A DNA stretch of 64,000 nt, taken from the IMG/VR virus record IMGVR_UViG_3300017987_005501, one strand, 5' to 3'. Positions within the stretch are counted from its first letter, which is position 1. Every line of letters begins with the position of its first letter. The DNA is from a virus. Its lineage: Duplodnaviria > Caudoviricetes. Positions 1 through 64,000 of the stretch are shown piece by piece. The notes beneath the pieces are model-generated. The model did no database searches. It saw only the letters and a program-made list of their open reading frames with translations, and was not told the DNA's origin. The translations under genes were made by a program, and so were the position numbers.

Positions 1-330
1 GATGAAGTGATTAGCGAGCAAGGGACAGGCCGAGGGGGGAATTTCCCTCGAAAGGGCTTTAAAAATGTATATGGAAATAATCTCGTTAAAAGATTAGAGG
101 CTATTAAATACCGGGGGGATAATCTATCTTATCTGACCTGGAAAAGAATAAAAGAACAAGCTCCAAAGGAACATCAGGAATTAAATTCTTTTTCTAAGAT
201 TGAGCGAAATATTGAAAACCAATTCTTTTATGATCTAGTAACAGAAATTACAGAATCGGAAGCTCAAGTTTATGATTTAACTATTCCAGATGGGCATAAT
301 TTTACATCAAATGGAATTATTTCGCATAAT
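1..330 (+). mobile_element. C-terminal part of an intein in the RecA P-loop
   Basis: Hint C-terminal motifs VYDLTIPDGHNFTSNGIISHN end at 330, followed by Thr (+1 nucleophile) of the GK/TT Walker A. Confidence 0.9.
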
Positions 331-1344
331 ACGACACTGGCTACCTCTATCTGTATCCAAGCACAAAGAGAAGGCCATTCTTGTTTATATCTGGATTACG
401 AACATGCTTTTGATCCTAGTTATGGAAAAGCAATTGGGCTAGACTTAGATCCCAATAAATTTGCACTGTATCAACCCAACTTTTTAGAAAAAGGTCAAGA
501 ACTAATTACAAGAGCACTAGCAACCCATACTCTAGTGAAGTCTACAGGGGCTAAAAAACAAATCCCAGATAATGAAAGAGGAATTTGGATTGATCAAAAG
601 AAGGGTATTGGCATTGGGGTCCCAGTAGTTATTATAATTGACTCTGTTGCAGCCTTGATTCCAAAGAAGGAATACGAAGGCGAACATGATACAATGGAAA
701 TCGGGCTCTTACCTAGATTATTGTCAAGGTATCTAAGAAAGCTCGTAAGCCTTATTAAAGCTTCCAATTGTGCGATTGTTTTAGTTAATCAAGAAAGAAC
801 TAACATTAAAATGGGTCCTTTTGCTGCCGCAGGACCTGATTATGAAACTACTGGCGGTAAGGCAGTTAAATTTTATGCTAGTGTAAGGCTAAGATTAAAG
901 TTGAAGAAAAAGGAAAAAGCTCGCGTCTTTAATGAGATTCAAGGAACAAAGGAAGAACTTCCTATCCAGAATGTTATTAAATGTACAGCTGTTAAAAATA
1001 AGGTGGGAATGCCCTATAGAACTGGGGATTTCGTAATCCGCTTTGGGGAAGGGGTTGATAATGTCCGTAGCATTGTTGACATTGCTATCAATGCTGGAAT
1101 TATTAATAAAGGTGGGGCCTGGTTTGATTATAAATCTCTAGTAGATGAGGCCCACAATTTTAGGGTTCAGGGAATGGAGAAAGTTCGAGATATCGTAATT
1201 GAAAAAGATTACCTTATTGACGAATTACAAGAAAGGCTAGAATCCTATTTTAATCAGGGCGATAAGAAGGAAACAGCCTCGGACCTAGAAAAAATGGAAG
1301 ACATTGAATTAATTAGCGAAGAATATGGGGACGATGACGATTAA
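1..1344 (+). CDS. recA: RecA-family recombinase, 5' part outside the window, interrupted by an intein
   Basis: Frame is open from base 1. After the intein end come TTLA (rest of Walker A), YLDYEHAFD, IIIDSVAAL (Walker B), VNQER, ETTGGKAVKFYASVRL, KNKVGMP and GAWF, all RecA hallmarks. Confidence 0.93.
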   Translation, partial: DEVISEQGTGRGGNFPRKGFKNVYGNNLVKRLEAIKYRGDNLSYLTWKRIKEQAPKEHQELNSFSKIERNIENQFFYDLVTEITESEAQVYDLTIPDGHNFTSNGIISHNTTLATSICIQAQREGHSCLYLDYEHAFDPSYGKAIGLDLDPNKFALYQPNFLEKGQELITRALATHTLVKSTGAKKQIPDNERGIWIDQKKGIGIGVPVVIIIDSVAALIPKKEYEGEHDTMEIGLLPRLLSRYLRKLVSLIKASNCAIVLVNQERTNIKMGPFAAAGPDYETTGGKAVKFYASVRLRLKLKKKEKARVFNEIQGTKEELPIQNVIKCTAVKNKVGMPYRTGDFVIRFGEGVDNVRSIVDIAINAGIINKGGAWFDYKSLVDEAHNFRVQGMEKVRDIVIEKDYLIDELQERLESYFNQGDKKETASDLEKMEDIELISEEYGDDDD

Positions 1345-1372
1345 TTCGGTTTAAACAGTACTTTTAAGAGAG

Positions 1373-1397
1373 GCACCCTTTTCAGGGTGCTTTTTTT
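1373..1397 (+). terminator. Rho-independent terminator after recA
   Basis: GCACCCT-TTTC-AGGGTGC stem-loop followed by T7. Confidence 0.85.
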
Positions 1398-1465
1398 ATT
1401 TGTAATAGTCTTTTTTTCCGTTTTATTTATATAGGATCAAATTCTTTTATTAAAGGAGTTTCCCC

Positions 1466-1753
1466 ATGTCCCCTCTTTTATATTTCGCCGTCGTACTTCT
1501 CGAGAGTTTACTTATTATTGGAGCCATTTCTATATTTTTAACCCGAGCTATTATTGTTTATGGCAAACTTAAAATGTATAAAACCCTTCATATTCCGAAG
1601 AATTACGAGTTTAAGGTTATTAATCTTAAGCATAAGGGAAAAATTAAATGGCAAACTAATTTCGGATCAGACCAAAGATGGAAAATCTGTGCGCTGGAAA
1701 ATATTAATGGTCGAGCGCTTTTAATTTATGCCCGAGAAAAAATAGGGCATTAA
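1466..1753 (+). CDS. Small membrane-anchored protein, DUF4177-like domain
   Basis: N-terminal hydrophobic helix, then YEFKVI...WKICA...LLIYAR pattern. RBS GGAG. Confidence 0.45.
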   Translation: MSPLLYFAVVLLESLLIIGAISIFLTRAIIVYGKLKMYKTLHIPKNYEFKVINLKHKGKIKWQTNFGSDQRWKICALENINGRALLIYAREKIGH

Positions 1754-1765
1754 TATAAGGAGAAA

Positions 1766-2041
1766 ATGATGAACTTAGTTAGTTTAATTGCTCTAGTAGG
1801 ATGTGGTATTTTAGCTTTGTTAATTCTAGGGTTCAGTATTTTCTTTATGTTCTATTCCCTAAAATCTGAAACTAAATCTAAAAATTCTGCAGAGAAATTC
1901 AGCTACAAAACTACAGAAGTAGAAACATACGAAGAGTTTAATTCTTTGTTGGAAGCCGGCTCCGATGATGATTGGGTGATTTGTGCAACTTGCAAATTTG
2001 GAGAAGGTTGGATCGTAATCTATTCAAAACCTAGGGTTTAG
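1766..2041 (+). CDS. Small membrane-anchored protein, probable paralog of the previous gene
   Basis: TM helix, then FSYKTT...WVICA...IVIYSK. RBS AGGAG. Confidence 0.45.
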   Translation: MMNLVSLIALVGCGILALLILGFSIFFMFYSLKSETKSKNSAEKFSYKTTEVETYEEFNSLLEAGSDDDWVICATCKFGEGWIVIYSKPRV

Positions 2042-2222
2042 ATCTAATAGCAATTGTTAAAGTTGTAATATCGCTTGGAATAAGTTTTATACAGTTTCCA
2101 TCTTTATCCCGAATTTCTTCTGCGATAGGGCGATTTTCTTCCCAACTAATAATTTTTCCTTTGTGTAGCTCTTCTAAGTAATCCCACGTTTTTTGAGATA
2201 GTTTTAAATCATAGGGCTCCAT
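2031..2222 (-). CDS. Hypothetical protein
   Basis: 63 aa ORF with GAGGAG RBS and TATAAT upstream on the minus strand. Confidence 0.55.
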   Translation of the reverse strand: MEPYDLKLSQKTWDYLEELHKGKIISWEENRPIAEEIRDKDGNCIKLIPSDITTLTIAIRSKP

Positions 2223-2336
2223 TTAGTTTCTCCTCGAAAAAGTTACATTATATTAAATATACACCTTAAAAGAAAGAGATTTTTCCTCTTTCTTTTTGTA
2301 ATAATTATAAAGAATCTCTGTCTGAGGGGTAGAATA

Positions 2337-3500
2337 ATGCCAATAGACGTAAGAATAAAGAACGCACAAGCAATCGAAGATGTATCTTTTCAGATTAATG
2401 GGTTTACTTGTCTTGTTGGTAAAAGCAATATCGGAAAAAGTAGCGTTTTAAGATCCCTCCAATCAATGTTTAAGAATTCTGGGGGTTTGGTTAGGCATGG
2501 AAAAGACTCCTGCGAGGTTTTTTATAATGACGGAGATCTTAATATCCACTGGACAAGAGGGAAAGAAAACAAATACAAGATTAATGAAACCGAGTATCAA
2601 ACTGGAAGGGATATACCCCCTCCGATCTTAGACGCAGGAATTAAAGAATTAATTATTGGAAACTCTTCTACCAAACAAAAGATTGATGTTCAAACGAACG
2701 GCCAACATTCCCCATTATTCCTTATAGATAAGAATAAAAGAGAGGCTGCTGAAATTATCTCTGCAATCTCTCGGCTAGATGTAATCTCAAAAGCATCAAA
2801 AGAATGTAACAGGGACCTTAAACAGTATAAGGGTAAGTTAAAATTACGGGAATCGGATAGGGACGCAGTATCGCAACAGCTAAAGAAATTTGAAAATCTT
2901 GAAAACCTTAAAAATTCCTTCAGCTCCCTTCTTTCTTCCTTAACTAAAACACAAGAGGGATTTAATAAGGTAACGGAATTAAAATTAAAGTTAAAAAAAT
3001 TAAAAGATTTAAGTAAGAGAAAAGAACTGTATGATAAAATAAAATTAATAGAAATTCCAGAATTTGTTTTGGATTTGTCCCAAAATAGGATTGAAAAATT
3101 AAAAGGGATCAGCGACAACCTTTCCTTAATAAAAGCTGAGATTAAAATTCTTAAAAGAATTAAAACACTAAAAATTCCAACTTTTAATGAGGACGAACAT
3201 AGAAAATTATTATCCTTAACTGTAAAGTTAGAAGAAATTAAAGCATTGTCAAAGAAAACGTTATTAAGGGAAGAACTAGAAAAAATAAAGATGGTTTCTT
3301 TGTCCTCCCTGGAAGGAACCGTTCAGCAATTAGAAGTTTTTAAGGAAATTAAAAACCGTCTTAATGAAATAAATAAGAGTATAGAAGAAACAGAGGAAGA
3401 AATCGGGAAGTTGAAGGATAAGCTTTTAAAGTTAAAAGAAGGTAAAGCGAAGATAGAGAAAAATCTAGGATCTTGCCCAATTTGTGGAAAGGAATTTTAG
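2337..3500 (+). CDS. SbcC/Rad50-like ATPase, N-terminal half ending at the zinc hook
   Basis: Walker A GKSNIGKSS, Q-loop region, long coiled coil, terminal CPICG. No signature motif or Walker B. Confidence 0.85.
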   Translation: MPIDVRIKNAQAIEDVSFQINGFTCLVGKSNIGKSSVLRSLQSMFKNSGGLVRHGKDSCEVFYNDGDLNIHWTRGKENKYKINETEYQTGRDIPPPILDAGIKELIIGNSSTKQKIDVQTNGQHSPLFLIDKNKREAAEIISAISRLDVISKASKECNRDLKQYKGKLKLRESDRDAVSQQLKKFENLENLKNSFSSLLSSLTKTQEGFNKVTELKLKLKKLKDLSKRKELYDKIKLIEIPEFVLDLSQNRIEKLKGISDNLSLIKAEIKILKRIKTLKIPTFNEDEHRKLLSLTVKLEEIKALSKKTLLREELEKIKMVSLSSLEGTVQQLEVFKEIKNRLNEINKSIEETEEEIGKLKDKLLKLKEGKAKIEKNLGSCPICGKEF

Positions 3501-4535
3501 GTGTTTAATTTTATAACAGTTGGGGATGTTCATTCAGCAGATAAAAATCCAGGCGCGAGGGTTGGGGATTATTTTATAGACACATTCGATAAGCTAGATC
3601 AAATTGCTATTATTGCTGAAAAGGTTAAAGCTGATGCCGTTTTTTTCTTGGGAGATATATTTCATATTAAACAACAAAAAGAAAATAGTTGTAAGTTAAT
3701 AGCCAATTGGATCGAACTCCTAAAAACTTACCCTCCAACTATAGGAATCGCTGGCAACCATGACGAATCTTTTAATAACCCGGAGACAATCCCAAACCAA
3801 CCAATTGGGGTTTTAGAAGCTAGCGGACACTTAACCCTTTTAGATGAAAAATTAGATAAACATTATATCTTTGAGAAAGCTGGAATTAAGATTAGGGTTG
3901 CAGGATATCCTTATGAAAAGAAACTAGGAATATCAGCTTGTGATATTAAGAAAAAGGATGAGGATATATTAATTGCCCTAGCCCATATTTATGCCGGCCC
4001 AAAAGAAAAGGATCTTTTCGGGGAAACAATTTATGGATACGATAAGATGGTTTCTTTTAATCCTGATATCTTTTGTTTTGGCCATTACCACGTCGACCAA
4101 GGGGTTCGAAAAAAAGGTACTAAATATTTTATAAACCTTGGTGCCATAACGAGAGGGTCCATTTCAAAAGATGACCTAGAAAGAAAACCTAAGGTTGGTT
4201 GGATAAGTATTAACGAGAAAAGAGAAATAACAATTAAACAAATTAAATTAAAAGTAAAACCTTCTAATGAGATCTTTAACCTTGAATTAAAAGAAGAGAT
4301 TGAATCGGAAAATGATCAAATTAACGCCTATATAGAAAAATTAAAATCAGAAATCGAAGGGACGAAGGTTGAGGCTAATATTGCGAAACAAATTGGAAGC
4401 CTGGACCTTTCCACAGAAGTAAAAGATATGGTTTACCATTATCTTGAAAAAGCCGGGCTAGAAAAAGGAGAGATAGAGTCCTCCGATATTTTAGCAAATA
4501 TTACATTAAAAGGAGAAAATGATGGCGACAGTTGA
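3501..4535 (+). CDS. sbcD: SbcD/Mre11-like metallophosphoesterase nuclease
   Basis: GDVH, GDIFH, GNHD, AH and GHYH phosphoesterase motifs; adjacent to the SbcC half. Confidence 0.88.
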   Translation: MFNFITVGDVHSADKNPGARVGDYFIDTFDKLDQIAIIAEKVKADAVFFLGDIFHIKQQKENSCKLIANWIELLKTYPPTIGIAGNHDESFNNPETIPNQPIGVLEASGHLTLLDEKLDKHYIFEKAGIKIRVAGYPYEKKLGISACDIKKKDEDILIALAHIYAGPKEKDLFGETIYGYDKMVSFNPDIFCFGHYHVDQGVRKKGTKYFINLGAITRGSISKDDLERKPKVGWISINEKREITIKQIKLKVKPSNEIFNLELKEEIESENDQINAYIEKLKSEIEGTKVEANIAKQIGSLDLSTEVKDMVYHYLEKAGLEKGEIESSDILANITLKGENDGDS

Positions 4536-5007
4536 AATTAATACAACAGAAATTGGGAAATCGAATCTTATAAAGAAGATAACAGAAGTTTTATCTATTA
4601 TAACCGCTTGCCCGGATAATATGGTATTTAAGATAAAATTAGAACTTGACGGGGTGGATATGCGTCTTACAAAAGCCGCCATGGACTTTGTAGAACAACA
4701 GCAAAAAAACCAAGAGGAGCCTGAAGATGAAGAAGAAAAACTAGAAGAAGCTGCTCCAACCCCCACACAATTAACTGACTTTCTACAAAGAATGCAATTT
4801 GGGGACTTAGATAAAGTTTCAGACTTTCTAAAAGAGAAATTTGGGGTTGAAGAAAACTTAAAGTTGGGACCAGAGATGACCCAAAAAGAAACTTTATCCC
4901 ATTTAAAGGACCAAATGATTGGTAAAAAGGATGATCACGATCAAGTTATTGACGATATTTTAAAACCTCGAAAATTAAAGGAAGAGGAAGGGAATGAAAA
5001 AGACTAA
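4519..5007 (+). CDS. Hypothetical acidic protein
   Basis: ORF coupled to both neighbours, RBS AGGAG. Confidence 0.6.
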   Translation: MMATVEINTTEIGKSNLIKKITEVLSIITACPDNMVFKIKLELDGVDMRLTKAAMDFVEQQQKNQEEPEDEEEKLEEAAPTPTQLTDFLQRMQFGDLDKVSDFLKEKFGVEENLKLGPEMTQKETLSHLKDQMIGKKDDHDQVIDDILKPRKLKEEEGNEKD

Positions 5008-5776
5008 AATCAGTTGGTCTTCTTTTGATTTATGGCGATTATGTCCCCATGCCTATGATCTTTTCTATCTGGAAGAAAAAGGATTCGATTTAGATGAAAA
5101 ACAAGATCGCTTCTTCGCAATTATTGGTTCTGTAATTCAAGAGATTTTTTCTAGGTTTTATAATGATCAACTTTGGAGACTAAAAAAAGAAGCTATCCCC
5201 TATTTAACAGATACGCTACTGCCCAAAGTTTGGCCTTTTGTTCTCGATGGTTTTACTGTTAACTGGGAGAATCATGATAAATCCGAAAAAGAATTATATG
5301 AAGAAGCAAAAGGGATGATACCCAAGGTTACCAAGCTTCTATTAGGCGAAAAGCTTCTATTTCCAAATGGATTACAGCGGGCTGAAGTAAAGCATATGCT
5401 TCCTTTTAATGAAGAAAATGGAATCTACCTAATGGGAAAGGTCGATTTCTTATTTAAGGACTCCGAAGTAATTATTTTAGATGGAAAAGCCACCCATAAT
5501 GTTAAGGACGATCAACTATATTTCTATAGCTACCTCTATGAATTAATTAATGGGGAATTGCCTGATAAAATTGGATATATCTATTACGATACAGCAGAAG
5601 TCTCGTATATTAAATTTAGTGCTAGGAAGTATAATAGATTAAAGAAGGAAATAAACGAATTAGTTCAAGCAATAGATAAAAAGGATTTTCCTGCTAAACC
5701 TGAGTTAAATAAATGTGAAGCTTGTACATTAAAATCAATTTGTTCAAAAAAGGAGTTAAATAATGCCACGGCGTAA
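4994..5776 (+). CDS. Cas4/AddB-like PD-(D/E)XK nuclease with probable Fe-S cluster
   Basis: N-terminal LCP, GKVDFL...ILDGK core, QLYFY, C-terminal CEACTLKSIC (four-Cys staple). Confidence 0.8.
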   Translation: MKKTKISWSSFDLWRLCPHAYDLFYLEEKGFDLDEKQDRFFAIIGSVIQEIFSRFYNDQLWRLKKEAIPYLTDTLLPKVWPFVLDGFTVNWENHDKSEKELYEEAKGMIPKVTKLLLGEKLLFPNGLQRAEVKHMLPFNEENGIYLMGKVDFLFKDSEVIILDGKATHNVKDDQLYFYSYLYELINGELPDKIGYIYYDTAEVSYIKFSARKYNRLKKEINELVQAIDKKDFPAKPELNKCEACTLKSICSKKELNNATA

Positions 5777-6077
5777 AAATACAGAAGCTGAGAAAAAAAT
5801 TGAGCCGTTAGAAGAGGAGAAGGAAAAACAAAGGAAGAAAGAGACAAAGGAAGAAAAACAGAATCTCCCAAAATTTGTTTTGGTTAGCGAAGATGGTTCA
5901 ATTCAAAAAACTAAAGTTATTATCAATGGGAAAATTATTAAGGACTTTTCCCAGTTTGATTTAGTTGCGGAAGAAGGACAAATTACATTTAACTATATCA
6001 AGTCTGGGTCTATTAACTTAAACGAAGTTGATGATCTATTCCCTCCAGACGAAGGAGGTGCGGAAAATGACAGTTAA
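5763..6077 (+). CDS. Hypothetical protein
   Basis: ORF in operon, RBS GGAG. Confidence 0.55.
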   Translation: MPRRKNTEAEKKIEPLEEEKEKQRKKETKEEKQNLPKFVLVSEDGSIQKTKVIINGKIIKDFSQFDLVAEEGQITFNYIKSGSINLNEVDDLFPPDEGGAENDS

Positions 6078-6468
6078 AAAATATGATGGTGGCAGTGGGT
6101 CGCCTGGAGAAGCCGAACGTCCGATGAAGAGAAAAGTTAAGGTACCAAGAGATAAAGATGGGAGGACTATTTTGACTGGAAATGTTAAGGTGCCTAAGGA
6201 TGGAGAAGATTTTGGAGATTCTGGTGAAGATTTACCACCCCCAGGAGAGGATGAATCCCCCCGCCCAAGAAGAACCCGAGAAAGAAGACGGGAAGGGAAA
6301 GAAACTCCAAAAAGATTGATTCTTCCTGAGGAAGAATATGAAGACGAAGTCGACACAAAAGACGGAATTCTCCAGATAATGACCAATGGGACTTCGGAGG
6401 GAACCGTAGTTACGTTAAATGGAAAAAAATTAAATGTTAAAGTTATCCTAAATTTAATGATAGTTTAG
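6067..6468 (+). CDS. Hypothetical low-complexity protein
   Basis: Start reassigned to ATG 6067 after GGAGGTG RBS. Confidence 0.55.
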   Translation: MTVKKYDGGSGSPGEAERPMKRKVKVPRDKDGRTILTGNVKVPKDGEDFGDSGEDLPPPGEDESPRPRRTRERRREGKETPKRLILPEEEYEDEVDTKDGILQIMTNGTSEGTVVTLNGKKLNVKVILNLMIV

Positions 6469-6538
6469 GGATCATTTTTAAATCCGGCTTTTTTATTCGT
6501 ATATAAAAAGGAATATAAAAAGGAATAGGATAATTTTA

Positions 6539-6811
6539 ATGGCAGACTTAACAGAAAAACTTTTAGAGCTTAAAAAGTTAAGAGAAAAGATCTCTGATAA
6601 AAAGAATCGTCTTGAAGGAAAACTTGATGCCGATCAAAAGGCATTAAAAAAGCTTGAAGCTGAGCTTGAGGAAGAGGGGATACAGCCCGCTGAGTTAGAA
6701 ACAGAAATTAATAAACTAGAAACGAAGCTAACGCGGGAGTATGAAAGATTGGAGAAAGAATTAAACGCAATTAGCAAAGAAGTAACCGATATTGAATCAC
6801 AGTGTTCTTAA
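6539..6811 (+). CDS. Coiled-coil protein, possible middle piece of the split SbcC
   Basis: 90 aa continuous heptad pattern, lying between the two SbcC halves. Confidence 0.5.
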   Translation: MADLTEKLLELKKLREKISDKKNRLEGKLDADQKALKKLEAELEEEGIQPAELETEINKLETKLTREYERLEKELNAISKEVTDIESQCS

Positions 6812-6836
6812 TTAATTAGAAAAGGAGATTGCTGAA

Positions 6837-8072
6837 ATGGCAAAATTTAAGATTAAAAAAGAAGCATTATTAGATAACTTAAATCTAGCTTCTCTTGCGA
6901 TAAATCGAAGGGAAGAAGATATTACAAGTAACTTTGTTTTTAAGGTTGAGGATGAAAAACTTGTAATTTTAGCAACTGATAATACTTCAATTGCAAAAGT
7001 AAAGGTTGGAAAAATTAGTCTAGAGGGCGATGATAATGAATCCTTTTCTTTTACCTTAAAAGCTCAAAAAGTTTTAGGGTTGTTAGGGACCTTAAAAAAG
7101 GATAACGAAGTCGAGTTTAATTTTAATAAGGCAGATATGAATGTCGTTATTAATGAAACTTATGATTTTCCTTCTCTTGATCCAGACGATTTCCCAGAAT
7201 TTAATAGTGAAATTGAAAAGGCAGAGTCTATTTCGGAAATAAAAATTGATGCATTGAGTAATGCCCTAAAATATATTAATGGGTTTATTGGGAATGACCC
7301 TCAAGGCCGTCCAGAATTAACTATTGGTTTAATTAAGGATAATACTTTCTTGGCGAGTAATGGAAAAACCTTTGGGGTATATGAATCTAAGGACCTTAAA
7401 GCAGATGGGTTTGAAGTAAGCTACAACGTTATTGGAAATATCCAGAAGTTTACTAAGGGTTTTGAAACCCCTATTGTTGTTGAGCCTAAAGATAAAAATA
7501 AGGACGACGACTCTAAGGACGACGACTCTAAGGACGACGACTCTAAGGACGACGACGGAGCGGTTGTCCCCTCTAAAAAGATAAAGCTACTGAAAAGTTC
7601 TAACTTTTTCATTATTGCTTCCCCCGACGAGTTAAACTACTATGGGTTTAGAAAGTGCGACTATAAATTCCCAGCTCAAAAGCTTCAAACGCAAATTGAG
7701 AAGGGAAAGGACGCAGAAACAAAATGCAAAATTTCTCGAGTTGAACTTTCGGAAGTCATTAACCGTTTATCTTTCTGTATCGATGAAACAAGCAATAGGA
7801 TGTCTTTTGTATTAACTGGGGATTCAGACGAGGCAGAGTTAGAAATCTCTGTTATTGGTTCCCATAAAAGGACAACTACAGAAAAAATGAAGGTCTCAAG
7901 ACTTTCAGGCGAAGAGGATATTACTTTTAGCCTAAACTTTAACCACTTAACTAAAGTTTTACCCCTTTATGACAGCCCTGAAATAATCCTATCAGAAAAT
8001 AAAGCTATTATGTTATCAGACGAACTTGACGACCACAATCTTTATGGGATGATTGCAGTTTTAAGGAGTTAA
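6837..8072 (+). CDS. dnaN: DNA polymerase III beta-type sliding clamp
   Basis: Three-domain clamp pattern: LATDN, DFP, LASNGKTF (ATDGHRL equivalent), ITFSLNFNHL. Confidence 0.75.
   Translation: MAKFKIKKEALLDNLNLASLAINRREEDITSNFVFKVEDEKLVILATDNTSIAKVKVGKISLEGDDNESFSFTLKAQKVLGLLGTLKKDNEVEFNFNKADMNVVINETYDFPSLDPDDFPEFNSEIEKAESISEIKIDALSNALKYINGFIGNDPQGRPELTIGLIKDNTFLASNGKTFGVYESKDLKADGFEVSYNVIGNIQKFTKGFETPIVVEPKDKNKDDDSKDDDSKDDDSKDDDGAVVPSKKIKLLKSSNFFIIASPDELNYYGFRKCDYKFPAQKLQTQIEKGKDAETKCKISRVELSEVINRLSFCIDETSNRMSFVLTGDSDEAELEISVIGSHKRTTTEKMKVSRLSGEEDITFSLNFNHLTKVLPLYDSPEIILSENKAIMLSDELDDHNLYGMIAVLRS
7500..7556 (+). repeat. 15-bp tandem repeat (AAGGACGACGACTCT x3.8) encoding KDDDS in the clamp
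   Basis: Perfect tandem copies seen directly. Confidence 0.95.
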
Positions 8073-8708
8073 ATGTTACAAACATTAACATCCCAAGCTG
8101 ATGACCTAAAAATAAAGATTTCTAAAGTCGAGGGAGTAAAATCTCAATTAGTAAATCAAAGGTCAAAGCTTGATTTAGAAATAGAAACTTTAAAACAGGG
8201 GGCAGTTGTTAGAGAAAAAACTGTCTCTTTGTTTAAACAGCTTCTGGATAAGTTAATCGACGAAAATGTAACTACCCTAAGTAAACTAGTTACGGAAGGT
8301 TTAAAAATCGTAATTCCAGACCAACAAGTTGAATTTAGTGCAACTATTGAACAGAAGAAAGACCTCTGGATTAGGTTTACTACTATAGAAAATGGGGTTG
8401 AAGGAGACGTGATTAACTCTTTTGGGGGAATGATAGTTGCTTTGGAATCATTTATTCTAAGAGTTTTGTGTATATTAAAGTTAAAATTGAAACGGATACT
8501 AATTTTGGATGAAGTATTTGCGCATGTTAGCACTGAATACCTAGAAAATACTTCATACCTAATAAAGAAATTATGTGATGATTTTGGGATAGACCTATTA
8601 TTAGTTACACATAAAAAGCAGTTATTAAAGTATGCGGATACCGTATATTATGCTAAATCTGAGAATGAAAAAGGATTAAAAAGATTGGTTCTAGAAAAAG
8701 GAGAATGA
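8073..8708 (+). CDS. SbcC/Rad50-like ATPase, C-terminal half
   Basis: Short coiled coil, signature-like SFGG, Walker B ILILDE, H-loop VTH, ADTVY. No Walker A. Confidence 0.85.
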   Translation: MLQTLTSQADDLKIKISKVEGVKSQLVNQRSKLDLEIETLKQGAVVREKTVSLFKQLLDKLIDENVTTLSKLVTEGLKIVIPDQQVEFSATIEQKKDLWIRFTTIENGVEGDVINSFGGMIVALESFILRVLCILKLKLKRILILDEVFAHVSTEYLENTSYLIKKLCDDFGIDLLLVTHKKQLLKYADTVYYAKSENEKGLKRLVLEKGE

Positions 8709-9175
8709 AAATGTCAACATTTGTAGCAGTAGATATTCAAAATGTCTTTTTCCACGCGAAGAAGCTAAAGAAAAGACTTAATTTTCAGAAGCTACACGAA
8801 CTATTTCAGGAAGAAGAAGATTTATTAACTTGTAATGCTTATGTTGCGACAAGCCCATTTACCGAAACAAGTTATCTAATTAACACCTTAAAAGGAATTG
8901 GTTTTAATGTAATAGCTTGCGAACAAAAAAAGGAAAGAAAGCACTTAAAATTTAATAATAGATCTGTTGGAATTACCCTAGACGTTGTCCGAAATCAAGA
9001 ACATTTTGATAAGCTAGTCGTTGTCACAATGGATGAAGGCATTGTTGATTTGTTAGACCACCTTAGAGACGAAGGAATTAAAGTTGAGATTTGGTCTTTA
9101 ACAAATAACGAAACCCTAAAAGACCATGCGGACGAATTTAATCTTTTTGAACAGGAGCACTACGTAAAACGTTAA
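8705..9175 (+). CDS. NYN/LabA (DUF88) domain protein, degenerate
   Basis: VAVDIQNVF, ITLD, and VVTMDEG in place of the usual SGDxD. Confidence 0.65.
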   Translation: MKMSTFVAVDIQNVFFHAKKLKKRLNFQKLHELFQEEEDLLTCNAYVATSPFTETSYLINTLKGIGFNVIACEQKKERKHLKFNNRSVGITLDVVRNQEHFDKLVVVTMDEGIVDLLDHLRDEGIKVEIWSLTNNETLKDHADEFNLFEQEHYVKR

Positions 9176-9176
9176 A

Positions 9177-9896
9177 ATGCTGGCTAAAGAAAAAATAGTT
9201 CAAAGGATAGAGAAGCTTAAATTAAAGTACCTTAAAAAATATTATAAAAAATATTTTTCGAGAATTCCCGAGAACTGTAAATATAACCACCAGCAAAAGC
9301 AATTGCGTAAAACAACTGGGGAAGTTCTAATTGACCCTGACACGTTAAAACCAATTACTGTTGGTTTATGTATGATGGGTTGTAATAAACCGGATGATTG
9401 GAAGGGCAGCTTCTGTATGTATAAAGAAACAGCAGAAAGCTGCCCTTTCTTTACCGATAAATACAGTAAGACCCAAATCCGAAGTAAATTTGAGGAAGAG
9501 CTACGTAACCGTAATATACGGGCCGAAAAGTATAAAGACTTACATGAGTTGTATTTAATAATAAAACCAGGGGAAGAAGACGAAGACCTCTTTAGAGTTG
9601 ATAATCTTTTATCCGAAATAGATTCGTTACAAAACGAAGAGCTAACTGATTTAAGGGAAATGATAATAGCTGAGGTCAAGGCAAGGGACTTGGAACAAAA
9701 AGTTACTCCAAATTTTGATTTCCAATCTTTTTTTAATATAATAGAAACGGACGATCTTAGGAAATTAGCTCAACTAATTATATCTAGTCTTGAAAAAAGA
9801 GACGATTCAGATATAGACCAGCACCTTCTAAATAAAGATATCTGGAAAACGGAAGATCCCGCCGAGGAAGATTCCCTTTTTGAAAACGGACTTTAA
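9177..9896 (+). CDS. Hypothetical Cys-containing protein
   Basis: 239 aa ORF with several spaced Cys residues. Confidence 0.6.
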   Translation: MLAKEKIVQRIEKLKLKYLKKYYKKYFSRIPENCKYNHQQKQLRKTTGEVLIDPDTLKPITVGLCMMGCNKPDDWKGSFCMYKETAESCPFFTDKYSKTQIRSKFEEELRNRNIRAEKYKDLHELYLIIKPGEEDEDLFRVDNLLSEIDSLQNEELTDLREMIIAEVKARDLEQKVTPNFDFQSFFNIIETDDLRKLAQLIISSLEKRDDSDIDQHLLNKDIWKTEDPAEEDSLFENGL

Positions 9897-9902
9897 ATCT
9901 AA

Positions 9903-9917
9903 TAATAATCTGTTACT
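9903..9917 (+). promoter_or_regulatory. Putative phage late promoter motif TAATAATCTGTTACT
   Basis: Matches the motif found upstream of the structural genes. Confidence 0.5.
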
Positions 9918-9968
9918 AAATCGGATTTTTGATAAGCAACTTCTAGTTTCGTAGAAAAAGTCTGAGTT

Positions 9969-10484
9969 ATGGCAAAACAAGATATAATCGATACATCTGA
10001 CGTAATTGTGAGGATTTGGGGTTATAGATACCCAGTTAGCCTCGGGGGGACTTTATTAAATCAATCCTGGAGAGGTGGCCAGTTTGTTACCTTTATTGAT
10101 GACTGGACTGTTGATGTTGCGGATCCAATAAATTGGGAAGGGTTTTTAGTTAGAAGTTCCTTTGGAGAAGAAGGATGTATGCGCTTACAATCTTGGAACC
10201 CCCAGGTTACTAAGGGTATCCCAATGATTATTTATGGTTCCTATGATTTCATGTTTTACGAAACAATGAGCGTAAATATGAGAAGGGCAGCACAAGGTTT
10301 ACCTCCTTTAGGGCCCCCAGCACTTCCAGCACAAATACTAACCTATAATATTTCAGATCCTGTTTATGTAAGTTTGAACGGATTATTAACAAACGAACAG
10401 GAGCTTCCTGGAGCGGAGAGAGCAGGAACTGCTGCTGCGCTTCCTGCTACAAATAGAGGTTATTTAGGATTTATATTCTCATAG
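9969..10484 (+). CDS. Probable capsid decoration protein paralog
   Basis: FYET...LTYNISDPVYVSLNGLLT resembles VYET...MTYAAGDRLYMDCISGLLT of 57458..58096. Confidence 0.5.
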   Translation: MAKQDIIDTSDVIVRIWGYRYPVSLGGTLLNQSWRGGQFVTFIDDWTVDVADPINWEGFLVRSSFGEEGCMRLQSWNPQVTKGIPMIIYGSYDFMFYETMSVNMRRAAQGLPPLGPPALPAQILTYNISDPVYVSLNGLLTNEQELPGAERAGTAAALPATNRGYLGFIFS

Positions 10485-10493
10485 GATTCTTAA

Positions 10494-10814
10494 ATGTACG
10501 GATACTACGCAACAAAAAAACCAATTAAAGAAGTAGTCCGGGAATTAGAGAAAGACTTTAAAGGCCAATATCAAATAACGGCTACGCAGGTCTATGACTG
10601 GACAATTAAACACTACCCTTATAATGCATATCTTTTAGCCCCCGAAATAATTGGTTACTTTTGGAGGTATGTTAAAAATCATAATATCAATGTTTTAGCT
10701 TCCACCAAATCTTCCAGGATTAAGAGTAGTATAATTAATAGACTAAATAAAATTAGTAAAGTTCTGGAAAGATTAAATGAGCACGCAAGAGAAAATAAAA
10801 TCATTCATCGATAA
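10494..10814 (+). CDS. Hypothetical protein
   Basis: ORF in operon. Confidence 0.5.
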   Translation: MYGYYATKKPIKEVVRELEKDFKGQYQITATQVYDWTIKHYPYNAYLLAPEIIGYFWRYVKNHNINVLASTKSSRIKSSIINRLNKISKVLERLNEHARENKIIHR

Positions 10815-11481
10815 AGCCCACCGCAAGCTTCTTAGATCCCAAGAAGCATTATCCTACTTAGAAAAGCGTGGAGTTACTAAAGAGCAAATTGAGAGATATA
10901 AATTTGGTTTCTCTTTAACCAAAAAAATGGGTATCCCCGAATTTGATAAATGGTCTTTTAATGGGGATCGGTTAAAAAATCGCCTAATTTTCCCAATTAA
11001 AAATTCTCTAGGGGATTATAAAGCTTTTGGAACAAGGCTTAATAATAAAGATTCTGGGGGATACCAGTATTTTTATTTTGATAAGATAGAAGCAACCTTC
11101 TTTGGGATGGAAAACTTAAAATCTATTTGGGAAAAAGGGTACTGTTATATAACAGAAGGTATTTTTGATCACCTAGTTTTAGAACATTTATACGATAACT
11201 GTATTTGCCCTCTTACCGCAAACTTGAAACAAGGCAGACTTAAGTTTTTAAGTAGGTTTGCGGATACAATTATTTTTGCGTTTGATGCTGACAGTACCGG
11301 TATTGAGAAAATTAAGCAAATTTCTCAAAACGAGGACTTGAACCATTTAACCTTTTATCAATTTTCAAACTACAGAAGTGTCGGGGAAAATGTTAAAGAC
11401 TTAAATAACATATGGCAGGTACTCGGGGAGAGTAAATTTAAGGATTTTATCGAAAGACAAAATGATTTATTTGTTTTTTAG
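10777..11481 (+). CDS. DnaG-type primase catalytic core (Toprim) lacking the zinc-binding domain
   Basis: YLEKRG, RLIFPI, FGTR, ITEGIFD and FAFDAD motifs. Only 234 aa, with no CxxH...CxxC. Confidence 0.8.
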   Translation: MSTQEKIKSFIDKAHRKLLRSQEALSYLEKRGVTKEQIERYKFGFSLTKKMGIPEFDKWSFNGDRLKNRLIFPIKNSLGDYKAFGTRLNNKDSGGYQYFYFDKIEATFFGMENLKSIWEKGYCYITEGIFDHLVLEHLYDNCICPLTANLKQGRLKFLSRFADTIIFAFDADSTGIEKIKQISQNEDLNHLTFYQFSNYRSVGENVKDLNNIWQVLGESKFKDFIERQNDLFVF

Positions 11482-11553
11482 GGAAGTTTAAGCTCTTTTC
11501 ATGTAAAATAATTACGGATACCTATATTCTACAATCGTTTAGAGATCTATATA

Positions 11554-11979
11554 ATGACTATTGACGAAGTTTTCGAACTGCTCGGCATTAAAAAAACAAA
11601 AAGGATGTTAAAAGAAGCAAGAGATAATATTAAAACCTTAAACGATGACCTTTTTGAGCTTGAAAAACAGAAAAGGAAGGCAGCGTCTGAATTAAAAGCC
11701 AGAGAATTAATTATGAAGAGAGATATAGCGATGGAAATTGAACCAGGAACGCAAAACAAGAAAGCTTTTACTAATGATTCATTGCGAGACGCAGAGTTTA
11801 TTATGAGGTCAGCTGCTGATAAAAATATAGCAGACTTAAGAGATGAGCTCGACCTTTTAGTTGCAGGTATTTTTCAAAAAAAGATTTCTTTGCAAATTGA
11901 AGGGGAAGCTAATAAAGAATTACTTCTTGACTATAAAATGGCGATATCGCTAATTCCTTATCTGAATACAGAGGACTAG
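11554..11979 (+). CDS. Hypothetical coiled-coil protein
   Basis: 141 aa ORF. Confidence 0.55.
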   Translation: MTIDEVFELLGIKKTKRMLKEARDNIKTLNDDLFELEKQKRKAASELKARELIMKRDIAMEIEPGTQNKKAFTNDSLRDAEFIMRSAADKNIADLRDELDLLVAGIFQKKISLQIEGEANKELLLDYKMAISLIPYLNTED

Positions 11980-11985
11980 TAACCC

Positions 11986-12405
11986 ATGATCATCAACCTT
12001 TTCGAAGATAAGATCGAAGAAATTTTAGATAAGCATAATGTTGCTGCTTCAAATTATGATAAATTAAAAACGGACTTAGTAAATGCTTTTGTAGAAAGCC
12101 ATTTAGCAACAAATAAACGACTTTCTACCCCTCCTAAGCACTTTCTTGAGTTTATGAAGAAAGAAAAGATAGAGAACCCCGATGTAATCTATAAAACTTT
12201 TTATAAGTGGGTTACAAAAACAGAAGAGGGTGAAAAATGGCTTTGTTCTACCCTCGGGGTCACTAGAGATGTTCTAACGGCAGATCTTGCTATTCAATAT
12301 ATGCAATCTGGTGGGAAAAAGGTCCATCTCAAACCATTACAGACTACAATTTATTACCGTGGAAAACCTAAGCAAAAAACACGGAAAAAGAAAAAGAATA
12401 CATAA
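11986..12405 (+). CDS. Hypothetical protein with basic C-terminus
   Basis: 139 aa ORF. Confidence 0.5.
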   Translation: MIINLFEDKIEEILDKHNVAASNYDKLKTDLVNAFVESHLATNKRLSTPPKHFLEFMKKEKIENPDVIYKTFYKWVTKTEEGEKWLCSTLGVTRDVLTADLAIQYMQSGGKKVHLKPLQTTIYYRGKPKQKTRKKKKNT

Positions 12406-13081
12406 AAAAAACTTTGAGAAGGGCACTCAAAACTTATTTTACTTTTTAAGGAATAGCGTTCTTGACGCGAACTTAAAATCGGCGAAGATGTTTTTAGGGC
12501 TTTTAAAGCAAAATTACAATATAAGCCCCTCATTGTTTAGAGAAAGTTTAGCCGATTGGCAAAAAGAGGAATTTGCAAAACTAAAAAAACAAGTCCTCGC
12601 TAATAACCTTCTAAATGAGATTAATATCCTTGAAGAAGAATATTGCAGTATTAAATCAGAAACAGACCCAATTCCAGAAAGAGAAATTCCAGATCTTTTA
12701 CTTCAGGGGCAACTTAAAAGCCTAACCAAAGTACTGGGAATAGTCCAACCTAAGTGGGGTGGCAAAGAGATCCCTATTAATGTTGGAAATACCGGAAAGA
12801 ATTATGTAGATTTAATTCTTGACGATTTAGGGGATGAAAGAAAAAGCAAATATATTATAGAGATAAAAACTCATCGCGCTGATCACAACGTTATCGGGCA
12901 AATTAAAAAGTACGAGTTGTTTTACCAAAAAAAATTAATCTACCGGCTATGGCACAATGTTATCCCCGTGGTAATTGCACATGGGTATGATAAAACTACA
13001 AGAACAGAACTTAAGAAACAAAACGTTCGGACCCTTATCTACGAATCCCCAAGAGATAAAATTAGTTTTATGGAAGTTTAA
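12359..13081 (+). CDS. NucS/EndoMS-like PD-(D/E)XK endonuclease domain protein
   Basis: KEIPI...YVDLIL...IIEIK...VIGQIKKY...PVVIA pattern. Start uncertain (GTG 12359 preferred over TTG 12287). Confidence 0.65.
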   Translation: MENLSKKHGKRKRIHKKNFEKGTQNLFYFLRNSVLDANLKSAKMFLGLLKQNYNISPSLFRESLADWQKEEFAKLKKQVLANNLLNEINILEEEYCSIKSETDPIPEREIPDLLLQGQLKSLTKVLGIVQPKWGGKEIPINVGNTGKNYVDLILDDLGDERKSKYIIEIKTHRADHNVIGQIKKYELFYQKKLIYRLWHNVIPVVIAHGYDKTTRTELKKQNVRTLIYESPRDKISFMEV

Positions 13082-13145
13082 AATTATGCTGGGGACAAAA
13101 GCAGTATAATAACTAATTACATGTTTGCTGTAAAGGAAACCTAGC

Positions 13146-13676
13146 ATGAAAGATTTATCCAAAGCTAAATGGACCGATAGCGATAAGCGGAATTGGAAAG
13201 AAACTATCAAAAGTTTTTATAATATAGAACACGTAACTTCAATTCAAAAATATAATCCATCAGATACAATTTTCCTCACCCGTTGTTCCTCTGCCAAATC
13301 CGGAAAAGTCCGTGGGACCCCTTCCCAAATGTATTGGGGGGCTATTAATAAAAAGTTCTACCGTATGCTGGATAAGTTTGAGTTATACTACGGGGTATGT
13401 AGCGACTTTCTAGGGGTTGTTTTTAAGGACGAAGAATTTGATAACTATGATGTTCATCCCGCCGATATTACAGACGAGGACAAGAGAAAACTTGGAGAAA
13501 TAATTAGTACTAAAATAAAGGAAAAGGGCTTTAAAAATGCCTATTTCTTTAATACTAGCCCTCTTTTATCGAGGCCCTATTTTGAGATGCTATATTATTC
13601 ACAAATTCCTGTAAAATATTTCTCGGATTTACAAATTGTTAGGGAAGCATTTGAAGTTGAAGATGATTTACTCTAG
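13146..13676 (+). CDS. DUF6884/DUF5591-like protein associated with TGT-family enzymes
   Basis: TRCSSAK...TPSQMY...F...VCSDFLGVV...NYD pattern; directly upstream of Gat-QueC. Confidence 0.5.
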   Translation: MKDLSKAKWTDSDKRNWKETIKSFYNIEHVTSIQKYNPSDTIFLTRCSSAKSGKVRGTPSQMYWGAINKKFYRMLDKFELYYGVCSDFLGVVFKDEEFDNYDVHPADITDEDKRKLGEIISTKIKEKGFKNAYFFNTSPLLSRPYFEMLYYSQIPVKYFSDLQIVREAFEVEDDLL

Positions 13677-13685
13677 GAGGTAGTT

Positions 13686-15164
13686 ATGTGTTCCATTTTT
13701 GGATTTTTTAAACCGTCCGGTGCTATTGGGGACTCATTCGAAGAAAATGGCTTCAAAATCCCCTGGAAAAGCTTATTCCATAAAATCACAGAAAATTCTA
13801 GCGAGAGAGGCAAGGATGCCTTCGGTTATGTCAAATTTGGAAGAGGCGCACCCATTGTAAATAAGTGGTCGTTGAAAAATTATTCAACACATCAAAAAGA
13901 AAATGCATACTACGGGTGGGGTGTTGACGAAGACTCGTGGGGACTTTTAGCAAATAATAGGGCAGAACCAGAAACAGAATTCCAAAAAGATTTTCAGGAA
14001 AAGGATTTTCAACCTTTTACCAGCCCTACCCTTAGTGGAAATACTGTCCATGTTGTGCATAATGGGTTGGTAAGTAACGATGCAGAAATCCGGGAAAGAT
14101 TAAAATTAAACCTTGACACGGAAACTGATTCAGCAGTTCTTCCCTATGTTTTTCGCCAAGCTACCTATTTTCAGGGATTTTTAAGGGATATTAAATACAA
14201 ACTAAAAGGTAGCTATGCCCTTGCCGTATATAATACCCTAAGCCCAGACAAGCTCTTTCTCTATAGAGATTTCAACCCGTTAACTGTTCTATATAATAAA
14301 CAAGAAAATGTATATATCTTTGCTTCCTTTGAAAAATACGTAAGAGAAGCTATTTCTAAATGCAAGGGAAACCAACTTAATTGGGCAACCATAGATATCC
14401 CTCCCTATTCTGGAGCTGTAATTTCTAAAAAAGGAATTGAAATAGCATCTATCGACTCCGTTGACGATTCTCAAAAGAAAGAACCGGTCCAAGAACTTTT
14501 CTTTGGAAAAAAGGCATTAATCGTAATGAGTGGGGGCCTTGATAGCGTTGTTGCTGCTATTATGATGAAAAATATGGGGTTTAAATTAGATTTCTTACAT
14601 TTCTCCTACGAAGGGAGAGCACAGGAAAAAGAAATCTCTGCTGTTAAAGACCTAGCAGAACATTTTAATGCTAATCTTGAAATTTTCAAATTCGACCTAT
14701 TTAAAAATTTAGGAGGAAGCAGCTTAGTTGACAGAAATATTGACTTAGCTGATGGGAAAGAGGGGGCGGAACATGCTAAAGATTGGATTCCCGCCCGAAA
14801 TACTGTCTTTACCGCTATTGCCGCTGCATACGCAGATAGGTTTAAGTACGATGCCATTGTCTTAGGATTAAATTTATCAGAGGGGATGACCTTCCCGGAC
14901 AATACAACGGAATATTTTGAAACTTTCTCTAGGGTTCTCAGTCTCGGGACAATGCAAAGACCTAAAATTATTTGTCCCTTAAGTAATATGACTAAACATG
15001 AGTTAGTATTATACGGTATGAGAGAAGACCCAGATGCTATAAAACTTAGCTATAGTTGCTATACAGGAAACGATAAACACTGTGGCACATGTGCAAGCTG
15101 CTACCTTAGAAAAATTGCTTTCAAGATGAACAACTTAAACGATCCGGCTGATTTTGAGGATTAA
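13686..15164 (+). CDS. queC: Gat-QueC fusion: class II glutamine amidotransferase plus 7-cyano-7-deazaguanine synthase
   Basis: N-terminal MCSIFG (Cys1), RGKD, VHNG, TDS, GSYAL. C-terminal SGGLDS, IPARN, PDNT, SCY...HCGTCASC. Confidence 0.92.
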   Translation: MCSIFGFFKPSGAIGDSFEENGFKIPWKSLFHKITENSSERGKDAFGYVKFGRGAPIVNKWSLKNYSTHQKENAYYGWGVDEDSWGLLANNRAEPETEFQKDFQEKDFQPFTSPTLSGNTVHVVHNGLVSNDAEIRERLKLNLDTETDSAVLPYVFRQATYFQGFLRDIKYKLKGSYALAVYNTLSPDKLFLYRDFNPLTVLYNKQENVYIFASFEKYVREAISKCKGNQLNWATIDIPPYSGAVISKKGIEIASIDSVDDSQKKEPVQELFFGKKALIVMSGGLDSVVAAIMMKNMGFKLDFLHFSYEGRAQEKEISAVKDLAEHFNANLEIFKFDLFKNLGGSSLVDRNIDLADGKEGAEHAKDWIPARNTVFTAIAAAYADRFKYDAIVLGLNLSEGMTFPDNTTEYFETFSRVLSLGTMQRPKIICPLSNMTKHELVLYGMREDPDAIKLSYSCYTGNDKHCGTCASCYLRKIAFKMNNLNDPADFED

Positions 15165-15167
15165 ATT

Positions 15168-16388
15168 ATGACAGAGAAGAAACCAGAAAAGAAACAAAAA
15201 CAACACGGAGTTGCCGAAGATATGAATACTCCACCGGAGCTAAGCGACACGAAGAAGCATACTCTTTATAAAACTTTGGAAGTCGCAAGAGAAAAAGTCA
15301 CAACGGAAATTAAAGATAAATGTGAAGGGAAGAAGAAGTTCGTTATTTGGATTGCACAAATCGACCCCGATGCCATTGGGTCCGCTATGGTTATTAGGTA
15401 CTACCTAATGGTTTGCTTAAATATCGACCCTAGTTATATCCAAATTTATTATGGTGGGGCCGTTTCCCACGCACAAAACCGGTGCATCTTTAATATTTTC
15501 GAGTTAGATAATTTATTCCAGCGAATATCTTGCGAAGAAGTGCCTCATAAGGAAGAGGAGGAAATTTGGTTTTTAGTAGATTCTAACGACCTTAATGATT
15601 CCAGGTTTTCTGGCATGGACTTATCAGATATTGATATTATTATTGATCATCATAGGATATCTGCTAAACAAAAAACCGAGGATAAAATTTATTTTATCGA
15701 TTCAATTGGGTCTGCTTCAACTTTAACAGTTGAACTCTTGGAAACAGAATGTTCTGGTTTAGAAAATTTACCTTCTGATTCCGACCGAGAGAAAGTTTTA
15801 ACCCTAGCATCAATTGGAATTCGAAATGACACAAACAACTTTACGTCAGCATTAACCCATACGAGGGACACAGAAGCACTTAATAAATTAATTCCTTTTA
15901 TTGATAATGATTTAACAATCCAAGTTGAAAATTACCCCCTGGATAATAACTATTTCTCTATACTATCTAATGTCCTTGAAACAAGAAAAGTTAAAGGAAT
16001 TAGAGCAATCGCCTCCGCTGGCTATATTTACGAGGAGGATGGGGACCAATTAGCAGAAGCTTGTAATCTGTTAATTCGGGAAGCCCGCGTTAGCATTGCT
16101 GTTGTTTGGGGGATTATTTTAGAAACGGGAAGGGTGCGACTTAGTATTCGAAGCAAAGATGTTTCTCTAAACCTTGATTCAAAATTAAAAGAGGTTTTCG
16201 AAGGAAAAGGAGGCGCAAAACAAACTAAGGGGGTTGCAGAAGGTGGAGTACATTTAGATATGGGAGATTTCGTACCTTCTGGGCCACTTAAGGATGATGA
16301 GACGTATAAGGAATATTGGAGAAACATTATAGAGGCAAATATTACAGGTAAAATTTCACTTATGTTAAAAGACAGTGGAGAAGATTAA
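15168..16388 (+). CDS. DHH/DHHA1 family phosphoesterase
   Basis: DPDAIGS, LVDSN, IIDHH and GIRNDT motifs, plus RLSIRS...GG DHHA1 domain. Confidence 0.85.
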   Translation: MTEKKPEKKQKQHGVAEDMNTPPELSDTKKHTLYKTLEVAREKVTTEIKDKCEGKKKFVIWIAQIDPDAIGSAMVIRYYLMVCLNIDPSYIQIYYGGAVSHAQNRCIFNIFELDNLFQRISCEEVPHKEEEEIWFLVDSNDLNDSRFSGMDLSDIDIIIDHHRISAKQKTEDKIYFIDSIGSASTLTVELLETECSGLENLPSDSDREKVLTLASIGIRNDTNNFTSALTHTRDTEALNKLIPFIDNDLTIQVENYPLDNNYFSILSNVLETRKVKGIRAIASAGYIYEEDGDQLAEACNLLIREARVSIAVVWGIILETGRVRLSIRSKDVSLNLDSKLKEVFEGKGGAKQTKGVAEGGVHLDMGDFVPSGPLKDDETYKEYWRNIIEANITGKISLMLKDSGED

Positions 16389-16389
16389 A

Positions 16390-17241
16390 ATGAATTTAAG
16401 ATACTATGGTTTCCAGCCCGAAATTAAAGAATACGTTGATAATACGCTCCGCCCAGGGGTGTATAAGACAGAACTTCCCTATATAATTTCATTTATTGGG
16501 GAAGCTAACGTTTCAAAAGATGGTCTTTGTGACTTAGCCGACATCCATGGAAGCGAGGCTTTTATTGAAGGAAATATGCTTCATTTTATCGCAGAGTTCC
16601 CAGATAATATTTCGCCTCACGAAATGGTTTTATATCAAAGAAGATTTATTACTATTGTAAAACAAAAAATTGAGGGCTTAGGAGATATTAAACTAACACA
16701 AGGTGGGGACGATTTATATTATAAAGGAAGGAAACTAAGCGTATCAATTGTTGCTCCTTCGACTGTCGGCACCTATCTTATGCACGCAGCATTTAATATC
16801 ACAAACAAGTGTAAGCTTAACATCTCTTGGCTGGACGAATTCATAGATACGGATTATGAATCATTAGTTAACCTATCCTTGGATTTAATGGGACAATTTA
16901 AGAATGAACTAGATTCGATAAATTATGCTGTACATAAGGTTAAACCCATTTATCCAGATGGGCATTTCCTTAACCTAGAAAAAGCAATTGAAAACGCAAG
17001 TTTTAGAGTTTCTAATTTACAAAAGATCATCAGAGACTTATATAAGGAAGTTACCTCAACCTTGCCTTACGAAGAAAAGAAAGATAAAGCCTTGGAGCTT
17101 ATTAGTCTTTTTCCCCTAAATAAAACAGAGGAATTAAAAGAAGCTTTGTCCTGTTGTAATGATGATCGCCATTTAGTCGCTTTTGCAGAAGCACTAATTA
17201 TTAAGCTGCTAAGAGAATCAAAAATCGTCTCTAACTATTAA
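16390..17241 (+). CDS. DUF366-like protein (biotin/lipoate ligase-like fold) with C-terminal helical extension
   Basis: SFIGEANV, DLAD, MLHFIAEF, YQR, GDDLYYKGRKLSVSI and HAAFNI motifs. Start ATG 16390. Confidence 0.75.
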   Translation: MNLRYYGFQPEIKEYVDNTLRPGVYKTELPYIISFIGEANVSKDGLCDLADIHGSEAFIEGNMLHFIAEFPDNISPHEMVLYQRRFITIVKQKIEGLGDIKLTQGGDDLYYKGRKLSVSIVAPSTVGTYLMHAAFNITNKCKLNISWLDEFIDTDYESLVNLSLDLMGQFKNELDSINYAVHKVKPIYPDGHFLNLEKAIENASFRVSNLQKIIRDLYKEVTSTLPYEEKKDKALELISLFPLNKTEELKEALSCCNDDRHLVAFAEALIIKLLRESKIVSNY

Positions 17242-17255
17242 GAAGGGTAATTTAT

Positions 17256-18812
17256 ATGAGTCATTTCTTTAATATTAAGAAGAAAGATATTGGGTACAGC
17301 CGGTTTGGAGAAATTGAATGTGTACACGAAAATGTAATTACCCCTTGTTATATTCCCGTTGTACCTTTTTTAGACTCTTCGGACGATTCAATCAGGACTG
17401 AAAATATAACAAAAAGTTTTCCCAAGAAGCCGGGTTTATCCCAGGTTTTGTTGCATAATAAAGATGGGAAGCTAAGTAAAAGCCAAAAAGAAAAGTTATC
17501 GACAAAAATTCATGAAACTCACCCACAATATGAGGGTGCTTTGTTTCTGGATAGTGGAGGGTTTAAGTTAATTAGAATGGATATTGAAGATATGCCTTTT
17601 AAGGAAGTTTTTGATATCCAGAAAGATGTTGGAGGCGACATCTTCTTCACTTTGGATTATCCTATTATTAAGGATATGCCTTTTCCAATGCAGATTAAAA
17701 GGGCTAATAAAAGCCTGGATAACGCCATTAAAGCACTTCAATACCGTAAAGACCTTTGGGGGACTGCAACTGATAAACCTATTGTTTATGTTGCAGTGCA
17801 TGGCACTTCTACGCAGTTTGTTAGGGACTATTTGGAGGAATTCTTCCGCCTCCTTAAAAAACACGATCTAGAAGATGTTCCATTTGGTTTCGCTCATGGG
17901 TCCTTGGTCCCCTTAAAGCATCGAAGGTATCTAGTATTGGATTTCCTTTACGAGACCAAAATGGTGTTGAAAGAAAAAGACATGTTAGACAAGGTCCCAA
18001 TCCACGCATTTGGGATCTCGGGATCTTTAATTCCTCACCTTGGGCTATTAGGAATTGATACCTTTGATAGTGCCTCTTATTTACTTTCGGCCGGGAACCA
18101 CCAAATCTTTGATCCTGAAACATTAGAGACAATTAGTTTTATGGAAAAAGAAGATTCCGTCGAAAAAGGAAAGTATTGTAAGAGAAGAGGGATCGACCCC
18201 ACGAAGTTTAAGAATCTAAAAGAAGCGTGGGGCTGTGATTGTATGTGGTGCGAGAAAGTAAAAAATGCATATCCTCCTGCGAAGGAAAATCTTGTTGATT
18301 TCGCACGAATTATCCAAAGAGTTGTGCCTCAAGAAGGGGGTTGGAGAGAGGATAAGGATTTCTTACAATATCTAAAAGACCGAAATTTCGCATTTATGGA
18401 CTATTTATATGTTCATATGATTTGTCACAACCTGACAGTCACTAATAATCTTGTTTCTAAAATGCATGAACATCTTAGGGCTGGGACATATGAAGGATTT
18501 TTCTTTGACTTCCTTAATAAAGTCCACCAAGGGAATTCTAAAAAACAAGTTAAGCAGATAAGATTCCTCAATTCTATTTTGAAGGACCAACCAAAATTTT
18601 ATGATCTAGCAGCAAAACACGTTCCCCAAATTAAAGGTAGGGAGCTACTAGAAACTAACTCATCTCCTAAGAGACCAAAACTCGTGGACTTTAAAATGGA
18701 CACTTCTGGAATCGGTTTGCACCCAGGGAAACATAAAAAAGCGGAGAAGAAAATTGCAGCAGAGAGAAGAATGAAAAAGGAGCAAACCTATTTTGAAGAT
18801 GACCTTCTTTAA
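17256..18812 (+). CDS. TGT-family guanine transglycosylase with archaeal-type pocket; candidate DNA-modifying DpdA
   Basis: RFGEI...TPCYIPV, LDSGGF, TLDYP, VHG, GSLVPL, IHAFG, GIDTFDS, CDCMWC...HN zinc motif. Confidence 0.85.
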   Translation: MSHFFNIKKKDIGYSRFGEIECVHENVITPCYIPVVPFLDSSDDSIRTENITKSFPKKPGLSQVLLHNKDGKLSKSQKEKLSTKIHETHPQYEGALFLDSGGFKLIRMDIEDMPFKEVFDIQKDVGGDIFFTLDYPIIKDMPFPMQIKRANKSLDNAIKALQYRKDLWGTATDKPIVYVAVHGTSTQFVRDYLEEFFRLLKKHDLEDVPFGFAHGSLVPLKHRRYLVLDFLYETKMVLKEKDMLDKVPIHAFGISGSLIPHLGLLGIDTFDSASYLLSAGNHQIFDPETLETISFMEKEDSVEKGKYCKRRGIDPTKFKNLKEAWGCDCMWCEKVKNAYPPAKENLVDFARIIQRVVPQEGGWREDKDFLQYLKDRNFAFMDYLYVHMICHNLTVTNNLVSKMHEHLRAGTYEGFFFDFLNKVHQGNSKKQVKQIRFLNSILKDQPKFYDLAAKHVPQIKGRELLETNSSPKRPKLVDFKMDTSGIGLHPGKHKKAEKKIAAERRMKKEQTYFEDDLL

Positions 18813-18881
18813 AAAGGAGTTAATAGCCCAGATCATACTTAGATTATGGGCTATTTCTCTGTAATAAAAAGAAAAAGATTT

Positions 18882-19802
18882 ATGTCTACCCTAGAATTAA
18901 ATACAGAACAATTTGATTTAAGAGTTCTTGAAAAACTTTTCGAAGAGGAGCCTTACCCTAATAGTGTGATCCTCGTAGGAAAAAAAGGGGTAGGAAAAAA
19001 AACTCTTGCAAAAAAGATTTGTTATCAGGTAAACAAGGAGAACCCTAAAGTCTTAAAAGGGAATTTTCCAGATTTACATTGTTATGGCCCTACCTTTAGC
19101 GGGAAAAATGTTTTCCAAAAAGCAGAGATCGAGGAAATTATTGAAAAAAGCTATATAAGGCCCATAGAAGGCCCTTATAAAGTATTTATAATGGACCAAA
19201 TAACCACTTTTTCTTGGGGAGCGGGAGAAGCCTTTCTTAAAGTATTAGAGGAGCCCCCACCGAAAAATTTATATATTATGACAGCTGATTCATTATCCGG
19301 GATAATCCCTACGATTAAATCCCGTGCGATTAATATTAAGATTAAGGACTTACCTTCTCAGGAAATTATTCCAATTCTTAAAAATAGATACCCTGATAGC
19401 GATAAATTAGAAATTATTTCGAAATTATCAAATGGAAGTATTGGAACGGCGATTGATATTGTTAACCATAATTTATTAAGAATTCGGAATAAATTAAACG
19501 AACTATTGAAATCCCCAAATATTCTGCCTTATGATCTTATCAATACAACTCAGTGGTCTGAATTTCCAGAGGATTGGGAACAAAAAGATAAGGTTAAATT
19601 AATCCTACATTTCTTAAAAACATTTTGCGTAGACTCGCACAGGCCCTTTATTAATTCTGATTTAGAAGACATAAATATTCCTAACGTGGGAAAAATTATT
19701 AATCTAATATATCTGTTTGAGACAAAATTTCATCACGAGTATAATTTTCAAGTTCATTTATTATCCTTTTGGATGGATCTGCATTATTTATTAAAATTAT
19801 GA
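18882..19802 (+). CDS. Clamp loader delta-prime (HolB)-like subunit
   Basis: GKKGVGKKT, FPDLH, YKVFIMDQ, AFLKVLEEPP and PTIKSRA motifs. Confidence 0.8.
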   Translation: MSTLELNTEQFDLRVLEKLFEEEPYPNSVILVGKKGVGKKTLAKKICYQVNKENPKVLKGNFPDLHCYGPTFSGKNVFQKAEIEEIIEKSYIRPIEGPYKVFIMDQITTFSWGAGEAFLKVLEEPPPKNLYIMTADSLSGIIPTIKSRAINIKIKDLPSQEIIPILKNRYPDSDKLEIISKLSNGSIGTAIDIVNHNLLRIRNKLNELLKSPNILPYDLINTTQWSEFPEDWEQKDKVKLILHFLKTFCVDSHRPFINSDLEDINIPNVGKIINLIYLFETKFHHEYNFQVHLLSFWMDLHYLLKL

Positions 19803-20794
19803 GTTATAAGACATTTGAAAAGAATTTAAAAGCATTTCGGGATAACAAAAAGAAGAGTCTTTTCGCTGTTTGTGGAGAAGAATCCTATTTTCGTGAGTTA
19901 TATATTCAAGTCATTCGAAATTTATACGAAGACTTGCCCACACAGCGAATAAATGCTGAAAAAGTTTCCGAATCGGAACTTATTTCAAGTTTTGAGTCCG
20001 ATGACTTGTTATCAGATACGAGTTTCCTGGAAATAACCAATATCGAAAAAATAAAAAATTGTGAAAAAATTCTAAAAAAATTCCTGGATAGCCCTGAAGG
20101 CCTTGTTGTTTTATTCATATCCGAAAAGAATAATAAGAAAAACAAGATTTATAAGGTTTTAAGTGGCCATAAAAATGTTTTGTACCTCCCGGCAGAAAGT
20201 TTAACCCTTTATAACGATGATGTTGATTTATTTATCGATCGACTTTGCACTGTTAAACGATTCAAAATAGAATCGAAAGCAAAGAAAATTATCAAAGAAT
20301 ACTATGGGGCAAACTTATACGCGATTGCGAATGAATTGGAAAAATTATTCATTTTTTGTGAAGAGAAAAAATCTATTAATCTTGAGGATACATTAAGAAC
20401 GGTCACACAGTTAGAGCGTGACAACGTCTTCGAGATTGTTGATTACATTTTAAAAGCAGACCTACAGCAGGCATTAAAAAAGACAACAAGTCTTTTTAAC
20501 TTTGAGTCAAACGCTGAAATGATGATTACGTATACTTTGGGAAAACATCTTGAAAAAATAGTGGTTGTAAAATCCTTATTGAAGAAGACGGCAGACGTTG
20601 GGGAAATTGCTAAGACTCTAAACCTCTCCCCATTTATTTTAAAAAAGCAGTATATTCCAGCTGCAAAAAAATTGAAACTCAGTAAAATTCGTGAAATCAT
20701 AAGGGAGTTGTCAAACTTGGACATCCAATTTAAATCAATGAGGTATTCTCATCAAGTCTTGATGGAGAATTTCTTAACTAAAATTTGTAGGTAA
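19799..20794 (+). CDS. Clamp loader delta (HolA)-like subunit
   Basis: CGEESYF, YGANLYAIANELEKL, DNVFEIVD and D...K terminal helices. ATGA coupling to holB. Confidence 0.75.
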   Translation: MSYKTFEKNLKAFRDNKKKSLFAVCGEESYFRELYIQVIRNLYEDLPTQRINAEKVSESELISSFESDDLLSDTSFLEITNIEKIKNCEKILKKFLDSPEGLVVLFISEKNNKKNKIYKVLSGHKNVLYLPAESLTLYNDDVDLFIDRLCTVKRFKIESKAKKIIKEYYGANLYAIANELEKLFIFCEEKKSINLEDTLRTVTQLERDNVFEIVDYILKADLQQALKKTTSLFNFESNAEMMITYTLGKHLEKIVVVKSLLKKTADVGEIAKTLNLSPFILKKQYIPAAKKLKLSKIREIIRELSNLDIQFKSMRYSHQVLMENFLTKICR

Positions 20795-20828
20795 ATAGAA
20801 TAAGCTCGAAGAGAAGAGAGGTTATATC

Positions 20829-23800
20829 ATGCAGACATCGACAGCAGTAATCCAGGATTCCATATTCAGTACCCAAATGGCTTATGAAAATTGGATAAGC
20901 AAATACCGGTATAAACAAGAAAACCCAATCGATACTTTTAGAAGAGTTGCAAAAGAGTTAGCAAAAATAGAAGCTCCAGATAAAAGAGAATATTGGGAAG
21001 ATAAATTTTTCCATGCAATGGTTAAAGTGGAAAACGGAATAGCAGTCGGGCTAAAATGTACTCCTGGCGGAAGAATCACATCAAACGCAGGAGCGAAAGA
21101 TAAAAATAAGGGAGGAAAAGCAACCCTTTTTAATTGTTTTATTAATGGCCCCGTAACAAACGCAAATATTAATTATTCAAAGGATATCCAGAACGAAAAG
21201 GTAGCATTTAAACTTAAGACCTCCGATTCCCCGGATGACCTTAATAATATTTTTCTAACTATCCTAGAGCAAGCAAAAACACTTGCATCCGAAGGTGGTT
21301 ATGGAATTAATTTTGATTTTATTCGTCCTCGAGGTTCTGTTATTAAGGGAACGAAAATTAAGCATCCTGGAGTCTTATCCTATATGAATGTTTGGGATAC
21401 GGTTGCAGCGATGATTATCAAGGGGGATAACGATGGCTATGCTGATACCCTCAAAAATTATTTAACGGAAGAAGAACAAGAACGCTGGGAAGCGGAATTT
21501 GAAAACTTAAAGAGGGCACCTCGCAAAGGTGCTATGATGGGATGTTTAACCGTATCACACCCTGATATCGAAGAGTTTGTGCGTGCCAAACAAACTCCAG
21601 GAGTTTTGACAAAGTTTAACATCTCAGTTGTTGTAACAGATGAGTTTATGACAGCAGTTGCAGAAGACAACCTTTTCGAATTAAAATTTAATGGTAAAGT
21701 TTATAAAAGAATCAAAGCTCGCGACCTTTTTGACCTCATTATGAAAAGTACCTATAACCGGGCAGAACCAGGGATTCTTTTCTACGATAATATGCAGAGA
21801 AATAACCCGATTAGTTACCTAGGAAAGGTTAATGCAACGAACCCGTGTTTTACTGGGGAAATGCGTCTTCATACCAACAAAGGGCTTATAACATTTAAGC
21901 AGCTGCATGAGAATGGGAAGAAAAATATCGTTGTCGTAGACGAAAGAGTTTATGACGAAGGTAAAATCGATACTGAAAATTTAGGAACTTCCTTAAAAAG
22001 GGCATCGGAAGTTGTACTAACGGAGAAAAAAGCTAAAATTTTAAGGATTACAACTTTGGATGGCCGAGAACTTAGAGTTACCCCCTACCATAGATTCCCT
22101 ACCCTTACGGGATTTAAGGAAGCTAAAGACCTATCAATCAACGATCCTATTTATTTGCAATCGGAGGAGGGGCGATGGGGGAAAAAAGGATCCTTTGAGT
22201 ATGGGATTTTAGTGGGGCTACTTACTGGGGATGGCACTTTCTCCCAAGACATTGATTATAGAACTGAAAGTAATTATTCCTCGGACCGTGCAATTATTTC
22301 CTTATGGAACGAGGATACGGACACTATTAATCGGGTTCGGGGTTTCCTTAAAGTTCTGTTTAATAAGGAGTTGAAAGGAAATCTTAAAAAGAATGCTTCT
22401 ATTAATGGGTATTCAAGATTTAATTTCTCCTCAAATCTTCTTTACTCAAAAATTAAATTAGACCTGGATGAAGAAAATCCAAGACTTATTAAAGCTCGGG
22501 TTCCAGATTTCGTTTTCAAGGGAAGTCGCGAGATGATCGTGGGATACCTCCAAGGTTTATTTTATGCAGATGGTAGTGTGAATTTTAGCGATAAAAAAAG
22601 AGATTTAACACTTCGGCTTGCTCAAAGCAATAAAAAGCTTTTACAAGATGTCCAAAATTTACTTTCTAGTTTTGGCATTAACGCAAAGCTACGAAAAGCC
22701 CGAGACGAAAACGAAACAATGCTTCCTGATGGAAGAGGGGGTTATAAGGCATATTCCTGTAAAGCTAATTATGAGCTTATTCTAAATAGGTTTAACACCA
22801 TAAGGTTTAAGGAAAGAATTGGCTTATTCGGAAAAGCAAAAAATAAGAAATTAGATAATGCTTTACAAACATTCCAAAAAAACCCATATAAAGAAAAATT
22901 TGAAACGAAAATTATTTCAATCGAAGAAGATGGGGAAGAGGACGTTTATTGCCTAAACCAACCAGAAAACGAGTCCATTATTGTAAATGGAGTTTTAACT
23001 GGAAATTGCGGAGAGATTCCGGGAAATCCAACTATCTCAACAACTTGTTTATTAGGGAACTTAAACCTAACTGCCTATGTGAGAAAAGATAGAACATTCG
23101 ATTATGAGTCTTTTAAGGAAGACGTAAAAACATTTGCTAGGTTATTGGATAATGTAAATGATATTTCTTTTTTGCCTCTTTCAAGATATGAAAATGCTGT
23201 TAAGTCATTAAGGCAATATGGAATGGGTCTAAATGGTCTTGGTTCTGCCTTAATCATGATGGGAATCCCCTATAATTCCCCGGAAGGAATTGCTTTTGCC
23301 GAAGAATTGGCATATCTTAAAGAAAATATTACGATGCAAACCAGTGCCTTACTCGCAAAAGAAAAAGGCGCTTTTCCTTATTATTGTGAGGATTTTCTAG
23401 ATACGGATTATTTTAAGTCTGATAGGCTAACAAGCGAAACAAAGGCTTTAGTTAAAAAGTATGGAGTTAGAAACGCAAAAACAACAACGAACCCACCCAA
23501 TGGAAATACTTCCATTATCTGTGATATTGTCTCAAACGGAATTGAACCTGTGTTCATGCTTGAATACGAGCGATTTAGAATGGCGGACGACTGGCCAGAA
23601 GGATTAAATCTCGATAATGTTAAAACTTTACTGGATGAAATCAAGATTGGAGATGCTATTGCTTGGAGAGGAAAATATAAAGGATCTGAATATTATTTCG
23701 AGCCCCAAAATAGAGGTCTTTGTATTGTAGAACCAGTCCGAGACTATGGGTATCAGTGGGTTCTAGATAATTATCCAGACGACAAAAAGAAAAAGTACCT

Positions 23801-24581
23801 AGTAACAACAGAAAAATTAAAGGTTGAAGATCATATTAGTATGCAAGCTGCCGTTCAATATTATTGTAACCAGTCAATCTCAAAAACAATTAACCTTCCG
23901 AACGACTATAAATTTGAAAATTTTAAGAAAGTTTACGTTAAAGGTTGGGAGGCTGGATTATTGGGAGTTACAACCTATAGAGCGGGTACGATGGAAGCTG
24001 TTATCAAGGAAAAAGACAAGAAAGAAGAAGAAAAGGTTATGTGGGATAGTGTAAAACTTCCCAAGAAATTCCTAAATGGGGCAACACACGTAATTAAACG
24101 TGAAGGAATGAAATTTTATATTCATTTTTCTTTCCTCCCTGCGGATGTTGAGAATAAAAAACCTGTTGCAATCTGGATTAACTCTAACCATAAACCAAAA
24201 CACGAGTCGGCACAAACAAGAAAGATGATTAGTATTATCGCAGATTTATGTAAGGAAAAGGGAGTAAATCCAGATATTGTTGATCAGTACATGGAAAAAA
24301 TTATGAAAAATGATTTACATGTGCGTCTTGCTAAAATCGCGTCTCTTGCTTTAAGACATAACGTAACTCCTAAGGAGATTGTCGAAACATCTAGAGATAT
24401 CCCTAACTTAGACGTAACAACTTTAGTTTATGCCGTAAGAAAATTCCTTAGCGCACATATTAAAAATGGAACTCCAGTCCAAGATAAGGTTTGCGAAAAT
24501 AAAAAATGTAAATCAACAAACCTTATTTATGAGAGTGGCTGTATTAAATGTCTAGATTGTGGAACTTCCGGTTGCGATTAA
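20829..24581 (+). CDS. nrdJ: Class II (B12-dependent) ribonucleotide reductase with intein
   Basis: TPGGR, LFNC, EGGYG, RPRGS, HPDIEEF, KFNISV, NP/CGE, PNGNTS, SNGIEP and TTYRAG motifs, C-terminal Zn ribbon. No nrdB nearby. Confidence 0.88.
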   Translation: MQTSTAVIQDSIFSTQMAYENWISKYRYKQENPIDTFRRVAKELAKIEAPDKREYWEDKFFHAMVKVENGIAVGLKCTPGGRITSNAGAKDKNKGGKATLFNCFINGPVTNANINYSKDIQNEKVAFKLKTSDSPDDLNNIFLTILEQAKTLASEGGYGINFDFIRPRGSVIKGTKIKHPGVLSYMNVWDTVAAMIIKGDNDGYADTLKNYLTEEEQERWEAEFENLKRAPRKGAMMGCLTVSHPDIEEFVRAKQTPGVLTKFNISVVVTDEFMTAVAEDNLFELKFNGKVYKRIKARDLFDLIMKSTYNRAEPGILFYDNMQRNNPISYLGKVNATNPCFTGEMRLHTNKGLITFKQLHENGKKNIVVVDERVYDEGKIDTENLGTSLKRASEVVLTEKKAKILRITTLDGRELRVTPYHRFPTLTGFKEAKDLSINDPIYLQSEEGRWGKKGSFEYGILVGLLTGDGTFSQDIDYRTESNYSSDRAIISLWNEDTDTINRVRGFLKVLFNKELKGNLKKNASINGYSRFNFSSNLLYSKIKLDLDEENPRLIKARVPDFVFKGSREMIVGYLQGLFYADGSVNFSDKKRDLTLRLAQSNKKLLQDVQNLLSSFGINAKLRKARDENETMLPDGRGGYKAYSCKANYELILNRFNTIRFKERIGLFGKAKNKKLDNALQTFQKNPYKEKFETKIISIEEDGEEDVYCLNQPENESIIVNGVLTGNCGEIPGNPTISTTCLLGNLNLTAYVRKDRTFDYESFKEDVKTFARLLDNVNDISFLPLSRYENAVKSLRQYGMGLNGLGSALIMMGIPYNSPEGIAFAEELAYLKENITMQTSALLAKEKGAFPYYCEDFLDTDYFKSDRLTSETKALVKKYGVRNAKTTTNPPNGNTSIICDIVSNGIEPVFMLEYERFRMADDWPEGLNLDNVKTLLDEIKIGDAIAWRGKYKGSEYYFEPQNRGLCIVEPVRDYGYQWVLDNYPDDKKKKYLVTTEKLKVEDHISMQAAVQYYCNQSISKTINLPNDYKFENFKKVYVKGWEAGLLGVTTYRAGTMEAVIKEKDKKEEEKVMWDSVKLPKKFLNGATHVIKREGMKFYIHFSFLPADVENKKPVAIWINSNHKPKHESAQTRKMISIIADLCKEKGVNPDIVDQYMEKIMKNDLHVRLAKIASLALRHNVTPKEIVETSRDIPNLDVTTLVYAVRKFLSAHIKNGTPVQDKVCENKKCKSTNLIYESGCIKCLDCGTSGCD
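21846..23006 (+). mobile_element. 387-aa intein with LAGLIDADG homing endonuclease at the RNR active-site cysteine
   Basis: Starts CFTGE after NP, ends VLTGN before CGE. Endonuclease motifs VGLLTGDG and LQGLFYADG. Confidence 0.93.
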
Positions 24582-24605
24582 ATAATTAAAATAAACTGGA
24601 ACTAA

Positions 24606-24631
24606 AAAAGCCCAACCCCTTTTGGGCTTTT
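24606..24631 (+). terminator. Rho-independent terminator after nrdJ
   Basis: AAAAGCCCAA / TTGGGCTTTT stem with T-rich tail. Confidence 0.75.
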
Positions 24632-24689
24632 GCCTTTTTAAAAGTAATTTGAATTCCTCCTATTGTATTATTATAGAAAAGGGGGAAAA

Positions 24690-25508
24690 ATGCATAAGAA
24701 ATACGCAAAAGAAAACCTTCCTAGCTTTATAATTATTGGGGCACAGAAAGCGGGGACAACTTCTTTATATAACGATATAACACAACACCCAAAAATTTTT
24801 AGGGCGAAGGATAAGGAACCTTCTTATTTCAATGTTTTTTATGATAAAGGTCTAGACTGGTATAAGTCTTTTTTTAAAAATAGAAAACCAACAAAAGTTC
24901 CCGATATAAGAAATGGGGGGATCATGGATCCTCTTAGATATGGGAGCCGGGACCAAATTACAGGGGAAGCAACTCCTCTATATTTAACGGATGAAGTTCA
25001 AACAAGAATTAAAGACTTAATCCCTCACGTTAAAATAATAGCCCTCCTTAGAGACCCTATTAAAAGAGCTTGGTCCGGGTATCAACATAATAGATATTAT
25101 CGCCCGAAATCTGAAAATAGGGACTTTTTAACTGCGGTTTCCTGGGAACTTCCCGACACCTATTTAGAGGAAAAAAAGAATTTCAAGGGAAGAAAATTCC
25201 CCTATCTCTCAACGGGACTCTATGCCGAACATCTAAAAAGATGGTACCAAGTTTTCGATAAGGAACAAATCTTAGTTATTGACAGCGAGCGTTATTTTAA
25301 GAATAGGCTTAAATGTTGTCATCTAGTTCTCGAATTTTTAGGTCTCGAAAAATTTAATCCCATGATTGGGTTCCATCACATGAAGGGGAAGGGGCCTCAA
25401 ATAAATCAAGAAGACTATTTGAAATTAAAAAACTTTTATATAGAGGCTAATAAAGAATTAAAAACTCTTATTGGGGAATTTAGCTGGATGAAAAATTATG
25501 AACATTAA
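24690..25508 (+). CDS. PAPS-dependent sulfotransferase (heparan-sulfate O-sulfotransferase-like family)
   Basis: 5'-PSB IIGAQKAGTTSL, GEATPLY, 3'-PB LRDPIKRAWSGY. Confidence 0.88.
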   Translation: MHKKYAKENLPSFIIIGAQKAGTTSLYNDITQHPKIFRAKDKEPSYFNVFYDKGLDWYKSFFKNRKPTKVPDIRNGGIMDPLRYGSRDQITGEATPLYLTDEVQTRIKDLIPHVKIIALLRDPIKRAWSGYQHNRYYRPKSENRDFLTAVSWELPDTYLEEKKNFKGRKFPYLSTGLYAEHLKRWYQVFDKEQILVIDSERYFKNRLKCCHLVLEFLGLEKFNPMIGFHHMKGKGPQINQEDYLKLKNFYIEANKELKTLIGEFSWMKNYEH

Positions 25509-26196
25509 TCTTGACGATTATTCATTTGTTACTAATTGCAGCCCTCTATGGGGTAGAAAATATAATAATTGGCTATTATATAAGAGAGAGTCCAAGTTAA
25601 TAGAAACATCCTATTTAGTTCACCCAGAAACGCAAGAGCATACCCCAGTTAAGTTAGTTCAAAAAGAATATGCTTTTAAATGGAACCTTCCTGCAAAATT
25701 TGTTATCGAGGAAGATTGGATTATTGAATTTTCTGACGAAAAAAGAAAACTTGGGCTATACAGATTTCCGTTAATGAAAGAAGGAAAAACTTTTAAGGAG
25801 CAATCTGATATTCTTTATAATGTTTCTCCCGAAGACGTGGACAAGGTCGCCCCTGGGTTTGATTTTGATTTTACAAATACAAAAGTTGTGTCCTTTGACA
25901 TTAACAAAATAAAAGCAATCTGCTTTGAATTAAAAGAAATCCCAGAAACGGAACTAAAACGGGTTGAAAAAGAATGGAAAGAAATTAGCAAAAAACAAAT
26001 TATGATAGAAGAGGAATTAGGTTCAGTTAGCTTATTAATGGAATCTAATTATGAAGCGCAAATCAACACAGCTAAAAAAGTTGCGGCTCTTCAACCCCGC
26101 TACGAGGACATCCTAAGAGACCTCTTATTGAGTAAAATTAACATTGACAACGCAAGCGAATTAACGGATAACATTATTACCAAAGAAATTTTATAA
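25498..26196 (+). CDS. Hypothetical protein
   Basis: 232 aa ORF, coupled to neighbours. Confidence 0.6.
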   Translation: MNINLDDYSFVTNCSPLWGRKYNNWLLYKRESKLIETSYLVHPETQEHTPVKLVQKEYAFKWNLPAKFVIEEDWIIEFSDEKRKLGLYRFPLMKEGKTFKEQSDILYNVSPEDVDKVAPGFDFDFTNTKVVSFDINKIKAICFELKEIPETELKRVEKEWKEISKKQIMIEEELGSVSLLMESNYEAQINTAKKVAALQPRYEDILRDLLLSKINIDNASELTDNIITKEIL

Positions 26197-26564
26197 TGCC
26201 AAAAAATCTAATCTTGTTATATAAGGATTTAGACCTAGAGCTTTATTCAATAAAAGGGATTCCCAAAGATATAAAAAATGTTTCTTTAGATGCCCTTGCC
26301 TCCGTGGTAATTCGGCATTGCTCGTTTAGTTTAGGAGAAGATGCCCCGGAGTTATCAAATATAATAATAGCAGAAGACCCAACAAAAGAAGAAATTAAAG
26401 AGGTTCATAAAATTTATAAACAGATTTTACAAGTAAAAATAGATAGCGGATATCTCGCAGTAAATTTAAGCGGAAGGGAGTTTGACAGTGGAGAATCTTC
26501 TCACGAAAAAAGAAGCGAAACTATTAGCGAAAATCTACCGGAAAATGCCGGATTTGAGCCTTAG
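26196..26564 (+). CDS. Hypothetical protein
   Basis: 122 aa ORF with TAATG coupling. Confidence 0.55.
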   Translation: MPKNLILLYKDLDLELYSIKGIPKDIKNVSLDALASVVIRHCSFSLGEDAPELSNIIIAEDPTKEEIKEVHKIYKQILQVKIDSGYLAVNLSGREFDSGESSHEKRSETISENLPENAGFEP

Positions 26565-27090
26565 CTGCCCGGCAGAGGAAGGCACAAAGAAGATTCTTCA
26601 GCTTGGGGAAGAGGAAATTCCTCCATGTAAAAAACATTGCTGTAATAGCCAAATTTTATTAACTTTTATTGAGTTTGCTTATGCCTTTGACTACGTGAGG
26701 AACCTATTACAGAGTTATCCGGACATACTAAATGATATCTTGAATAGCTCAAATGAGCCCTATTGTATTTTCTTAAGCGACGAAAAACGTTGTTTAGTTT
26801 ACGAAGCTCGCCCCTATGCCTGTAGATGCTTTCACCGCACAGACTTAAAAAACCCAGATAAATGTGAAGTGAAACATCTTAATAAGACTGCAAAAAATAT
26901 CGATCGATTAAATAGGGCAGTTAAACAACAAACAAAAGAAGTCGTTAATCTTTTAGATAAGGGCACGAAAAAGAAGATTGGGACGAAAGAAATGATTTTA
27001 AACTATTCTTCCCCCCAGGTGCAGGCAACTTTTGAGGGGTGGATTGCTCTTTTGGGGAAGGTTATAGAGGAACAAAAAGAATGCAGCTAG
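26488..27090 (+). CDS. YkgJ-family cysteine-cluster (Fe-S/Zn) protein
   Basis: C...CKKHCC...CIFL...CLVYEARPYACRCF. Confidence 0.8.
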   Translation: MENLLTKKEAKLLAKIYRKMPDLSLSCPAEEGTKKILQLGEEEIPPCKKHCCNSQILLTFIEFAYAFDYVRNLLQSYPDILNDILNSSNEPYCIFLSDEKRCLVYEARPYACRCFHRTDLKNPDKCEVKHLNKTAKNIDRLNRAVKQQTKEVVNLLDKGTKKKIGTKEMILNYSSPQVQATFEGWIALLGKVIEEQKECS

Positions 27091-27605
27091 CCGACGAAGA
27101 TAAATTAAAAATAAAAAGTTCCCTTCTCTCCGAGGAAGAAATGCGAAGCCCTTTATTTAAGGGTTATATTAAAGAAATGCTCAAGGTTATGCAGGAGTTA
27201 TTCGCAACAGGAATTACTGCAAATCAAATTGGGTGGGCAAAAAAAGTTATTATAATCGGAGCAAAAGATCTCTCACGATATGACATCTTTATAAATGCCT
27301 CCTATAAACCAATTAAGAAACACGGGACTTATAATAGTATAGAAGGTTCTATTAGTTTCCCGAAGAAACAATTCTCTCTTACAAGATGGAATACAATTAA
27401 AGTAACTTATAGTGGAATCATTAATAATAGATGGCAAACTTTTTGTAAAAAATTTAGGCTTGAGAGCAATTTACAGCAGCTGATTGATTTAACAGATGGA
27501 ATCTCCTTAAAAAATAAAGGGTCCTATTTTGGAGAATACCTACCAGATATAGACATTCCAAGTAAAACGTATCTGAAATATTATGGGGAGGATTTAAATG
27601 GATGA
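27081..27605 (+). CDS. Peptide deformylase-fold protein lacking metal ligands
   Basis: GITANQIG (motif 1), FINA, EGSISFP (Cys replaced by Ser), QQLIDLTDGI (HExxH lost). Confidence 0.7.
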   Translation: MQLADEDKLKIKSSLLSEEEMRSPLFKGYIKEMLKVMQELFATGITANQIGWAKKVIIIGAKDLSRYDIFINASYKPIKKHGTYNSIEGSISFPKKQFSLTRWNTIKVTYSGIINNRWQTFCKKFRLESNLQQLIDLTDGISLKNKGSYFGEYLPDIDIPSKTYLKYYGEDLNG

Positions 27606-28176
27606 ATATGAATTTATTTTATGTGATTGTAAACACCCAGAGCACATCATACAACTATCATATGACGATGAGGTTAACTTTATTTATTTAGCAGTTAAGC
27701 TTAACCCCCACAAAGGTTTTTTTAGGCGGTTAATTCATGCAATTAAATATATTTTTGGGTATAACTCCAGGTATGGGGCCTTTGATGAATTTGTAATTAA
27801 TAAAGAGTCTTCAGAGCAAATTAAACAGGTTTTAAATAAAATTAAAACAGATGAATATCTTGCAAAGTCGGCTCTTGAAATAGTTTCTTATTTATATCCA
27901 ACAGCAGTAGAAGAAATTAAACTTAAATATGCGGCAGCCATTCTTAAACAATTTAAACCATATGAGGTTTCGAGGTTTTTAATAAGGATGAAACAAATTA
28001 ATAGAAGCGACCCAGACTTAACAATTAAAAAAGCGAAAAAGGCTTTAAAATTTTCAAACTTGACCCACCCAAACGATCCAGAGTTACAGTTACTACAATC
28101 GTTAGACCTAATGGATCTTCCTGAATCCAAAATTGAAGAACAAATTAATAAATTAAATCAAAAAACAGAGGAATAA
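27598..28176 (+). CDS. Hypothetical phage protein
   Basis: 192 aa ORF, RBS GAGG. Confidence 0.6.
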   Translation: MDEYEFILCDCKHPEHIIQLSYDDEVNFIYLAVKLNPHKGFFRRLIHAIKYIFGYNSRYGAFDEFVINKESSEQIKQVLNKIKTDEYLAKSALEIVSYLYPTAVEEIKLKYAAAILKQFKPYEVSRFLIRMKQINRSDPDLTIKKAKKALKFSNLTHPNDPELQLLQSLDLMDLPESKIEEQINKLNQKTEE

Positions 28177-28177
28177 A

Positions 28178-28702
28178 ATGGACTTACAAGAGCTGTTTAA
28201 CCTTCAAACGAAATTAAATAATGAAACTTTCTTGAAAAATGACTGTTACCTCTATCAAGTTAACTCCCCCCGACTTGAAATTTTAACAGGAACTTTCGAG
28301 CAACTAGTAACTCATATTAAGACCAAACCTACTAGTATCGTCCGGGTACGGATTCCCCAATTCAACTCCGGGGCTTGGCTAGATATTGATGGCCCGGAAA
28401 GTTGGGGTATCGTGCAAGATTGGTGGCTAAATTCGTATAATTTAGCACAGAGACAAGAAACTTCAGAATTTACAGATACTACGAATTGGAAATGGTGGAG
28501 GTCAAAGGTTAATAAAAAAGATGCAAATCACGCAAGAGTTGAAGCCATAGATGAGCTGCATTTTTGGATGAGTAAATGTATTCTTTTAGGGTTAAATGCT
28601 GAGGACATCGACCGAATCTATAAAAAAAAGAACGAAGTTAATTTGAATAGGCAAGAGGAAGGTTACTTAACTAAAAAGGATGATGAGAAGGAGATTAAAT
28701 AA
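28178..28702 (+). CDS. Dimeric (all-alpha, MazG-like) dUTPase
   Basis: LQTKLN, ETSEF, WKWW, EAIDELHF and YKKKNEVNLNRQEEGY motifs. Confidence 0.85.
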   Translation: MDLQELFNLQTKLNNETFLKNDCYLYQVNSPRLEILTGTFEQLVTHIKTKPTSIVRVRIPQFNSGAWLDIDGPESWGIVQDWWLNSYNLAQRQETSEFTDTTNWKWWRSKVNKKDANHARVEAIDELHFWMSKCILLGLNAEDIDRIYKKKNEVNLNRQEEGYLTKKDDEKEIK

Positions 28703-29752
28703 ATGTACGACACATTAAAAGACCCAGAAGTTACATTAGAAACTTTGGAAGAAACAGATAAAAATACGGCAGAAGATAGTGTTACTCTATCTGGTTTTAC
28801 CTATGAGTTTGACCAGGGGGAGGACGAACCACATCTAACTGATGGTTTTAATAAATATTATTTCGATATTGAAAATACGTTCGCCCTTGAACAGCTTTGT
28901 ACCTGGTTAAAAATTAAGCAATTCAAGTTTTTCAATAAACGTTCTAAGGAACTTCAGCAAGATATTGTTAAAGAGTGTATTGGAGACATTTCAAAAGGGA
29001 GAAATAACACTCTTTTGAAACTTCGGAATGGTGGAACAAAGTCCTATATTAGGGCAGTCCTGCATTCTAAGCATACCCCTGTTAAAAATTCAGAGGTTTT
29101 AGCTGCTTGCCAAGAAAATGTTGCGAAAAAGGATCTACATGCCTTTAGATGCAGAGGCTATGGCCTAGATGAACCTTCTGTGAATTTTATCTATACCCTA
29201 AAAGATTTCATTGAAGTTAATAATAAAAAATTCTATCTTGGTTTTGACATAATTTCCTCAGAGTTAGGGGATTACAAGTTCGAATTAAATGCAAATCTTT
29301 ACGACGAAACAGAAGATGTTTATTATAAAATTACTTTTAATAAGGATTCCTACCTAACTTGGAAATATAAAAAGGATGAACCCGACTTCCCCGGAATTAT
29401 TGGGGACCTGGTAGCCACTTTACAAAGCAGGAAAAACGAGATTAAGAAGGGGCTAGAGGAGATGTTTGAGGAATTCTACCAAAACAATGAGGAATTACAT
29501 AAGTATTTTGACTACCTCGAGTTAAATAAGGTAGGCCCTGAGAAGGTTATTAAGGAATTAAAGAGAATTGTATTTGACGACCCTCAATATTACAAAACCA
29601 AGTACGATTTGGCAAACTTTATAAGCCACTTAGCCACCGAGGTGGAGCCAAGCGATAAGGATAATAAGTTTTGGCGCGGAAAAACTCTCGCAAAAGTCAA
29701 TAAAATTGAAACTTTTGCAGGAACTATTATGTGCCTAGACCTTAACCTTTAG
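28703..29752 (+). CDS. Hypothetical protein, weak DUF932-like pattern
   Basis: LEQLC...IRAVLHSKHTPVKNSEVL resembles RAvlSdrY..dN..vl. Confidence 0.35.
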   Translation: MYDTLKDPEVTLETLEETDKNTAEDSVTLSGFTYEFDQGEDEPHLTDGFNKYYFDIENTFALEQLCTWLKIKQFKFFNKRSKELQQDIVKECIGDISKGRNNTLLKLRNGGTKSYIRAVLHSKHTPVKNSEVLAACQENVAKKDLHAFRCRGYGLDEPSVNFIYTLKDFIEVNNKKFYLGFDIISSELGDYKFELNANLYDETEDVYYKITFNKDSYLTWKYKKDEPDFPGIIGDLVATLQSRKNEIKKGLEEMFEEFYQNNEELHKYFDYLELNKVGPEKVIKELKRIVFDDPQYYKTKYDLANFISHLATEVEPSDKDNKFWRGKTLAKVNKIETFAGTIMCLDLNL

Positions 29753-29761
29753 GGGGAAATT

Positions 29762-30010
29762 ATGGGAGAAATTCCACTTTTTGGCAAACAAAATGTTAGA
29801 ATAATTAAATTGGGAGACTTTGAAGTTGCCCTTCCAGAAAACGACTCGGCGTCTTTCCTGGTATTATTGATATCCTTAATCGAGCTCAATGACCCAAAAG
29901 TCAATAATGTTTTACTTAAGTGTGGTGTTTCCTTTAGCGACATTAAGGGAAAACAATATTTCCCAAGGGACGATACCAAATTACCGGAGGAGATAAATGG
30001 CAGCAATTAA
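29762..30010 (+). CDS. Hypothetical protein
   Basis: 82 aa ORF, RBS GGGGG. Confidence 0.5.
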   Translation: MGEIPLFGKQNVRIIKLGDFEVALPENDSASFLVLLISLIELNDPKVNNVLLKCGVSFSDIKGKQYFPRDDTKLPEEINGSN

Positions 30011-30857
30011 TGCATTTTATGTCGTTCCTGGAAATGGGGAAGCCAGAAAGGAATTCAAAGTTTTTAGGAAACTGAAAACTTTGGCAAAAAAAATCTCCAT
30101 ACAAACATCCCCTAAACAATATAAAAATTTTGGCTTCAGTCTTTTAAAAGATGATGGGTCAACTATATCACACCCCGATACGCTAGAAGACAATACAAAA
30201 CCTTTATCAAAGATCTGGGATGAGGACCTTAAAGATTTGGAGTTTGACGAAACTTTAAGAATCTTTTTATCTAAAACCTCTGAAAATTTACATAACGAAC
30301 CCTTTGTTTATAAAAGTATATACTCTATTGTTTTAGGAGACACAGCATACTTTGAACCTAAAGAAAATCCGAGTAAGGTTATTTCAGAAGAAGGTTTTTT
30401 AACTGGAATTTCAAAACTACGAGAGGAATCCCCGAGCGCGTCAGCTGACTTTAATATTATTTCGTTTGATGCTGACAAGCCAAATAGAATTGAGGTTTAC
30501 CGGGGACTACGGCCCTTAAACGTCATTTATAGTTTAGCCTGGGGATGTTTTATTTTCTCAAGTAACCATTCTAATAAACCTATTCTTGCAAAAGAGGATT
30601 TATTATCTCGCCAGCCTTTTCTCCCGCTTGACCTAGACCCATATAGTGCATATTTAATTACAGAAGATAAAATTCATCACGCTGACCAAAACTTGGAGTA
30701 TGGGGAGGATCTTTGTTGTGGAGAATTAAAAAGTGCTGTTAAAGCGAAAAAGTTACTTTTAGATTTTGACAATAAAAAGGTTTACCATCCAAATGACCTT
30801 TTGTACTACTCTTATTGCCCTTTTTGTGGTTTAGATATTAGGGACTTAATAGAATAG
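29997..30857 (+). CDS. Degenerate class II amidotransferase (Ntn)-fold protein lacking Cys1
   Basis: Aligns by eye to the GAT domain of Gat-QueC (KPNRIEVYRGLRPLNVIY...FIFSS vs SPDKLFLYRDFNPLTVLY...YIFAS). Starts MAAINAF. Confidence 0.5.
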   Translation: MAAINAFYVVPGNGEARKEFKVFRKLKTLAKKISIQTSPKQYKNFGFSLLKDDGSTISHPDTLEDNTKPLSKIWDEDLKDLEFDETLRIFLSKTSENLHNEPFVYKSIYSIVLGDTAYFEPKENPSKVISEEGFLTGISKLREESPSASADFNIISFDADKPNRIEVYRGLRPLNVIYSLAWGCFIFSSNHSNKPILAKEDLLSRQPFLPLDLDPYSAYLITEDKIHHADQNLEYGEDLCCGELKSAVKAKKLLLDFDNKKVYHPNDLLYYSYCPFCGLDIRDLIE

Positions 30858-30864
30858 AGGAAAA

Positions 30865-31377
30865 ATGAAACCTTTTGTATCCGACTGGAAACAATTTAAA
30901 ACAGACTGTAAAATTCTAGCCGACGAAATATTAAAAAACCCTATTAAAGATTTGCCAAAACCTAAAAGCATTTTAAGTCTTAATACGGGAGGGGCAGAAG
31001 TTGCAAAAGAGCTTAAAAAACTAATTCCTTCCATAAAAAAAGAATACTACCTTGAGGCTAATCCCGAGAAAATAATTCTTCCTCTTAAGTCCCCTGATAA
31101 GATTAAAGGCCCCGCTATTTTAGTTGCAGCTATACAAGATACGGGGAAAACTATAAGAAAGGCGTTGGAATATTTAGAAATAACATTCGAAAAATATGAC
31201 TTGGATATAACAATTGCCGTGTTATATGATAAATTAAGAAAAGATTTCGTAACTTACGTTTTGCCAACTTACTGTGGGGTAGGGTTTGCTATGGGGGAGA
31301 CCGTGTGGGTTAACTTCCCTTGGGAAACCTTTGATATAACCAACGAGGAGCAGGATGAACAGCAAAAAGAAATTTAA
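30865..31377 (+). CDS. Type I phosphoribosyltransferase (Gpt/Hpt-like) with altered PRPP loop
   Basis: LNTGGAEVA, LVAAIQDTGKT, WVNFPWE. Confidence 0.7.
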   Translation: MKPFVSDWKQFKTDCKILADEILKNPIKDLPKPKSILSLNTGGAEVAKELKKLIPSIKKEYYLEANPEKIILPLKSPDKIKGPAILVAAIQDTGKTIRKALEYLEITFEKYDLDITIAVLYDKLRKDFVTYVLPTYCGVGFAMGETVWVNFPWETFDITNEEQDEQQKEI

Positions 31378-32314
31378 AATTTTCTGCGGGAATGCGAATA
31401 AAACATTAGCGAGAGAAATTTGCGATGATTTAGGAATTTCCTTAGGTAAGTGTTTGGTTGACCGGTTTTCGGATGGGGAAGTTAGAGTTGAACTTTTAGA
31501 AAATGTTCGTGGACATGATATTTTTGTTGTTCAACCAACTCAACCTAAAGCAGAAAACATTATTGAGCTTATTCTCCTCCTTGACGCCCTAAAAAGGGCC
31601 TCAGCAAATTACATAACAGCAGTAATTCCTTATTTTGGATATGCACGGCAGGATAGAAAAGACAAAGGGAGAATCCCAATTAGTGCAAAGGCAATAGCAA
31701 AAACAATTCAGACCTTAGGAGCTGACCGGGTTCTTACTATGGATTTACATGCCTCCCAAATTCAAGGGTTCTTTGATATTCCGGTTGACCATATTTATGG
31801 ATCTTCTATTCTTGTACCCTATTTTAGAAATTTGCTTCGGGAGGAAGATCCAAAAAATTGGGCAATCTGCGCCCCAGACGCAGGTAGCATTAAAATGGCG
31901 CGAGCATATGCAAAACATCTTGATGTTAGTTTAGTTGCAATTGATAAAAGAAGAGAAAAGGTTAACCAATCTGAGGTTATGCATATTTTGGGGGACCCAG
32001 TTCAGGGCAAAAAAGTTATTATCATGGATGACATGATCGACACAGCGGGAACCATTGTTAATGCTGCCTACGCAGTTCATAATAAAGGGGCGAAAACGAT
32101 TTATGCAGCCTGTACTCATGGAATTTTAAGTGGTCCTGCTGTATCTCGGATAACAAAAAGCCCTATCTCTAAAATTATAACCTTAAATACCGTTCCCCAT
32201 GACTTTTCAAGCCTAAACGGAAGGGCAACCCAATTAAGTTCTGCCCGACTTTTTTCGGAGGCTATTAGTGGAATTTACCATGAAGAATCGGTTAGTAGCC
32301 TATTCCTTGATTAG
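31355..32314 (+). CDS. prs: Ribose-phosphate pyrophosphokinase
   Basis: FSDGE, PYFGYARQDRK, DLHASQIQGFF, PDAG, KRR, DDMIDTAGT, THGILS. Confidence 0.97.
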   Translation: MNSKKKFKIFCGNANKTLAREICDDLGISLGKCLVDRFSDGEVRVELLENVRGHDIFVVQPTQPKAENIIELILLLDALKRASANYITAVIPYFGYARQDRKDKGRIPISAKAIAKTIQTLGADRVLTMDLHASQIQGFFDIPVDHIYGSSILVPYFRNLLREEDPKNWAICAPDAGSIKMARAYAKHLDVSLVAIDKRREKVNQSEVMHILGDPVQGKKVIIMDDMIDTAGTIVNAAYAVHNKGAKTIYAACTHGILSGPAVSRITKSPISKIITLNTVPHDFSSLNGRATQLSSARLFSEAISGIYHEESVSSLFLD

Positions 32315-32352
32315 TTTATTCGTATAAGGATTAAACGGAGAATTATTTAGCA

Positions 32353-33777
32353 GTGAAAAGATTAGATCTAAAATACAGACCAAAAAACTTTGAAGAAGTA
32401 ATCGGACAAGAATTTGTTTGTACTGTTTTGAAGAAAAATATTGCAAGCAATAATATTGCCGATGGTTATATTTTTTCTGGGTCTCATGGTTCTGGAAAAA
32501 CAACTTTGAGCCGTATTTTTGCTTCCGCCGTTCTATGTCCGGATAGAAAAGAAGATGGCAATCCTTGTGGAAATTGTGATAGTTGTTTATCAATTCTAGA
32601 ACAGAAAAATCTAAATTATCGGGAAGAAGACGGTGGGTCTAGGGGAAAGATTGACCAGATCCGGGAGATTCTAGAAGAATCGAAGTATAAAGCATTAGAT
32701 GGGGCCACTAAAAAGATAGTAGTGTTTGATGAGGCGCATGGGATTTCAAAAGCAGGGCAAAATGCTTTATTAAAAGAATTGGAAGAGGGTGGAAATACTA
32801 TATATATTTTCTGCACTACTGAACCTGAAAAGTTATTGCCAACTATCCAATCTAGATGCCAAACGAATACAATTAGAAAAGCATCTAAAGAAGATATTAT
32901 TAAAAGACTTACTTATGTTTGTGGGCAAGAAGAAATTAAGTTTGACCCGGAAGCACTTGAAATAATTATATCAGCAAGTAAATATCATATACGGGATTGT
33001 CTAAAAGAGCTCGATAAACTTTCTTGTTTGGGTGACGTAACCCTTGACTTAGTACATGATTACCTTGATTTTGATCTCCAGCAAACTTTCTTTGAGATTT
33101 TATATGACTTAGAAGAGAATCTCGGGAAAGCAATTGAAAAAGCAGAAAACTTATTAACAAGACTAAATGCTGCTGAGGTCTATGATGGATTAGCAAACGC
33201 TAGCTTGGATGCTTTTAGAAATAATTTAGGGCAAGATCTAATTCTTCTTGTTCCTAATAAAACGATAGTGACAGATGTTTGGAACAAGTATGGAGAAAAT
33301 GTTTTAAAAATATCTGAATTTTTATTAAAAAGAAGACTAGTTACGATTGATAATATATTATTATTTAATGATCTATTTGTTTTATCTGAAAAAGCTAAAT
33401 CAAAATTTGCAGAAAAGGTTAAAGTTATTCAGGAGACTGTAGAAACTAGGGTGGGGGATAATACGGTTGTCGACCCTACAAAAGTTCAAGCGAGTGTTGC
33501 AAATGATCCAAGCATTTCTTTATTTGATAACGAAAATAAAGGGATGCTTTCAGAATTAAAATATATGGATAGCTCGAAGTCCGAACTTCAAAGAAAAGGA
33601 ACGGCTAAAAAATATTATCATCCAGATTTACGTAAACAATCTGTTGCGGAGCCAGTTAAGAAAAAGGTTAAGGTCTTGCGGAGTAAGTTTGAAATTTTAA
33701 CTCCAAAAGAATTTACTCAAGAGATCCTAGGGGGAATCAGCTTTGAAAAAGGAACAGAAAAAGAATCGCAAGACTAA
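32353..33777 (+). CDS. dnaX: DNA polymerase III gamma/tau clamp-loader ATPase
   Basis: KYRPKNFEEVIGQE, GSHGSGKTT, PCGNCDSC, FDEAH, NALLKELEE, TIQSRC. Confidence 0.92.
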   Translation: MKRLDLKYRPKNFEEVIGQEFVCTVLKKNIASNNIADGYIFSGSHGSGKTTLSRIFASAVLCPDRKEDGNPCGNCDSCLSILEQKNLNYREEDGGSRGKIDQIREILEESKYKALDGATKKIVVFDEAHGISKAGQNALLKELEEGGNTIYIFCTTEPEKLLPTIQSRCQTNTIRKASKEDIIKRLTYVCGQEEIKFDPEALEIIISASKYHIRDCLKELDKLSCLGDVTLDLVHDYLDFDLQQTFFEILYDLEENLGKAIEKAENLLTRLNAAEVYDGLANASLDAFRNNLGQDLILLVPNKTIVTDVWNKYGENVLKISEFLLKRRLVTIDNILLFNDLFVLSEKAKSKFAEKVKVIQETVETRVGDNTVVDPTKVQASVANDPSISLFDNENKGMLSELKYMDSSKSELQRKGTAKKYYHPDLRKQSVAEPVKKKVKVLRSKFEILTPKEFTQEILGGISFEKGTEKESQD

Positions 33778-34300
33778 AAAGCCTCCTCAGCAATGGGCAG
33801 TTCTCGCACTAAATACTTTAGGGGAGAAAGAGGAGGACCTTGATTTAATAATCGAGGACATAAAAAGGCTAAACGAAAAAGTAGAGGTTTTTATTCCCAT
33901 TCATTGGTGTAAAGATCAACAATTTCAAAAGAAAATAAAACTCGTTGAAGGTTACATTTTTGTTACTGGTGCAAGTCTTCCCGGAGAGTATTACATATTA
34001 GAATCTTCAAAATATGTATTATCAGTTGTTTCTCATGAAGCAACGAAAGGCAGGTGTCCCGATTTAATTCCGGATGGGGAAGTTCAGACCTTAAAAAAGA
34101 AATTACAAAAACTATTAAAGAGAGAATTTAAAAAGGAAGATACAGTAAATATTTTGGACGGGGACTATAAGAACCTTACGGGAATGATCCTATCAAACCT
34201 TAATGAAAAAGAAGTCTCAATTCAAATCTTAGGAATTAAAAGTGCCGATGTAATAGTTCGAATTCAAAAAATATTCTTAGAAAAGATGGAAGAGGAATAA
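33743..34300 (+). CDS. NusG-family transcription elongation/antitermination factor
   Basis: NGN-like WAVL...VFIP...GYIFV and KOW FKKEDTVNILDGDYKNLTG. Confidence 0.75.
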   Translation: MKKEQKKNRKTKKPPQQWAVLALNTLGEKEEDLDLIIEDIKRLNEKVEVFIPIHWCKDQQFQKKIKLVEGYIFVTGASLPGEYYILESSKYVLSVVSHEATKGRCPDLIPDGEVQTLKKKLQKLLKREFKKEDTVNILDGDYKNLTGMILSNLNEKEVSIQILGIKSADVIVRIQKIFLEKMEEE

Positions 34301-34469
34301 ACCACGCTTTTATAGGTTCTCTTTTGTTTTAATTTAGATAAAGACGAGACACCCCCTACCTAAAAAGTATCAAAAAAGTAATAAATTATTAATTCCTTGA
34401 TACTTTTTGAGGGGAAAGTCTTGTAATTTCTATATAAAGGAATTATTAAAATTACCCAAACATAAAAAT

Positions 34470-35387
34470 ATGGCTAAAACAAACTTTCTTATAGACGGTT
34501 CAAATCTTGCTTATCGCCAATATTATGGAATTCAAAAATCTCTTTCAACTTCTGTTGGAGACCCCTCAGATATTATATTTGGGTTTTTTAGAAGTCTCTT
34601 AAAGCTAAAGAGGGAATTCAAACAAGCAGATTTTTGGGTTGCATGGGATGGCGTCAATAATGAAAGGCGCCGTTTATTTAGTGGCTATAAGGCACAAAGA
34701 AAAACAACGGACGATAAGAAAATTATCCACGAACAGATTGAAATTCTAAAGAAACTTATACCTTTTTGCGGTATTGGCAGTGTTTATTTAGAAGACCAGG
34801 AAGCAGATGATATAATAGCAGCTTTAGCCGTCAAGTATTTTAAGGGCGGCTTAAATTATATCTATGCCAATGATAAAGATTACCTCCAACTCGTAAAAGA
34901 CGGGTCTATTATTGTTCTAATGCCTCGGAAAGGAGAAAATAGGGCATATGACGAAGACGCCGTATTAGAAGAATTTAATGTTCCAGTTGAACAGGTTTTA
35001 CACTTTAGAGCTCTTGATGGAGATTCCTCCGACAATATTCCAAGAGTCCCTTATCTAAAAAAAGCGACAATTGTTGATATTATTAAAAGATACGATACGA
35101 TTGATATTTTATATAATAGCACTTTTTCAGGCATTAAAATTTCAGATTATAATAAGCTTAAAGGATTTGAAAAGCAAGCCAAGACAAATCTTCAATTAAT
35201 GAGGTTAAACACCTCCTTAGAGCTTGAAGATCAAATCGAGAAGCCACCATTCAACTTAAAAGAATTAGAAGCAGCATTCGAAAAATACGAATTAAAAACT
35301 CTCCTCATTAAGATAGACGAGTTTGCTCGCGAATTTGGTGGTATGGATGGATTCATGAAAACAGGGATCCAACAAATCTCCTTATAA
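34470..35387 (+). CDS. 5'-3' exonuclease / flap endonuclease (PolA N-terminal-like)
   Basis: LIDGSNLAYR, WDG, YKAQR, EADDIIA, DKDYLQL, GDSSDNIP. Confidence 0.92.
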   Translation: MAKTNFLIDGSNLAYRQYYGIQKSLSTSVGDPSDIIFGFFRSLLKLKREFKQADFWVAWDGVNNERRRLFSGYKAQRKTTDDKKIIHEQIEILKKLIPFCGIGSVYLEDQEADDIIAALAVKYFKGGLNYIYANDKDYLQLVKDGSIIVLMPRKGENRAYDEDAVLEEFNVPVEQVLHFRALDGDSSDNIPRVPYLKKATIVDIIKRYDTIDILYNSTFSGIKISDYNKLKGFEKQAKTNLQLMRLNTSLELEDQIEKPPFNLKELEAAFEKYELKTLLIKIDEFAREFGGMDGFMKTGIQQISL

Positions 35388-35408
35388 TAAAATAAGAGAA
35401 AGAATCTA

Positions 35409-36164
35409 ATGGGGAATAACTTTCGTTTTATTCAAAATATTGATCCGCAAGAATTTGCTTCCCGTTTTTCCGAAAAAATCGACTTAGACCAGTACGAAAA
35501 AAGAGACTTAGGCTTTTCATTTGACGACTTAAAACCCTATCTCGAAAAACTGCCATTACGGGAACAAGATTTAATTATTATGTATTTCCACTTAAATAAG
35601 GACCAAGCGGAAATTGCGACTATTTTTAGTATTTCTCAAGGTGCCGTAAGCCATAGATTAAGAAAAGCATTAAAAAGATTAAAATTTCTGGTTGCCCTTC
35701 CAGATATATCAAAAGATGAAATGATTAGCGATTTAACCGAGTTTTTCTATAAAGGCGGGCCCGAAACTTTTTGTTGTGACTGTAAGACTACCTACGAAGG
35801 GCTTCATGAAAAGTGTCCTGGGTTTAAGAAAAACGAAAAGAAAAAAGAAATTCTAAATAGCAAGGGGAAGAAAATCCCTTGCAAGTCTAAGAGCCTAATA
35901 CATAATATTGATGTTCAAATTATGACTCTTATGTGGGAAACGACATGCCAAAGCGAAGTTAGGGACCGCCTTGGGTTAACACAAATTAAGGTTCGTCATA
36001 AATTTCTAAAAAATATTGAAAAACTTGAAAAATCCTCAAAACAAGACGAAAACCTCAAAAAATATGTCAAGGGGTTTAAGCTAATAAGCGAAAACTATAA
36101 CGTATTAAGAGAAGTTAAACTTCCAAAATGGGATAATCGGCAGACTAGTTTCCTCCGAGTCTAA
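35409..36164 (+). CDS. Sigma70 region-4-like HTH regulator with two HTH units and a Cys-rich insert
   Basis: LPLREQDLIIMYF...QAEIATIFSISQGAVSHRL and a second TCQSEVRDRLGLTQIKVRHKF. No region 2. Confidence 0.65.
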   Translation: MGNNFRFIQNIDPQEFASRFSEKIDLDQYEKRDLGFSFDDLKPYLEKLPLREQDLIIMYFHLNKDQAEIATIFSISQGAVSHRLRKALKRLKFLVALPDISKDEMISDLTEFFYKGGPETFCCDCKTTYEGLHEKCPGFKKNEKKKEILNSKGKKIPCKSKSLIHNIDVQIMTLMWETTCQSEVRDRLGLTQIKVRHKFLKNIEKLEKSSKQDENLKKYVKGFKLISENYNVLREVKLPKWDNRQTSFLRV

Positions 36165-36240
36165 TTGAAAATACTTTTAAAGTAATAATTCATTTGTCAT
36201 TAGTTACTTTTAGACTATAGTCTCTTTCTGGATTTATGTT

Positions 36241-36945
36241 ATGTTAAAGCAAGCAATAGATAGTATAGTATTAAACCATTTAAAATTCGTGCTTGGGTAC
36301 CGCCAGGTTAGAAGCGATAAGAAGATTGAAGTTTTCAGGGCGATTTCCTACGATAAACTTTATTCAGTCCTTAAAAATAAAAGGATTGTAGAAAGAAACG
36401 TCGCGAAAGGAATTCAAGAAGTTATAGATAACATTAAAAGTAAAATTGATGATTATCTTCCAGATTTTAAGTATAGCCTTGAAAAAGACCCCTGGTCACA
36501 TTCCATTCTTTTTACTTTTACGTTAACTCCAAAATTACTTTTGGAATATGATCATGGGGAGTTAATTAAGTATTTCACAATTATCAACCTCGAGCTTGAC
36601 GAAATTAGGGAGAAAATTTATCGCTTATTTAAGCAATTAAATCGTATTTCCCGAAATAAAGAAAAAGTAATTAAGATTCTTAAGGATTATGGCTTTAAAA
36701 AGGTTTTTGATGAGTTTGATTCAATCTTCTCAAAGCGTCTAACCCTGAAAGGGTTCCTTTCCGAATCTGATATCTTAGAAGATTTTATTAAGAATTACGA
36801 AAATTTGGCGTTAAAAACTGAAAGAACTAGGGACTACCTAACCGTAGATATTAAAGTAACTGGGTATGAGCTGCCAGATGAGCTAGAACATTTCTTGCGG
36901 ATCATTGACCAGTATTTTGAAGAATACAGAGGCGGAGTAAAATAA
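36241..36945 (+). CDS. Hypothetical protein, probably late
   Basis: ORF preceded by a motif variant at 36183. Confidence 0.55.
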   Translation: MLKQAIDSIVLNHLKFVLGYRQVRSDKKIEVFRAISYDKLYSVLKNKRIVERNVAKGIQEVIDNIKSKIDDYLPDFKYSLEKDPWSHSILFTFTLTPKLLLEYDHGELIKYFTIINLELDEIREKIYRLFKQLNRISRNKEKVIKILKDYGFKKVFDEFDSIFSKRLTLKGFLSESDILEDFIKNYENLALKTERTRDYLTVDIKVTGYELPDELEHFLRIIDQYFEEYRGGVK

Positions 36946-37239
36946 GTGATCATAGCCCGTAAATTCCGCGTGAGAGTTGGCAACGACCCAAATGCGTATT
37001 ATTTTACAATTGCTCAGGACGAATGGGGACATTTATCTGTTACAGAGATTGTAACCCCCCATGGACCTATGAAGTATTGTTTACCTTTGCCACAGAATGT
37101 TGTAACTGCAATGTGTGATGCTATGGCAATTGTTGAATCTGGGGCAGGATGTATTGACCCTATCAATGGAAGCACTGGAGTTACAGGAGTAACAAGCGTA
37201 ACCGGAAACCAAGGATGTTCAGGTTTCACTTTCTTGTAA
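36946..37239 (+). CDS. Hypothetical, possibly virion protein
   Basis: GTG start coupled to upstream stop. Confidence 0.5.
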   Translation: MIIARKFRVRVGNDPNAYYFTIAQDEWGHLSVTEIVTPHGPMKYCLPLPQNVVTAMCDAMAIVESGAGCIDPINGSTGVTGVTSVTGNQGCSGFTFL

Positions 37240-37251
37240 AGGTACTAGATA

Positions 37252-37479
37252 ATGTGTAATATTAATAGAATTCCATTAAAACCAACAGAAGTTAAAGGGG
37301 AAATTCTTGGAAACCCCGACACTATTGAAATTATTCAGGTAAACTCCTTATATGCTTCCCAAATGTCCTTGCCTGTCTCATCTGGCGCATCTGGGACTTA
37401 TCTATTGGCATCTAGTTGTAGCCTATTCGCAACAAACCCAGGCTTTTTAATGAATGTGACTCAAAGATTTAGATTCTAA
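37252..37479 (+). CDS. Hypothetical protein
   Basis: 75 aa ORF in operon. Confidence 0.45.
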   Translation: MCNINRIPLKPTEVKGEILGNPDTIEIIQVNSLYASQMSLPVSSGASGTYLLASSCSLFATNPGFLMNVTQRFRF

Positions 37480-37480
37480 A

Positions 37481-38536
37481 ATGAGAGTTTTCTTTTATCG
37501 GGAAAGCGTGAACGCATGTAGCTATTACCGATGTATTTTACCTCATAAATATTTAAGTCGGGATCCTGAAATAACTAGCAAAATATCGGACTCTTTAACC
37601 GAACAGGATATAGAAGAGTCCGATATTTTTATTTTTCAGAAGAAACACTCCAGCAACGACTTCGCTCTTCTTAATAAAATTAAAGCCTTTGGGAAAAAAA
37701 TCGTTTACGAAATCGATGATAATATTTTCGATGTTCCAATTTGGAATCCAAGCTATGCCGCCATTAACCAAATAAAAGCAAAAATTAAATATTTTATTGA
37801 AAAAGTAGATCTAGTTACGGTAACGTGCAAACATTTAAGGAAAGAGCTTTTAAGATTCAATAAAAATATTGCAGTTCTTCCTAATTCTTTAGACTTTGAA
37901 AAAATTGATAGGGGCGAAACTATAAAGCCCCAAATTCTTAATAAAAATCTCCAGCAGGTTGATTGGGAAGAATTGAAAGGTAAACTCAAGGGAAAAATTA
38001 TTATTGGTTGGTCTGGGTCCCCAACACACAAGGAAGACTTAAAAATAGTAACAAAACCTTTACTCCGGCTTCTATCTCAAAATAAAAATATTGTGCTTTT
38101 TATGGTTTTAGGGGCTATTAAGGAACTAGTCATAAGAAGCCCAGAAGACCAAATTTTCTGTGTTGGAGCAGTAAAATTAGAAGACTACTACGCACTACTC
38201 CGTACCTTAAATTGGGACATTGGATTAGCTCCTTTGGATTTTTCAAATTTTAATAATTCGAAAAGTAATTTAAAGATCTTGGAATATATGAGTCTTGGAA
38301 TTATCCCAGTCGCAACGAAAATAGAAAATTACGCAAATACTCTGGAAATTCGGTTTAATAATCTACTAATTAATGCTAATAATAAGTCCCTCTGGTTTGA
38401 TAAAATTAATGAATTAAGCCAGTCTAATTTAACTGTTTTGAGGGATAAAGTAATATCGTTTACAAAAGAAAATTACGACATTAAAAACAATATAGAACTC
38501 TGGAAAAGTACATATAGAAAACTCTTGGAAAGTTAA
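37481..38536 (+). CDS. GT-B fold glycosyltransferase (GT4-like)
   Basis: YYRCILP, VYEIDDN, IGWSGSPTH, DIGLAPL...FNNSKSNLKILEY...G. Confidence 0.85.
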   Translation: MRVFFYRESVNACSYYRCILPHKYLSRDPEITSKISDSLTEQDIEESDIFIFQKKHSSNDFALLNKIKAFGKKIVYEIDDNIFDVPIWNPSYAAINQIKAKIKYFIEKVDLVTVTCKHLRKELLRFNKNIAVLPNSLDFEKIDRGETIKPQILNKNLQQVDWEELKGKLKGKIIIGWSGSPTHKEDLKIVTKPLLRLLSQNKNIVLFMVLGAIKELVIRSPEDQIFCVGAVKLEDYYALLRTLNWDIGLAPLDFSNFNNSKSNLKILEYMSLGIIPVATKIENYANTLEIRFNNLLINANNKSLWFDKINELSQSNLTVLRDKVISFTKENYDIKNNIELWKSTYRKLLES

Positions 38537-38538
38537 TT

Positions 38539-40794
38539 ATGGAAACAGAAATTCGTAAATTACAAAGAATCGCTAATAAAATTGCGTCCTATATAAAAAG
38601 AAGTGCGAAATCTTATATAGAAGGAGCAACAACGGCAGAGGCCAGATTTTACGATGCTCTTTTATTTAAGGTTTGGTACCTCTTATATACCAAGAAAGAC
38701 CCAAAAAGAGCAGCCGACCAAAACTTTATCGCGGATGCCTTAAGAGCTTTTCGCTTTAATGGCATCCCCTCTAGGGAAGGGATTGTTGATGTTGGAGAAA
38801 GCTTTCAGGATATTCCAAGAGCTGGGGCAGGCCTAGAAGATAAGTTACATATGATTTATAGTCTTGCAGAACAAGAAGAAGAGGATACGGAAGAGGATAC
38901 GGAAGAGGAAAAGGAAAGGCTTCTAAAGGAAAGGGAAGCAGAAAAGCAACATAGGGAAAAAGAGTTAGCAGCGTTAATGGAAGCTTCCGACGAAGAAAAT
39001 ATTGAAGCGATGTACGATTTCCTTGATAATGATGAAGAGGATAGGGACGAAGAGGATAGGGACGACGATGACGAGGAGGAGGACGAAGAGGAAGACGAGC
39101 ACCTTGAAGAGGAGGAAGAAGAAAAGAAAAGCGAAGTAGGATACTACTACGAAGGAGAGAATGCGGAAGAAGAAAAGAAGGATGGGGATGGCCCTAAAAG
39201 ACAATTTGCAGTTGGAAAAGAAAGAAGATTTTTCTTTGGGGAACCCCATGGATTTGACTTAAAATCAGGGGCCACAACTTCCCCTAAAGATATTGTTAAG
39301 GAAGTATTATCTTCTAAGTTTGTTGAAGACGGTGGTCTTTTTGAACATGTTTCTCCTTCCGGGGATATTTACTCGAATTTATTAGCTTTAACCTATAGTT
39401 ACTTAAAAAGATACAATTGCTGGCCCCTAGGAATGACCCTTCAAGATATGGCGAGTTATGTTCTCGATACCTTAATCTATACGACTGCATTAAAGAATTT
39501 TGAACCAGTTAAATCCTCTTCTGGTTTTATTCGTGAAGATATTGAAGAGGCATTAGAGCATTTTAGGAAGGAAGTTGAAACGGTTGGCTTGGAGCAGGCT
39601 ATTAATAACACTTCCCCCGCACAGCTGGAAAAAATTAACGTTGGTTCAATAGAAGATATTTCAGAGGGGGAATTAGGAGAATTAATTCCCCGAGAATGGA
39701 TAACGGGATCAGCAGGAATAAACTATGTTGGGCAATATTTAAGCACTTTAGTTAATAATGCTGTGAGAAGGGAAAGACAACTAAGGAAAAAAGAGACAGA
39801 GGGACAACAATCTATTGTACCCTCCCAGAAAGATATGGAAGAGCTACGGCCTGGAGAGGTACAAGAAAGCCAACTTGCGGGGAAAGGCGAGTTAGAGCCC
39901 GAAACAATTAAAAACGAAGACCAAGCATTTAAGGTGATCCTAAATCTTTTAGGTAACGAAACTGTTAAATCATACCTTTCTACCCTATCCGGGTTAGATA
40001 AAATTATTAAAGAAGACGGGGAGGAGGAGGAATTCAGCTGTTTAGCCCGAATTAAGCACTTCCTTAGGGCATCGACCCGGTCAGAAGACTTATTAACTAA
40101 AAAATTAGAAGCTTTTGCTGCTTTATATCAACCCATGATTTTGGAAGTTATAAAAAATGGCTATAATAGAAATGATCTTCCCCTTGTTACGGAGGAGCAA
40201 CGAATTGGGGATACCTATTGGAAAAAATTAATTAGAAAGATGAATAACCCATTAGCAACTTTATCGGTCTTAACAGAACATAAGGATAAAGCGCGAGTTG
40301 TTTATCTTAAAATGCTTTATGATTTAATAGAGAAACTAATTCCCGAAGGACTAACCTGGAAAAAGCTCCAACGAGAATTAATAAGGGCACGACATAGAGG
40401 CGACGATGTAAGAGCAAAAGAACTAGAAGAAGAAATTGAAAAAAGAAGAAAAAATGATAAGCTGTTTAAGGTAGAAGTAACAGAAAAAGGAAAAAAATTA
40501 ATTCCTGCCCTATCAAAAGAGGAACAAAAAGTAATCGAGGAAAATCTTCATTTCACTGACACCGCGAAAGATTTAGTAAGGTTATTTGATTCGGGATCTT
40601 TGAAAGGTAAGATAAAACAACCTCTAGTACGAATTATGTCTGCCTTAGCGAATGCCGCGGATAAAGAGAGTGAAAACTATAATGAGAAAATAGCAAATAT
40701 GATTTCACCGGAGATTAAAAATTTCCTTATAACTTTTAGGGATAATCCTGCTTTACAAAAAAGTTTTTTGGATCCGAAAGAATTAAGGAAGTAA
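38539..40794 (+). CDS. Large protein with acidic tract; candidate internal head protein
   Basis: N-terminal RIANKIASYIKRSA, D/E-rich region. Confidence 0.45.
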   Translation: METEIRKLQRIANKIASYIKRSAKSYIEGATTAEARFYDALLFKVWYLLYTKKDPKRAADQNFIADALRAFRFNGIPSREGIVDVGESFQDIPRAGAGLEDKLHMIYSLAEQEEEDTEEDTEEEKERLLKEREAEKQHREKELAALMEASDEENIEAMYDFLDNDEEDRDEEDRDDDDEEEDEEEDEHLEEEEEEKKSEVGYYYEGENAEEEKKDGDGPKRQFAVGKERRFFFGEPHGFDLKSGATTSPKDIVKEVLSSKFVEDGGLFEHVSPSGDIYSNLLALTYSYLKRYNCWPLGMTLQDMASYVLDTLIYTTALKNFEPVKSSSGFIREDIEEALEHFRKEVETVGLEQAINNTSPAQLEKINVGSIEDISEGELGELIPREWITGSAGINYVGQYLSTLVNNAVRRERQLRKKETEGQQSIVPSQKDMEELRPGEVQESQLAGKGELEPETIKNEDQAFKVILNLLGNETVKSYLSTLSGLDKIIKEDGEEEEFSCLARIKHFLRASTRSEDLLTKKLEAFAALYQPMILEVIKNGYNRNDLPLVTEEQRIGDTYWKKLIRKMNNPLATLSVLTEHKDKARVVYLKMLYDLIEKLIPEGLTWKKLQRELIRARHRGDDVRAKELEEEIEKRRKNDKLFKVEVTEKGKKLIPALSKEEQKVIEENLHFTDTAKDLVRLFDSGSLKGKIKQPLVRIMSALANAADKESENYNEKIANMISPEIKNFLITFRDNPALQKSFLDPKELRK

Positions 40795-40862
40795 TACCTC
40801 GTATTATAATTAAGTAGAGTGTATCTATATATAGAAAATATCCATATAAAAAGGAGATTAGA

Positions 40863-41213
40863 ATGACAGAAGAAAAGAATGAAACTCAACTAAGCGAAGA
40901 GGAACAAAAAGCTTTACGGATCGCAAAAAGATTTATTGAAGAAGAGGATCTCGCTTTTCTTCAAGAATTAGACAGGAAGGTCCAGGAAGGGCTTCTCCAG
41001 GTAGGTGCCTTGGAAGACCAAAAAATGATGGTTCTTGGTGCCGTCCAAAAATTAAGGGAAGACCGGGACGGAAAAGTTAAGCAAATGGAAATTAAATACA
41101 ATATTCCAGAAGGAGCAAGATGGAATATTGATGGCCGCGAGAAAAAGATCGTTTTCTTAAATGAGAATAACGAAGTCATAGACGGGCCAGCACAAGAGGA
41201 GAAAAAAGAATAA
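40863..41213 (+). CDS. Hypothetical coiled-coil protein
   Basis: 116 aa ORF, RBS AGGAG. Confidence 0.55.
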   Translation: MTEEKNETQLSEEEQKALRIAKRFIEEEDLAFLQELDRKVQEGLLQVGALEDQKMMVLGAVQKLREDRDGKVKQMEIKYNIPEGARWNIDGREKKIVFLNENNEVIDGPAQEEKKE

Positions 41214-41224
41214 GAAAGTAGCCT

Positions 41225-42673
41225 ATGGGCTTTACAATGCCCCGGAGGGAAAAGGTCATCTGGCCTGATATTCCCAATGGTTATCCGCATCCACCTCGTA
41301 ACGTTATTATAACATCTCCTTATACCGAGGGAGCTCTCGATATAAGATGGGATAACCCTGCCCATATTCCAGAGAATGTGGGCACATTCTTTTTAAATAT
41401 CTTTGGCGTAAATATTTATAGATCAAGGGAAAGTCAATTTGGCCCTTGGGAAAAAATTAATGATGCTCCGGTAGGAGCTTTGACCTTTAGAGATGAAACC
41501 CAACATCAATTGGTTTTAAATGAAGATGTTACTGGGATGTTTATTTCTAAGGATAACCAAACAGATACAGAGAACGACCCGAACCAAACATTAACATTCA
41601 CTGTAAAAAATCCTCCAATAACCCAACCAAACCCAAGAGCTAACGAAGTAAGCGATTATTCCCAAGTAAAAGTAACTTTCACTGATAGTTCCGGGGAGGT
41701 CAAGGAGGCCGTTGTTGGTAACATTGATTGGTTGACCGGTAGGATTTCTCTTGTAACTAAAGCATACCTTGATGCGATATCCCTAAGAATGGTCGAGCCA
41801 AACATTCCTGACCTTAATAACCCGGCAACAAGGGTTTATTGCACATATTATAGATTAGAAAACTTTGTGGATACAACCTTAGATAGAAGAACCCATTATA
41901 AACTAACAACAGTTGCTGAAGATAAAAAAGGCAATTTTGTAGAAACTCCCATCGAGTATGCAATTGCAGAAGACTCGCTACAATTTGAAAAACTAGATTA
42001 TATGTGGAGGGAAGCAACAAGAAGAAATAAATGGATTCTAGAGCAAGGTGGGGAACGGGTCAAAGTTATGGTCCGAAAATGGATTGGAGAGCCTTGTAAA
42101 TGTGAAAGTGGGAACCCACATTCAGAAGTAAATAACTTTCCGCGCCATAAATGTAAAGTTTGTTTTGGGACTGGCGTTATTGGAGGGTATGAGGGGCCGT
42201 TCGATCTATTAATTCCCCCTCCAGATACAGAAAGACAAATAAATCCAACCGAAAGAGGATTGAGATTAATTTATACTTATGAATGTTGGACCGGCCCAAC
42301 GCCAAGACTTACGGAAAGGGATATTCTAATTAAACCTAATGGAGAAAGATATATTTTAGGTCCAGTATCCCCTGTAGTTGTTCGCGGAGTGATGATCCAA
42401 CAAAGTTTTTCTGTCCAATATGTTGAGGTGGACGATATTATTTATAAAGTCCCACTAGGCGGAAAAATTCAACACCCAGTCGCAAAGAAACAAGAAGACA
42501 AACTTAAAGTTTTAGATACTTCCGCAAATCCAGACGCAATTCCAGACCCACAAATAGGGAAGAAAGCTTTCAGGCCAAGCGAGCTCTCCCCTTATATCTC
42601 GGATCATTGTAGAAAACCACCCTCTTTAGAACAAAAGGGTAGGACTAAGACTTGGGAAAATATTACCTACTAA
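41225..42673 (+). CDS. Probable head-tail connector/neck protein with N-terminal FN3-like domain and Zn finger
   Basis: PPRNV...IRWDNP...YRS FN3 pattern; GERVKV...CKC...CKVCFGTG..GGY; located in structural region. Confidence 0.5.
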   Translation: MGFTMPRREKVIWPDIPNGYPHPPRNVIITSPYTEGALDIRWDNPAHIPENVGTFFLNIFGVNIYRSRESQFGPWEKINDAPVGALTFRDETQHQLVLNEDVTGMFISKDNQTDTENDPNQTLTFTVKNPPITQPNPRANEVSDYSQVKVTFTDSSGEVKEAVVGNIDWLTGRISLVTKAYLDAISLRMVEPNIPDLNNPATRVYCTYYRLENFVDTTLDRRTHYKLTTVAEDKKGNFVETPIEYAIAEDSLQFEKLDYMWREATRRNKWILEQGGERVKVMVRKWIGEPCKCESGNPHSEVNNFPRHKCKVCFGTGVIGGYEGPFDLLIPPPDTERQINPTERGLRLIYTYECWTGPTPRLTERDILIKPNGERYILGPVSPVVVRGVMIQQSFSVQYVEVDDIIYKVPLGGKIQHPVAKKQEDKLKVLDTSANPDAIPDPQIGKKAFRPSELSPYISDHCRKPPSLEQKGRTKTWENITY

Positions 42674-44790
42674 ACGTTCCAATTGCTTCCAACATTCCAA
42701 GCCGCGCCTTGGTTTAGGTTATAACCATTCTTGTAAAGAATTCCCGTAAGAGAGCAATTATTATTTCCAGCGAAGTTAAAAAGTGTATATGTTGGAGCGA
42801 CAGGTCCGTCTATGCTAAAATTAGAGAATGCTAAAAATTGGTTATTGGCATTTCCAACTGCAATAGGATGGTCAGAAAGATCCCAGGTAGTTACGTTAGA
42901 GATTGTACCCCGCAAACATGTGTTAAACTCAAAATCAGCCCAACCTTTGTTAGCACTAGTAATATTAGTTATTGTAAAAGGATTTGCTCCAGTTAAAGCG
43001 AATCCAATATGAACAGTATCAAGTTGAATATTCGCAATATTAAGGTTACGGATAGGATCAGAGTTTCTAAATACAAGAGGTGCGTTAAAAAAGAAGCTAT
43101 CGGTTAAAGAGAAGTTATCCCCTCCTAGAATTTCAATAGCTGCCCCAGACGTTACTCCATTTATAGAAGCATAGATATCCCTAATTTGAATTCCCTCATG
43201 GGTAAAAGCGGGGTCTCCTCCCTGGAGAAGAACTCTAGTTAATTTATTTGCGCTTGAGCCCCAATCCCCCTTAGTTCTAATATTTTCTATTTTTAGGTTT
43301 CGCAGAATATTTGAATCATCGTTAACAAAACTAGCAAGAACCCCACTATCGCTCCCCGCGTATGATGGGAAAACGCTGCGGGAACAATTATCAATTAAAA
43401 CATTCTTAATAGTAATCTCTTCAATATTATTGGTATCCCCTACAGTATCATAGCTAACCAAAAACTGTAGGTATTCCATCTCAATAGAGTCAAATTCTAG
43501 ATTACTAATCGGGGTAGCTGCTATATTAAAGCCCCCTTGGGCATTTAGTCCCGTATTATCATAGCTAGTCCCAATAAATTTACAATTAAAGAACTTCCAG
43601 TCCTCAATACTAGCAGTATTAAACGCACCGACATGAGATCCTCCCGCCACGGAAGCTTTTGGAACGCATGTTAGGTCCTCTACATAACCATGAGAGGAGT
43701 TAATATCAAAACCGTCTTGCCCAAAAGTTCCAACTTCTATTTCAAGTTGCTTAAAGGAACTGTATTCCCCGGAAACTTTAATGGTCCCAGTGACATATAA
43801 GTCTTTGAAAATATTATAATCCCCAGAAAGGTCTATCTTTGTTGGATGAGCTTGTGTTGCAAGAGCACATTTAATATCTTCACATATATTCCGATTACCT
43901 GTAACCTCTAAAATAGTTCCAATGGAATTAACTTCATCAATATTTTTAATAAAGTTTCCATTCCCTGCAACTAGAAGAGCCGTATTACTGCCAGAAAGAT
44001 CAAACATGCAATTATTAACTTCACAATTATCGGAATTAATTTGAATTCCATAACCACCAGAGGCTAATCCAACAGTAATTCCCATTATAACAGAACCACT
44101 AGAGCCCAAACCAAAGGTTATTGGAGCATTATTGCTCACAATATTATAATTTTTAGACCCCATAATATAGACAGGGTCAGAAAAAGTTATTGATCCCTCA
44201 ACAATATTTCCAACAACCGCAAAATGTCTGTGTCCTGAATTATAGGCAGAAGATAATGTCGGGAAGAAAGCCCCAGACCCAACCTCTGCAAATCCCATTA
44301 TGCTACCACTTGCAGTAAGCCCTTTAGACCCAACGTATCTATAGAAACTAATCTTCGCTGGTGGGGTTTTTCCGCTTGGGAAACCATCGTAAAAAGTTAA
44401 TACTCCCCCTTCGGGGTCTAAAACCCAATCCCCTTCTCCAAAAGCAATTGAAGCCCCAAGGTTATCTGTCACCTGATAGTTATATGAGCCATCCCCAAAG
44501 TTAAAAGGGATCGCATCCTGAAGATCCGCATGATAAAAAGATCCATTAGAGGTACCAGCTACAGCAGACAACGTAAGACCTGACTTAAACTGGACCACTC
44601 CAGAAACTGCGTCAGGGGCTAGGGTAGGCGCGGTAGATGGAATTTGGTCGCTTTGAGCCCAAATCTGAGCTGTATAGACAGCATTTCTGCTATTTATAGG
44701 CTCTTCAAAGAAGGCCCTTGAATCAGCAGTGCTTGATTTACCTAAGAATCTTTTAAATAAAATATTTGATCTTTCGTCGGATGATACCAT
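42670..44790 (-). CDS. Tail fibre/spike-like protein with parallel beta-helix repeats
   Basis: Gly/Asn/Ser-rich, repeated I.I.N..F beta-helix pattern in the C-terminal two-thirds. Confidence 0.6.
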   Translation of the reverse strand: MVSSDERSNILFKRFLGKSSTADSRAFFEEPINSRNAVYTAQIWAQSDQIPSTAPTLAPDAVSGVVQFKSGLTLSAVAGTSNGSFYHADLQDAIPFNFGDGSYNYQVTDNLGASIAFGEGDWVLDPEGGVLTFYDGFPSGKTPPAKISFYRYVGSKGLTASGSIMGFAEVGSGAFFPTLSSAYNSGHRHFAVVGNIVEGSITFSDPVYIMGSKNYNIVSNNAPITFGLGSSGSVIMGITVGLASGGYGIQINSDNCEVNNCMFDLSGSNTALLVAGNGNFIKNIDEVNSIGTILEVTGNRNICEDIKCALATQAHPTKIDLSGDYNIFKDLYVTGTIKVSGEYSSFKQLEIEVGTFGQDGFDINSSHGYVEDLTCVPKASVAGGSHVGAFNTASIEDWKFFNCKFIGTSYDNTGLNAQGGFNIAATPISNLEFDSIEMEYLQFLVSYDTVGDTNNIEEITIKNVLIDNCSRSVFPSYAGSDSGVLASFVNDDSNILRNLKIENIRTKGDWGSSANKLTRVLLQGGDPAFTHEGIQIRDIYASINGVTSGAAIEILGGDNFSLTDSFFFNAPLVFRNSDPIRNLNIANIQLDTVHIGFALTGANPFTITNITSANKGWADFEFNTCLRGTISNVTTWDLSDHPIAVGNANNQFLAFSNFSIDGPVAPTYTLFNFAGNNNCSLTGILYKNGYNLNQGAAWNVGSNWNV

Positions 44791-44798
44791 TTTTCACC

Positions 44799-47700
44799 TT
44801 ATGCTGAAGTTATTGTTACACTTCCAAATCTTATTGTACTACCTTGTTTAATTCCAACCCTAACATAAACAGTTCCTGTTTGAGTTGCTGCCCCAAAAGT
44901 TATTCTTCTAGAGGTTGTAGTCGAAGCCCCTAGGTCTAATGCGGGGTCACCATTATTTGTTGGATTTCCAACCCCAGGATAAGCAGAATCCCCATCAACC
45001 CACCCTGTTGTTGCTGGCCCATCAACATATAAAGCAAAGTTAGTTAATCCATCTTGTATTGTTGGGAAATTGCTTGTATTATTAAAATCAATTCTAATTG
45101 CAGTATTAGCAGATGCTGTAAATGTAAATGTTACCCATCTAAAGTTATTAAATGTTCCTCCCCCGATTGCCGAATAATTTGGTCCTGCAGTTGGAACATT
45201 TGAACTATAGTTAACTGCTGGTGGGAATTGATACTGTCCATTTAACATTTGGAGTTCTTCAGTATATGCCCCGACTAGAGAAGTGGTTGAAACATAGGCA
45301 CCACCATAACCCCCACCTGGATATTGCCCCGCCCCGGATAAAACTCTTGCGGACTCATTACTGTTTGTATCAATTCTAACGTTATTTGTCACATCCGAAC
45401 TCCCCGAATTCCCCTTAGAGTTATAACCATAACAAGAAATAGAAACATCTTCTGTATACTTACTAGCTTCAACAGTAACAGAAATAGAAGCTATGTGGCT
45501 TCCTCCGTAAATATAACCACCCGTTGGGGCTTCGTTTGTATCAGTTGTTTGATCCGACTGAGCTCTAGCAATTCTTGTCGCGTTGTAATAAGTGTATATT
45601 GCGTTATTAACTGTAAAATCAGCAGTAATTGCTTCTCCGGTATCCATTGTTGGGACGCCAGAATAATAAGTTGTTCCCGTTCCGCCTGCGGGCGTAATAC
45701 TTGCTCCCGCAATTGTTGGGGCTTGTGGGTCATCTACCCCGAATGTTAGTTGAGTGCTACCAGTAACCGAGTGAGTCATCTTGGCAACATGATTTCCAAA
45801 GATTAAATTATGTGTCGGCTCTATTTGAGCCCCTAAAGCAAACCAGAAGTTTTCTTTTCCTGCTACCCCAGAATAATAGTCATAATCTGCTAAAACCAAT
45901 AAACTATCTGAAGAAACCCCGGTATCGTCTCCAGTTGTCAAAGTTATTGTCCCCGAAGCAATACTATCAATAAAAGCAGATAAAGTTCCATCAGAAGCAT
46001 CCCAGAAACCATCCCCTGGAGGGATAAAATCTGTTCCCGTTACAACTGTTGGGGTTTGATCATCTATAACTGCATTAACTAAAGAATCGTCAGCAGTTAA
46101 TAGCGCGGAGTAGGAGCCAACAATCTCCATAAGAATATCAGCTAGGTTTGGCGGTTTGGCAGGAGCAAGTTTTCCTAAAATTAAATCTAATTTATCGAGC
46201 GCATCCTCAACCCTATCCCCTTGTTGAAGCCCAGCAATTGACCCAGAAGCCGTCCCATAGTGCCCATCGGTGGGTAGCCCAATCTTAAAATCTGACCCAG
46301 AAGCAACAATCCTATTAGCTCCAACATATAGAACTGCACCCGAAATCCCAGAAGATAACCAAAGGGTATTTCCATTTCCAGGATTTCCTCCTTGTAGAGT
46401 TAACTCTAACCCAGTTGGATCAATTAGCCCGTCAACAGTAAGTTTCCCTGGGATGTAAACCCCACCACCGGAAATAACGAGGGTTGGGTTTGTTATTAAA
46501 GCACCAGATGCGGCAAATCTAAACTTTCCATTGGATAAGAAGTCCGGCCCTAAAGCTCCAGAAGCAGGATTTAAAGGAATATTACCATAATATAATTCTC
46601 CCGTTATCTGATTCGCCCAAAGGGTATATGTATTTCCAGGATTTAATGTTTGAGGATCAAACTGAAAACCAGTTGGGTCTACTAGCCCATCAACAGTAAG
46701 TTTCCCTGGGATATAAATGCCGCCACCCGAAATATAAAGGCTTGCAGAAGCAATAGACTTTCCTTCTGGGGCAAATCTAAAAATAGAATCAGACAAGAAA
46801 TCACTAATTTGTAAGCTACTTCCCGAGGGGAATTCTATGCCTCCGCTAGAAATAAGGATATCCCCATTCCCGGTAGTTAAGGTAATGTAGTTATTAACTG
46901 TTAGGCCGTAGCGTGCATCAACAATATCCCCTGGTAAGGTGGGAAAAAGAGAGCCAGAAGCATCCCGATCCCACCAAGAAGCTCCAAGGCCAACATCAAA
47001 TTTAATCCAAGGGTCGTCGGGGTCTGACCCAATTGTAAAATCTATAGAATTTCCAGCGATTAAGCGAATCTCTGATTTATTTCCAGTTGGGTTTCCCGTT
47101 GCATTTGAAATTTGAGGGAAAGTTAATAATTCAGAAGCCCCAGAAGAATACTCAAAACGTAAGCCTAGTTGATTAAGCCTATATCCATCAATGGTTGTTT
47201 CTGTTGTAGTATTAATATATTCCGAGGCAAGCAATAAACCTTTTGTGTTTTTAAGAGTAGCACTTCCATCAGAACCAAAGAGAAGATAATTAGAAGAATC
47301 CCTTTTAAGAACAACATAATCAGAAAGTATTAATTCTTTTTCCCCAAGGTTACAAGTCAAAACGCTAGAGGTAGAGCTAAGGCTTAAAAAGTTTGTGGGG
47401 CTAACCCCGAAAAATCCTTGGTCTTGTGCCAAGAGAATATATCTCGACGCGCTATTCGCTAAAATTGTATAATCGTCATCTAGGAAAAGCCCGTTAAGGT
47501 TAAACCTTTTATGATAAAAAGAAGTTTGGTTTGAAGAGAAGCTATAACCTCTTTCTAGGCTATAACGTAGCAGAGAATCTGTCGCTTGCGAAAACTTAAA
47601 TCCAAGGTCACCATTAAAAGTACCAGTGAATTCATCCTGGGAAAAAGTTAAAATACTTCCATTCCTCTTATAGTTTAACCCTACGTCATTAAGAACAAGA

Positions 47701-48203
47701 TAATTATTATCCAGTTCCTTTTGTAGGAGGACATACTCTGGAAGAATATCTAATTTTTGGTTCCCTACCTGAAGGTTAATTGTTGTATCTGTTACTGTTA
47801 ATCCATAAGTTCCCAATAATAGGTGTGCCCCAGTCTCTGATAAAAGAAGTTGTCCTTCATTTTTATAAAGGGCTCGGGCATAGGAATCTGTGACTGAGAA
47901 TTCAAAGCCACTAACAGAGATAATATATCCGTTTGAATCAAAAACTTGGTAGGAATCTCCAAAATCTAATCTCAGCTCTGTATTAGAAATAATTACCTTT
48001 TCTGTATCAGAGTAGGATAAGATAGCTCCATTTGCAGAGAGCTGCAGAGTTGTATCACCCCTAAAAAAATTAATTACACTAGAAGTATTAGCATAATCTA
48101 TTTCTAGGGATGCCCCAAGGCTAGTTAACGTAAAAATACTGTTTGCAGGGTCATCATCAATTATTTGTGCCCCATAAGGTGCTGAGATGAATTCTCCGGC
48201 CAT
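44799..48203 (-). CDS. Large fibre-like virion protein with internal duplication
   Basis: 1134 aa, beta-rich, two copies of ISGGG.YIPGKLTVDGL.DPTG. Confidence 0.6.
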   Translation of the reverse strand: MAGEFISAPYGAQIIDDDPANSIFTLTSLGASLEIDYANTSSVINFFRGDTTLQLSANGAILSYSDTEKVIISNTELRLDFGDSYQVFDSNGYIISVSGFEFSVTDSYARALYKNEGQLLLSETGAHLLLGTYGLTVTDTTINLQVGNQKLDILPEYVLLQKELDNNYLVLNDVGLNYKRNGSILTFSQDEFTGTFNGDLGFKFSQATDSLLRYSLERGYSFSSNQTSFYHKRFNLNGLFLDDDYTILANSASRYILLAQDQGFFGVSPTNFLSLSSTSSVLTCNLGEKELILSDYVVLKRDSSNYLLFGSDGSATLKNTKGLLLASEYINTTTETTIDGYRLNQLGLRFEYSSGASELLTFPQISNATGNPTGNKSEIRLIAGNSIDFTIGSDPDDPWIKFDVGLGASWWDRDASGSLFPTLPGDIVDARYGLTVNNYITLTTGNGDILISSGGIEFPSGSSLQISDFLSDSIFRFAPEGKSIASASLYISGGGIYIPGKLTVDGLVDPTGFQFDPQTLNPGNTYTLWANQITGELYYGNIPLNPASGALGPDFLSNGKFRFAASGALITNPTLVISGGGVYIPGKLTVDGLIDPTGLELTLQGGNPGNGNTLWLSSGISGAVLYVGANRIVASGSDFKIGLPTDGHYGTASGSIAGLQQGDRVEDALDKLDLILGKLAPAKPPNLADILMEIVGSYSALLTADDSLVNAVIDDQTPTVVTGTDFIPPGDGFWDASDGTLSAFIDSIASGTITLTTGDDTGVSSDSLLVLADYDYYSGVAGKENFWFALGAQIEPTHNLIFGNHVAKMTHSVTGSTQLTFGVDDPQAPTIAGASITPAGGTGTTYYSGVPTMDTGEAITADFTVNNAIYTYYNATRIARAQSDQTTDTNEAPTGGYIYGGSHIASISVTVEASKYTEDVSISCYGYNSKGNSGSSDVTNNVRIDTNSNESARVLSGAGQYPGGGYGGAYVSTTSLVGAYTEELQMLNGQYQFPPAVNYSSNVPTAGPNYSAIGGGTFNNFRWVTFTFTASANTAIRIDFNNTSNFPTIQDGLTNFALYVDGPATTGWVDGDSAYPGVGNPTNNGDPALDLGASTTTSRRITFGAATQTGTVYVRVGIKQGSTIRFGSVTITSA
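46411..46720. repeat. Internal 258-bp-period duplication in the fibre gene
   Basis: CAACAGTAAGTTTCCCTGGGAT occurs twice, 258 bp (86 codons) apart. Confidence 0.8.
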
Positions 48204-48258
48204 CTGATTATTTCCTTATAAGTTGACTTTATATCGTTTCTTAATTTAAAACAAAATA

Positions 48259-48300
48259 ATTAACATTTTATTACTGTTTAGACAGAAATAATCTGTTAAT
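48259..48300. promoter_or_regulatory. Divergent pair of late-promoter-like motifs
   Basis: Minus strand TAATAAAATGTTAAT (48259-48273); plus strand AAATAATCTGTTAAT (48286-48300). Confidence 0.5.
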
Positions 48301-48348
48301 TCTATCCTATTAGAAAGAGTGTATAAATAACAAAAAGGTATTATTCTT

Positions 48349-49920
48349 ATGGAAGGTCTATTTTCACAACCAAATTTTTATCTCAATATTATTCAAGAAA
48401 TTCTTAATAGCTTAAAAGAGGAAAAACCTACTGTTGATTTGCTAAAGCAATTTAAGATTTCAGAACTACACAGAGCTGCTATAATGTTCCGAGATTTAGA
48501 CCCAAAGTATCAGCCTATTAAAAATAAGGTATCTAAAGCAGTTAAACGGCTCCTTACCAATTCAAAAGGATATAAAGCTAATAGGGAAGGGTTTAAAAAG
48601 GCATTAGTTACTCTTTATAACCTTGATAAAAAATTAAATGCGGATGTTATTAATGATACTGCTACCCTAATTAGCACAGCAAAACCCAAAAAGGACGAGG
48701 GAGAAGCAAATTATTGGGAGGATACAGAAAGAATAAATACTTCTCTCAAAGTATCTGTCTATAATTGGAGGGATGTTCTTAAGTTTGCGGCAAAAAAGAA
48801 AAAGAAAAATCTTGGCGAATTAGAGACCAAACTTAAAAAAGATAAAAATTTAGGTGGGGCTCTTGATCTATCCGGAGAGGCGGCGGAAGCAATAAAGCCG
48901 AAGGTAGAACCAGAAGCTGAAGAGGTAGAAAAACCAAAAAAGCTGGATATCGAAATTAAAGAAGAAGAAAAACCAGAAGATCCTTTGGAGACGACGGAAC
49001 AAAAAGAGGAAGAAACAGAATCCGATAATAAATACGAAGAGTTTAAGGATCACTTAGATAAATTAAACCCAAATAGGGCAGCAATAAAGAAAATCTTAAA
49101 AGAAAAAGACTGGGAAGACCTATTAGATATCGCTTTGGACGAAGAGGCACCCCCAGAGATCAAGGGTGAAGTTATTCCTGCTCTCTTTGAACGCCCCGAG
49201 AGCGATATTCTTCAATTCTCTAAATCTGAAAAACTAGATTCAGGTATATTAAGAGCTCTCTATAACCAAGCTTCTAATTATGAACGAAATTGGAGGGTTC
49301 GAAAAGCAGTGGCTGAACATAAAAATGCACCCAAAGAAGTTATTTTAAAAGCTGCCCAAGATAACGATTACAGAGTTAGGCTTGGAGCTGCGGGAAACCC
49401 AGAGCTTGATAATCCAGAAATTATTAAAAAATTAATAAAAGACACAAATTCGGAGGTAAGAGAAGAGTTAATTCGTAACCCGCATACCCCGGAAAAGTTT
49501 ATTTCTAAATTATATGATCGGATTCGCGGCCAAAAAGGTATTCAGTCCTACGAAGACAAAGTAATTTTATTATCTCAACATAAGAATTTATCAGGGGAGC
49601 AGCTCCTCGAGCTTTTAATTGATGCTGCGGAAGATCTAAAATTAGATAAAAAATTAAGATGGAAAGACCCTAAACTCCGCTCTGTAAGAAAAGACTCCAT
49701 TTCTCTCCAAATTGTAATTAATATTGCTAATAATTCTGGATTAGACCCAAGGGTTTACGCAATACTCGGAACTAGTATACGGCCAGAAATTAAAATGGCT
49801 GTTGCTAATAATGCAGCAGCACCAAAACACCTATTAGAAACATTAACAAAAGATTCTGACCTTGGGGTTTCTGCTGCCGCAAAGCAAACTCTTGAAAAAA
49901 TTACAGAAAATAAGGGCTAG
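48349..49920 (+). CDS. Protein with leucine-rich-variant/HEAT-like repeats
   Basis: Repeats such as WRVRKAVAEHKNAP, YRVRLGAAGNP, EVREELIRNPHTP, EIKMAVANN. Confidence 0.65.
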   Translation: MEGLFSQPNFYLNIIQEILNSLKEEKPTVDLLKQFKISELHRAAIMFRDLDPKYQPIKNKVSKAVKRLLTNSKGYKANREGFKKALVTLYNLDKKLNADVINDTATLISTAKPKKDEGEANYWEDTERINTSLKVSVYNWRDVLKFAAKKKKKNLGELETKLKKDKNLGGALDLSGEAAEAIKPKVEPEAEEVEKPKKLDIEIKEEEKPEDPLETTEQKEEETESDNKYEEFKDHLDKLNPNRAAIKKILKEKDWEDLLDIALDEEAPPEIKGEVIPALFERPESDILQFSKSEKLDSGILRALYNQASNYERNWRVRKAVAEHKNAPKEVILKAAQDNDYRVRLGAAGNPELDNPEIIKKLIKDTNSEVREELIRNPHTPEKFISKLYDRIRGQKGIQSYEDKVILLSQHKNLSGEQLLELLIDAAEDLKLDKKLRWKDPKLRSVRKDSISLQIVINIANNSGLDPRVYAILGTSIRPEIKMAVANNAAAPKHLLETLTKDSDLGVSAAAKQTLEKITENKG

Positions 49921-50067
49921 AAGTAAAACTCTTTTCGAATTTGCTAATAATCCATTAATAAAATTCCCCTATTTGAAGAATTTATGCGTCGAATTTTTCA
50001 TCGGGGGCAGCTCTAAAGTGTTTCAACTACACTCCTTGAACTTCTATATTAGGAGGATTAAGTTGCA

Positions 50068-50565
50068 ATGAAAAATAAAGTAGCAAGCCTAATTAATCAA
50101 ATCCGGAAGTGTGCTGCGGATTTAGAATATTTAGCAGAAGAAGAGGAACTAGGATTCACTGCTGGGATTAAGGAACAAGAAGAAAAAATTGCTAAGCGAA
50201 TCGAAAGAATTGCTGGCGAATTTGAAGACATGGACCTTGATATCAGTAGCCTAGGTGAAAATGCTTCTTCAGAAGAGGAAGAAGTTGTCAAAGAGGAAGA
50301 AGAAGTCGTTGAAGACGAAGTCGTTGAAGACGAAGACGAGGTCCTCTCTGATGATGGAACCGAAGATGAAGAAAAAACCGTAAAGGAAGCAAGCCAGAAC
50401 TATGTTAAAGTTGCTTGTGTCTGCACACGTTGCAATAGTAAAGAAGTTGTTGCAATGACCAACGATGAGCTCGGAGAGCTTAAGAGCGACATCGAAACAA
50501 ATTCTGGGGAAATTTTCGGGCCAGAATGCGAAGCTTGCGATGGAGAGTTAATCCCAGAAGAGTAA
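50068..50565 (+). CDS. Acidic protein with C-terminal Zn ribbon; candidate head protein
   Basis: KVAS/RIA motifs, E-rich, CTRC...CEAC. Late motif at 49945. Confidence 0.5.
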   Translation: MKNKVASLINQIRKCAADLEYLAEEEELGFTAGIKEQEEKIAKRIERIAGEFEDMDLDISSLGENASSEEEEVVKEEEEVVEDEVVEDEDEVLSDDGTEDEEKTVKEASQNYVKVACVCTRCNSKEVVAMTNDELGELKSDIETNSGEIFGPECEACDGELIPEE

Positions 50566-50591
50566 AAACCCCGAAATTAACATATACATAT

Positions 50592-50626
50592 AAATAGGAC
50601 TGGCTATAATGCCAGTCTTATTTTTT
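50592..50626 (+). terminator. Rho-independent terminator
   Basis: AAATAGGACTGGC / GCCAGTCTTATTT stem plus T tract. Confidence 0.8.
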
Positions 50627-50647
50627 GTATAATTGAAAAAAGGAAAA

Positions 50648-51241
50648 ATGTTTAAAAAAGGCCAACTAGTTTATTATAAGTCTAAAGGCTGTGTCGCTAT
50701 TTATGATGCAGAGATAGATACAGCATCCCTTCTAGGAACAAAATGCTATGGGATCCAAGCCTACCAAGAGAAAGATAATCTCTTTTTACCAACCTTTGTT
50801 CAGCATTTTGAAATAGAAGAAATCCCTACGGTTCAACTTAAGGCTCTTTTAACCCACAATAACCAAACTCTTCGGAAAACTGCAAAAGATAATCTCTCGG
50901 GTCGCGAGTTTACAACAATAGAGGTTTCAGATGAAATTGATATTGGGCTCGTTTTAGAGCTTTTTACTGAATCCTATATCCAAAAAGCTAAAAATAGACG
51001 GAATCTAGAGGAAACAAAAGATAAATTAGCAACCCTCTTTGCTAATATGATGAAACAGGACTTACAGCCTACCCAAATTTTAGCAGGGTGTAATGCTTGG
51101 AGTTGCTTAAAACAAATAGCTAGGGAATCTGATCCTCTTGGAAAAAGTAGCAGTACCCAACATTTCGTTTGGGGCGTTGAATTTAAGTTTGAAAAATCAT
51201 TAGGTCCTTGGGAAATCGAAGCAAAAAGCGAACTACTCTAA
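50648..51241 (+). CDS. Hypothetical protein with weak CarD-like N-terminus
   Basis: MFKKGQLVYYKSKG..I...E......GTKCY.I......LFLP. Confidence 0.35.
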   Translation: MFKKGQLVYYKSKGCVAIYDAEIDTASLLGTKCYGIQAYQEKDNLFLPTFVQHFEIEEIPTVQLKALLTHNNQTLRKTAKDNLSGREFTTIEVSDEIDIGLVLELFTESYIQKAKNRRNLEETKDKLATLFANMMKQDLQPTQILAGCNAWSCLKQIARESDPLGKSSSTQHFVWGVEFKFEKSLGPWEIEAKSELL

Positions 51242-52381
51242 TAACCAAGGCAACTCTATCTCTTTTAAAACTAAGGTTGGGGAAAGAAAAGCTAAATGCC
51301 CCCCAGGAGCGCCCGAGGTTTGGATTTTCAGTTGCTTTTCAATTGGAAGCTCAATCATATCCCCTGGTTTATAAAGATTCCCATTAATCCAAATTTCAAT
51401 ATCATTCTTTATTCCCGTATCTAAAATAACAGGCTGCGTCTTAAAAGACTTAAAAAAAGGTGGTAGGTCGTATAAAACACTGCTTCCCGCGTGCATATAC
51501 ATAGCATCGGTTACGAATTCATCCTGGTATTTAGAGGGATAATAATTAAACCTGTCTTTATAACAATAAGTTTCGTGCTCTAATACCCCCCAAGAAATAA
51601 ATTTATCAACAGGAGTGAATTGAGATAAGTTTATATCGCCAAGGCTCTCTTTTGATTTTTCTAAAAAGAATTTTAAAGCGGGTAGCCTAGTTCGCATCCC
51701 CATTAAGTGGCAAGCACTATGCCCTAAAATCCAATCTATTATTTTAGGAACATTCTCTCCTCCAGTAATTAAGCACTTAATCCCTTTAATATATTCAATT
51801 TTTCCATAAAAAGCAGCAAAGAAGACGCCTTGATCATGCAAAATATTAAAAGGGTTTTCAATGTGTATTTGAAGTTTTTCTAGCAAGGCAGGTAAGTCTT
51901 TTTTAGTGAAAGACGCAATTCCAGTATTAGAGTTCGGAGTGACTGAGTCTTCGTAAACTCCAAATAATTCCTTATACTTATCCCCGTTGGGGCCTAGACT
52001 GCTTCCCCAGTCCCGTAGACAGGTTACATCAGACATACAAATTTTTCTGAGGTCTGCTTCCCAATTGTTATAAAAAAAGATATCTGAATCAAAAACAATT
52101 ACTCTTTCAGCCCCATATTTTTCAAACCCCAATTTAAACCCATCTAATTTAGATAAAACGATATTCCGGTCTATTGGTAGATCGTAGGGGGATATATTTT
52201 CAATAAAGATATTTGGTAATTCTTTAAGAGAGGCAATATCTTCTTCTGTCAACGACCCATCATTTAGAATGAGATGCGGTAAATCAAACCCCTTCTCCAA
52301 ATGATAGCGCATTGCAAACCAATTAAACTTAAAAATTTCACAATCGCGATGGCACAGTAATGTTGCAAATAAAGGTTTCAT
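51233..52381 (-). CDS. GT-A fold glycosyltransferase (GT8-like)
   Basis: LNDGSL, SKL, FDSDIFF (DxD), NTGI, DQG motifs. Confidence 0.7.
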   Translation of the reverse strand: MKPLFATLLCHRDCEIFKFNWFAMRYHLEKGFDLPHLILNDGSLTEEDIASLKELPNIFIENISPYDLPIDRNIVLSKLDGFKLGFEKYGAERVIVFDSDIFFYNNWEADLRKICMSDVTCLRDWGSSLGPNGDKYKELFGVYEDSVTPNSNTGIASFTKKDLPALLEKLQIHIENPFNILHDQGVFFAAFYGKIEYIKGIKCLITGGENVPKIIDWILGHSACHLMGMRTRLPALKFFLEKSKESLGDINLSQFTPVDKFISWGVLEHETYCYKDRFNYYPSKYQDEFVTDAMYMHAGSSVLYDLPPFFKSFKTQPVILDTGIKNDIEIWINGNLYKPGDMIELPIEKQLKIQTSGAPGGHLAFLSPTLVLKEIELPWLLE

Positions 52382-52492
52382 TTATAGACTCCTGCTTGGT
52401 GAATATAAGATACAAAAGATTAAGAATAATCTATTAATAATCAGTGCTTATTGAAGTTAAAATCAAACTCTTATAAATAAAAGGTATCCCAA

Positions 52493-52849
52493 ATGACTAA
52501 GAAAAAACTTTCAACTATGCTCTTTCGAATCGCATCTGCTATTGAAGCTGATTTCGGGGTAATAGTTCCACCAATGGCACAACCTGTTAATGAAATTGAT
52601 TTTATCCGGGACCAAACAGGACCGCATGGGCAGGGGATGGGCCCAGGAAAAGGTCAAGGTTGTGGTTGTACACAAATGGAAGAAGCAGTGGAAGATGTTG
52701 GGACTTTAAGGATTAGGGAACAAGTAACTAATACCTTAAATAAATACGGAATTGATTGGAGCCAAGATATGGTTAACGAATTAGTTAATTTAATGAAACA
52801 GCCCGAAATAGAAGAACCTGTTATTCCAGCAAATCCCCTTGAACTATAG
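52493..52849 (+). CDS. Small candidate head protein
   Basis: N-terminal KLSTMLFRIASAIEA; late motif at 52424. Confidence 0.5.
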   Translation: MTKKKLSTMLFRIASAIEADFGVIVPPMAQPVNEIDFIRDQTGPHGQGMGPGKGQGCGCTQMEEAVEDVGTLRIREQVTNTLNKYGIDWSQDMVNELVNLMKQPEIEEPVIPANPLEL

Positions 52850-53043
52850 AAAAAACTTTTACCTCTAAACCCTTTCTAGTTTATCCCTGGTCTATTCAAT
52901 TCTCTGCCTTTTCTAAAGCATCCAAAATTTGTTTGTTACTAAATTGATCGTATTTTGACATTTCTTTTTAATAATTCATTAATACTTTGTTTGTTTTAAA
53001 TGAGATTCCGTCTCTAAATAATACTCGAGAAAAGGAAAGAAGT

Positions 53044-54033
53044 ATGAGTTTTATAAAAACTGCAGCAGCAAAAATCGTTAAAGGTCATGAGAGTATCTCA
53101 GTTGAGGATTGGCTAAAAATAGCGGGTAAAGGATCCTTTAATAGTAGAGTTGCTTCTAGAGTTATTAAAAATTACGATCCAGATAAATATCTATTAACCC
53201 ATTGCACGATCATCGCCTCGGTGAACATAGATGATCGTGTCCCCCATTATATTACCCCAGAGACTGAACAGTTTGTTAATAACAATTATGATAGCTGGGA
53301 ATCAGGACTTTTATCGAAGCCAGATGTCTATAAGTCTTTTGAAGGCGCGTACAACTATTTGGAGCATGTACAAGTCCCCAGCCTCGCAAAAGGAAAAGTT
53401 ATCGGAGCAGCCCTAAGAGAGGTGCCTCTCGATAATACAAAGGATCCGGTTTATTTTGTCGATATCTTAGTTGCTACCGATAAGAAGCATTCTGGCTTAA
53501 TCAGCAAAATTAGCTCGGGCCAACTTAATACCTTATCAATGGGTTGCCAAGTTGCCTATACATATTGCTCTAAATGTGGGCATAAAGCTTTCGATGAAAC
53601 CGATTTATGTAATCATATTAAGTACCAAAAAGGAAATCATTTTATTGATGAATTTGGTAAGAGGAGAATTATTGCAGAGCTTTGTGGGCATAAAAAAGAC
53701 CCTTCTTCCGTAAGATTTATCGAGGCTTCTTGGGTAGCTATCCCTGCTTTTTCTGGAGCTGTTTTAAGAAATATTTTAACATTCCAAAATAATGAAGTTG
53801 GAAAAGTAGCAAAACAAAAATATGCAAGGTTAATTGAAGATGCATATAGCATAGACCCAACAGAAGGATTAGAAAATCTTATGAAAGCTGCTTCTACCGT
53901 TAAGGTGGCTTCGACTTCAAATCCTGCAGATCTCGTTCGAAAACTAGAAAATGTTTTCAACAGCCTTAATAATAGAACTCTCCCAAATAAGCTAGCAAGC
54001 ATAGCATCTGAGATTACGAAATTCAAAGGATAA
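53044..54033 (+). CDS. Prohead (capsid maturation) protease
   Basis: YLEH, VDILVA, LSMGC (catalytic Ser), CSKCG...CNH, FIEASWV.PAF. Upstream of scaffold and MCP. Start ATG 53044. Confidence 0.85.
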   Translation: MSFIKTAAAKIVKGHESISVEDWLKIAGKGSFNSRVASRVIKNYDPDKYLLTHCTIIASVNIDDRVPHYITPETEQFVNNNYDSWESGLLSKPDVYKSFEGAYNYLEHVQVPSLAKGKVIGAALREVPLDNTKDPVYFVDILVATDKKHSGLISKISSGQLNTLSMGCQVAYTYCSKCGHKAFDETDLCNHIKYQKGNHFIDEFGKRRIIAELCGHKKDPSSVRFIEASWVAIPAFSGAVLRNILTFQNNEVGKVAKQKYARLIEDAYSIDPTEGLENLMKAASTVKVASTSNPADLVRKLENVFNSLNNRTLPNKLASIASEITKFKG

Positions 54034-54036
54034 AAT

Positions 54037-56121
54037 ATGAAAAAGATTCAAGCTCGGAGAATTAAAACTGCTCAACCTCCAGAAGAAGCCGCACCAGACC
54101 TTGGTGGAGAAGGAGGAGATCTTGATCTCGGGGGTGGTGAATTAGATCTTGGAGGTCTCGGGGGTGGTGGTCTTGATTTAGGTGGGGGAGGAGAAGAACC
54201 CCCAGCAGAATCAGAAGCTCCCTCCGAAGAAGGCTCCGAAGTTGAAAATATAATGTCAAAGCTCGAGGAGAAGCTTCTTAAACGAGTAATGAATCGTATC
54301 CTCGAAGCTTTAGCTACAGACGAAGCTAAGAATCAATTCTCAGACGCTCTCTTTAGCGTCGATAGGATTAATGATTCTTTAGTCGTTTCTAGCGAAAACG
54401 TGTTAAAGCAACTTAGACCTTATAGATCCGTATTTAAGTATATAAAGAGAGATGGAATTAGACCTACTCTTGAAAACCTTAAACCGCAACATCTTAAAAG
54501 ATTTGCTTCCTTAATTAATAAACTTGATTCTTACTTTGGGGCGAAACACATGGATATTAAAACTGCAGCTAAGAACCTAAATAATTTAAGCGCGAAACTC
54601 AAGAGAATTGCAGCTTATCAAGATTATGACCCAATTCCAGAGGATGCTTTATCCGATAGACAAAAATTAAAACTTGATAACGTCTGGACACTAATCACCC
54701 ATCGCTTTAGAAGTGGGGAAGGGCCAGATTATGTTGTTCTTAAAGGGCCACCAGCCGGGAAAGAAACGGTTTGGCTTGAAAACCTAGATAACCTTGGAAC
54801 AGAACAACAGCTTCACCCAGCATTATTTCATGGAAGAGCAGCACCAGGTGCCCAATTTAAGAGTGATGTGAAACCAGTTGGTCTCCATGACGTTAAAGAC
54901 GAATCTGGAAAGACTAAACAAATTGGGATTAATTTCTCAGAACAAGCAGTTAATCGCCTTAGAGGCAAGATCCATGACATTTACAAACAAGATCCTTTTA
55001 TTGCCCATTCTTTTAATCAAATTAATACCTTTAATACTTTGATGAATGAGTATATGCGGATGATTGAAGTACCACGTATTTTTGAAGAATGGAAAAAATT
55101 AAGAGAAGTTTTCAAAATTGTGAAAGAAGGAGGAGAAGCATTAAAGGGAGCAGAAAAGACCCTCGAAAAGATTATGGGTTGGCACCTCCAGCGTAATTCT
55201 ACTTCAGAAAAAGAAAGAAAACGCTATCAAAAGGGAGATTTTAAAACTAAGAACATGCTTTATATTAAAAAAGCAGTTGATGAGCTTAAACAAGCGATTC
55301 GAAAGTTAGTCACGCCCCCAACAACAGATTTCAAAGCAATTAATCGTCTATATAAAGAATTCTATCCAAGGATAAACCTACGTCTTTTGGATAAAGAAGA
55401 AAAAAACCCAGTCACAGAAATAAATAATCTCCTAGAGGTTATTGGTGCCCTCCAACAAGCATGGCTCGAATGGTTCTCAGACCTTCGTAGATATGAAATT
55501 AAAGAGTTAATCCTTGGCGAAAGGCCACTCACAGAGCTTACAGAACCTTTTGGAGAGCTCGCTGGAGAAGTTTCTCAATACCTAGAAACAAGTAAAAAAC
55601 CCTTAGCAGAAGCTAGGGGAGGTGGAGACTGGTTTAAAAGTTATAAATATTATGAGAAATTGTTAGAAAAGATTTCCGAGCTTTATCCTAAGATTTATGA
55701 AGATGCCCAAGAGCTTGATAAGCGCCAAGAAGAATTAGTTGGCATTAATCCCGGATATCAAAAGTTTCTTGATACGTATTATGGAACCCCAAATGCGTTA
55801 ATGAATAGCTTACCCCTAGTGGGAAGCGAAAGCCTTACATTAAATAATGCAGAAGGATATAAAAAAGCATTTCTAGTTATTGCAACGCTCGCAAAAGAAT
55901 TACATAAGGTAGCAGAGGTTATTATTAATCAGGATCCAATTAAATCCGTACCAATGCCTAAGGCGCTTACTATTGAAACAGCAGGTAATTTACCTATTGA
56001 AGCAATCGAGCAAGAACTAGAAACGGAAGAAAAAAGAACCGATTGGTCTGGAATAGCAGAAACAGATTTCGATGCTTCAGCGTATGACGATCTTGACTTA
56101 GAAGATGAGGAGATTAAGTAG
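54037..56121 (+). CDS. Head-associated protein with Gly/acidic scaffold-like N-terminus and unknown C-terminal domain
   Basis: RIKTA, GGDLDLGGG repeats, KTAA, KRIAA; lies between protease and scaffold. Confidence 0.55.
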   Translation: MKKIQARRIKTAQPPEEAAPDLGGEGGDLDLGGGELDLGGLGGGGLDLGGGGEEPPAESEAPSEEGSEVENIMSKLEEKLLKRVMNRILEALATDEAKNQFSDALFSVDRINDSLVVSSENVLKQLRPYRSVFKYIKRDGIRPTLENLKPQHLKRFASLINKLDSYFGAKHMDIKTAAKNLNNLSAKLKRIAAYQDYDPIPEDALSDRQKLKLDNVWTLITHRFRSGEGPDYVVLKGPPAGKETVWLENLDNLGTEQQLHPALFHGRAAPGAQFKSDVKPVGLHDVKDESGKTKQIGINFSEQAVNRLRGKIHDIYKQDPFIAHSFNQINTFNTLMNEYMRMIEVPRIFEEWKKLREVFKIVKEGGEALKGAEKTLEKIMGWHLQRNSTSEKERKRYQKGDFKTKNMLYIKKAVDELKQAIRKLVTPPTTDFKAINRLYKEFYPRINLRLLDKEEKNPVTEINNLLEVIGALQQAWLEWFSDLRRYEIKELILGERPLTELTEPFGELAGEVSQYLETSKKPLAEARGGGDWFKSYKYYEKLLEKISELYPKIYEDAQELDKRQEELVGINPGYQKFLDTYYGTPNALMNSLPLVGSESLTLNNAEGYKKAFLVIATLAKELHKVAEVIINQDPIKSVPMPKALTIETAGNLPIEAIEQELETEEKRTDWSGIAETDFDASAYDDLDLEDEEIK

Positions 56122-56273
56122 GATCGGAACAAAAAAGAATAGTTTTAGTAATAATCTATTACTTTTTTATGCCCAATGTAAGTTCCGTATGTATCGAATA
56201 CGGAAAGCTCCCAAAAACAGAAACGACGCAAATTCTGATTTTTTATGTAGAGCTATTTAGGAGGTTTGTTCAG

Positions 56274-57440
56274 ATGGCTAGACAACGTTTAACCTGGAGG
56301 GCAAAAGAAGCGGGTCACGATAAAAAGGCTGACCCAAATAGCTTAGGCCGTCCTGACAGACAAAACCCACCAGTTGAAAAGTACATGAACTATGATTTCT
56401 CTGTGAATCACCCTTATCCTGATCTTCGCCATCAGTGGCAAACAGATAAGAGAGATGTTACAGGACACCCAGCTCCATTAGAAGAGTACAACGCAAAGAC
56501 AGCTGCCTATTTAACTAAGAAAGCACAAGTTGCTCTTAAGTTAGCAGAAGCTGATCTACCGAAAGCCTCTGAAGATGAGCAAGTCGCTCAAGCCCTTGAC
56601 TATATGGGAATGACCGACGAAGCCCTCATCAGCACATTCGAACGCAGAATGGAAGAAGAGGAAGAAGTTGTTGAGGAAAAGCCAGAAACAACTGAGGAAG
56701 AAGAAGTTGTTGAGGAAAAGCCAGAGACAACTGAAGAAGAAGAAGTTGTTGAGGCAAAGCCAGAAGCAACTGAAGAAGAGGAACCAGCAGAAGAACCAGT
56801 ATTAGAAGCTGAAGTTGAGCTTGAAGTTCCTGAAGAGGAACCAGAAGTCGCTCCCGAAGTCGATGACATGGTCGACCAAGAAGCGGTTGAAAGCATTATG
56901 GCTATTGCTGGGGATGCTAACCAAGAAACAGCGCTCGAAGTTCTCCGCCAGATGGTCGAAACTTTAGACGAAGCCGGTCTCCAAGAATGTATCGCAGCTT
57001 GCAACGCAAAGCTCGAAGTCGAGGAACCCGCCGAAGCTGAAGCAGAAGGCCTTGAAGAGATGCTCGAAGAGCAGCCCGAAGGAGAAGAAGTTGAAGCAGA
57101 AGCTGAATTAGAACTTCCAGAGGAAGAAGAGAATACAATGGGATTTGAGGGAATTGACCTTAATCCAGTTGAAGCAATGTCAATTGCAGACGAAACTGTC
57201 ATGACAGAAGAAGATGAAGAACTTCTTTCACAATTGTTTAACACTGAGAAGAATTCCAGTGTACAGAATATTGTGAAGAAAACTGCGTCCGCCAAGAGAA
57301 ACCCCGCTCTCAAAAAGAAGGGAGCACAGTCTCTAGGTGGGGTTCGCAAAAAAGCCTCAAAAGGTAATGCCGTAAATGAGATCGGAAAACTTGCAGGACT
57401 CTGGAAAACCGATCCCGATGTCGGCCATATTTTTGACTAA
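56274..57440 (+). CDS. Capsid scaffold protein
   Basis: Very acidic with basic C-terminus, directly upstream of decoration and MCP genes. ATG 56274 after GGAGG. Confidence 0.75.
   Translation: MARQRLTWRAKEAGHDKKADPNSLGRPDRQNPPVEKYMNYDFSVNHPYPDLRHQWQTDKRDVTGHPAPLEEYNAKTAAYLTKKAQVALKLAEADLPKASEDEQVAQALDYMGMTDEALISTFERRMEEEEEVVEEKPETTEEEEVVEEKPETTEEEEVVEAKPEATEEEEPAEEPVLEAEVELEVPEEEPEVAPEVDDMVDQEAVESIMAIAGDANQETALEVLRQMVETLDEAGLQECIAACNAKLEVEEPAEAEAEGLEEMLEEQPEGEEVEAEAELELPEEEENTMGFEGIDLNPVEAMSIADETVMTEEDEELLSQLFNTEKNSSVQNIVKKTASAKRNPALKKKGAQSLGGVRKKASKGNAVNEIGKLAGLWKTDPDVGHIFD
56655..56771 (+). repeat. 39-bp tandem repeat x3 (EEEEVVEEKPETT) in scaffold
   Basis: Three near-identical units seen directly. 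Confidence 0.92.
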
Positions 57441-57457
57441 AATGGAGGTAGTTTAGA

Positions 57458-58096
57458 ATGGCTCTTAAAATTCATTATGTAGGTCATCGCGTAAGCCTCG
57501 GATTACTAGACGAAGATGCTTTCACTCGCGTGAATTTCGTCACAGGAACGACTATTAATTCGAGACTAAGTGTGGATACCAATCGTGGTGTCTTAGGAGG
57601 CTCCGTTTGTGTGGTCAAAGGTGAAGATATTATCGGCGGTCCAACCGACCCAGCCGCTCTTCCCTATGATCCAACTACAGAAGGGCACTCCGAACAGCCT
57701 CTCGGCTTGTTTATCAATGACGCTGCCGGGAACGCTTTCGAATCTACCTCCGGTGCGGGGTCAGGTCGTGGACCATATGTTTGCTGCATGGGAACCTATT
57801 CAGTTGACGTGTACGAGACCAATCGTAGGGACGCCACAGGCGCACACACTGCGACAACAATGACTTATGCCGCCGGAGATAGGCTTTATATGGATTGCAT
57901 TAGTGGTTTACTCACTAAGCGTTATCCTGATCAAAATGCTAATGGCGGGTATGCCGCAGGGTTCGCCAATTATGCAGTGGGTGTAGGTAACGGTGGAAAC
58001 GCGATTGCTAACGCAATCCATCCATTGGTTCTTGGGATTGTGACCCAGGCTCCTACCTCTCAAAACCCATACTTACGTTTTAACGAACGTATCTAA
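57458..58096 (+). CDS. Capsid decoration/cement protein
   Basis: Immediately upstream of MCP; PLGLFIND, VYET, TYAAGD.LY, GLLT, LGIVT..P pattern. Confidence 0.65.
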   Translation: MALKIHYVGHRVSLGLLDEDAFTRVNFVTGTTINSRLSVDTNRGVLGGSVCVVKGEDIIGGPTDPAALPYDPTTEGHSEQPLGLFINDAAGNAFESTSGAGSGRGPYVCCMGTYSVDVYETNRRDATGAHTATTMTYAAGDRLYMDCISGLLTKRYPDQNANGGYAAGFANYAVGVGNGGNAIANAIHPLVLGIVTQAPTSQNPYLRFNERI

Positions 58097-58116
58097 TTGG
58101 AAGGAGGAACTGAATA

Positions 58117-59073
58117 ATGTCACTTAACTGTACTCCTAATAACATGGTAATGGTCCCTAAATCGATGGTCCCGGGTTTCGGTGGTCAAGATTCCACCCCC
58201 GCCCAGGCAGCTGACCCTAATGTCAAGAGCGCTATCATTAGCGAATACATTAAGACAGCCGCCGGTCGTCGTAAGCTCGCTGCATCCATGATTCAGCCCT
58301 TACGTAGCCGTCGTGACTATACCGCCGTGGGTCGCAAGACCTTCTTGGTAGAACAGCTTCCCGATGGGGCACTTCCTATTTATGATAGGGACCCCGAAGC
58401 AGTCGCTTATGTTATTGGTGAAGAAGGTGAAAATATCATCGCTGTGCAAAAGCCAAAGCGCGTGATCTTCCCACTCTTCGAAATCGCCAGTAACCCAGAG
58501 ATCCCACTAACCCAAATCAAAGAACGCAGATTTGATCTAATTGAAAGAGCGCAAGACCTCGCTAAGGCTGAAATTCAAGCCGAAGAAGATACGAGAGTCT
58601 TTGAGATCATGGATGCAGTCCAAGATGCCGGGTTCATGGGTGTTCCACCTAATCCCGATATCCCAGTAGTCGCCCCAATCACCGCAGATGTCCTAGCTGA
58701 TGCTTTCGCTGATATCGAGCAAGAAGACCTTCGCGTCGCTCGCTTGTACTTCAACGCAAAGGATTATTCCGATATCCGTAAGTGGGGGAGAGACATCCTA
58801 GATATTGAGAGTCAAGCAACTCTATTGAAGACCGGTCTTCAGGCAACCCTCTGGGGCGCTCAGTTGATCGTAAGTCGTAGAGTTCCCGTTGGTCGCGTGT
58901 ATGTGTGTGCCGAACCTGAATTCCTCGGCCGCATCCCAGTCCGCACCGAGCTCACAGTACTCAGTGCTGATGATCCTCGCGCACGTACCATTGGATTCTC
59001 GATCTTCGAGAATTTAGGGATAGGCATACATAATCCCTTCGGTCTCAGTAGACTCCTTATTACCCGCTCCTAA
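58117..59073 (+). CDS. Major capsid protein (HK97 fold, large-myovirus type)
   Basis: PLRSRRDY, LPDGALPIYDRD, FEIASNP, RRFDLIERAQ...IQAEED..VF, LWGA..IVS..VP, ENLGIGIHNP. Confidence 0.9.
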   Translation: MSLNCTPNNMVMVPKSMVPGFGGQDSTPAQAADPNVKSAIISEYIKTAAGRRKLAASMIQPLRSRRDYTAVGRKTFLVEQLPDGALPIYDRDPEAVAYVIGEEGENIIAVQKPKRVIFPLFEIASNPEIPLTQIKERRFDLIERAQDLAKAEIQAEEDTRVFEIMDAVQDAGFMGVPPNPDIPVVAPITADVLADAFADIEQEDLRVARLYFNAKDYSDIRKWGRDILDIESQATLLKTGLQATLWGAQLIVSRRVPVGRVYVCAEPEFLGRIPVRTELTVLSADDPRARTIGFSIFENLGIGIHNPFGLSRLLITRS

Positions 59074-59096
59074 GCCGGTATAAGCTACTATAGAAA

Positions 59097-59128
59097 ATAG
59101 GGCGTTCTTTGGAACGTCCTATTTTTTT
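59097..59128 (+). terminator. Rho-independent terminator after MCP
   Basis: ATAGGGCGTTC-TTTG-GAACGTCCTAT plus T tract. Confidence 0.85.
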
Positions 59129-59198
59129 GTAGTCCCTTTTTCTTTTTAAATGGTAATATATAATAAAAAATCGTTGGTATCTAAGGAGATTATAAGAT

Positions 59199-60722
59199 AT
59201 GTTATCAAAAGAACAATTAGAAGAAGAGATTAAGTTAGGGTTAACAGACAAACAAATTGCAGAGAAATATAACATCCCAAAATTTAGAACGGTTAAAAAT
59301 CTTAGGAAAAAATATGGGATCGGGAAGAAGCAAGAAAAGATACCAAAAGCAGAACTTGCTGAAGATATTAAAAATTTATCTATAGACGAAATTGCTAAAA
59401 AACACTCAAGAACTCTGAAAAGAATTAAAGAGTTACTACGTGGGTACGAGATAGAATATGACATAAAAAATAAACCAGTTAGTTTTAGTGTTTCTGATAT
59501 TGAAAAGATTAAGGAATTAGTTGAGGCAGGCAAATCTGACGAAGAAATCGCTCTTTCATTTAATCTTCCAAAAACTAAATGGACTAGTATCCGTCATGTT
59601 CGTTTAAAGAAACTTAATATTAAAAAACGTGTTCCAAACAATACAGCGGATAAAGAAAAAATTCGAAAAGGCTTCGAATCAAAGAAATCGGATCAAGAAT
59701 TAGCGGGCGAATTAGGGGTAAAGGAAGGCACTATTGCCTCTGCTCGTCAAAAACTCGGCTTATTTGTCGAGCGAGATATTCATAAGGTAACAAAAACCGT
59801 TTTAGAAAAGTACTATGTTGAGTGGGGGTGGACAGACCAAGAAATTGCTGATTTTCTTGGAATAGAGCATAATAGGGTTTGGGAAGCTCGGAAAAAATAC
59901 AATATAAATCGGACAATGAAATGGCAGAAGCTAAATCTTCCCATTGATTTCACTAAGGAACAAAAAGATTTAGTTTATGGAAGTTTATTAGGAGATTCCT
60001 CCATTAGTAAAGTTGCGGCTTCTTCTTATGAACTTTTTTGTGCCCACGCAAATAAGCAAAAAAATTACACAAGACTAAAGGCTATAATTCTTGATAAGTT
60101 TGCAAGAAATTTTAAACATCGAAAACATGATGACATGTACGAAGTGAGATCCTACTCTCATCCATTAATTAAAGAACTTTATGATATCTACTACCCTAAT
60201 TCAACTGGAAACAAAAGAACAGTCTTCCCGGACGAAATATTAGACGAATTTACATTAGAAATGCTTGTCTATTGGTATTTTGATGATGGCTGGATCGAGA
60301 AATCTAATGAAGTTAAAAGAACTCCTGTGATTGGGTCCGCATTTGATTTCAACAATCAAAAACTGCTCATCGAAACTCTTTGGAAAAAATATAAACTAAA
60401 AATAGGATTTGAGCCAACAAAACAGACTCTCAAAACTCAAAAATACTTCTCAAAAATTAGACTTTATGTAAACTCAGATTTACTTGATATTATCAAAAAC
60501 CTAGCGCCTGAGTGTTTAGAATATAAAATCCCAGATGAAATACATCCACAAGCCGAACTTTCTGGGGATTTTGATCATATAGACGACCAAACAGGATATG
60601 AAAAACGAACTTGCCCTAAATGTGGGAACAAGTTCGTTATTGAATGGTACAAAGCTCAAAGATTCTGCTCAAGGACTTGCCAAAGTCGGTTTAATTATCA
60701 ACTTTCTCAAGAGTCCCTTTAA
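59199..60722 (+). mobile_element. Free-standing LAGLIDADG homing endonuclease with about 5 N-terminal HTH repeats and C-terminal Zn finger
   Basis: VYGSLLGDSS and LVYWYFDDG motifs; repeated (T/S)D.EIA HTH units; CPKCG...FCSRTCQ. Confidence 0.8.
60648..60693. repeat. 46-bp direct repeat copy 1 (copy 2 at 61405-61450, partial copy at 62752-62787)
   Basis: TACAAAGCTCAAAG(A/G)TTCTGCTCAAG(G/A)ACTTGCCAAAGTCGGTTTA, 2 mismatches. Confidence 0.95.
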
Positions 60723-61356
60723 CTTTTATATTAGTTCTTATATCTTTCGGGTTCTTAGGCATAAAAGAAAAAGTAAACTTATAATCCTCGTCTTCGGCTT
60801 TTTGATAAAGTACGTCTAACGTTTTTTCAATATCAGAAACCGTAGTATTATAACTTCCAAAGCTTAAAACAAAATGAATAATATTTTGATAGGCGCCAAC
60901 TCTATCAACATCGAAAGAAAGTAGTGCTCCTTCTTTTTCCGTTTGTCTGAAATGTCCTGGCAAGCCAAAAGAACCTCTTTCCCCAAACCCCGCCTCCTCC
61001 CTATATCCAAAGGATTCTAATAAATCATAAAATTTATCTTTTACTGGTTTAGTTATCCTTAAAAATTCTGATATGTTTCTAATTATGCCTCTCTTCTCTA
61101 AATCTGGAAGTTCAAAATAAGAAAAATTAGCTACAGAACCATCTTTGGAAGATTGAAAAATGATTTCATCTCCATTATATCCAATGATTTTATAAGGTTC
61201 TGTTACCTCTTGTAATTGACCTCGCATTCGACCTCGAGAGCCTAAAGAGATTATTTCCCCAATAGGGTATTTTTTCTTAATTTCTTCTGGTATATTATTT
61301 TCATTCGCACTCTTCAAAAACTGTGCGATTTTAATAAGCTTGGCTGATAATTTCAT
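60691..61356 (-). CDS. Cassette gene A, candidate internal head protein
   Basis: Starts MKLSAKLIKIA; own GGAG RBS and late-like motif. Confidence 0.6.
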   Translation of the reverse strand: MKLSAKLIKIAQFLKSANENNIPEEIKKKYPIGEIISLGSRGRMRGQLQEVTEPYKIIGYNGDEIIFQSSKDGSVANFSYFELPDLEKRGIIRNISEFLRITKPVKDKFYDLLESFGYREEAGFGERGSFGLPGHFRQTEKEGALLSFDVDRVGAYQNIIHFVLSFGSYNTTVSDIEKTLDVLYQKAEDEDYKFTFSFMPKNPKDIRTNIKVKGTLEKVDN

Positions 61357-61406
61357 CTCAAATACTCCTTAAAAACTATTTCTAATAACTAATTATTAAA
61401 ACAATA
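61324..61406. repeat. Duplicated promoter/RBS/N-terminal coding block (copy 2 at 62642-62749)
   Basis: TTTCATCTCAAATACTCC...TTAAAAACTATTTCTAATAACTAA(T/C)TATTAAAACAATA shared. Copy 2 has an extra 18-bp tandem duplication. Confidence 0.93.
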
Positions 61407-61447
61407 CAAAGCTCAAAGGTTCTGCTCAAGAACTTGCCAAAGTCGGT

Positions 61448-62674
61448 TTAGTTATTCTTAGCAAACTCTTTTTCAATATTGCCAATTAGTTCCATTAAAA
61501 TAACAGTGAAGAATTTTTGGATTGTTTCCGATATATTGAAAACTTTATATTTCTTTAACATATAATCTCTAAATTTTCTAAAACTTGACATATCTTTTAA
61601 CATCAATATTGCTCCCTGTTTTGCTTTAAGCGCGAGACCTCCTCCAAAAGTCTTCGCATACTCTAGCATCGTTCCAAGGAGCTTTTCTCTTAAAATAAGT
61701 AATGCCCTATGGAGATTTCCTTCTTTTAAGGCGGTATTAAATTGAGGATCTTTTTCTACCATATCTGTTGCCGTATAATATATAACCTTAACTAAATCTT
61801 TAAAGTCATTCATATTATACCCACTCCGCCAATAATCTTCAAAGGAAGCTTTCCAAGTTTCTTCATCTGTGCTGCCTTCTTCAATTCTATAACTTTCTAG
61901 ATCTTCAATATCTAATTTTTTCTTAGATTTTAAAACCTTATAATAAGCATCTGTGACAAAACCGAGAAGGCTTTTTTCATAATCAGATAAATTCGAGTTT
62001 TTAATAGTTTCTTTAAGCTTCTCTACTGCTTGCACTAATTTTTCAATCTTATAATTCTTATCTTTATCTTTGAAAAACGAATTAACGTATTTTGTTGCTA
62101 ATGAAAGGACATTCTTCGATACTTCTTTAATAGTTTTTCCCTGTTTCGTTTGTGTAAAAAACATTTGGGTAATAGAATTAACAAGCTTTTGATTAAATAA
62201 TGTTTTTAAGAATGTTCGATGTTCGGGGTCTAAGTCTTTTGTTGCTTGAGAAACTAACGTATCTAAACCCCCTTCAATCTCTTCTTCAGTCTCTTCTTCC
62301 AAGTTACTTAGAATTAGGTTTATTAACCCTTTTAGATTAAAGCCCTTAAATTCTGGAACTTTACTTTCAATTTGCCTAATCGTTTCTTTATACTCTGGGT
62401 CTTTACTTCTAAATGTGGATATCTGGGATAAAACTTGGTTAAATTCACCCTTAAATCCTTGTTTAAGTTCGGATAAAAGTGTTTCAAGAACAAGCTCGAA
62501 GGCCATTTTTATTTTTCTGGGATTTTTTTTAATTCTTTCGTAGGCGGGGTCTTCCTTAAAATACTCAAACAATGCTTCGAAAGTCTCTACTAAGAATTCT
62601 TCAATTTCGTCTGTTTCAGCGAAATTAGCTTTTATTTGTTTTGCTATCTTAATAAGCTGGGTTGATAGTTTCAT
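61448..62674 (-). CDS. Cassette gene B, helical protein, candidate internal head protein
   Basis: Starts MKLSTQLIKIA; same upstream block as gene A. Confidence 0.6.
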   Translation of the reverse strand: MKLSTQLIKIAKQIKANFAETDEIEEFLVETFEALFEYFKEDPAYERIKKNPRKIKMAFELVLETLLSELKQGFKGEFNQVLSQISTFRSKDPEYKETIRQIESKVPEFKGFNLKGLINLILSNLEEETEEEIEGGLDTLVSQATKDLDPEHRTFLKTLFNQKLVNSITQMFFTQTKQGKTIKEVSKNVLSLATKYVNSFFKDKDKNYKIEKLVQAVEKLKETIKNSNLSDYEKSLLGFVTDAYYKVLKSKKKLDIEDLESYRIEEGSTDEETWKASFEDYWRSGYNMNDFKDLVKVIYYTATDMVEKDPQFNTALKEGNLHRALLILREKLLGTMLEYAKTFGGGLALKAKQGAILMLKDMSSFRKFRDYMLKKYKVFNISETIQKFFTVILMELIGNIEKEFAKNN

Positions 62675-62922
62675 CTCAAATACTCCAAATACCTCAAATA
62701 CTCCAAATCTCTTAAAAACTATTTCTAATAACTAACTATTAAAACAATATTAAACGAACTTGTCCCGAATGCGGTATAAAGCTCAAATAAATTTAAAAAA
62801 CATTATAGATGGGCTAAGAAAACGTATTATTTATAAATCGAATGTTCGCCGGATTATTCTAATGGGGGAGTTTTTTTTCATAAGTTTTAAGCTTTCGCAG
62901 GCGAGTAGGTGGAGGGCCAAGA

Positions 62923-63444
62923 ATGGTGACGAAACCGGAGCAAGAAAAAATAGCCGAATACGAAAAACTACGTAACGGAGGTTCGGTCGTCCGTTTTTGG
63001 CAGCTACCGCTGGAAGCGAAAGCTGCGCTAGCGTGGTACATGGCGTTCGACGGATGTGCATGGAAACTTCCACAATACCTGGAAAAAGAGTTCACGGTCA
63101 ATGATTTCGTTGATGTGGTACGAAAAGGAGGGTTCAACCGATACATGGATTTTCAGATTGGGTTCCACCCAGGGATTTCTGTCAAGGACTTAAAAAAATC
63201 CATGATGCAAGATAGTGACATAGAAAATGAACACGAGGACTTCAACCAGTACCATGAATGGTATCTAAACGTTGCGTGTCCGGTAGATCACGACGTCACC
63301 AAACCTCTGTGGCCAGTCATTCTCGGTGACCTACAAACTGACTACTTCGAAACATTGCAAGATGGGTGGCACCGTTTTCACTGCTACGTTCGGAATGGGA
63401 TCCAGAAAATACCTGCGCTCTATTTCCTGGGGGAGAACGAGTAA
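62923..63444 (+). CDS. Hypothetical protein with ParB/Srx-like C-terminal motif
   Basis: LQDGWHRF; visibly GC-richer than neighbours; RBS GGAGG. Confidence 0.45.
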   Translation: MVTKPEQEKIAEYEKLRNGGSVVRFWQLPLEAKAALAWYMAFDGCAWKLPQYLEKEFTVNDFVDVVRKGGFNRYMDFQIGFHPGISVKDLKKSMMQDSDIENEHEDFNQYHEWYLNVACPVDHDVTKPLWPVILGDLQTDYFETLQDGWHRFHCYVRNGIQKIPALYFLGENE

Positions 63445-63494
63445 ACCGAAAATCTGTCGGTAATTTCGTTTCTACTGACTATTATTAAAAAAAA

Positions 63495-63785
63495 ATGGTT
63501 AAGCAATATCTCACACACAAAGATCCAAGGATTAGAAAAATCGCAAAAGAGGTCCTTACTTTTTATGAAAAGAAAGAATATTACGAAGCTTCCACCTATG
63601 TGACTGGACAAATGACCACAAATTTATTTGATAACTATAATAAAACGCTAGAGGAAATCGAGAAAAAGATATGGAAAAAGATTGGAGAAGAAGATTATGC
63701 TGCCCTTACGGCGCTTTGTATAAAAGTCTGTTATATAATCCTGGCGGGAATAACGGTTTATTGTTTAATGGAGTTATTGCTTTAA
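63495..63785 (+). CDS. Hypothetical protein with C-terminal hydrophobic helix
   Basis: 96 aa ORF. Confidence 0.45.
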   Translation: MVKQYLTHKDPRIRKIAKEVLTFYEKKEYYEASTYVTGQMTTNLFDNYNKTLEEIEKKIWKKIGEEDYAALTALCIKVCYIILAGITVYCLMELLL

Positions 63786-64000
63786 TCCTTCTTGTTCCTT
63801 TTGGTATTTGCGGGCCATTATGAATTATTCTCTAAAAAACCTATATAATCCCTATGGAAGACTATAAAGAATTCTTAAAAAGATCCGGAAATACTTTATT
63901 AACTTGTAATCCTTTTAGAAAGAAACGCTCTCCTAAAGGAAAGACTTGCTATAAGGGAGACCTTTTAAAGATTTATGATTGTGGCACGAAGCATATTATT

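Follow-up and report, generated by a model that had tools for sequence, protein, structure and literature searches.

A probable 7-deazaguanine DNA-modification module with an archaeal-type transglycosylase in a jumbo-phage replication locus

Five tightly packed genes of an uncultured jumbo phage probably form a post-replicative 7-deazaguanine DNA-modification module built around a base-exchange enzyme of a type not yet described. This reading starts from the gene content, intact catalytic motifs, conservation, folds and synteny that we observe, and it holds that the phage most likely exchanges the guanine of its genomic DNA for a 7-deazaguanine of the archaeosine type, with dG+ or dPreQ0 as the probable product of the exchange. 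Such modification is a main phage counter-measure to restriction enzymes and CRISPR nucleases, and the current count stands at five DpdA subfamilies (bDpdA and DpdA1-4) and a four-enzyme pathway to preQ0. What would be new here is an exchanger with its ancestry in the archaeal-type TGT branch, not in a known DpdA, along with two helpers not known to act in this chemistry, a DUF366 protein and a DUF6884-like putative DNA binder. Exchanger and helpers could be tools for site- or genome-wide replacement of G. The window analyzed here, a 64-kb stretch, carries the following features, all on the + strand.

6837..8072, + strand, phage beta sliding clamp (Pfam DNA_pol3_beta N-terminal domain E 1e-12, C-terminal domain E 5e-5)
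12287..13081, + strand, NucS-like PD-(D/E)XK nuclease candidate (Pfam NucS_C E 1.5e-4, below cut-off)
13146..13676, + strand, DUF6884-like (YaaA-like) putative DNA-binding, base-flipping protein, 176 aa (Pfam below cut-off)
13659..13673, + strand, EDDLL, C-terminal pentapeptide of the DUF6884-like protein, identical to the TGT tail
13686..15164, + strand, Gat-QueC, 492 aa, class II glutamine amidotransferase plus QueC PP-loop synthetase (Pfam QueC E 3e-53)
15168..16388, + strand, DHH/DHHA1-type two-domain phosphoesterase, 406 aa (Pfam DHH 39.1 bits, cut-off 28.1)
16390..17241, or from a GTG at 16375, + strand, long-form DUF366 protein, 283 aa (Pfam PF04017 101.1 bits versus 29.9)
17256..18812, + strand, ArcTGT-like transglycosylase, 518 aa (Pfam TGT 63 bits)
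18795..18809, + strand, EDDLL, C-terminal pentapeptide of the TGT (E-x-D-L-[LFI] at the C-terminus in 4/4 TGT orthologues)

An initial annotation of this DNA had described an archaeosine-type 7-deazaguanine operon with an ArcTGT-like pocket, and that description holds: all five genes are found, packed on the + strand between 13146 and 18812 with intergenic gaps of 9, 3, 1 and 14 nt, and the set includes an intact Gat-QueC and a TGT with its GSLVPL segment. The single promoter-like motif proposed to drive them fares less well; a TATAAT is indeed present in the 64-nt gap ahead of the set, but promoter-like sites in the region are no commoner than in shuffles (33 versus 26.9 ± 5). The operon belongs to the replication module on a jumbo-phage-like contig of 283 kb; the clamp and a primase lie to one side of it and delta', delta, RNR and tau/gamma to the other, and the same strand runs on downstream into the clamp-loader delta' gene. 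The NucS-like nuclease candidate may extend the deazaguanine module, as two related contigs (L004 and L009) have orthologues directly upstream at the corresponding place, with 35-39% identity.

The Gat-QueC protein is, by its motifs, an intact member of its family, with an N-terminal amidotransferase fused to a QueC that bears the Zn Cys cluster. It keeps Cys2 (N-terminus MCSIFG), the SGGLDS PP-loop and the C-terminal C...CxxCxxC cluster, matches Pfam GATase_7 at E 5e-12 and passes TIGR00364 (150.7, cut-off 150.3), and aligns over its full length with PHROG 10428 (E 8e-78) and with homologues in 66 cultured phage records. The closest phage kin of the system as a whole are the dG+ systems of the 9g/Nonagvirus type (FolE, QueD, QueE, Gat-QueC and DpdA1) and of the Vibrio phage nt-1/V07 type (DpdA2). 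They share with it a two-domain Gat-QueC (31% identity over the full length), a TGT-superfamily exchanger and replication-gene neighbors, and the expected outcome would be the same, a restriction-blocking 7-deazaguanine in phage DNA (PMC6884629). The differences are that the exchanger is 518 aa long here, compared with about 316, and is neither DpdA1 nor DpdA2, that FolE, QueD and QueE are not nearby, and that DUF366 and DUF6884-like genes are added. The Nonagvirus and Vibrio phage V07 clusters contain neither DUF366 nor DUF6884, which bears out the earlier description of the operon as extended by extra genes.

[quoted passage not shown] Phage 9g needs no more than Gat-QueC and a DpdA to obtain dG+ in DNA, provided that the host supplies the earlier steps (PMC6884629). 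By the mechanism that we propose, 7-carboxy-7-deazaguanine would come from the host or from other regions of the genome, Gat-QueC would turn it into preQ0, and its glutaminase domain would allow conversion of preQ0 to the amidine G+. The ArcTGT-like enzyme would then exchange guanine in phage DNA for that base.

The transglycosylase consists of a TIM-barrel catalytic domain with a Zn site, a helical domain of its own (approximately residues 346-455), a basic segment and, at the C-terminus, a helix that ends in EDDLL. The protein keeps the motifs DSGGF, TLD, FDSASY and CxCxxC...H, none of which varies across the clade; with its catalytic Asp residues and Zn site intact, the protein has the core of the TGT superfamily and looks active. 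Its best PDB match is the Pyrococcus horikoshii ArcTGT 1IQ8 (sequence E 4e-12, fold E 3e-18), and fold matches to TGTs range from E 1e-14 to 3e-18. As the initial annotation had proposed, the pocket resembles that of ArcTGT, since an HMMER alignment places GSLVPLK on GGVVPLL of 1IQ8. The archaeal-type "VPL", with a Lys replacing the bacterial Glu235, would fit preQ0-type bases. The enzyme has in common with ArcTGT the catalytic Asp residues, the Zn site and this preQ0-type pocket, whereas overall identity is only 20% and the helical domain, basic stretch and acidic-hydrophobic tail replace C1, C2 and PUA.

Among cellular proteins, the catalytic domain is most closely related to TGT+ArcS-core (DUF5591) fusions of 600-650 aa from cyanobacteria and Chloroflexi, which align with the phage enzyme at about 30% identity (E 1e-35 to 1e-42) and carry the same GSLVPL[KR]. 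The phage TGT lacks their ArcS C1 amidinotransferase core (PC-x3-KPY-x2-S-x2-H) and is accompanied instead by a separate Gat-QueC. Our literature search found no paper assigning a function to these fusions; one of them sits in a defense-island-like setting, beside GmrSD and HEPN genes. By sequence, the enzyme is closest to archaeal ArcTGT and to the bacterial fusions, and it falls outside DpdA1 and DpdA2, the two subfamilies compared one by one. A profile (A3) of this TGT clade and the bacterial fusions reaches DpdA1 (L012) and DpdA2 (L013) only at E ~1e-3, and a tblastn comparison with 50,697 cultured phage genomes finds no match to the TGT, nor does it have a PHROG match or a DpdA match in PADLOC. 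It nonetheless shows the linkage to preQ0/G+ genes in a virus by which a DpdA is recognized, with Gat-QueC within 2.1 kb here and linked in the three related contigs (L004, L009 and L011).

We infer that DNA is the target of the TGT from its context, the tail that it shares with the DUF6884-like protein, that partner itself and the lack of a PUA domain. The alternative is a tRNA enzyme that places an archaeosine-like or preQ0 base in phage or host tRNAs (e.g., at G15 or G34), tuning or protecting translation, with Gat-QueC and DUF366 supplying the base. We consider this unlikely, although the best sequence and fold matches of the TGT are ArcTGT and tRNA TGTs, and the fact that its closest characterized homologue is a tRNA enzyme counts against our preferred reading, as do the remote profile match to DpdA1 and DpdA2 and the lack of a DpdA match in PADLOC. 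In addition, relatives carry a second TGT adjoining an S1 RNA-binding protein, so RNA-directed TGTs may exist in the lineage. Against a role on tRNA, the tRNA-binding domains C1, C2 and PUA of ArcTGT were not detected (nor was DUF5591, by Pfam), and the score for TIGR00432, the ArcTGT (TgtA) model, is 66.7 bits, far below its cut-off of 350. Moreover, the TGT lies within a replication module and has its tail in common with a DNA-binding-type protein, no tRNA gene was found within the 64-kb window, and the phage Gat-QueC systems studied to date all modify DNA (PMC6884629, PMC10516641).

The gene order recurs in three independent contigs (L004, L009 and L011) at protein identities of 35-62%, which is far beyond chance. 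Two of them (L004 and L009) keep the order DUF6884-like, Gat-QueC, long DUF366 and TGT, and in the third the end of Gat-QueC, DUF366 and the TGT abut; counting the present contig, DUF366 lies directly upstream of the TGT in 4/4. The initial annotation had named linkage of the accessory genes in relatives as a check. Such linkage holds for the DUF6884-like protein and DUF366, which accompany Gat-QueC and the TGT in all relatives with enough sequence, but not for the DHH gene, which was not found in any of the three contigs. The slot between Gat-QueC and DUF366 is occupied by the DHH gene here, by a weak SAM-methyltransferase-like protein and a DUF4031 protein in L004 and by an unknown protein in L009; the DHH protein is a lineage-specific occupant of a variable slot. 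It fits the DHH/DHHA1 phosphoesterases (NrnA/RecJ-like build), with IDPD and DHH motifs present, and although DHHA1 is not called by Pfam, its structural neighbors in the Atlas are DHH+DHHA1 proteins (TM 0.7-0.8). We would place it outside the core steps of the module, as a lineage-specific add-on.

The initial annotation had gone further and proposed that DUF366, the DHH enzyme and the DUF6884-like protein are added steps that turn preQ0 or G+ into an undescribed DNA base. Several observations are compatible with such hypermodification: an enzyme of the biotin-protein-ligase (BPL) fold could link the 7-carboxylate of CDG to an amine, the contents of the slot between Gat-QueC and DUF366 vary, glycosyltransferases follow the TGT in L004 and L009, and the phage DUF366 carries a clade-specific extension of about 95 aa. 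We nevertheless regard the proposal as quite improbable. The DHH gene is missing from all relatives, where its slot holds other genes or none, and its part as an added step is not upheld; the DUF6884-like protein resembles proteins that bind DNA more than enzymes that tailor bases, judging from its Atlas neighbors and from the literature on the family (PMC11701544). DUF366, for its part, is standard in cellular preQ0 operons without modification-specific genes.

These operons shift the assignment of the uncharacterized DUF366 itself. The gene lies inside queD-queC-DUF366-queE-folE at 67/80 genome loci and at 12/12 loci of a second sample, is also found in preQ0 operons at L005-L007, and adjoins queD, not queC, in a Chloroflexia MAG. 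Since DUF366 routinely belongs to the preQ0 operons of cells, it points to precursor synthesis or hand-over and not, as had been suggested, to further hypermodification; its retention there also suggests that the textbook pathway may have an unrecognized player. B. subtilis-type QueC is not known to need a partner, and this, like the place beside queD in the Chloroflexia MAG, speaks against a partner role for DUF366. Our literature search found no publication naming DUF366 or PF04017, and DUF366 has no match among 50,697 phage records.

The predicted model of the phage DUF366 (pLDDT 88) assigns its core to the biotin/lipoate-protein-ligase fold. Foldseek retrieves the DUF366 structure of P. 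horikoshii PH0223 (2DDZ) at E 3e-11 with a TM by target of 0.82, consistent with membership in PF04017, followed by BPL/LplA at E ~1e-7 and TM 0.4-0.5. The invariant GDDLY...KLSVSI aligns with PNDVY...KKVSGVL of Aquifex BPL, at a sequence E of only 0.4-0.7, which puts the invariant Lys where BPL has its catalytic Lys. A biotin-loop motif was looked for in vain, and the ligase superfamily serves as a working analogy for DUF366. The phage form shares with cellular DUF366 the invariant GDD...K...H...N and a QueC-type neighbor. It differs in its length of about 283 aa, with some 95 C-terminal residues forming a helical extension confined to the phage clade, and in its partners, which are Gat-QueC and TGT without QueD, QueE or FolE. 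In the proposed mechanism, long-form DUF366 would act at the same late stage as Gat-QueC, as a partner that uses ATP to activate a carboxylate or else holds the base, and then passes the base on.

Alternatively, DUF366 might stand in for the preQ0 reductase QueF, in which case the module would make and insert preQ1-type bases. Counts in a 301-genome sample of one phylum lend this some support, with QueF present in 1/31 DUF366-positive genomes and in 74/270 others; among QueC-positive genomes, 33 have only QueF, 28 only DUF366, 1 both and 21 neither. The counted genomes are mutually related, however, so these numbers do not represent independent events. A bacterial-type TGT is also present in 5/5 tested DUF366-positive genomes that lack QueF. 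We consider the substitution very improbable because one Chloroflexia MAG holds both DUF366 and QueF, the 21 QueC-positive genomes have neither gene, the BPL fold offers no obvious redox site and the pocket of the phage TGT is of the preQ0 type. Furthermore, DUF366 is found in M. jannaschii and M. acetivorans, which served as control rows, and archaea, as far as is known, use preQ0 directly.

The remaining helper is probably a distant member of DUF6884. The protein scores 21.1 bits against PF21818 (E 3.8e-4; cut-off 30), has CSSAK as the CxxxK motif and CSDFLG at the place of the second motif, LSAxxG. In the Atlas, 92/100 feature neighbors carry DUF6884, and structural matches to DUF6884 and DUF6884+GIY-YIG clusters reach TM 0.58-0.65. 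Orthologues upstream of Gat-QueC show 54% (L004) and 49% (L009) identity and keep the tail. DUF6884 proteins are YaaA-like and DNA-binding and are often fused to GIY-YIG nucleases (PMC11701544). Within the module, the protein would bind DNA and expose the target nucleotide.

The C-terminal pentapeptide EDDLL that ends both this protein and the TGT takes the form EIDLF(E) in the DUF6884-like orthologue of L004 and EEDLI in that of L009, and is conserved in 3/3. This E-x-D-L-[LFI] tail resembles a sliding-clamp-binding motif. The bacterial beta-clamp-binding motif is QL[SD]LF. The likeness lies in a pentapeptide at the extreme C-terminus whose third residue is Asp/Ser, whose fourth is Leu and whose fifth is hydrophobic, placed after a flexible basic segment on replication-module proteins; position 1 of the phage tail is Glu, not Gln. 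Complex prediction with the phage clamp, which is very divergent from DnaN, gave 0.36 versus 0.00 for the best control, a result that the method rates as weak support, with passes at 0.60 or below being more often wrong than right. The mark used was reached by 58/80 solved complexes and 2/110 mismatched pairs. Separate runs share at least 93% of their contacts, with a partner pLDDT of at least 54, and we note that the pass may stem from likeness to solved clamp-peptide complexes.

Most plausibly, the tails of the TGT and the DUF6884-like protein would dock on the phage sliding clamp, so that the two would be brought to new DNA by way of the clamp; a shared docking tail would explain how the enzymes reach a whole 283-kb genome during replication. 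A bolder version of the module, which we put forward only tentatively and think unlikely as a whole, would make the TGT a sixth type of DNA guanine transglycosylase, tethered to the clamp and working at the fork with a YaaA/DUF6884-type base flipper. DUF366 would be an unrecognized fifth member of the preQ0 pathway, as enzyme or carrier, common to archaea, bacteria and these phages, and G would be replaced nearly completely, coupled to replication, by an archaeosine-type or new 7-deazaguanine. The tail motif class occurs at 4/71 C-termini versus 0.13 expected, an approximately 30-fold enrichment for a motif that was defined after being seen. The primase keeps QNxLFxF.

Five plus-strand genes occupy 13146-18812, with intergenic gaps of 9, 3, 1 and 14 nt, and they lie among replication and nucleotide genes on the same strand.

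Genes of the operon and of the surrounding window (support in brackets)
13146-13676, plus strand, DUF6884-like protein (Pfam 21 bits, under the cut-off)
Plus strand, Gat-QueC (QueC domain E 3e-53; full-length match to PHROG 10428, E 8e-78)
Plus strand, DHH phosphoesterase (family scan)
Plus strand, DUF366 (101 bits)
17256-18812, plus strand, TGT family (63 bits)
7-1344, same strand as the operon, RecA with intein (family scans)
20829-24581, same strand as the operon, ribonucleotide reductase large subunit with intein
Elsewhere in the window, same strand as the operon, SbcD-like nuclease; PD-(D/E)XK nucleases
Elsewhere in the window, same strand as the operon, divergent beta clamp; NYN protein; primase
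Elsewhere in the window, same strand as the operon, clamp-loader delta' and delta; tau/gamma
Elsewhere in the window, same strand as the operon, PRPP synthetase; flap endonuclease; sigma factor

Genes stay on a single strand until ~42 kb, and contigs carrying the TGT protein reach 283.5 kb; the window is a replication/nucleotide module from a jumbo phage whose machinery is of bacterial type. The Gat-QueC translation begins MCSIFG and has intact motifs, with the SGGLDS PP-loop and a Cys cluster at the C-terminus. The initial annotation placed the operon behind one promoter-like motif. A TATAAT is indeed present in the 64-nt gap 5' of the operon, but promoter and terminator scans of the region returned site numbers not above those of shuffles, and promoter-like sites are thus not enriched.

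Only three close relatives of the TGT were found among 5.8 billion clustered proteins (61, 62 and 49% identity). When 1.84 billion representatives were searched exhaustively with HMMER, one cluster of this clade came first, then one of a shorter paralogue, then bacterial proteins. Neither the single TGT sequence nor the alignment of its clade retrieved a relative from IMG/VR. The order common to the relatives' contigs is NucS-like, DUF6884-like, Gat-QueC, a variable slot, a long DUF366 and TGT. The slot holds the DHH gene in the window, an uncharacterised 163-aa protein in one relative (L009) and nothing in another (L011); in a third (L004, 8108-9110, between Gat-QueC and DUF366) it is filled by DUF4031 together with a protein weakly similar to SAM methyltransferases (E 5e-4), the latter recalling DpdM, the preQ1 methyltransferase of other phages. 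The DUF6884-like, DHH and DUF366 proteins had all been proposed as additional steps, possibly towards an undescribed hypermodified base; in the relatives the linkage is kept for DUF6884-like and DUF366 but not for DHH. Because the order is kept and the slot varies, we regard the DUF6884-like protein, Gat-QueC, DUF366 and TGT as the core and DHH as an add-on.

As for the DHH protein itself, assignment as an inorganic pyrophosphatase was not adopted, since the match is weak and confined to the DHH domain (E 0.003) and the C-terminal half resembles DHHA1 more than DHHA2. The DHH/DHHA1 build is that of pAp phosphatases and nanoRNases. A PAPS-type sulfotransferase gene (24663-25508; Sulfotransfer_1, E 5e-18) lies nearby in the phage replication module, and the two proteins might be linked. 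On the other side of the core, a NucS-like PD-(D/E)XK nuclease candidate (12287-13081, under the Pfam cut-off) has counterparts in L004 and L009, again directly 5' of the DUF6884-like gene. It may be part of the module, perhaps as a nuclease that distinguishes modified from unmodified DNA.

The TGT motifs are intact (DSGGF, TLD, FDSASY and the zinc site CxCxxC...H). The archaeal-like pocket suggested in the initial annotation is borne out, in that HMMER aligns GSLVPLK with GGVVPLL of the Pyrococcus horikoshii archaeal tRNA-guanine(15) transglycosylase (ArcTGT). This enzyme (1IQ8) is also the best solved relative by sequence (E 4e-12) and, with a structure model of pLDDT 86, by fold (Foldseek E 3e-18). 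Such kinship would suit a role directed at tRNA; the score, however, falls far under the ArcTGT equivalog cut-off, and a Pfam scan finds no PUA-type tRNA-binding domains, and we consider a tRNA role unlikely. Among DNA-directed enzymes, a profile (A3) built from the window TGT clade and its bacterial relatives reaches Nonagvirus DpdA1 and Vibrio phage V07 DpdA2 only at E about 1e-3, and the TGT fails the sequence test for DpdA1 and DpdA2 as compared here. It has no match by tblastn against 50,697 cultured phage genomes and none in PHROG or PADLOC. The nearest cellular relatives are bacterial fusions of 600-650 aa that join a TGT domain to the catalytic core of ArcS; the PC-x3-KPY motif of that core is visible in their alignment consensus. 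On balance, we lean toward the module modifying DNA.

One such fusion gene (TGT + ArcS core, DUF5591) lies on the Allocoleopsis franciscana chromosome, with DUF7662-HTH before it and GmrSD_N and HEPN genes after it (locus L130:8001-11621). The defence-island look of this single locus hints at a DNA target in this branch of TGTs, and the locus could be an island in which a bacterium combines archaeosine-type modification of DNA with restriction. In Atlas clusters, DUF7662 is also found fused to DUF6884.

Our literature search found no paper naming DUF366 or its Pfam family, PF04017, and the P. horikoshii member PH0223 is mentioned in the literature found solely as a self-interacting protein. 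The phage DUF366 model (pLDDT 88) matches PH0223 (2DDZ) first, followed by biotin and lipoate protein ligases. The invariant GDDLY...KLSVSI aligns with the ligase adenylate-site motif PNDVY...KKVSGVL, with weak sequence statistics. Cellular members are ~190 aa long; those of the phage clade are longer by a helical extension of ~95 aa. Searching BFVD by fold returned no viral DUF366 that was close. Cellular DUF366 lies inside preQ0 operons in three unrelated contigs. The complete order queD-queC-DUF366-queE-folE occurs in 67 of 80 genome loci (most others end at contig edges), and DUF366 is within the preQ0 operon in 12/12 loci of a 301-genome sample from one phylum (the family is present in 31 of these genomes); the genomes are related, and these counts are therefore not independent events. 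The association covers several lineages, and the family is also present in methanogen control genomes. In one bacterial contig, queD-queC-DUF366-queE is immediately preceded by the gene for an HGD-D / double-cubane-type Fe-S protein (L005:4961-5932).

FolE, QueD and QueE had been reported missing from the window, and we confirm this; the phage module lacks these genes, and DUF366 is kept there with Gat-QueC and TGT. We therefore place the role of DUF366 most likely at or after the stage of 7-carboxy-7-deazaguanine (CDG). When two QueC profiles were compared to see whether the phage QueC domain belongs to the DUF366-linked subtype, it scored about equally against both (151 vs 145 bits in the window), with the opposite trend in the relatives.

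DUF366 and QueF are nearly mutually exclusive in the 301-genome, one-phylum sample. Among its 83 QueC-positive genomes, 33 have QueF only, 28 DUF366 only, 1 both and 21 neither, and a bacterial-type TGT is present in 5/5 tested DUF366-positive genomes without QueF. Nevertheless, we largely reject DUF366 as a QueF substitute, because a Chloroflexia MAG holds both genes and methanogens carry DUF366 though archaea are not known to need preQ1.

The Atlas neighbours of the DUF6884-like protein are overwhelmingly DUF6884, some of them fused to GIY-YIG nucleases, and the three orthologues conserve a CxxxK motif and an LSAxxG-like motif. Pfam curators describe DUF6884 as a YaaA-like family that binds DNA and may flip bases (PMC11701544). 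The protein shares its terminal pentapeptide, EDDLL, with the TGT, and E-x-D-L-[LFI] stands at the extreme C-terminus of 4/4 TGTs and 3/3 DUF6884-like proteins. Four window proteins, all in the replication module, have ends of the type [EQ]x[DS]L[FLIM].

Motifs at these four C-termini
9177-9896, EDSLF
10777-11481, QNDLF
13146-13676, EDDLL
17256-18812, EDDLL

The motif class, defined post hoc, is found in the last ten residues of 4/71 window proteins against 0.13 expected (~30-fold). Primase orthologues conserve QNxLFxF. We take the pattern to resemble the bacterial clamp-binding motif QL[SD]LF. When TGT residues 480-518 were modelled in complex with the phage clamp, the score was 0.36 (runs 0.36, 0.30 and 0.60; best control 0.00); contact agreement between runs was 93% or more and the partner pLDDT 54 or more. 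The mark applied is reached by 58/80 solved complexes and 2/110 mismatched pairs. Because hardly any sequences related to the clamp exist, its alignment was padded with distant bacterial DnaN sequences. The prediction weakly suggests that the tail may dock on the phage clamp, and the pass may stem from similarity to clamp-peptide complexes already solved.

Gat-QueC and a DpdA suffice for dG+ in DNA when the host provides CDG; deleting queC from the host leaves the system functional but deleting queD does not, and swapping QueC for Gat-QueC changes the product from dPreQ0 to dG+ (PMC6884629). By analogy, we infer the substrate, product and protein contacts of the phage module as follows. CDG or preQ0 would be drawn from the host or from genes beyond the window, Gat-QueC would finish the base with DUF366 assisting, the ArcTGT-like enzyme would put it into DNA, and the DUF6884-like protein, together with the shared tail, would direct this chemistry to freshly replicated DNA. 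The base is most likely dG+, with dPreQ0 second and something new third. Some jumbo phages carry partial deazaguanine systems and may depend on host enzymes (review, PMC7824862). The module would work like known phage dG+/dPreQ0 systems, whereas the Nonagvirus and V07 clusters lack its two extra conserved proteins, DUF366 and the DUF6884-like protein.

The relatives also carry the second, shorter TGT paralogue (L004:15233-18127 and L132:3557-6488; 422-424 aa, 32% identical), which lacks the C-terminal tail. Its gene is invariably preceded by one for an S1 RNA-binding protein and followed by those for a 175-aa protein and delta', and glycosyltransferases adjoin; this block is absent from the window. 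Within the window, the ribonucleotide reductase intein includes a LAGLIDADG endonuclease, and a stand-alone LAGLIDADG/HTH gene is found at 59199-60722. At 30865-32314, the start of the clear PRPP synthetase gene is overlapped by a gene with weak similarity to phosphoribosyltransferases (19 bits, under the cut-off), and such a pair could convert a free base to a nucleotide.

Follow-up and report, generated by a model that had tools for sequence, protein, structure and literature searches.

A long-form DUF366 protein in a phage Gat-QueC/transglycosylase cluster: a candidate helper at the QueC step

The gene and its neighbours

The window, i.e., the whole stretch of phage DNA analysed here (64 kb), contains an open reading frame at 16390–17241 on the plus strand. 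It starts with ATG and encodes 283 aa followed by a stop codon; the strand opposite is closed by many stops. The ATG is located 1 nt past the stop of an upstream gene for a DHH protein, and 14 nt downstream of the reading frame starts the gene for a TGT-fold protein (Table 1). An identical 283-aa product is encoded on 8 contigs, the places shown being a JGI metagenome and three sequencing runs (4 samples). Therefore, the long reading frame is not an assembly artefact. The window is phage-like, with a replication module, inteins and a capsid-like protein, and tRNA genes were not found in its 64 kb. A first, sequence-only reading of this DNA had taken the product for a DUF366 protein next to a transglycosylase. 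Both parts of this assignment are correct: residues 31–185 are DUF366 (PF04017) according to Pfam, with an E-value of 6.6e-29 and 101.1 bits vs a cut-off of 29.9, and the adjoining gene encodes a TGT fold.

Table 1. Features of the DUF366 gene and its cluster in the 64-kb window
Feature	Position	Strand	Basis
DUF6884-like protein, 176 aa	13146..13676	+	Pfam DUF6884 E 3.8e-4, below cut-off
Gat-QueC, 492 aa	13686..15164	+	Pfam QueC 180.9 bits and GATase_6/7; TIGR00364 150.7 bits
DHH-family phosphoesterase, 406 aa	15168..16388	+	Pfam DHH E 1.1e-9
DUF366 core, residues 1–188	16390..16953	+	Pfam PF04017, fold matches, 17 invariant residues
Helical C-terminal bundle, residues ~189–283 and stop	16954..17241	+	Structure models, alignments
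arcTGT-like transglycosylase, 518 aa	17256..18812	+	Pfam TGT E 2.7e-17; 1iq8 E 4e-12

The Gat-QueC protein combines a class-II glutamine amidotransferase domain with QueC. The PP-loop and the Zn cysteines are kept and the QueC domain has an FPDNTT motif. Full-length homologs which are about 31% identical are present in 165 GenBank phages, 9g-like phages included. The nearest solved structure of the 518-aa TGT is the archaeosine TGT 1iq8. Examined for a place among the described DpdA subfamilies, it comes nearest to archaeal TgtA, with 66.7 bits for the TgtA model TIGR00432, below the cut-off of that model. A tblastn search of 50,697 GenBank phages gave no match for this TGT, nor does it have a PHROG. 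It is presumed to be a DNA 7-deazaguanine transglycosylase. The TGT C-terminus consists of a basic stretch and an acidic-hydrophobic tail (...FEDDLL). The DUF6884-like protein ends with the same kind of tail (...EVEDDLL); its look-alikes in the ESM Atlas are DUF6884 clusters. For the DHH protein the nearest NCBIfam entries are Mn-dependent inorganic pyrophosphatases (NF003877, E 2e-9, 37 bits vs a cut-off of 283).

Two other phage loci, L001 and L002, have a module in common with the window. According to tblastn the identities are 49–54% for the DUF6884-like protein, 47–50% for Gat-QueC, 38–55% for the long-form DUF366 and 60–62% for the TGT. The slot between Gat-QueC and DUF366 is variable. 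It is occupied by the DHH gene in the window and by other small ORFs in L001 and L002, and tblastn detected no DHH homolog in either of the two. Both loci have glycosyltransferases beside the module, and L001 additionally has a second TGT. A megablast search with the whole cluster gave no match, and the CxxCxxCC protein has no tblastn match in GenBank phages.

Family, fold and C-terminal extension

We aligned 25 bacterial and phage DUF366 sequences which are 26–47% identical to the window protein. This alignment has 17 invariant columns, and the window protein keeps 17 of 17, i.e., Y15, G37, D48, E69, Q83, G106, D107, D108, Y110, K115, V118, S119, I120, H132, L148, E173 and K183. Most of the invariant residues are polar or charged, and no invariant cysteine is among them. 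In the hairpin region G106-D107-D108-x-Y110 and K115-V118-S119-I120 are invariant, L116 and S117 nearly so. The N-terminal motif reads YxxNTL in the phage clade vs YDGxQL in cellular DUF366. The single-domain form of DUF366 comprises about 185 aa, from which the window protein departs with its 283 aa and an extra helical C-terminal domain: it is a long-form phage member of the family. The sole solved relative by sequence is PDB 2ddz_A (PH0223 from Pyrococcus horikoshii, E 1.3e-5), and searches of PHROGs and NCBIfam returned nothing for the DUF366 protein. The family is uncharacterised, as the sequence-only reading had stated. A literature search found no paper naming DUF366, PF04017, COG2029 or IPR007162. 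In the papers searched PH0223 is met solely in a two-hybrid table, and a 2026 preprint on 7-deazapurine genome mining does not contain the terms 'DUF', 'biotin' or 'ligase'.

An AlphaFold model of the window protein, built on 25 homologs (mean pLDDT 89.1), has an α/β core (residues 1–188) followed by a helical part (residues 196–282). By way of this model 2ddz is matched with a Z of 22.9 and an rmsd of 2.1 over 180 residues. The window protein and PH0223 thus have family and fold in common; of the two, only the window protein has the helical C-terminal domain and the divergent N-terminal motif. Further fold matches are biotin protein ligases (BPLs), LplA and LipB with Z values of 10–12.7 over 148–167 residues. 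Class II aminoacyl-tRNA synthetase-like proteins rank next (Z 6–7.5), HisZ-type regulatory subunits among them at about 7. Foldseek, which had been proposed as a check along with the first assignment, retrieves both DUF366 itself (2DDZ, E 2e-12) and BPLs (E ~3e-7). The ESM Atlas search agrees (DUF366 cluster, TM 0.89 by target). Thus, the biotin/lipoate ligase-like fold that had been stated for this family at the outset is confirmed.

Which ligase features are retained? The core fold is alike in DUF366 and the BPL_LplA_LipB family (PF03099), and a β-hairpin with Asp and Lys is a putative second common feature. The GDDLY...(R/K)KLSVS hairpin resembles KWPND...K(L/I)xGIL of biotin ligases, and Asp and Lys of GDDLYYKGRK stand 7 residues apart, as do D104 and K111 in the Pyrococcus BPL (numbering from PDB titles). 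By sequence, DUF366 stands outside of the ligase family. The PF03099 profile does not match the window protein at E <= 0.01 in Pfam, and hhalign of DUF366 against LplA-like proteins yields no meaningful alignment (E 0.31). Against BirA, hhalign gives a non-significant E of 0.068 with a sole alignment, which sets GDDLY..KKLS on KWPNDI..GRKVGGIL. Further differences concern two structural elements. The C-terminal cap domain of the ligases is missing in DUF366, and the Arg/Gly-rich loop for adenylate and biotin/lipoate (GRGRxGR / RRxxGGG) is absent from the 25-sequence alignment. At the position of the adenylate loop the DUF366 consensus is acidic (MVDxEDV, with D48 invariant); in the window protein the loop between strands 31–40 and 60–71 reads VSKDGLCDLADIHGSE. 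ATP binding in the manner of the ligases is doubtful because an acidic loop has replaced the adenylate loop. As far as sequence and model indicate, the fold is ligase-like, a part of the catalytic apparatus appears to be so, and the use of ATP is putative.

The C-terminal extension had been noticed initially as helical and about 90 aa long. This is how it appears in two separate models, with a length of about 95 aa: in the full model it comprises 6 DSSP segments, and residues 186–283 folded alone form five helices (pLDDT 80). The extension is absent from the ~185-aa cellular DUF366 proteins. It is poorly conserved with 19–24% identity, and G191, H192, E197, A252 and E267 only are invariant. 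No convincing structural relative was found among PDB representatives, where the best Z of 6.7 is at the noise level of helical bundles, and in the ESM Atlas the matches were unspecific, generic helical bundles.

The long form is rare. When 1.84 billion representatives were searched exhaustively with phmmer, 231 relatives emerged, and five representatives in the 1.84 billion are long forms (P0001–P0004 and P0117; P0001 is the window protein). The long form directly precedes a TGT of 518–520 aa in 4/4 loci with context; P0117, the fifth long form, has a 518-aa TGT directly downstream. This is new: in the loci with context, the long form is confined to those with a 518–520-aa TGT.

DUF366 in cellular and phage genomes

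Cellular neighbourhoods were taken from the best 80 of at least 565 genome matches, and neighbour clusters were named by Pfam. The best 80 loci are mostly from Bacillota of the Peptococcaceae/Desulfotomaculia type; others come from Chloroflexia, Planctomycetota and deltaproteobacterial MAGs. An operon of the order queD-queC-DUF366-queE-folE(-surE) recurs. In the loci around 77 DUF366 ORFs, nearly all from these best 80, we find QueE in 75, QueD in 70, QueC in 69 and FolE in 61 of the 77, counts that overstate the number of independent events because related Bacillota dominate the genome sample. The link to que genes, which the sequence-only reading had mentioned and wanted examined by gene-neighbourhood statistics, is evident. 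On an unrelated 159-kb contig (L003) the order is the same and DUF366 has queC and queE as its immediate neighbours, with overlaps of 1 nt. Adjacency is not limited to QueC: in Heliobacteria and Chloroflexia the neighbour of DUF366 is QueE or QueD, and QueC is located elsewhere. The class of Desulfosporosinus and its relatives is represented by 112 species genomes, 49 of which have DUF366. QueC is present in 48/49 genomes with DUF366 vs 36/63 without (Fisher p = 1.4e-7, kinship ignored). In a set of 14 control genomes DUF366 occurs in Methanocaldococcus jannaschii and Methanosarcina acetivorans only; E. coli and B. subtilis, which belong to this set, do not have it.

Among the 231 phmmer relatives is a 438-aa fusion of QueC (residues 17–230) with DUF366 (residues 257–435). 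The identical sequence is present in three independent assemblies, in the context tgt-yajC-secDF-recJ-queD-[fusion]-queE. This fusion is the strongest single argument for DUF366 working together with QueC. DUF366 is also fused to Clp_N in four clusters, to SPOR and to part of an aminotransferase. The latter is probably an artefact; the Clp_N-DUF366 form adjoins QueE.

DUF366 is absent from the 50,697 GenBank phage records searched by tblastn. At least five groups of uncultured phages carry it, in each case in deazaguanine clusters. The gene orders are QueD-FolE2-RNaseHII-QueE-PRTase-QueC-DUF366 in L005 and L011, DUF366-QueC in L004 and L108, FolE2-x-x-DUF366-Gat-QueC in L007, whose 141-kb genome is complete and has terminal repeats, and QueE-AAA-x-x-[414-aa protein]-DUF366 in L008–L010 and L012. 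The 414-aa protein has a faint match to DUF6610, the Pfam family that is matched by DpdA4, the transglycosylase homolog of Halovirus HVTV-1 (PMC10516641), and is a candidate transglycosylase of the DpdA4 type. In five other DUF366-bearing phage records no Pfam TGT was found. Scanning metagenomes with the single protein returned nothing; with the long-form alignment the scan returned L108 and a copy of L004 only. Taken together, the genomic coupling of DUF366 to QueC, QueE and QueD is tight in bacteria and in phages.

A different genomic pattern concerns QueF. In the 112-genome class QueF is present in 0/49 genomes with DUF366 vs 19/63 without (Fisher p = 4.9e-6, kinship ignored), and nearly all genomes of this class have QueA. 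Five genomes were checked, and four Bacillota with DUF366 have QueA and TGT and no QueF. In addition, the slot of DUF366 is that of queF in the queCDEF operon of B. subtilis. Hence one may consider a role downstream of preQ0, in which DUF366 would open a QueF-independent route to preQ1 or to another preQ0 derivative wherever QueF is missing. We regard this as very improbable. The gap is not tied to DUF366, because 26 QueC-bearing genomes of the class have neither QueF nor DUF366 and QueF is missing from 91/110 genomes with QueA; DUF366 as a specific QueF substitute was rejected on these grounds, the QueF gap being general in the class. Further, one Chloroflexia genome has both QueF and DUF366, methanogens with DUF366 need no preQ1, the fold has no site for a redox cofactor and, as stated, the family has no invariant cysteine.

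A proposed role at the QueC step

A known system close to the window cluster is the dG+ system of phage 9g. Expressed in E. coli, Gat-QueC and DpdA of 9g produce dG+ from host intermediates. They do so in a queC deletion strain and not in a queD deletion strain, and channelling of the Gat-QueC product to DpdA was inferred (PMC6884629). In the window, too, the replication module includes a co-oriented cluster with a Gat-QueC (about 31% identical) and a TGT-fold gene, and by this gene pair the cluster fits the Gat-QueC/DpdA type. It differs from the 9g set (FolE, QueD, QueE, Gat-QueC, DpdA) in three respects. DUF366 and the DUF6884-like protein are added; the TGT is arcTGT-like, with 518 aa and no GenBank phage match; and FolE, QueD and QueE were not found in about 82 kb. 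The latter search covered the window and flanks of about 18 kb and also yielded no FolE2. The phage genome is larger than the ~82 kb surveyed, as its Gat-QueC is found on contigs as long as 283 kb. Because Gat-QueC, DUF366 and TGT are present in these ~82 kb and QueD, QueE, FolE and FolE2 are not, DUF366 would here act at or after the QueC step. Apparently, the cluster is limited to Gat-QueC, DUF366 and a transglycosylase, and this narrows the step at which DUF366 is to be placed. E. coli QueC as well as Gat-QueC and DpdA of 9g work without DUF366. Therefore, DUF366 is dispensable for the known chemistry, and since the model systems function without it, it should be considered as an accessory or as an extra step.

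We propose that DUF366 is a QueC-coupled helper which acts on the carboxylated intermediate, and that the phage protein is an accessory of DNA modification by Gat-QueC and transglycosylase. We assign a probability of roughly 55% to this explanation as a whole. Its more general part, that DUF366 is a pathway component coupled to QueC, is likely correct. Its most specific part, binding or activation of CDG (carboxy-deazaguanine) by DUF366, is tentative and could well turn out otherwise. Mechanistically, CDG would be bound, possibly together with ATP, in the ligase-like pocket, which has the β-hairpin with the invariant Asp108 and Lys115. DUF366 might pre-activate CDG, or it might present CDG to QueC or Gat-QueC and hand on the product. 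In the phage proteins the helical domain would probably dock DUF366 to the arcTGT-like enzyme of 518–520 aa or to another partner from the module, and such docking would serve to channel the base made by Gat-QueC into the DNA. The docking role is suggested because the long form co-occurs with the TGT in 4 loci. A structure prediction for a complex of Gat-QueC and DUF366 had a score of 0.00, which amounts to no verdict and weighs neither way.

Several of these observations can be accommodated without any catalysis. DUF366 could be a carrier or scaffold with a degenerate ligase fold, as HisZ is for HisG. In this capacity it would keep CDG or preQ0 bound and link QueE, QueC and the transglycosylase to one another, so that intermediates, and perhaps also ammonia released by QueE, are channelled. 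The 1-nt overlaps with queC and queE on L003, the lineages in which DUF366 adjoins QueE or QueD without QueC, and the proximity to transglycosylases of two families in two phage groups are compatible with a bridging protein. So are the four clusters in which DUF366 is fused to Clp_N, a protein-binding domain, the loss of the adenylate loop, the HisZ-like regulatory subunits of class II synthetases among the fold matches and the Gat-QueC to DpdA channelling inferred for 9g. However, 17 invariant, mostly polar or charged residues, the Asp/Lys pair among them, resemble an active site rather than a docking surface. We consider a purely non-catalytic function as unlikely and prefer the QueC-coupled helper acting on the carboxylated intermediate.

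The sequence-only reading had proposed instead a phage enzyme that is ATP-dependent and adds an amine or an amino acid. As a phage-specific ligase this proposal is unsupported in view of the cellular preQ0 operons, the QueC fusion and the acidic loop. The broader version is that DUF366 is an ATP-dependent amide ligase at least in the long-form phages. The carboxyl group of CDG would be adenylated and linked with an amine, with an amino acid or with an aminomethyl base in DNA, resulting in a new 7-deazaguanine hypermodification of DNA. Amide formation between CDG and amines does occur in the pathway: the QueC homolog Cap9 conjugates CDG with the N-terminal amine of a protein, and in the Cap9/QatC systems ATP-activated CDG is coupled to amines other than ammonia by enzymes which form obligate complexes with partners (bioRxiv 10.1101/2025.09.03.674047). 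The ligase-like fold with its putative Asp/Lys hairpin motif fits such chemistry, and the phage clade does differ from the cellular forms by YxxNTL vs YDGxQL and by the extra domain. A pyrophosphatase-like DHH gene directly upstream in the window phage, and the glycosyltransferases of L001 and L002 and the second TGT of L001 beside the module, would equally suit a hypermodification pathway. The DHH gene, however, is missing from L001 and L002, and tblastn of the window, L001 and L002 revealed no conserved gene in the module that might supply an amine. The known CDG-amine conjugations are carried out by the QueC family and not by a ligase fold; the DUF366 fold is unrelated to that of QueC, and there is no sign of DUF366 serving as substrate or as conjugating enzyme. 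In cells, DUF366 belongs to the core of preQ0 operons that lead to plain queuosine or archaeosine, it has been found fused to QueC, and the family does not have the Arg/Gly-rich adenylate loop. Since the same invariant residues are found in operons for ordinary products and in the QueC fusion, a decorating ligase restricted to phages is unlikely as the general function of the family. We hold an amide ligase to be improbable even for the long forms. Its most far-reaching variant is more improbable still. It posits that long-form DUF366 is a working ligase-fold enzyme with a newly acquired role beside a dedicated arcTGT-like partner. This enzyme would join an amine to CDG, or to carboxy-deazaguanine already in DNA, upon activation of the carboxyl group, and the whole family would be a second, QueC-independent class of CDG-activating enzymes. 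Operon and fusion, as read from sequence, suggest that DUF366 acts at the QueC step rather than as a decorating enzyme.

The preQ0 pathway (FolE, QueD, QueE, QueC) is treated as complete. DUF366 is a fifth gene in the preQ0 operon of many anaerobic bacteria; it is present in methanogens, fused to QueC and carried by at least five phage groups. Because it is embedded in the operon, fused to QueC and borne by phages, the textbook pathway would miss a component, at least outside of E. coli and B. subtilis. A DUF366 crystal structure has stood unexplained since 2007, and the phage cluster could allow a function to be assigned to the entire family. If DUF366 changes the product, a new DNA modification with relevance to restriction evasion would be at hand; in case of an amide ligase, phage DNA would contain an undescribed, amide-linked 7-deazaguanine.

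The QueC proteins which accompany DUF366 are themselves of two types. FPDN(S/T) is found in the bacterial copies adjacent to DUF366, in the fusion and in all phage Gat-QueCs. We had considered that DUF366 compensates for a variant QueC and rejected this idea as both the FPDN(S/T) and the YPDCR types occur together with DUF366: the canonical YPDCR accompanies it in Heliobacterium and in the phage loci L004, L005 and L011.

Carboxy-terminal tails and genes around the module

In all three related phages (the window, L001 and L002) both the DUF6884-like protein and the 518-aa transglycosylase (TGT) of the DUF366 module end in an acidic-hydrophobic C-terminal tail. Judged by sequence, these tails constitute one short common motif. 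The motif could interact with the phage beta-clamp or with some shared partner, the DUF366 helical domain being one candidate.

The DHH phosphoesterase is missing from both related phages. Its nearest relatives are Mn-dependent inorganic pyrophosphatases, but the similarity is far below the cut-off. Pyrophosphatase activity of this gene would drive PPi-releasing adenylation reactions forward. In these closest relatives glycosyltransferases lie just downstream of the module, as does a second TGT in L001 (424 aa, 31% identical to the first). At the corresponding position the window contains neither glycosyltransferases nor a second TGT; a GT1-like gene is located elsewhere in it.

Coordinates of the features discussed (contigs other than the window are given by handle)
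Feature	Location	Remark
DUF6884-like protein + TGT	window 13146-13676 + 17256-18812	tails EVEDDLL + FEDDLL
DUF6884-like protein + TGT	L001 5585-6124 + 10864-12426	tails EIDLFE + EEIDLF
DUF6884-like protein + TGT	L002 4076-4609 + 7437-8996	tails EEEDLI + EELDLL
Beta-clamp	window 6837-8072	
DHH phosphoesterase	window 15168-16388	between Gat-QueC and DUF366
Glycosyltransferases	L001 12956-18466; L002 8993-11001	L001 range includes the second TGT
GT1-like gene	window 37481-38536	
PRTase-like gene, then PRPP synthetase	window 29997-32314	weak Pfam match (PRTase)
PRTase genes	L005 8413-8880; L011 8741-9220; L006 6702-7181	in deazaguanine clusters
CxxCxxCC protein + deformylase homolog	window 26482-27090 + 27039-27605	overlapping
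HGD-D family protein	L003 7961-8932; L119 9808-10800	stand-alone
Clp_N-DUF366 fusion, then QueE	L119 8001-9047	
RecA with intein	window 1-1344	
Ribonucleotide reductase large subunit with intein	window 20829-24581	
Free-standing LAGLIDADG gene	window 59199-60722	
Sulfotransferase-domain protein	window 24663-25508	PF00685, E 5e-18; directly after ribonucleotide reductase

Queuosine and DUF366 genes in genomes and contigs

Within the class of Desulfosporosinus QueA is almost general (110 of 112 genomes), whereas QueF is present in only 19. A full preQ0-making operon exists in 65 genomes, 48 with and 17 without DUF366; QueF and DUF366 never co-occur in this class. From this gene distribution it seems that an unrecognised route from preQ0 to preQ1, or salvage, is widespread across the class.

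DUF366 is fused to an N-terminal Clp_N domain in four protein clusters (P0112-P0115). A stand-alone HGD-D family protein (PF06050, 2-hydroxyacyl-CoA dehydratase/benzoyl-CoA reductase-like) adjoins que/DUF366 genes in two unrelated contigs.

Nucleotide-related and replication genes

The window carries a phosphoribosyltransferase (PRTase)-like gene followed by PRPP synthetase, and in other phages with DUF366 the deazaguanine clusters contain clear PRTase genes. Together these genes hint that some DUF366 phages also convert a deazaguanine base to a nucleotide.

A CxxCxxCC protein (YkgJ-type, PF03692, marginal score) overlaps a peptide deformylase homolog; for the CxxCxxCC protein a tblastn search of GenBank phages returned no match. 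YkgJ is said to be the E. coli homolog of DpdM, a published preQ1 methyltransferase.

RecA and the ribonucleotide reductase large subunit both contain inteins. A LAGLIDADG domain is present in the reductase intein and also in the full RecA on a JGI contig (L120); the window has a free-standing LAGLIDADG gene as well. A sulfotransferase-domain gene in a phage replication module, as found here, is unusual.

Follow-up and report, generated by a model that had tools for sequence, protein, structure and literature searches.

Gene organization around the capsid gene

The window, the whole 64-kb stretch of DNA that was analyzed, belongs to an uncultured, Phage-G-like huge marine phage, and the features discussed below are collected in Table 1. 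Its major capsid protein was 70–83% identical to the proteins of 80 IMG/VR loci and 38% identical to gp27 of Phage G. Comparison by tblastx revealed that the gene order common with relatives stops at the capsid stop codon. Distantly related LAGLIDADG genes (23–34% identity) lie directly 3′ of the capsid gene in many, not all, of the 80 relatives. Immediately past the capsid gene, the DNA is hypervariable and serves LAGLIDADG homing endonucleases as a landing site.

The endonuclease gene of this phage is an uninterrupted ORF of 507 codons, in which PF03161 (LAGLIDADG) covers residues 258–410 (E = 1e-15). Its N-terminus carries HTH repeats and its C-terminus a zinc finger (KRTCPKCG...YKAQRFCSRTCQSRFNYQLSQESL), with residues 464–503 matching HNH-type C-terminal fingers. 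A search for close relatives of the protein found none, the best match having 31% identity. The gene is convergent with the first of two minus-strand orphan genes, c221 and c408, and overlaps c221 by 32 nt.

Table 1 Positions of genes, repeats and motifs in the window.
Feature	Position	Strand	Description and evidence
p118	52493–52849	+	small orphan, same leader (MTKKKLSTMLFRIASAIEADF); directly upstream of head maturation protease
Head maturation protease	52987–54033	+	phrog_18299, E = 1e-13
p694	54037–56121	+	acidic, scaffold-positioned between protease and capsid genes
Internal leader-like segment in p694	54583–54612	+	NLSAKLKRIA
Major capsid protein	58117–59073	+	phrog_2522, E = 1e-49
LAGLIDADG homing endonuclease	59199–60722	+	free-standing, 507 aa; Pfam LAGLIDADG_2 (E = 1e-15), HTH_23; PHROG homing endonuclease
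Terminator-like hairpin	60604–60638	-	10 bp + 3 bp stem, then UUUUUCAUAU; RNA fold
3′ block copy 1	60648–60698	both	plus strand codes endonuclease YKAQRFCSRTCQSRFNY; minus strand holds last two codons and TAA of c221
c221	60691–61356	-	orphan, 221 aa, leader MKLSAKLIKIAQFLKSAN
5′ block copy 1	61324–61406	-	83 nt; repeat comparison
3′ block copy 2	61405–61455	both	holds c408 stop codon
c408	61448–62674	-	orphan, 408 aa, leader MKLSTQLIKIAKQIKANF
5′ block copy 2	62642–62749	-	matches copy 1
Relic copy 3	62752–62787	both	KRTCPECG knuckle joined to GGTATAAAGCTCAAA (GIKLK, then stop)
T4-late-promoter-like octamer TATAAATA	62828–62835	-	161 nt upstream of c408 start, outside 5′ block

Repeats of the cassette array

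A sequence-only reading of this locus had described two minus-strand genes of 221 and 408 aa with unrelated bodies between the same flanks, and both the ORFs and the repeats were recovered at those positions. BLASTP of c221 against c408 aligned residues 1–16 only (63% identity), in agreement with unrelated bodies. Each cassette consists of an AT-rich box, a ribosome-binding site and leader codons, followed by a unique body and then by a 51-nt block that contains the stop codon. In copy 1 of the 5′ block, the AT-rich box (61368–61406) is followed by GGAG (61365–61368), an 8-nt spacer, and a coding part made up of the ATG and the first 11 leader codons (61324–61356). The two copies of the 5′ block match over 39 nt at 97% identity and over 45 nt at 89%, and that of c408 carries about 25 nt extra, formed by a 9-nt GGAG-containing unit present three times; each of these tandem units (62675–62710) contains a GGAG or GAGG ribosome-binding motif. 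The 3′ block copies are 94% identical over 51 nt, and the TAA stop of both genes lies inside them. Both blocks occur exactly twice in the window, with 0 matches in 100 shuffles, and no further copy was present when 21 kb beyond the window was included (85 kb in all). In IMG/VR, exact-pattern scanning found no match to the promoter block, to the 3′ block or to the back-translated tag.

The 3′ block corresponds, in reverse complement, to the zinc-finger end of the LAGLIDADG gene next to it; the link between flanks and endonuclease that had been proposed from the third partial copy extends to the entire block, all of which is zinc-finger coding sequence. Read on the plus strand, copy 2 gives YKAQRFCSRTCQSRFSYS followed by a stop, with stop codons just upstream; it differs from copy 1 at three positions, two of them synonymous in the endonuclease frame, matches the endonuclease end at 68% over 25 aa (tblastn), and lacks the hairpin part. 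The third partial copy, reported earlier as reading KRTCPECG, was likewise recovered: positions 62752–62784 match 60603–60635 at 76%, and the plus strand gives this reading. This copy has a 22-nt deletion and a frameshift after the first zinc knuckle, has lost half of the hairpin, and abuts the 5′ block of c408. Judged by their sequence, copies 2 and 3 are dead, decayed relics of the endonuclease 3′ end, so that the cassette borders would be recombination scars.

Candidate transcription signals

The stem-loop is intact in copy 1 only. It lies about 50 nt past the c221 stop, is encoded within the first zinc-knuckle codons of the endonuclease, and has a folding energy of -15.4 kcal/mol (z = -5.7), with an equally good fold in 0 of 200 shuffles; it escaped a simple terminator scan, its loop being longer than that scan allows. 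Since the intact zinc-knuckle copy folds in a terminator-like manner, the array looks like one transcription unit ending inside the endonuclease gene, in which c408 would be transcribed before c221 and transcription would stop at the hairpin within the convergent gene.

The same sequence-only reading had placed a late-like motif in the block shared by both genes. The shared ribosome-binding site and tag codons were confirmed, whereas the T4-type TATAAATA is absent from the block; the nearest octamer on that strand lies upstream of it and is a possible promoter of the two-gene array. TATAAATA is also found 21–44 nt upstream of three plus-strand genes of the structural region (starts 48349, 50633 and 52493). 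The last of these is p118, at a distance of 21 nt, so the octamer precedes both p118 and the array. Among other candidates, no sigma-70 consensus was found in the 5′ block and no intrinsic terminator between the cassettes, and TAATAATT was rejected as a specific promoter box, with 24 occurrences in the window that are mostly within genes. A search for RNA runs carrying the array locus found none.

A leader peptide on ten proteins

The 11 residues shared by c221 and c408 open a longer leader, amphipathic and basic, that spans about 18 aa (consensus MKLSTKLIKIAKQIKxxF). Of the 90 proteins in the 85 kb, 10 begin with its core, compared with 3 internal matches in 25,050 positions (Fisher p = 3e-11). 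These proteins are c221, c408, p118, r152, r253, r282, r306, r582, a 200-aa orphan, and a ferritin-like protein, for which tblastn gave no match in the phage collection. The leader genes vary in their codons at conserved residues, and they have unrelated upstream DNA, c221 and c408 being the one pair that shares it; p118, for example, has its own upstream region and codons, differing from those of the array genes. This synonymous variation points to selection on the peptide. The N-terminal tag first proposed from the two array genes is therefore real at the protein level, given its enrichment, its synonymous codon variation and an in-register counterpart in relatives, and its association with the head module is seen in the position of p118 next to the head protease and of the array next to the capsid gene. 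Every leader includes [KR]-[IL]-[AS], and most have no Ser or Ala after [KR]-x-A. A scan of a metagenome collection for the back-translated tag yielded 12 matches that look like chance, having no shared upstream DNA and short or unrelated ORFs; the collection was without this phage, making this a scan without positive control. The leader was also considered as a mimic of the N-terminal helix of the capsid protein, and hhalign gave no significant match.

In related phages, a leader of about 30 aa is common to six ORFs with unrelated bodies in L067 and to three ORFs in L078. In L067, the 96 leader-coding nucleotides alone are conserved (80–84%), with sharp boundaries on both sides and unrelated bodies. 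A complete relative genome of 437 kb has 13 leader matches, at least 12 of them no farther than about 15 kb from the capsid gene. The leaders of relatives end in K/R-Q-A, and hhalign placed the two leader families in register, starting at residue 1 (P = 8e-4; homology probability 25%).

Cargo bodies of c221 and c408

Searches of 5.8 billion proteins returned only the query itself for both c221 and c408, and Pfam and PHROG gave no match for c221 and no family match for c408. A search of the ESM Atlas with c221 gave no usable match. Comparison of c221 with r282, located 12 kb away, produced two collinear HSPs (E = 0.004 and 0.009), and c221 is probably a distant paralog of r282 on this alignment; a profile of both proteins against 1.84 billion representatives returned the two queries alone. 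AF2 models suggested, at low confidence, a mixed alpha/beta secondary structure for c221 and an all-helical one for c408; with mean pLDDT values of 52 and 48, respectively, the models were too poor for fold searches. The cargo proteins might be packaged, injected or directed against host defence.

Variation and proposed growth of the array

The gain, loss or swap of cassettes anticipated by the sequence-only reading was not seen. The array locus was 100% identical in every assembly carrying it, from sediment in 2018 and seawater in 2021, and contigs of four runs revealed no alternative joints in the cassette array. No close relative carrying the array locus was present in any collection searched. 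Runs X5 and X6 contained short, 100%-identical pieces, and so represent this phage, at low coverage, rather than a relative.

In the recombination route that we infer, the array expanded either through unequal homologous recombination or through tandem duplication and subsequent allelic replacement, with the endonuclease 3′ ends and the leader/promoter blocks as the recombining parts. The likely trigger would be the repair of endonuclease-induced breaks during mixed infections, a process that would work like PeSL shuffling in T4-type phages. In the broader version described below, relics of homing-endonuclease genes border newly captured cargo, so that a selfish endonuclease would provide the array with its terminator as well as its recombination sites.

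Possible destination of the leader

Repeats, relics and hairpin were observed directly, as were the enrichment and conservation of the leader, and the explanation that accounts best for them in our analysis joins cassettes bounded by endonuclease relics to a leader that acts as an address label for the head, in the manner of the T4 capsid targeting sequence (CTS); we hold it tentatively, at somewhat less than an even chance. By way of the leader, a private set of proteins that changes fast would reach the head during its assembly, and the head protease may cut it off at the conserved [KR]-[IL]-A. A broader version, which we regard as doubtful, is that a portable N-terminal loading peptide is common to Phage-G-like megaphages, each of which uses it to fill the capsid or another phage-built compartment with its own private, rapidly turning-over orphan proteins and enzymes, cassettes being captured via endonuclease relics; if true, this would amount to encapsulin-like cargo loading inside a virus, with a ferritin-like protein among the cargo. 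It is rather unlikely that the leader is instead a handle for a destination other than the capsid, with the same cassette history; it could anchor proteins in the plane of a membrane, mark them for a phage-encoded Clp-type unfoldase (for degradation or unfolding at a set time), or give entry to another phage-made compartment. The leader forms a cationic amphipathic helix, hydrophobic at i, i+4, i+7 and i+11 with Lys on the opposite face, which is typical of membrane-surface binding, and most tagged genes run opposite to the head genes, share an operon with a rhodanese gene and have metabolic genes as neighbours. However, in three phages the tagged genes form a tight cluster around the capsid gene, one tagged protein is a neighbour of the head protease, a leader-like segment occurs inside the scaffold-positioned p694, and c221 and c408 have no predicted transmembrane segment after the leader.

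An absence of any targeting role appears unlikely as well: here the leader would be a structural helix or a translation-start module spread by duplication and domain shuffling, and the array a one-off local duplication with replacement, fixed and static. In line with this, some tagged proteins are paralogs (r306 and r582 have 90 aa in common, E = 2e-10; c221 probably pairs with r282), similarity among c408, r152 and r253 declines step by step over some 40 aa, no assembly has a variant of the array, and first codons rich in A/T and in Lys would be favourable for translation initiation too. The synonymous variation at conserved leader residues argues against it, as do the placement of the leader as an add-on before a complete ferritin-like domain (the Pfam domain begins at residue 31), the sharply bounded 96-nt segment joined to unrelated bodies at L067, and the conservation of the leader between phages whose capsid proteins are just ~74% identical. 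It is highly improbable that the repeats arose in assembly or that the ORFs are not genes. The phage is known from metagenome assemblies only, and Logan contigs break in c221 (60781/60823) and at 62711, but the ENA, JGI and Logan pipelines independently gave the same sequence from several samples at 100% identity, the repeats are below the assembler word size, and their copies differ by point changes; moreover, both ORFs are long, with strong GGAG-ATG starts in an AT-rich region.

Relation to known systems

The known kinds to which the locus relates are the T4 CTS and PeSL-type cassette shuffling. What is new here is that the 3′ block is the end of an endonuclease gene, together with the relic copies, the hairpin, the leader of about 18 aa on 10 of 90 proteins, and its counterpart in relatives. 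The T4 CTS is an N-terminal peptide on the internal proteins IPI, IPII and IPIII and on Alt (reviewed in PMC3012670). As in that system, a short N-terminal peptide is the sole common part of diverse, fast-evolving small proteins, and the genes are associated with the head module including the prohead protease. T4 gp67 and gp68 adjoin gene 21, as the small tagged protein here adjoins the protease gene. Proteins of the CTS type are further marked by a peptide that ends at a prohead-protease cleavage site and is lost in the head, by ejection from the capsid along with the DNA, and by late expression alongside the head genes, traits that are putative for the proteins described here. Unlike the CTS, with which it is not known to share sequence likeness, the leader is basic and about 18 aa long, and the tagged set is larger and includes a ferritin-like enzyme; the lineage also differs, being Phage-G-like with an HK97-type capsid protein of about 290 aa.

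PeSLs are mobile regulatory cassettes of T4-type phages, through which genes can be gained, lost or exchanged when one module recombines with another (Arbiol et al. 2010, PMC2839356; PMC4122927). The likeness lies in orphan genes in a hyperplastic region, parted by a repeated composite module that spans the upstream stop codon, a stem-loop, which here is intact in copy 1 only, a promoter-like AT-rich box, a Shine-Dalgarno sequence and the start of the next gene. Whereas PeSLs occur in dozens of copies, the blocks described here occur only twice in 85 kb and so are not a genome-wide mobile motif of that type. The module here also has no sigma-70 consensus, runs 33 nt into the coding region (leader), has recycled endonuclease coding sequence as its 3′ half, and was observed without mini-circles or variants.

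Free-standing phage homing endonucleases, such as those of the T4 seg and mob genes, co-convert flanking markers. Like these, the intact LAGLIDADG gene is intergenic and directly follows a highly conserved, target-like capsid gene, and the same position is taken by unrelated LAGLIDADG genes in many relatives; in contrast to them, decayed 3′ ends border neighbouring cargo cassettes and one 3′ end doubles as the predicted terminator of a convergent array. The locus shows how orphan genes may join a conserved gene, with endonuclease leftovers as putative recombination handles, one of them also terminator-like. Encapsulin cargo-loading peptides are short, terminal and usually C-terminal, and classically bring ferritin-like cargo into an HK97-fold shell. 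Here too, a short terminal peptide is found on unrelated cargo, and one tagged protein is ferritin-like, but the leader is N-terminal and has a different motif, and its binding to the capsid protein is putative.

If the leader is a loading signal, the proteins that a whole lineage of huge phages packages or injects could be found by a simple rule on sequence, in phages where most genes are orphans; functions in anti-defence and host takeover are expected among these proteins. Such a rule is testable in a cultivated member, Phage G, which looks similar to the relatives with the leader on unrelated ORFs around the capsid gene and carries KRLIKK-type N-termini on several head-region proteins.

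Cassette genes and their shared borders

Every element described in the sequence-only reading was present: the two minus-strand cassette genes (c221 and c408, named by protein length), the 5' and 3' blocks that flank both, and a third partial copy. Each block occurs exactly twice in the 64 kb, and in none of 100 shuffles. The 5' block comprises, in order, an AT-rich box of 39 nt (97% identical), then GGAG and, after a spacer of 8 nt, the start codon ATG with the first 11 codons. In front of c408 this block contains three tandem 9-nt units (62675-62710), each with a Shine-Dalgarno (SD)-like GGAG or GAGG, and in front of c221 it contains one. The two bodies had been described as unrelated and proved to be so, since BLASTP alignment was limited to residues 1-16; in predicted secondary structure, c221 was alpha/beta and c408 all-alpha. 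Database protein searches revealed no homologues of either protein, leaving both as true orphans, and their structure models were too poor in quality for use as search queries.

Features of the cassette region, head module and leader-bearing genes
Feature	Position	Strand	Basis or remark
p118 (118 aa)	52493-52849		Directly upstream of head protease; leader MTKKKLSTMLFRIASAIEADF
Head maturation protease	52987-54033		Upstream of capsid gene; phrog_18299
Major capsid protein	58117-59073		Identity to relatives' capsid proteins
LAGLIDADG endonuclease	59199-60722	+	507 aa, intact; C-terminal zinc finger
3' block	60648-60698, matching 61405-61455		51 nt, 94% identical
c221	60691-61356	-	ORF
5' block	61324-61406, matching 62642-62749		Repeat comparison
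c408	61448-62674	-	ORF
r282 (leader protein)			N-terminus MNLSTKLVKIA
r306 (leader protein)			N-terminus MKLSTKLKKLA
r582 (leader protein)			N-terminus MNKLAKQLYRLA
r253 (leader protein)			N-terminus MNIPKHLFKIARQI, counted from Met11
r152 (leader protein)			N-terminus MKCIAKLYRISKQL, start as chosen by gene caller
200-aa orphan			N-terminus MINRLFRIAKNIK
Ferritin-like protein, 182 aa	L101:6809-7357, ~19 kb past the window's right end	+ (window minus strand)	N-terminus MDRHKLSLQLEKLANLI
Leader ORFs of L067 (relative)	4953, 10969, 11385, 18686, 20234, 20694
Leader ORFs of L078 (relative)	10978, 19444, 20176

The 3' block carries TAA and the last two codons of both c221 and c408. Read on the plus strand, copy 1 codes YKAQRFCSRTCQSRFNY, the second half of the endonuclease C-terminal zinc finger, and copy 2 codes YKAQRFCSRTCQSRFSYS followed by a stop, with further stop codons directly upstream. 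Copy 3 (62752-62787) contains the first knuckle, KRTCPECG, then a 22-nt deletion and frameshift, then GGTATAAAGCTCAAA, with which the second half begins. The plus-strand order is endonuclease with full finger, reversed c221, reversed 5' block, second-half relic, reversed c408, reversed 5' block and first-half relic, so that each cassette is bordered by a piece of the endonuclease 3' end. Of the three differences between copies 2 and 1, two are synonymous when read in the frame of the endonuclease, a weak hint, from three changes only, that copy 2 was once part of a working endonuclease allele. We infer a recombination history for the array, of which the simplest version would be unequal homologous recombination in which a finger relic at the rear of one cassette paired with the finger of an endonuclease allele located ahead of another; alternatively, a tandem duplication could have been followed by replacement of one body. 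Small deletions would have come later under either history.

Read on the minus strand, the intact finger copy forms a 10+3 bp hairpin at its first-knuckle codons, followed by a U-run (-15.4 kcal/mol, z = -5.7; a stability reached by 0 of 200 shuffles). This hairpin lies behind c221, ~50 nt past its stop; relic 2 lacks it and relic 3 has lost half of it. The two genes, c408 and c221, therefore look like a single transcription unit ending inside the endonuclease gene. As far as could be found, homing-endonuclease relics as cassette borders, one also a putative terminator, are unreported. A T4-late-type octamer, TATAAATA, lies at 62835 on the minus strand, 161 nt upstream of c408, and at 48322, 50589 and 52472 on the plus strand, 21-44 nt before three structural-region genes. 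These four sites are all in intergenic DNA, as are 5 of the 12 sites counted across the window; the octamer is a candidate promoter element.

Head module and the flank of the capsid gene

The window is part of a huge uncultured phage, and contigs bearing the locus reach 283 kb. Its capsid protein shares 70-83% identity with those of 80 IMG/VR loci, some of them on 250-470 kb contigs, 48% with its counterpart in Tunturiibacter phage Tunturi_5 and 38% with Bacillus phage G gp27. Besides the protease, an acidic 694-aa protein (p694) in scaffold position and two conserved proteins are encoded upstream of the capsid gene. Synteny of the head genes with relatives ends exactly at the capsid stop codon, and GC content, which is 0.42-0.46 in the capsid genes, is only 0.33 in the cassette region. 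In many relatives the capsid gene has unrelated genes for LAGLIDADG endonucleases (23-34% identity) downstream of it, marking this 3' flank as a homing hotspot and hyperplastic region.

Several minor features were observed in these regions. p694 (54037-56121), located between the protease and capsid genes, is acidic with Gly/Asp/Leu low-complexity repeats, and its internal segment MDIKTAAKNLNNLSAKLKRIAAY is similar to the leader and also to EYIKTAAGRRKLAAS at the N-terminus of the capsid protein. The N-terminal extension of the capsid protein (~28 aa; 58117-58200, MSLNCTPNNMVMVPKSMVPGFGGQDSTPAQAADPN), either a propeptide or a mis-set start, is missing in 44 relatives, whose start is near SNEVKQQII. 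Three genes with GC of 0.43-0.47 (L098:6360-7892, L098:11722-12153 and window 62923-63444) lie among orphans of 0.31-0.36; they include one for a secreted-looking 510-aa PDZ/DUF6288 protein and may be morons of host origin within the hyperplastic region. Between the tagged region and the gene for a 972-aa beta-helix-like structural protein is a lone 81-aa GIY-YIG-domain ORF (L098:10937-11182), which would be either the remnant of a second selfish element of nuclease type or a mini-nuclease.

Distribution of the leader

The N-terminal leader of c221 and c408 is also present on p118 and, in proteins read from contigs of the same phage past the window's right end, heads a run of same-strand genes. 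The leader core was N-terminal in 10 of 90 proteins, whereas only 3 of 25,050 internal positions matched it (Fisher p = 3e-11, generous because the pattern was defined after the data were seen); one internal match, NLSAKLKRIA, is in the scaffold-positioned p694. In the ferritin-like protein, the domain (PF00210, E = 6e-21) begins only at residue 31, with the leader as an N-terminal add-on. Ferritin-like proteins count among the classic encapsulin cargoes. Codons for the conserved leader residues vary between genes, and c221 and c408 alone have related DNA upstream, which argues that selection acts on the peptide. The bodies of r306 and r582 are paralogous (90 aa in common, E = 2e-10), as those of c221 and r282 probably are; the other bodies are unrelated.

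Each locus of the relatives was scanned for N-termini common to several of its ORFs. In L067 (IMG/VR 3300021978_000001, 437 kb, terminal repeats, rated complete), six ORFs with unrelated bodies share a ~30-aa leader, M-DLKxQLIRLGNAxPELRxxLKPVIAxL, and in L078 three ORFs with unrelated bodies share a leader; one of the relatives' leader ORFs is in the head module and two directly follow the capsid gene. Of the 13 leader matches in the complete 437-kb genome, at least 12 lie within ~15 kb of the capsid gene, and the 80-84% conservation between leader ORFs there is confined to the 96 leader-coding nt, with both flanks at random-level identity. The two leader families are in register from residue 1 (MKLSTQLIKIAK vs MDLKTQLIRLGN; hhalign P = 8e-4, probability 25%). 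A further ORF, of 116 aa (L034:19913-20263), has the relatives' leader motif at both the N-terminus (LVKLGRETPEMRKHLVPLL) and the C-terminus (IHLAKTVPETRKFLVPLL).

Around the head genes of Phage G (NC_023719.1, 3313-44131), 7 of 60 proteins (gp13, 17, 20, 38, 53, 56 and 57) have a KRLIKK-type start, a 14-fold excess over internal sites (p = 1e-5, for a motif chosen post hoc), so that this phage offers a cultivated system where the leader idea could be tested. The starts of gp9 and gp10 look similar, and gp28, directly after the capsid gene, has a CxxC zinc finger at its start. A lineage-wide conserved leader in Phage-G-like huge phages is, as far as could be found, unreported.

Function of the leader and dynamics of the array

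A capsid-targeting-like address is the best-supported reading, since the leader is an add-on peptide on diverse proteins, is conserved across the lineage and belongs to genes clustered at the head module beside the prohead protease. The leader might instead address another destination, such as a membrane surface or an unfoldase, or be of non-targeting origin. T4 internal proteins are likewise diverse tagged proteins whose genes lie at the head module beside the prohead protease (PMC3012670). Within the leader, a protease might cut at the conserved [KR]-[IL]-A; the residue after its Ala is not Ser or Ala in most leaders.

The interpretation as a modular cassette array agrees with the repeat-bounded cassettes, the endonuclease-derived borders and the leader enrichment, but the cassette gain, loss or swapping that it proposed was not seen. 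The locus was 100% identical in all assemblies carrying it, whether from ENA, JGI or Logan pipelines and from sediment of 2018 or seawater of 2021, no contigs joined across a cassette, and the collections searched contained no diverged close relative; gain, loss or swapping can therefore reasonably be inferred only from the anatomy. PeSL cassettes, mobile regulatory cassettes, shuffle orphan genes in T4-type phages (PMC2839356). The array resembles them in its full inter-cassette module of stop block, hairpin, AT-rich box, SD and start, of which the hairpin is intact in copy 1 only; unlike PeSLs, this module is in two copies only and the sigma-70 consensus was not found in it. The locus would thus join variants of two known kinds: a leader akin to capsid-targeting sequences, and cassettes that may shuffle as PeSLs do.

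In two independent runs, the Logan contigs break at 60781/60823, within c221, and in a third run a contig stops at 62711, where the 9-nt SD repeats have their edge. These breaks do not coincide with repeats ≥31 nt and may reflect micro-heterogeneity or low cover.
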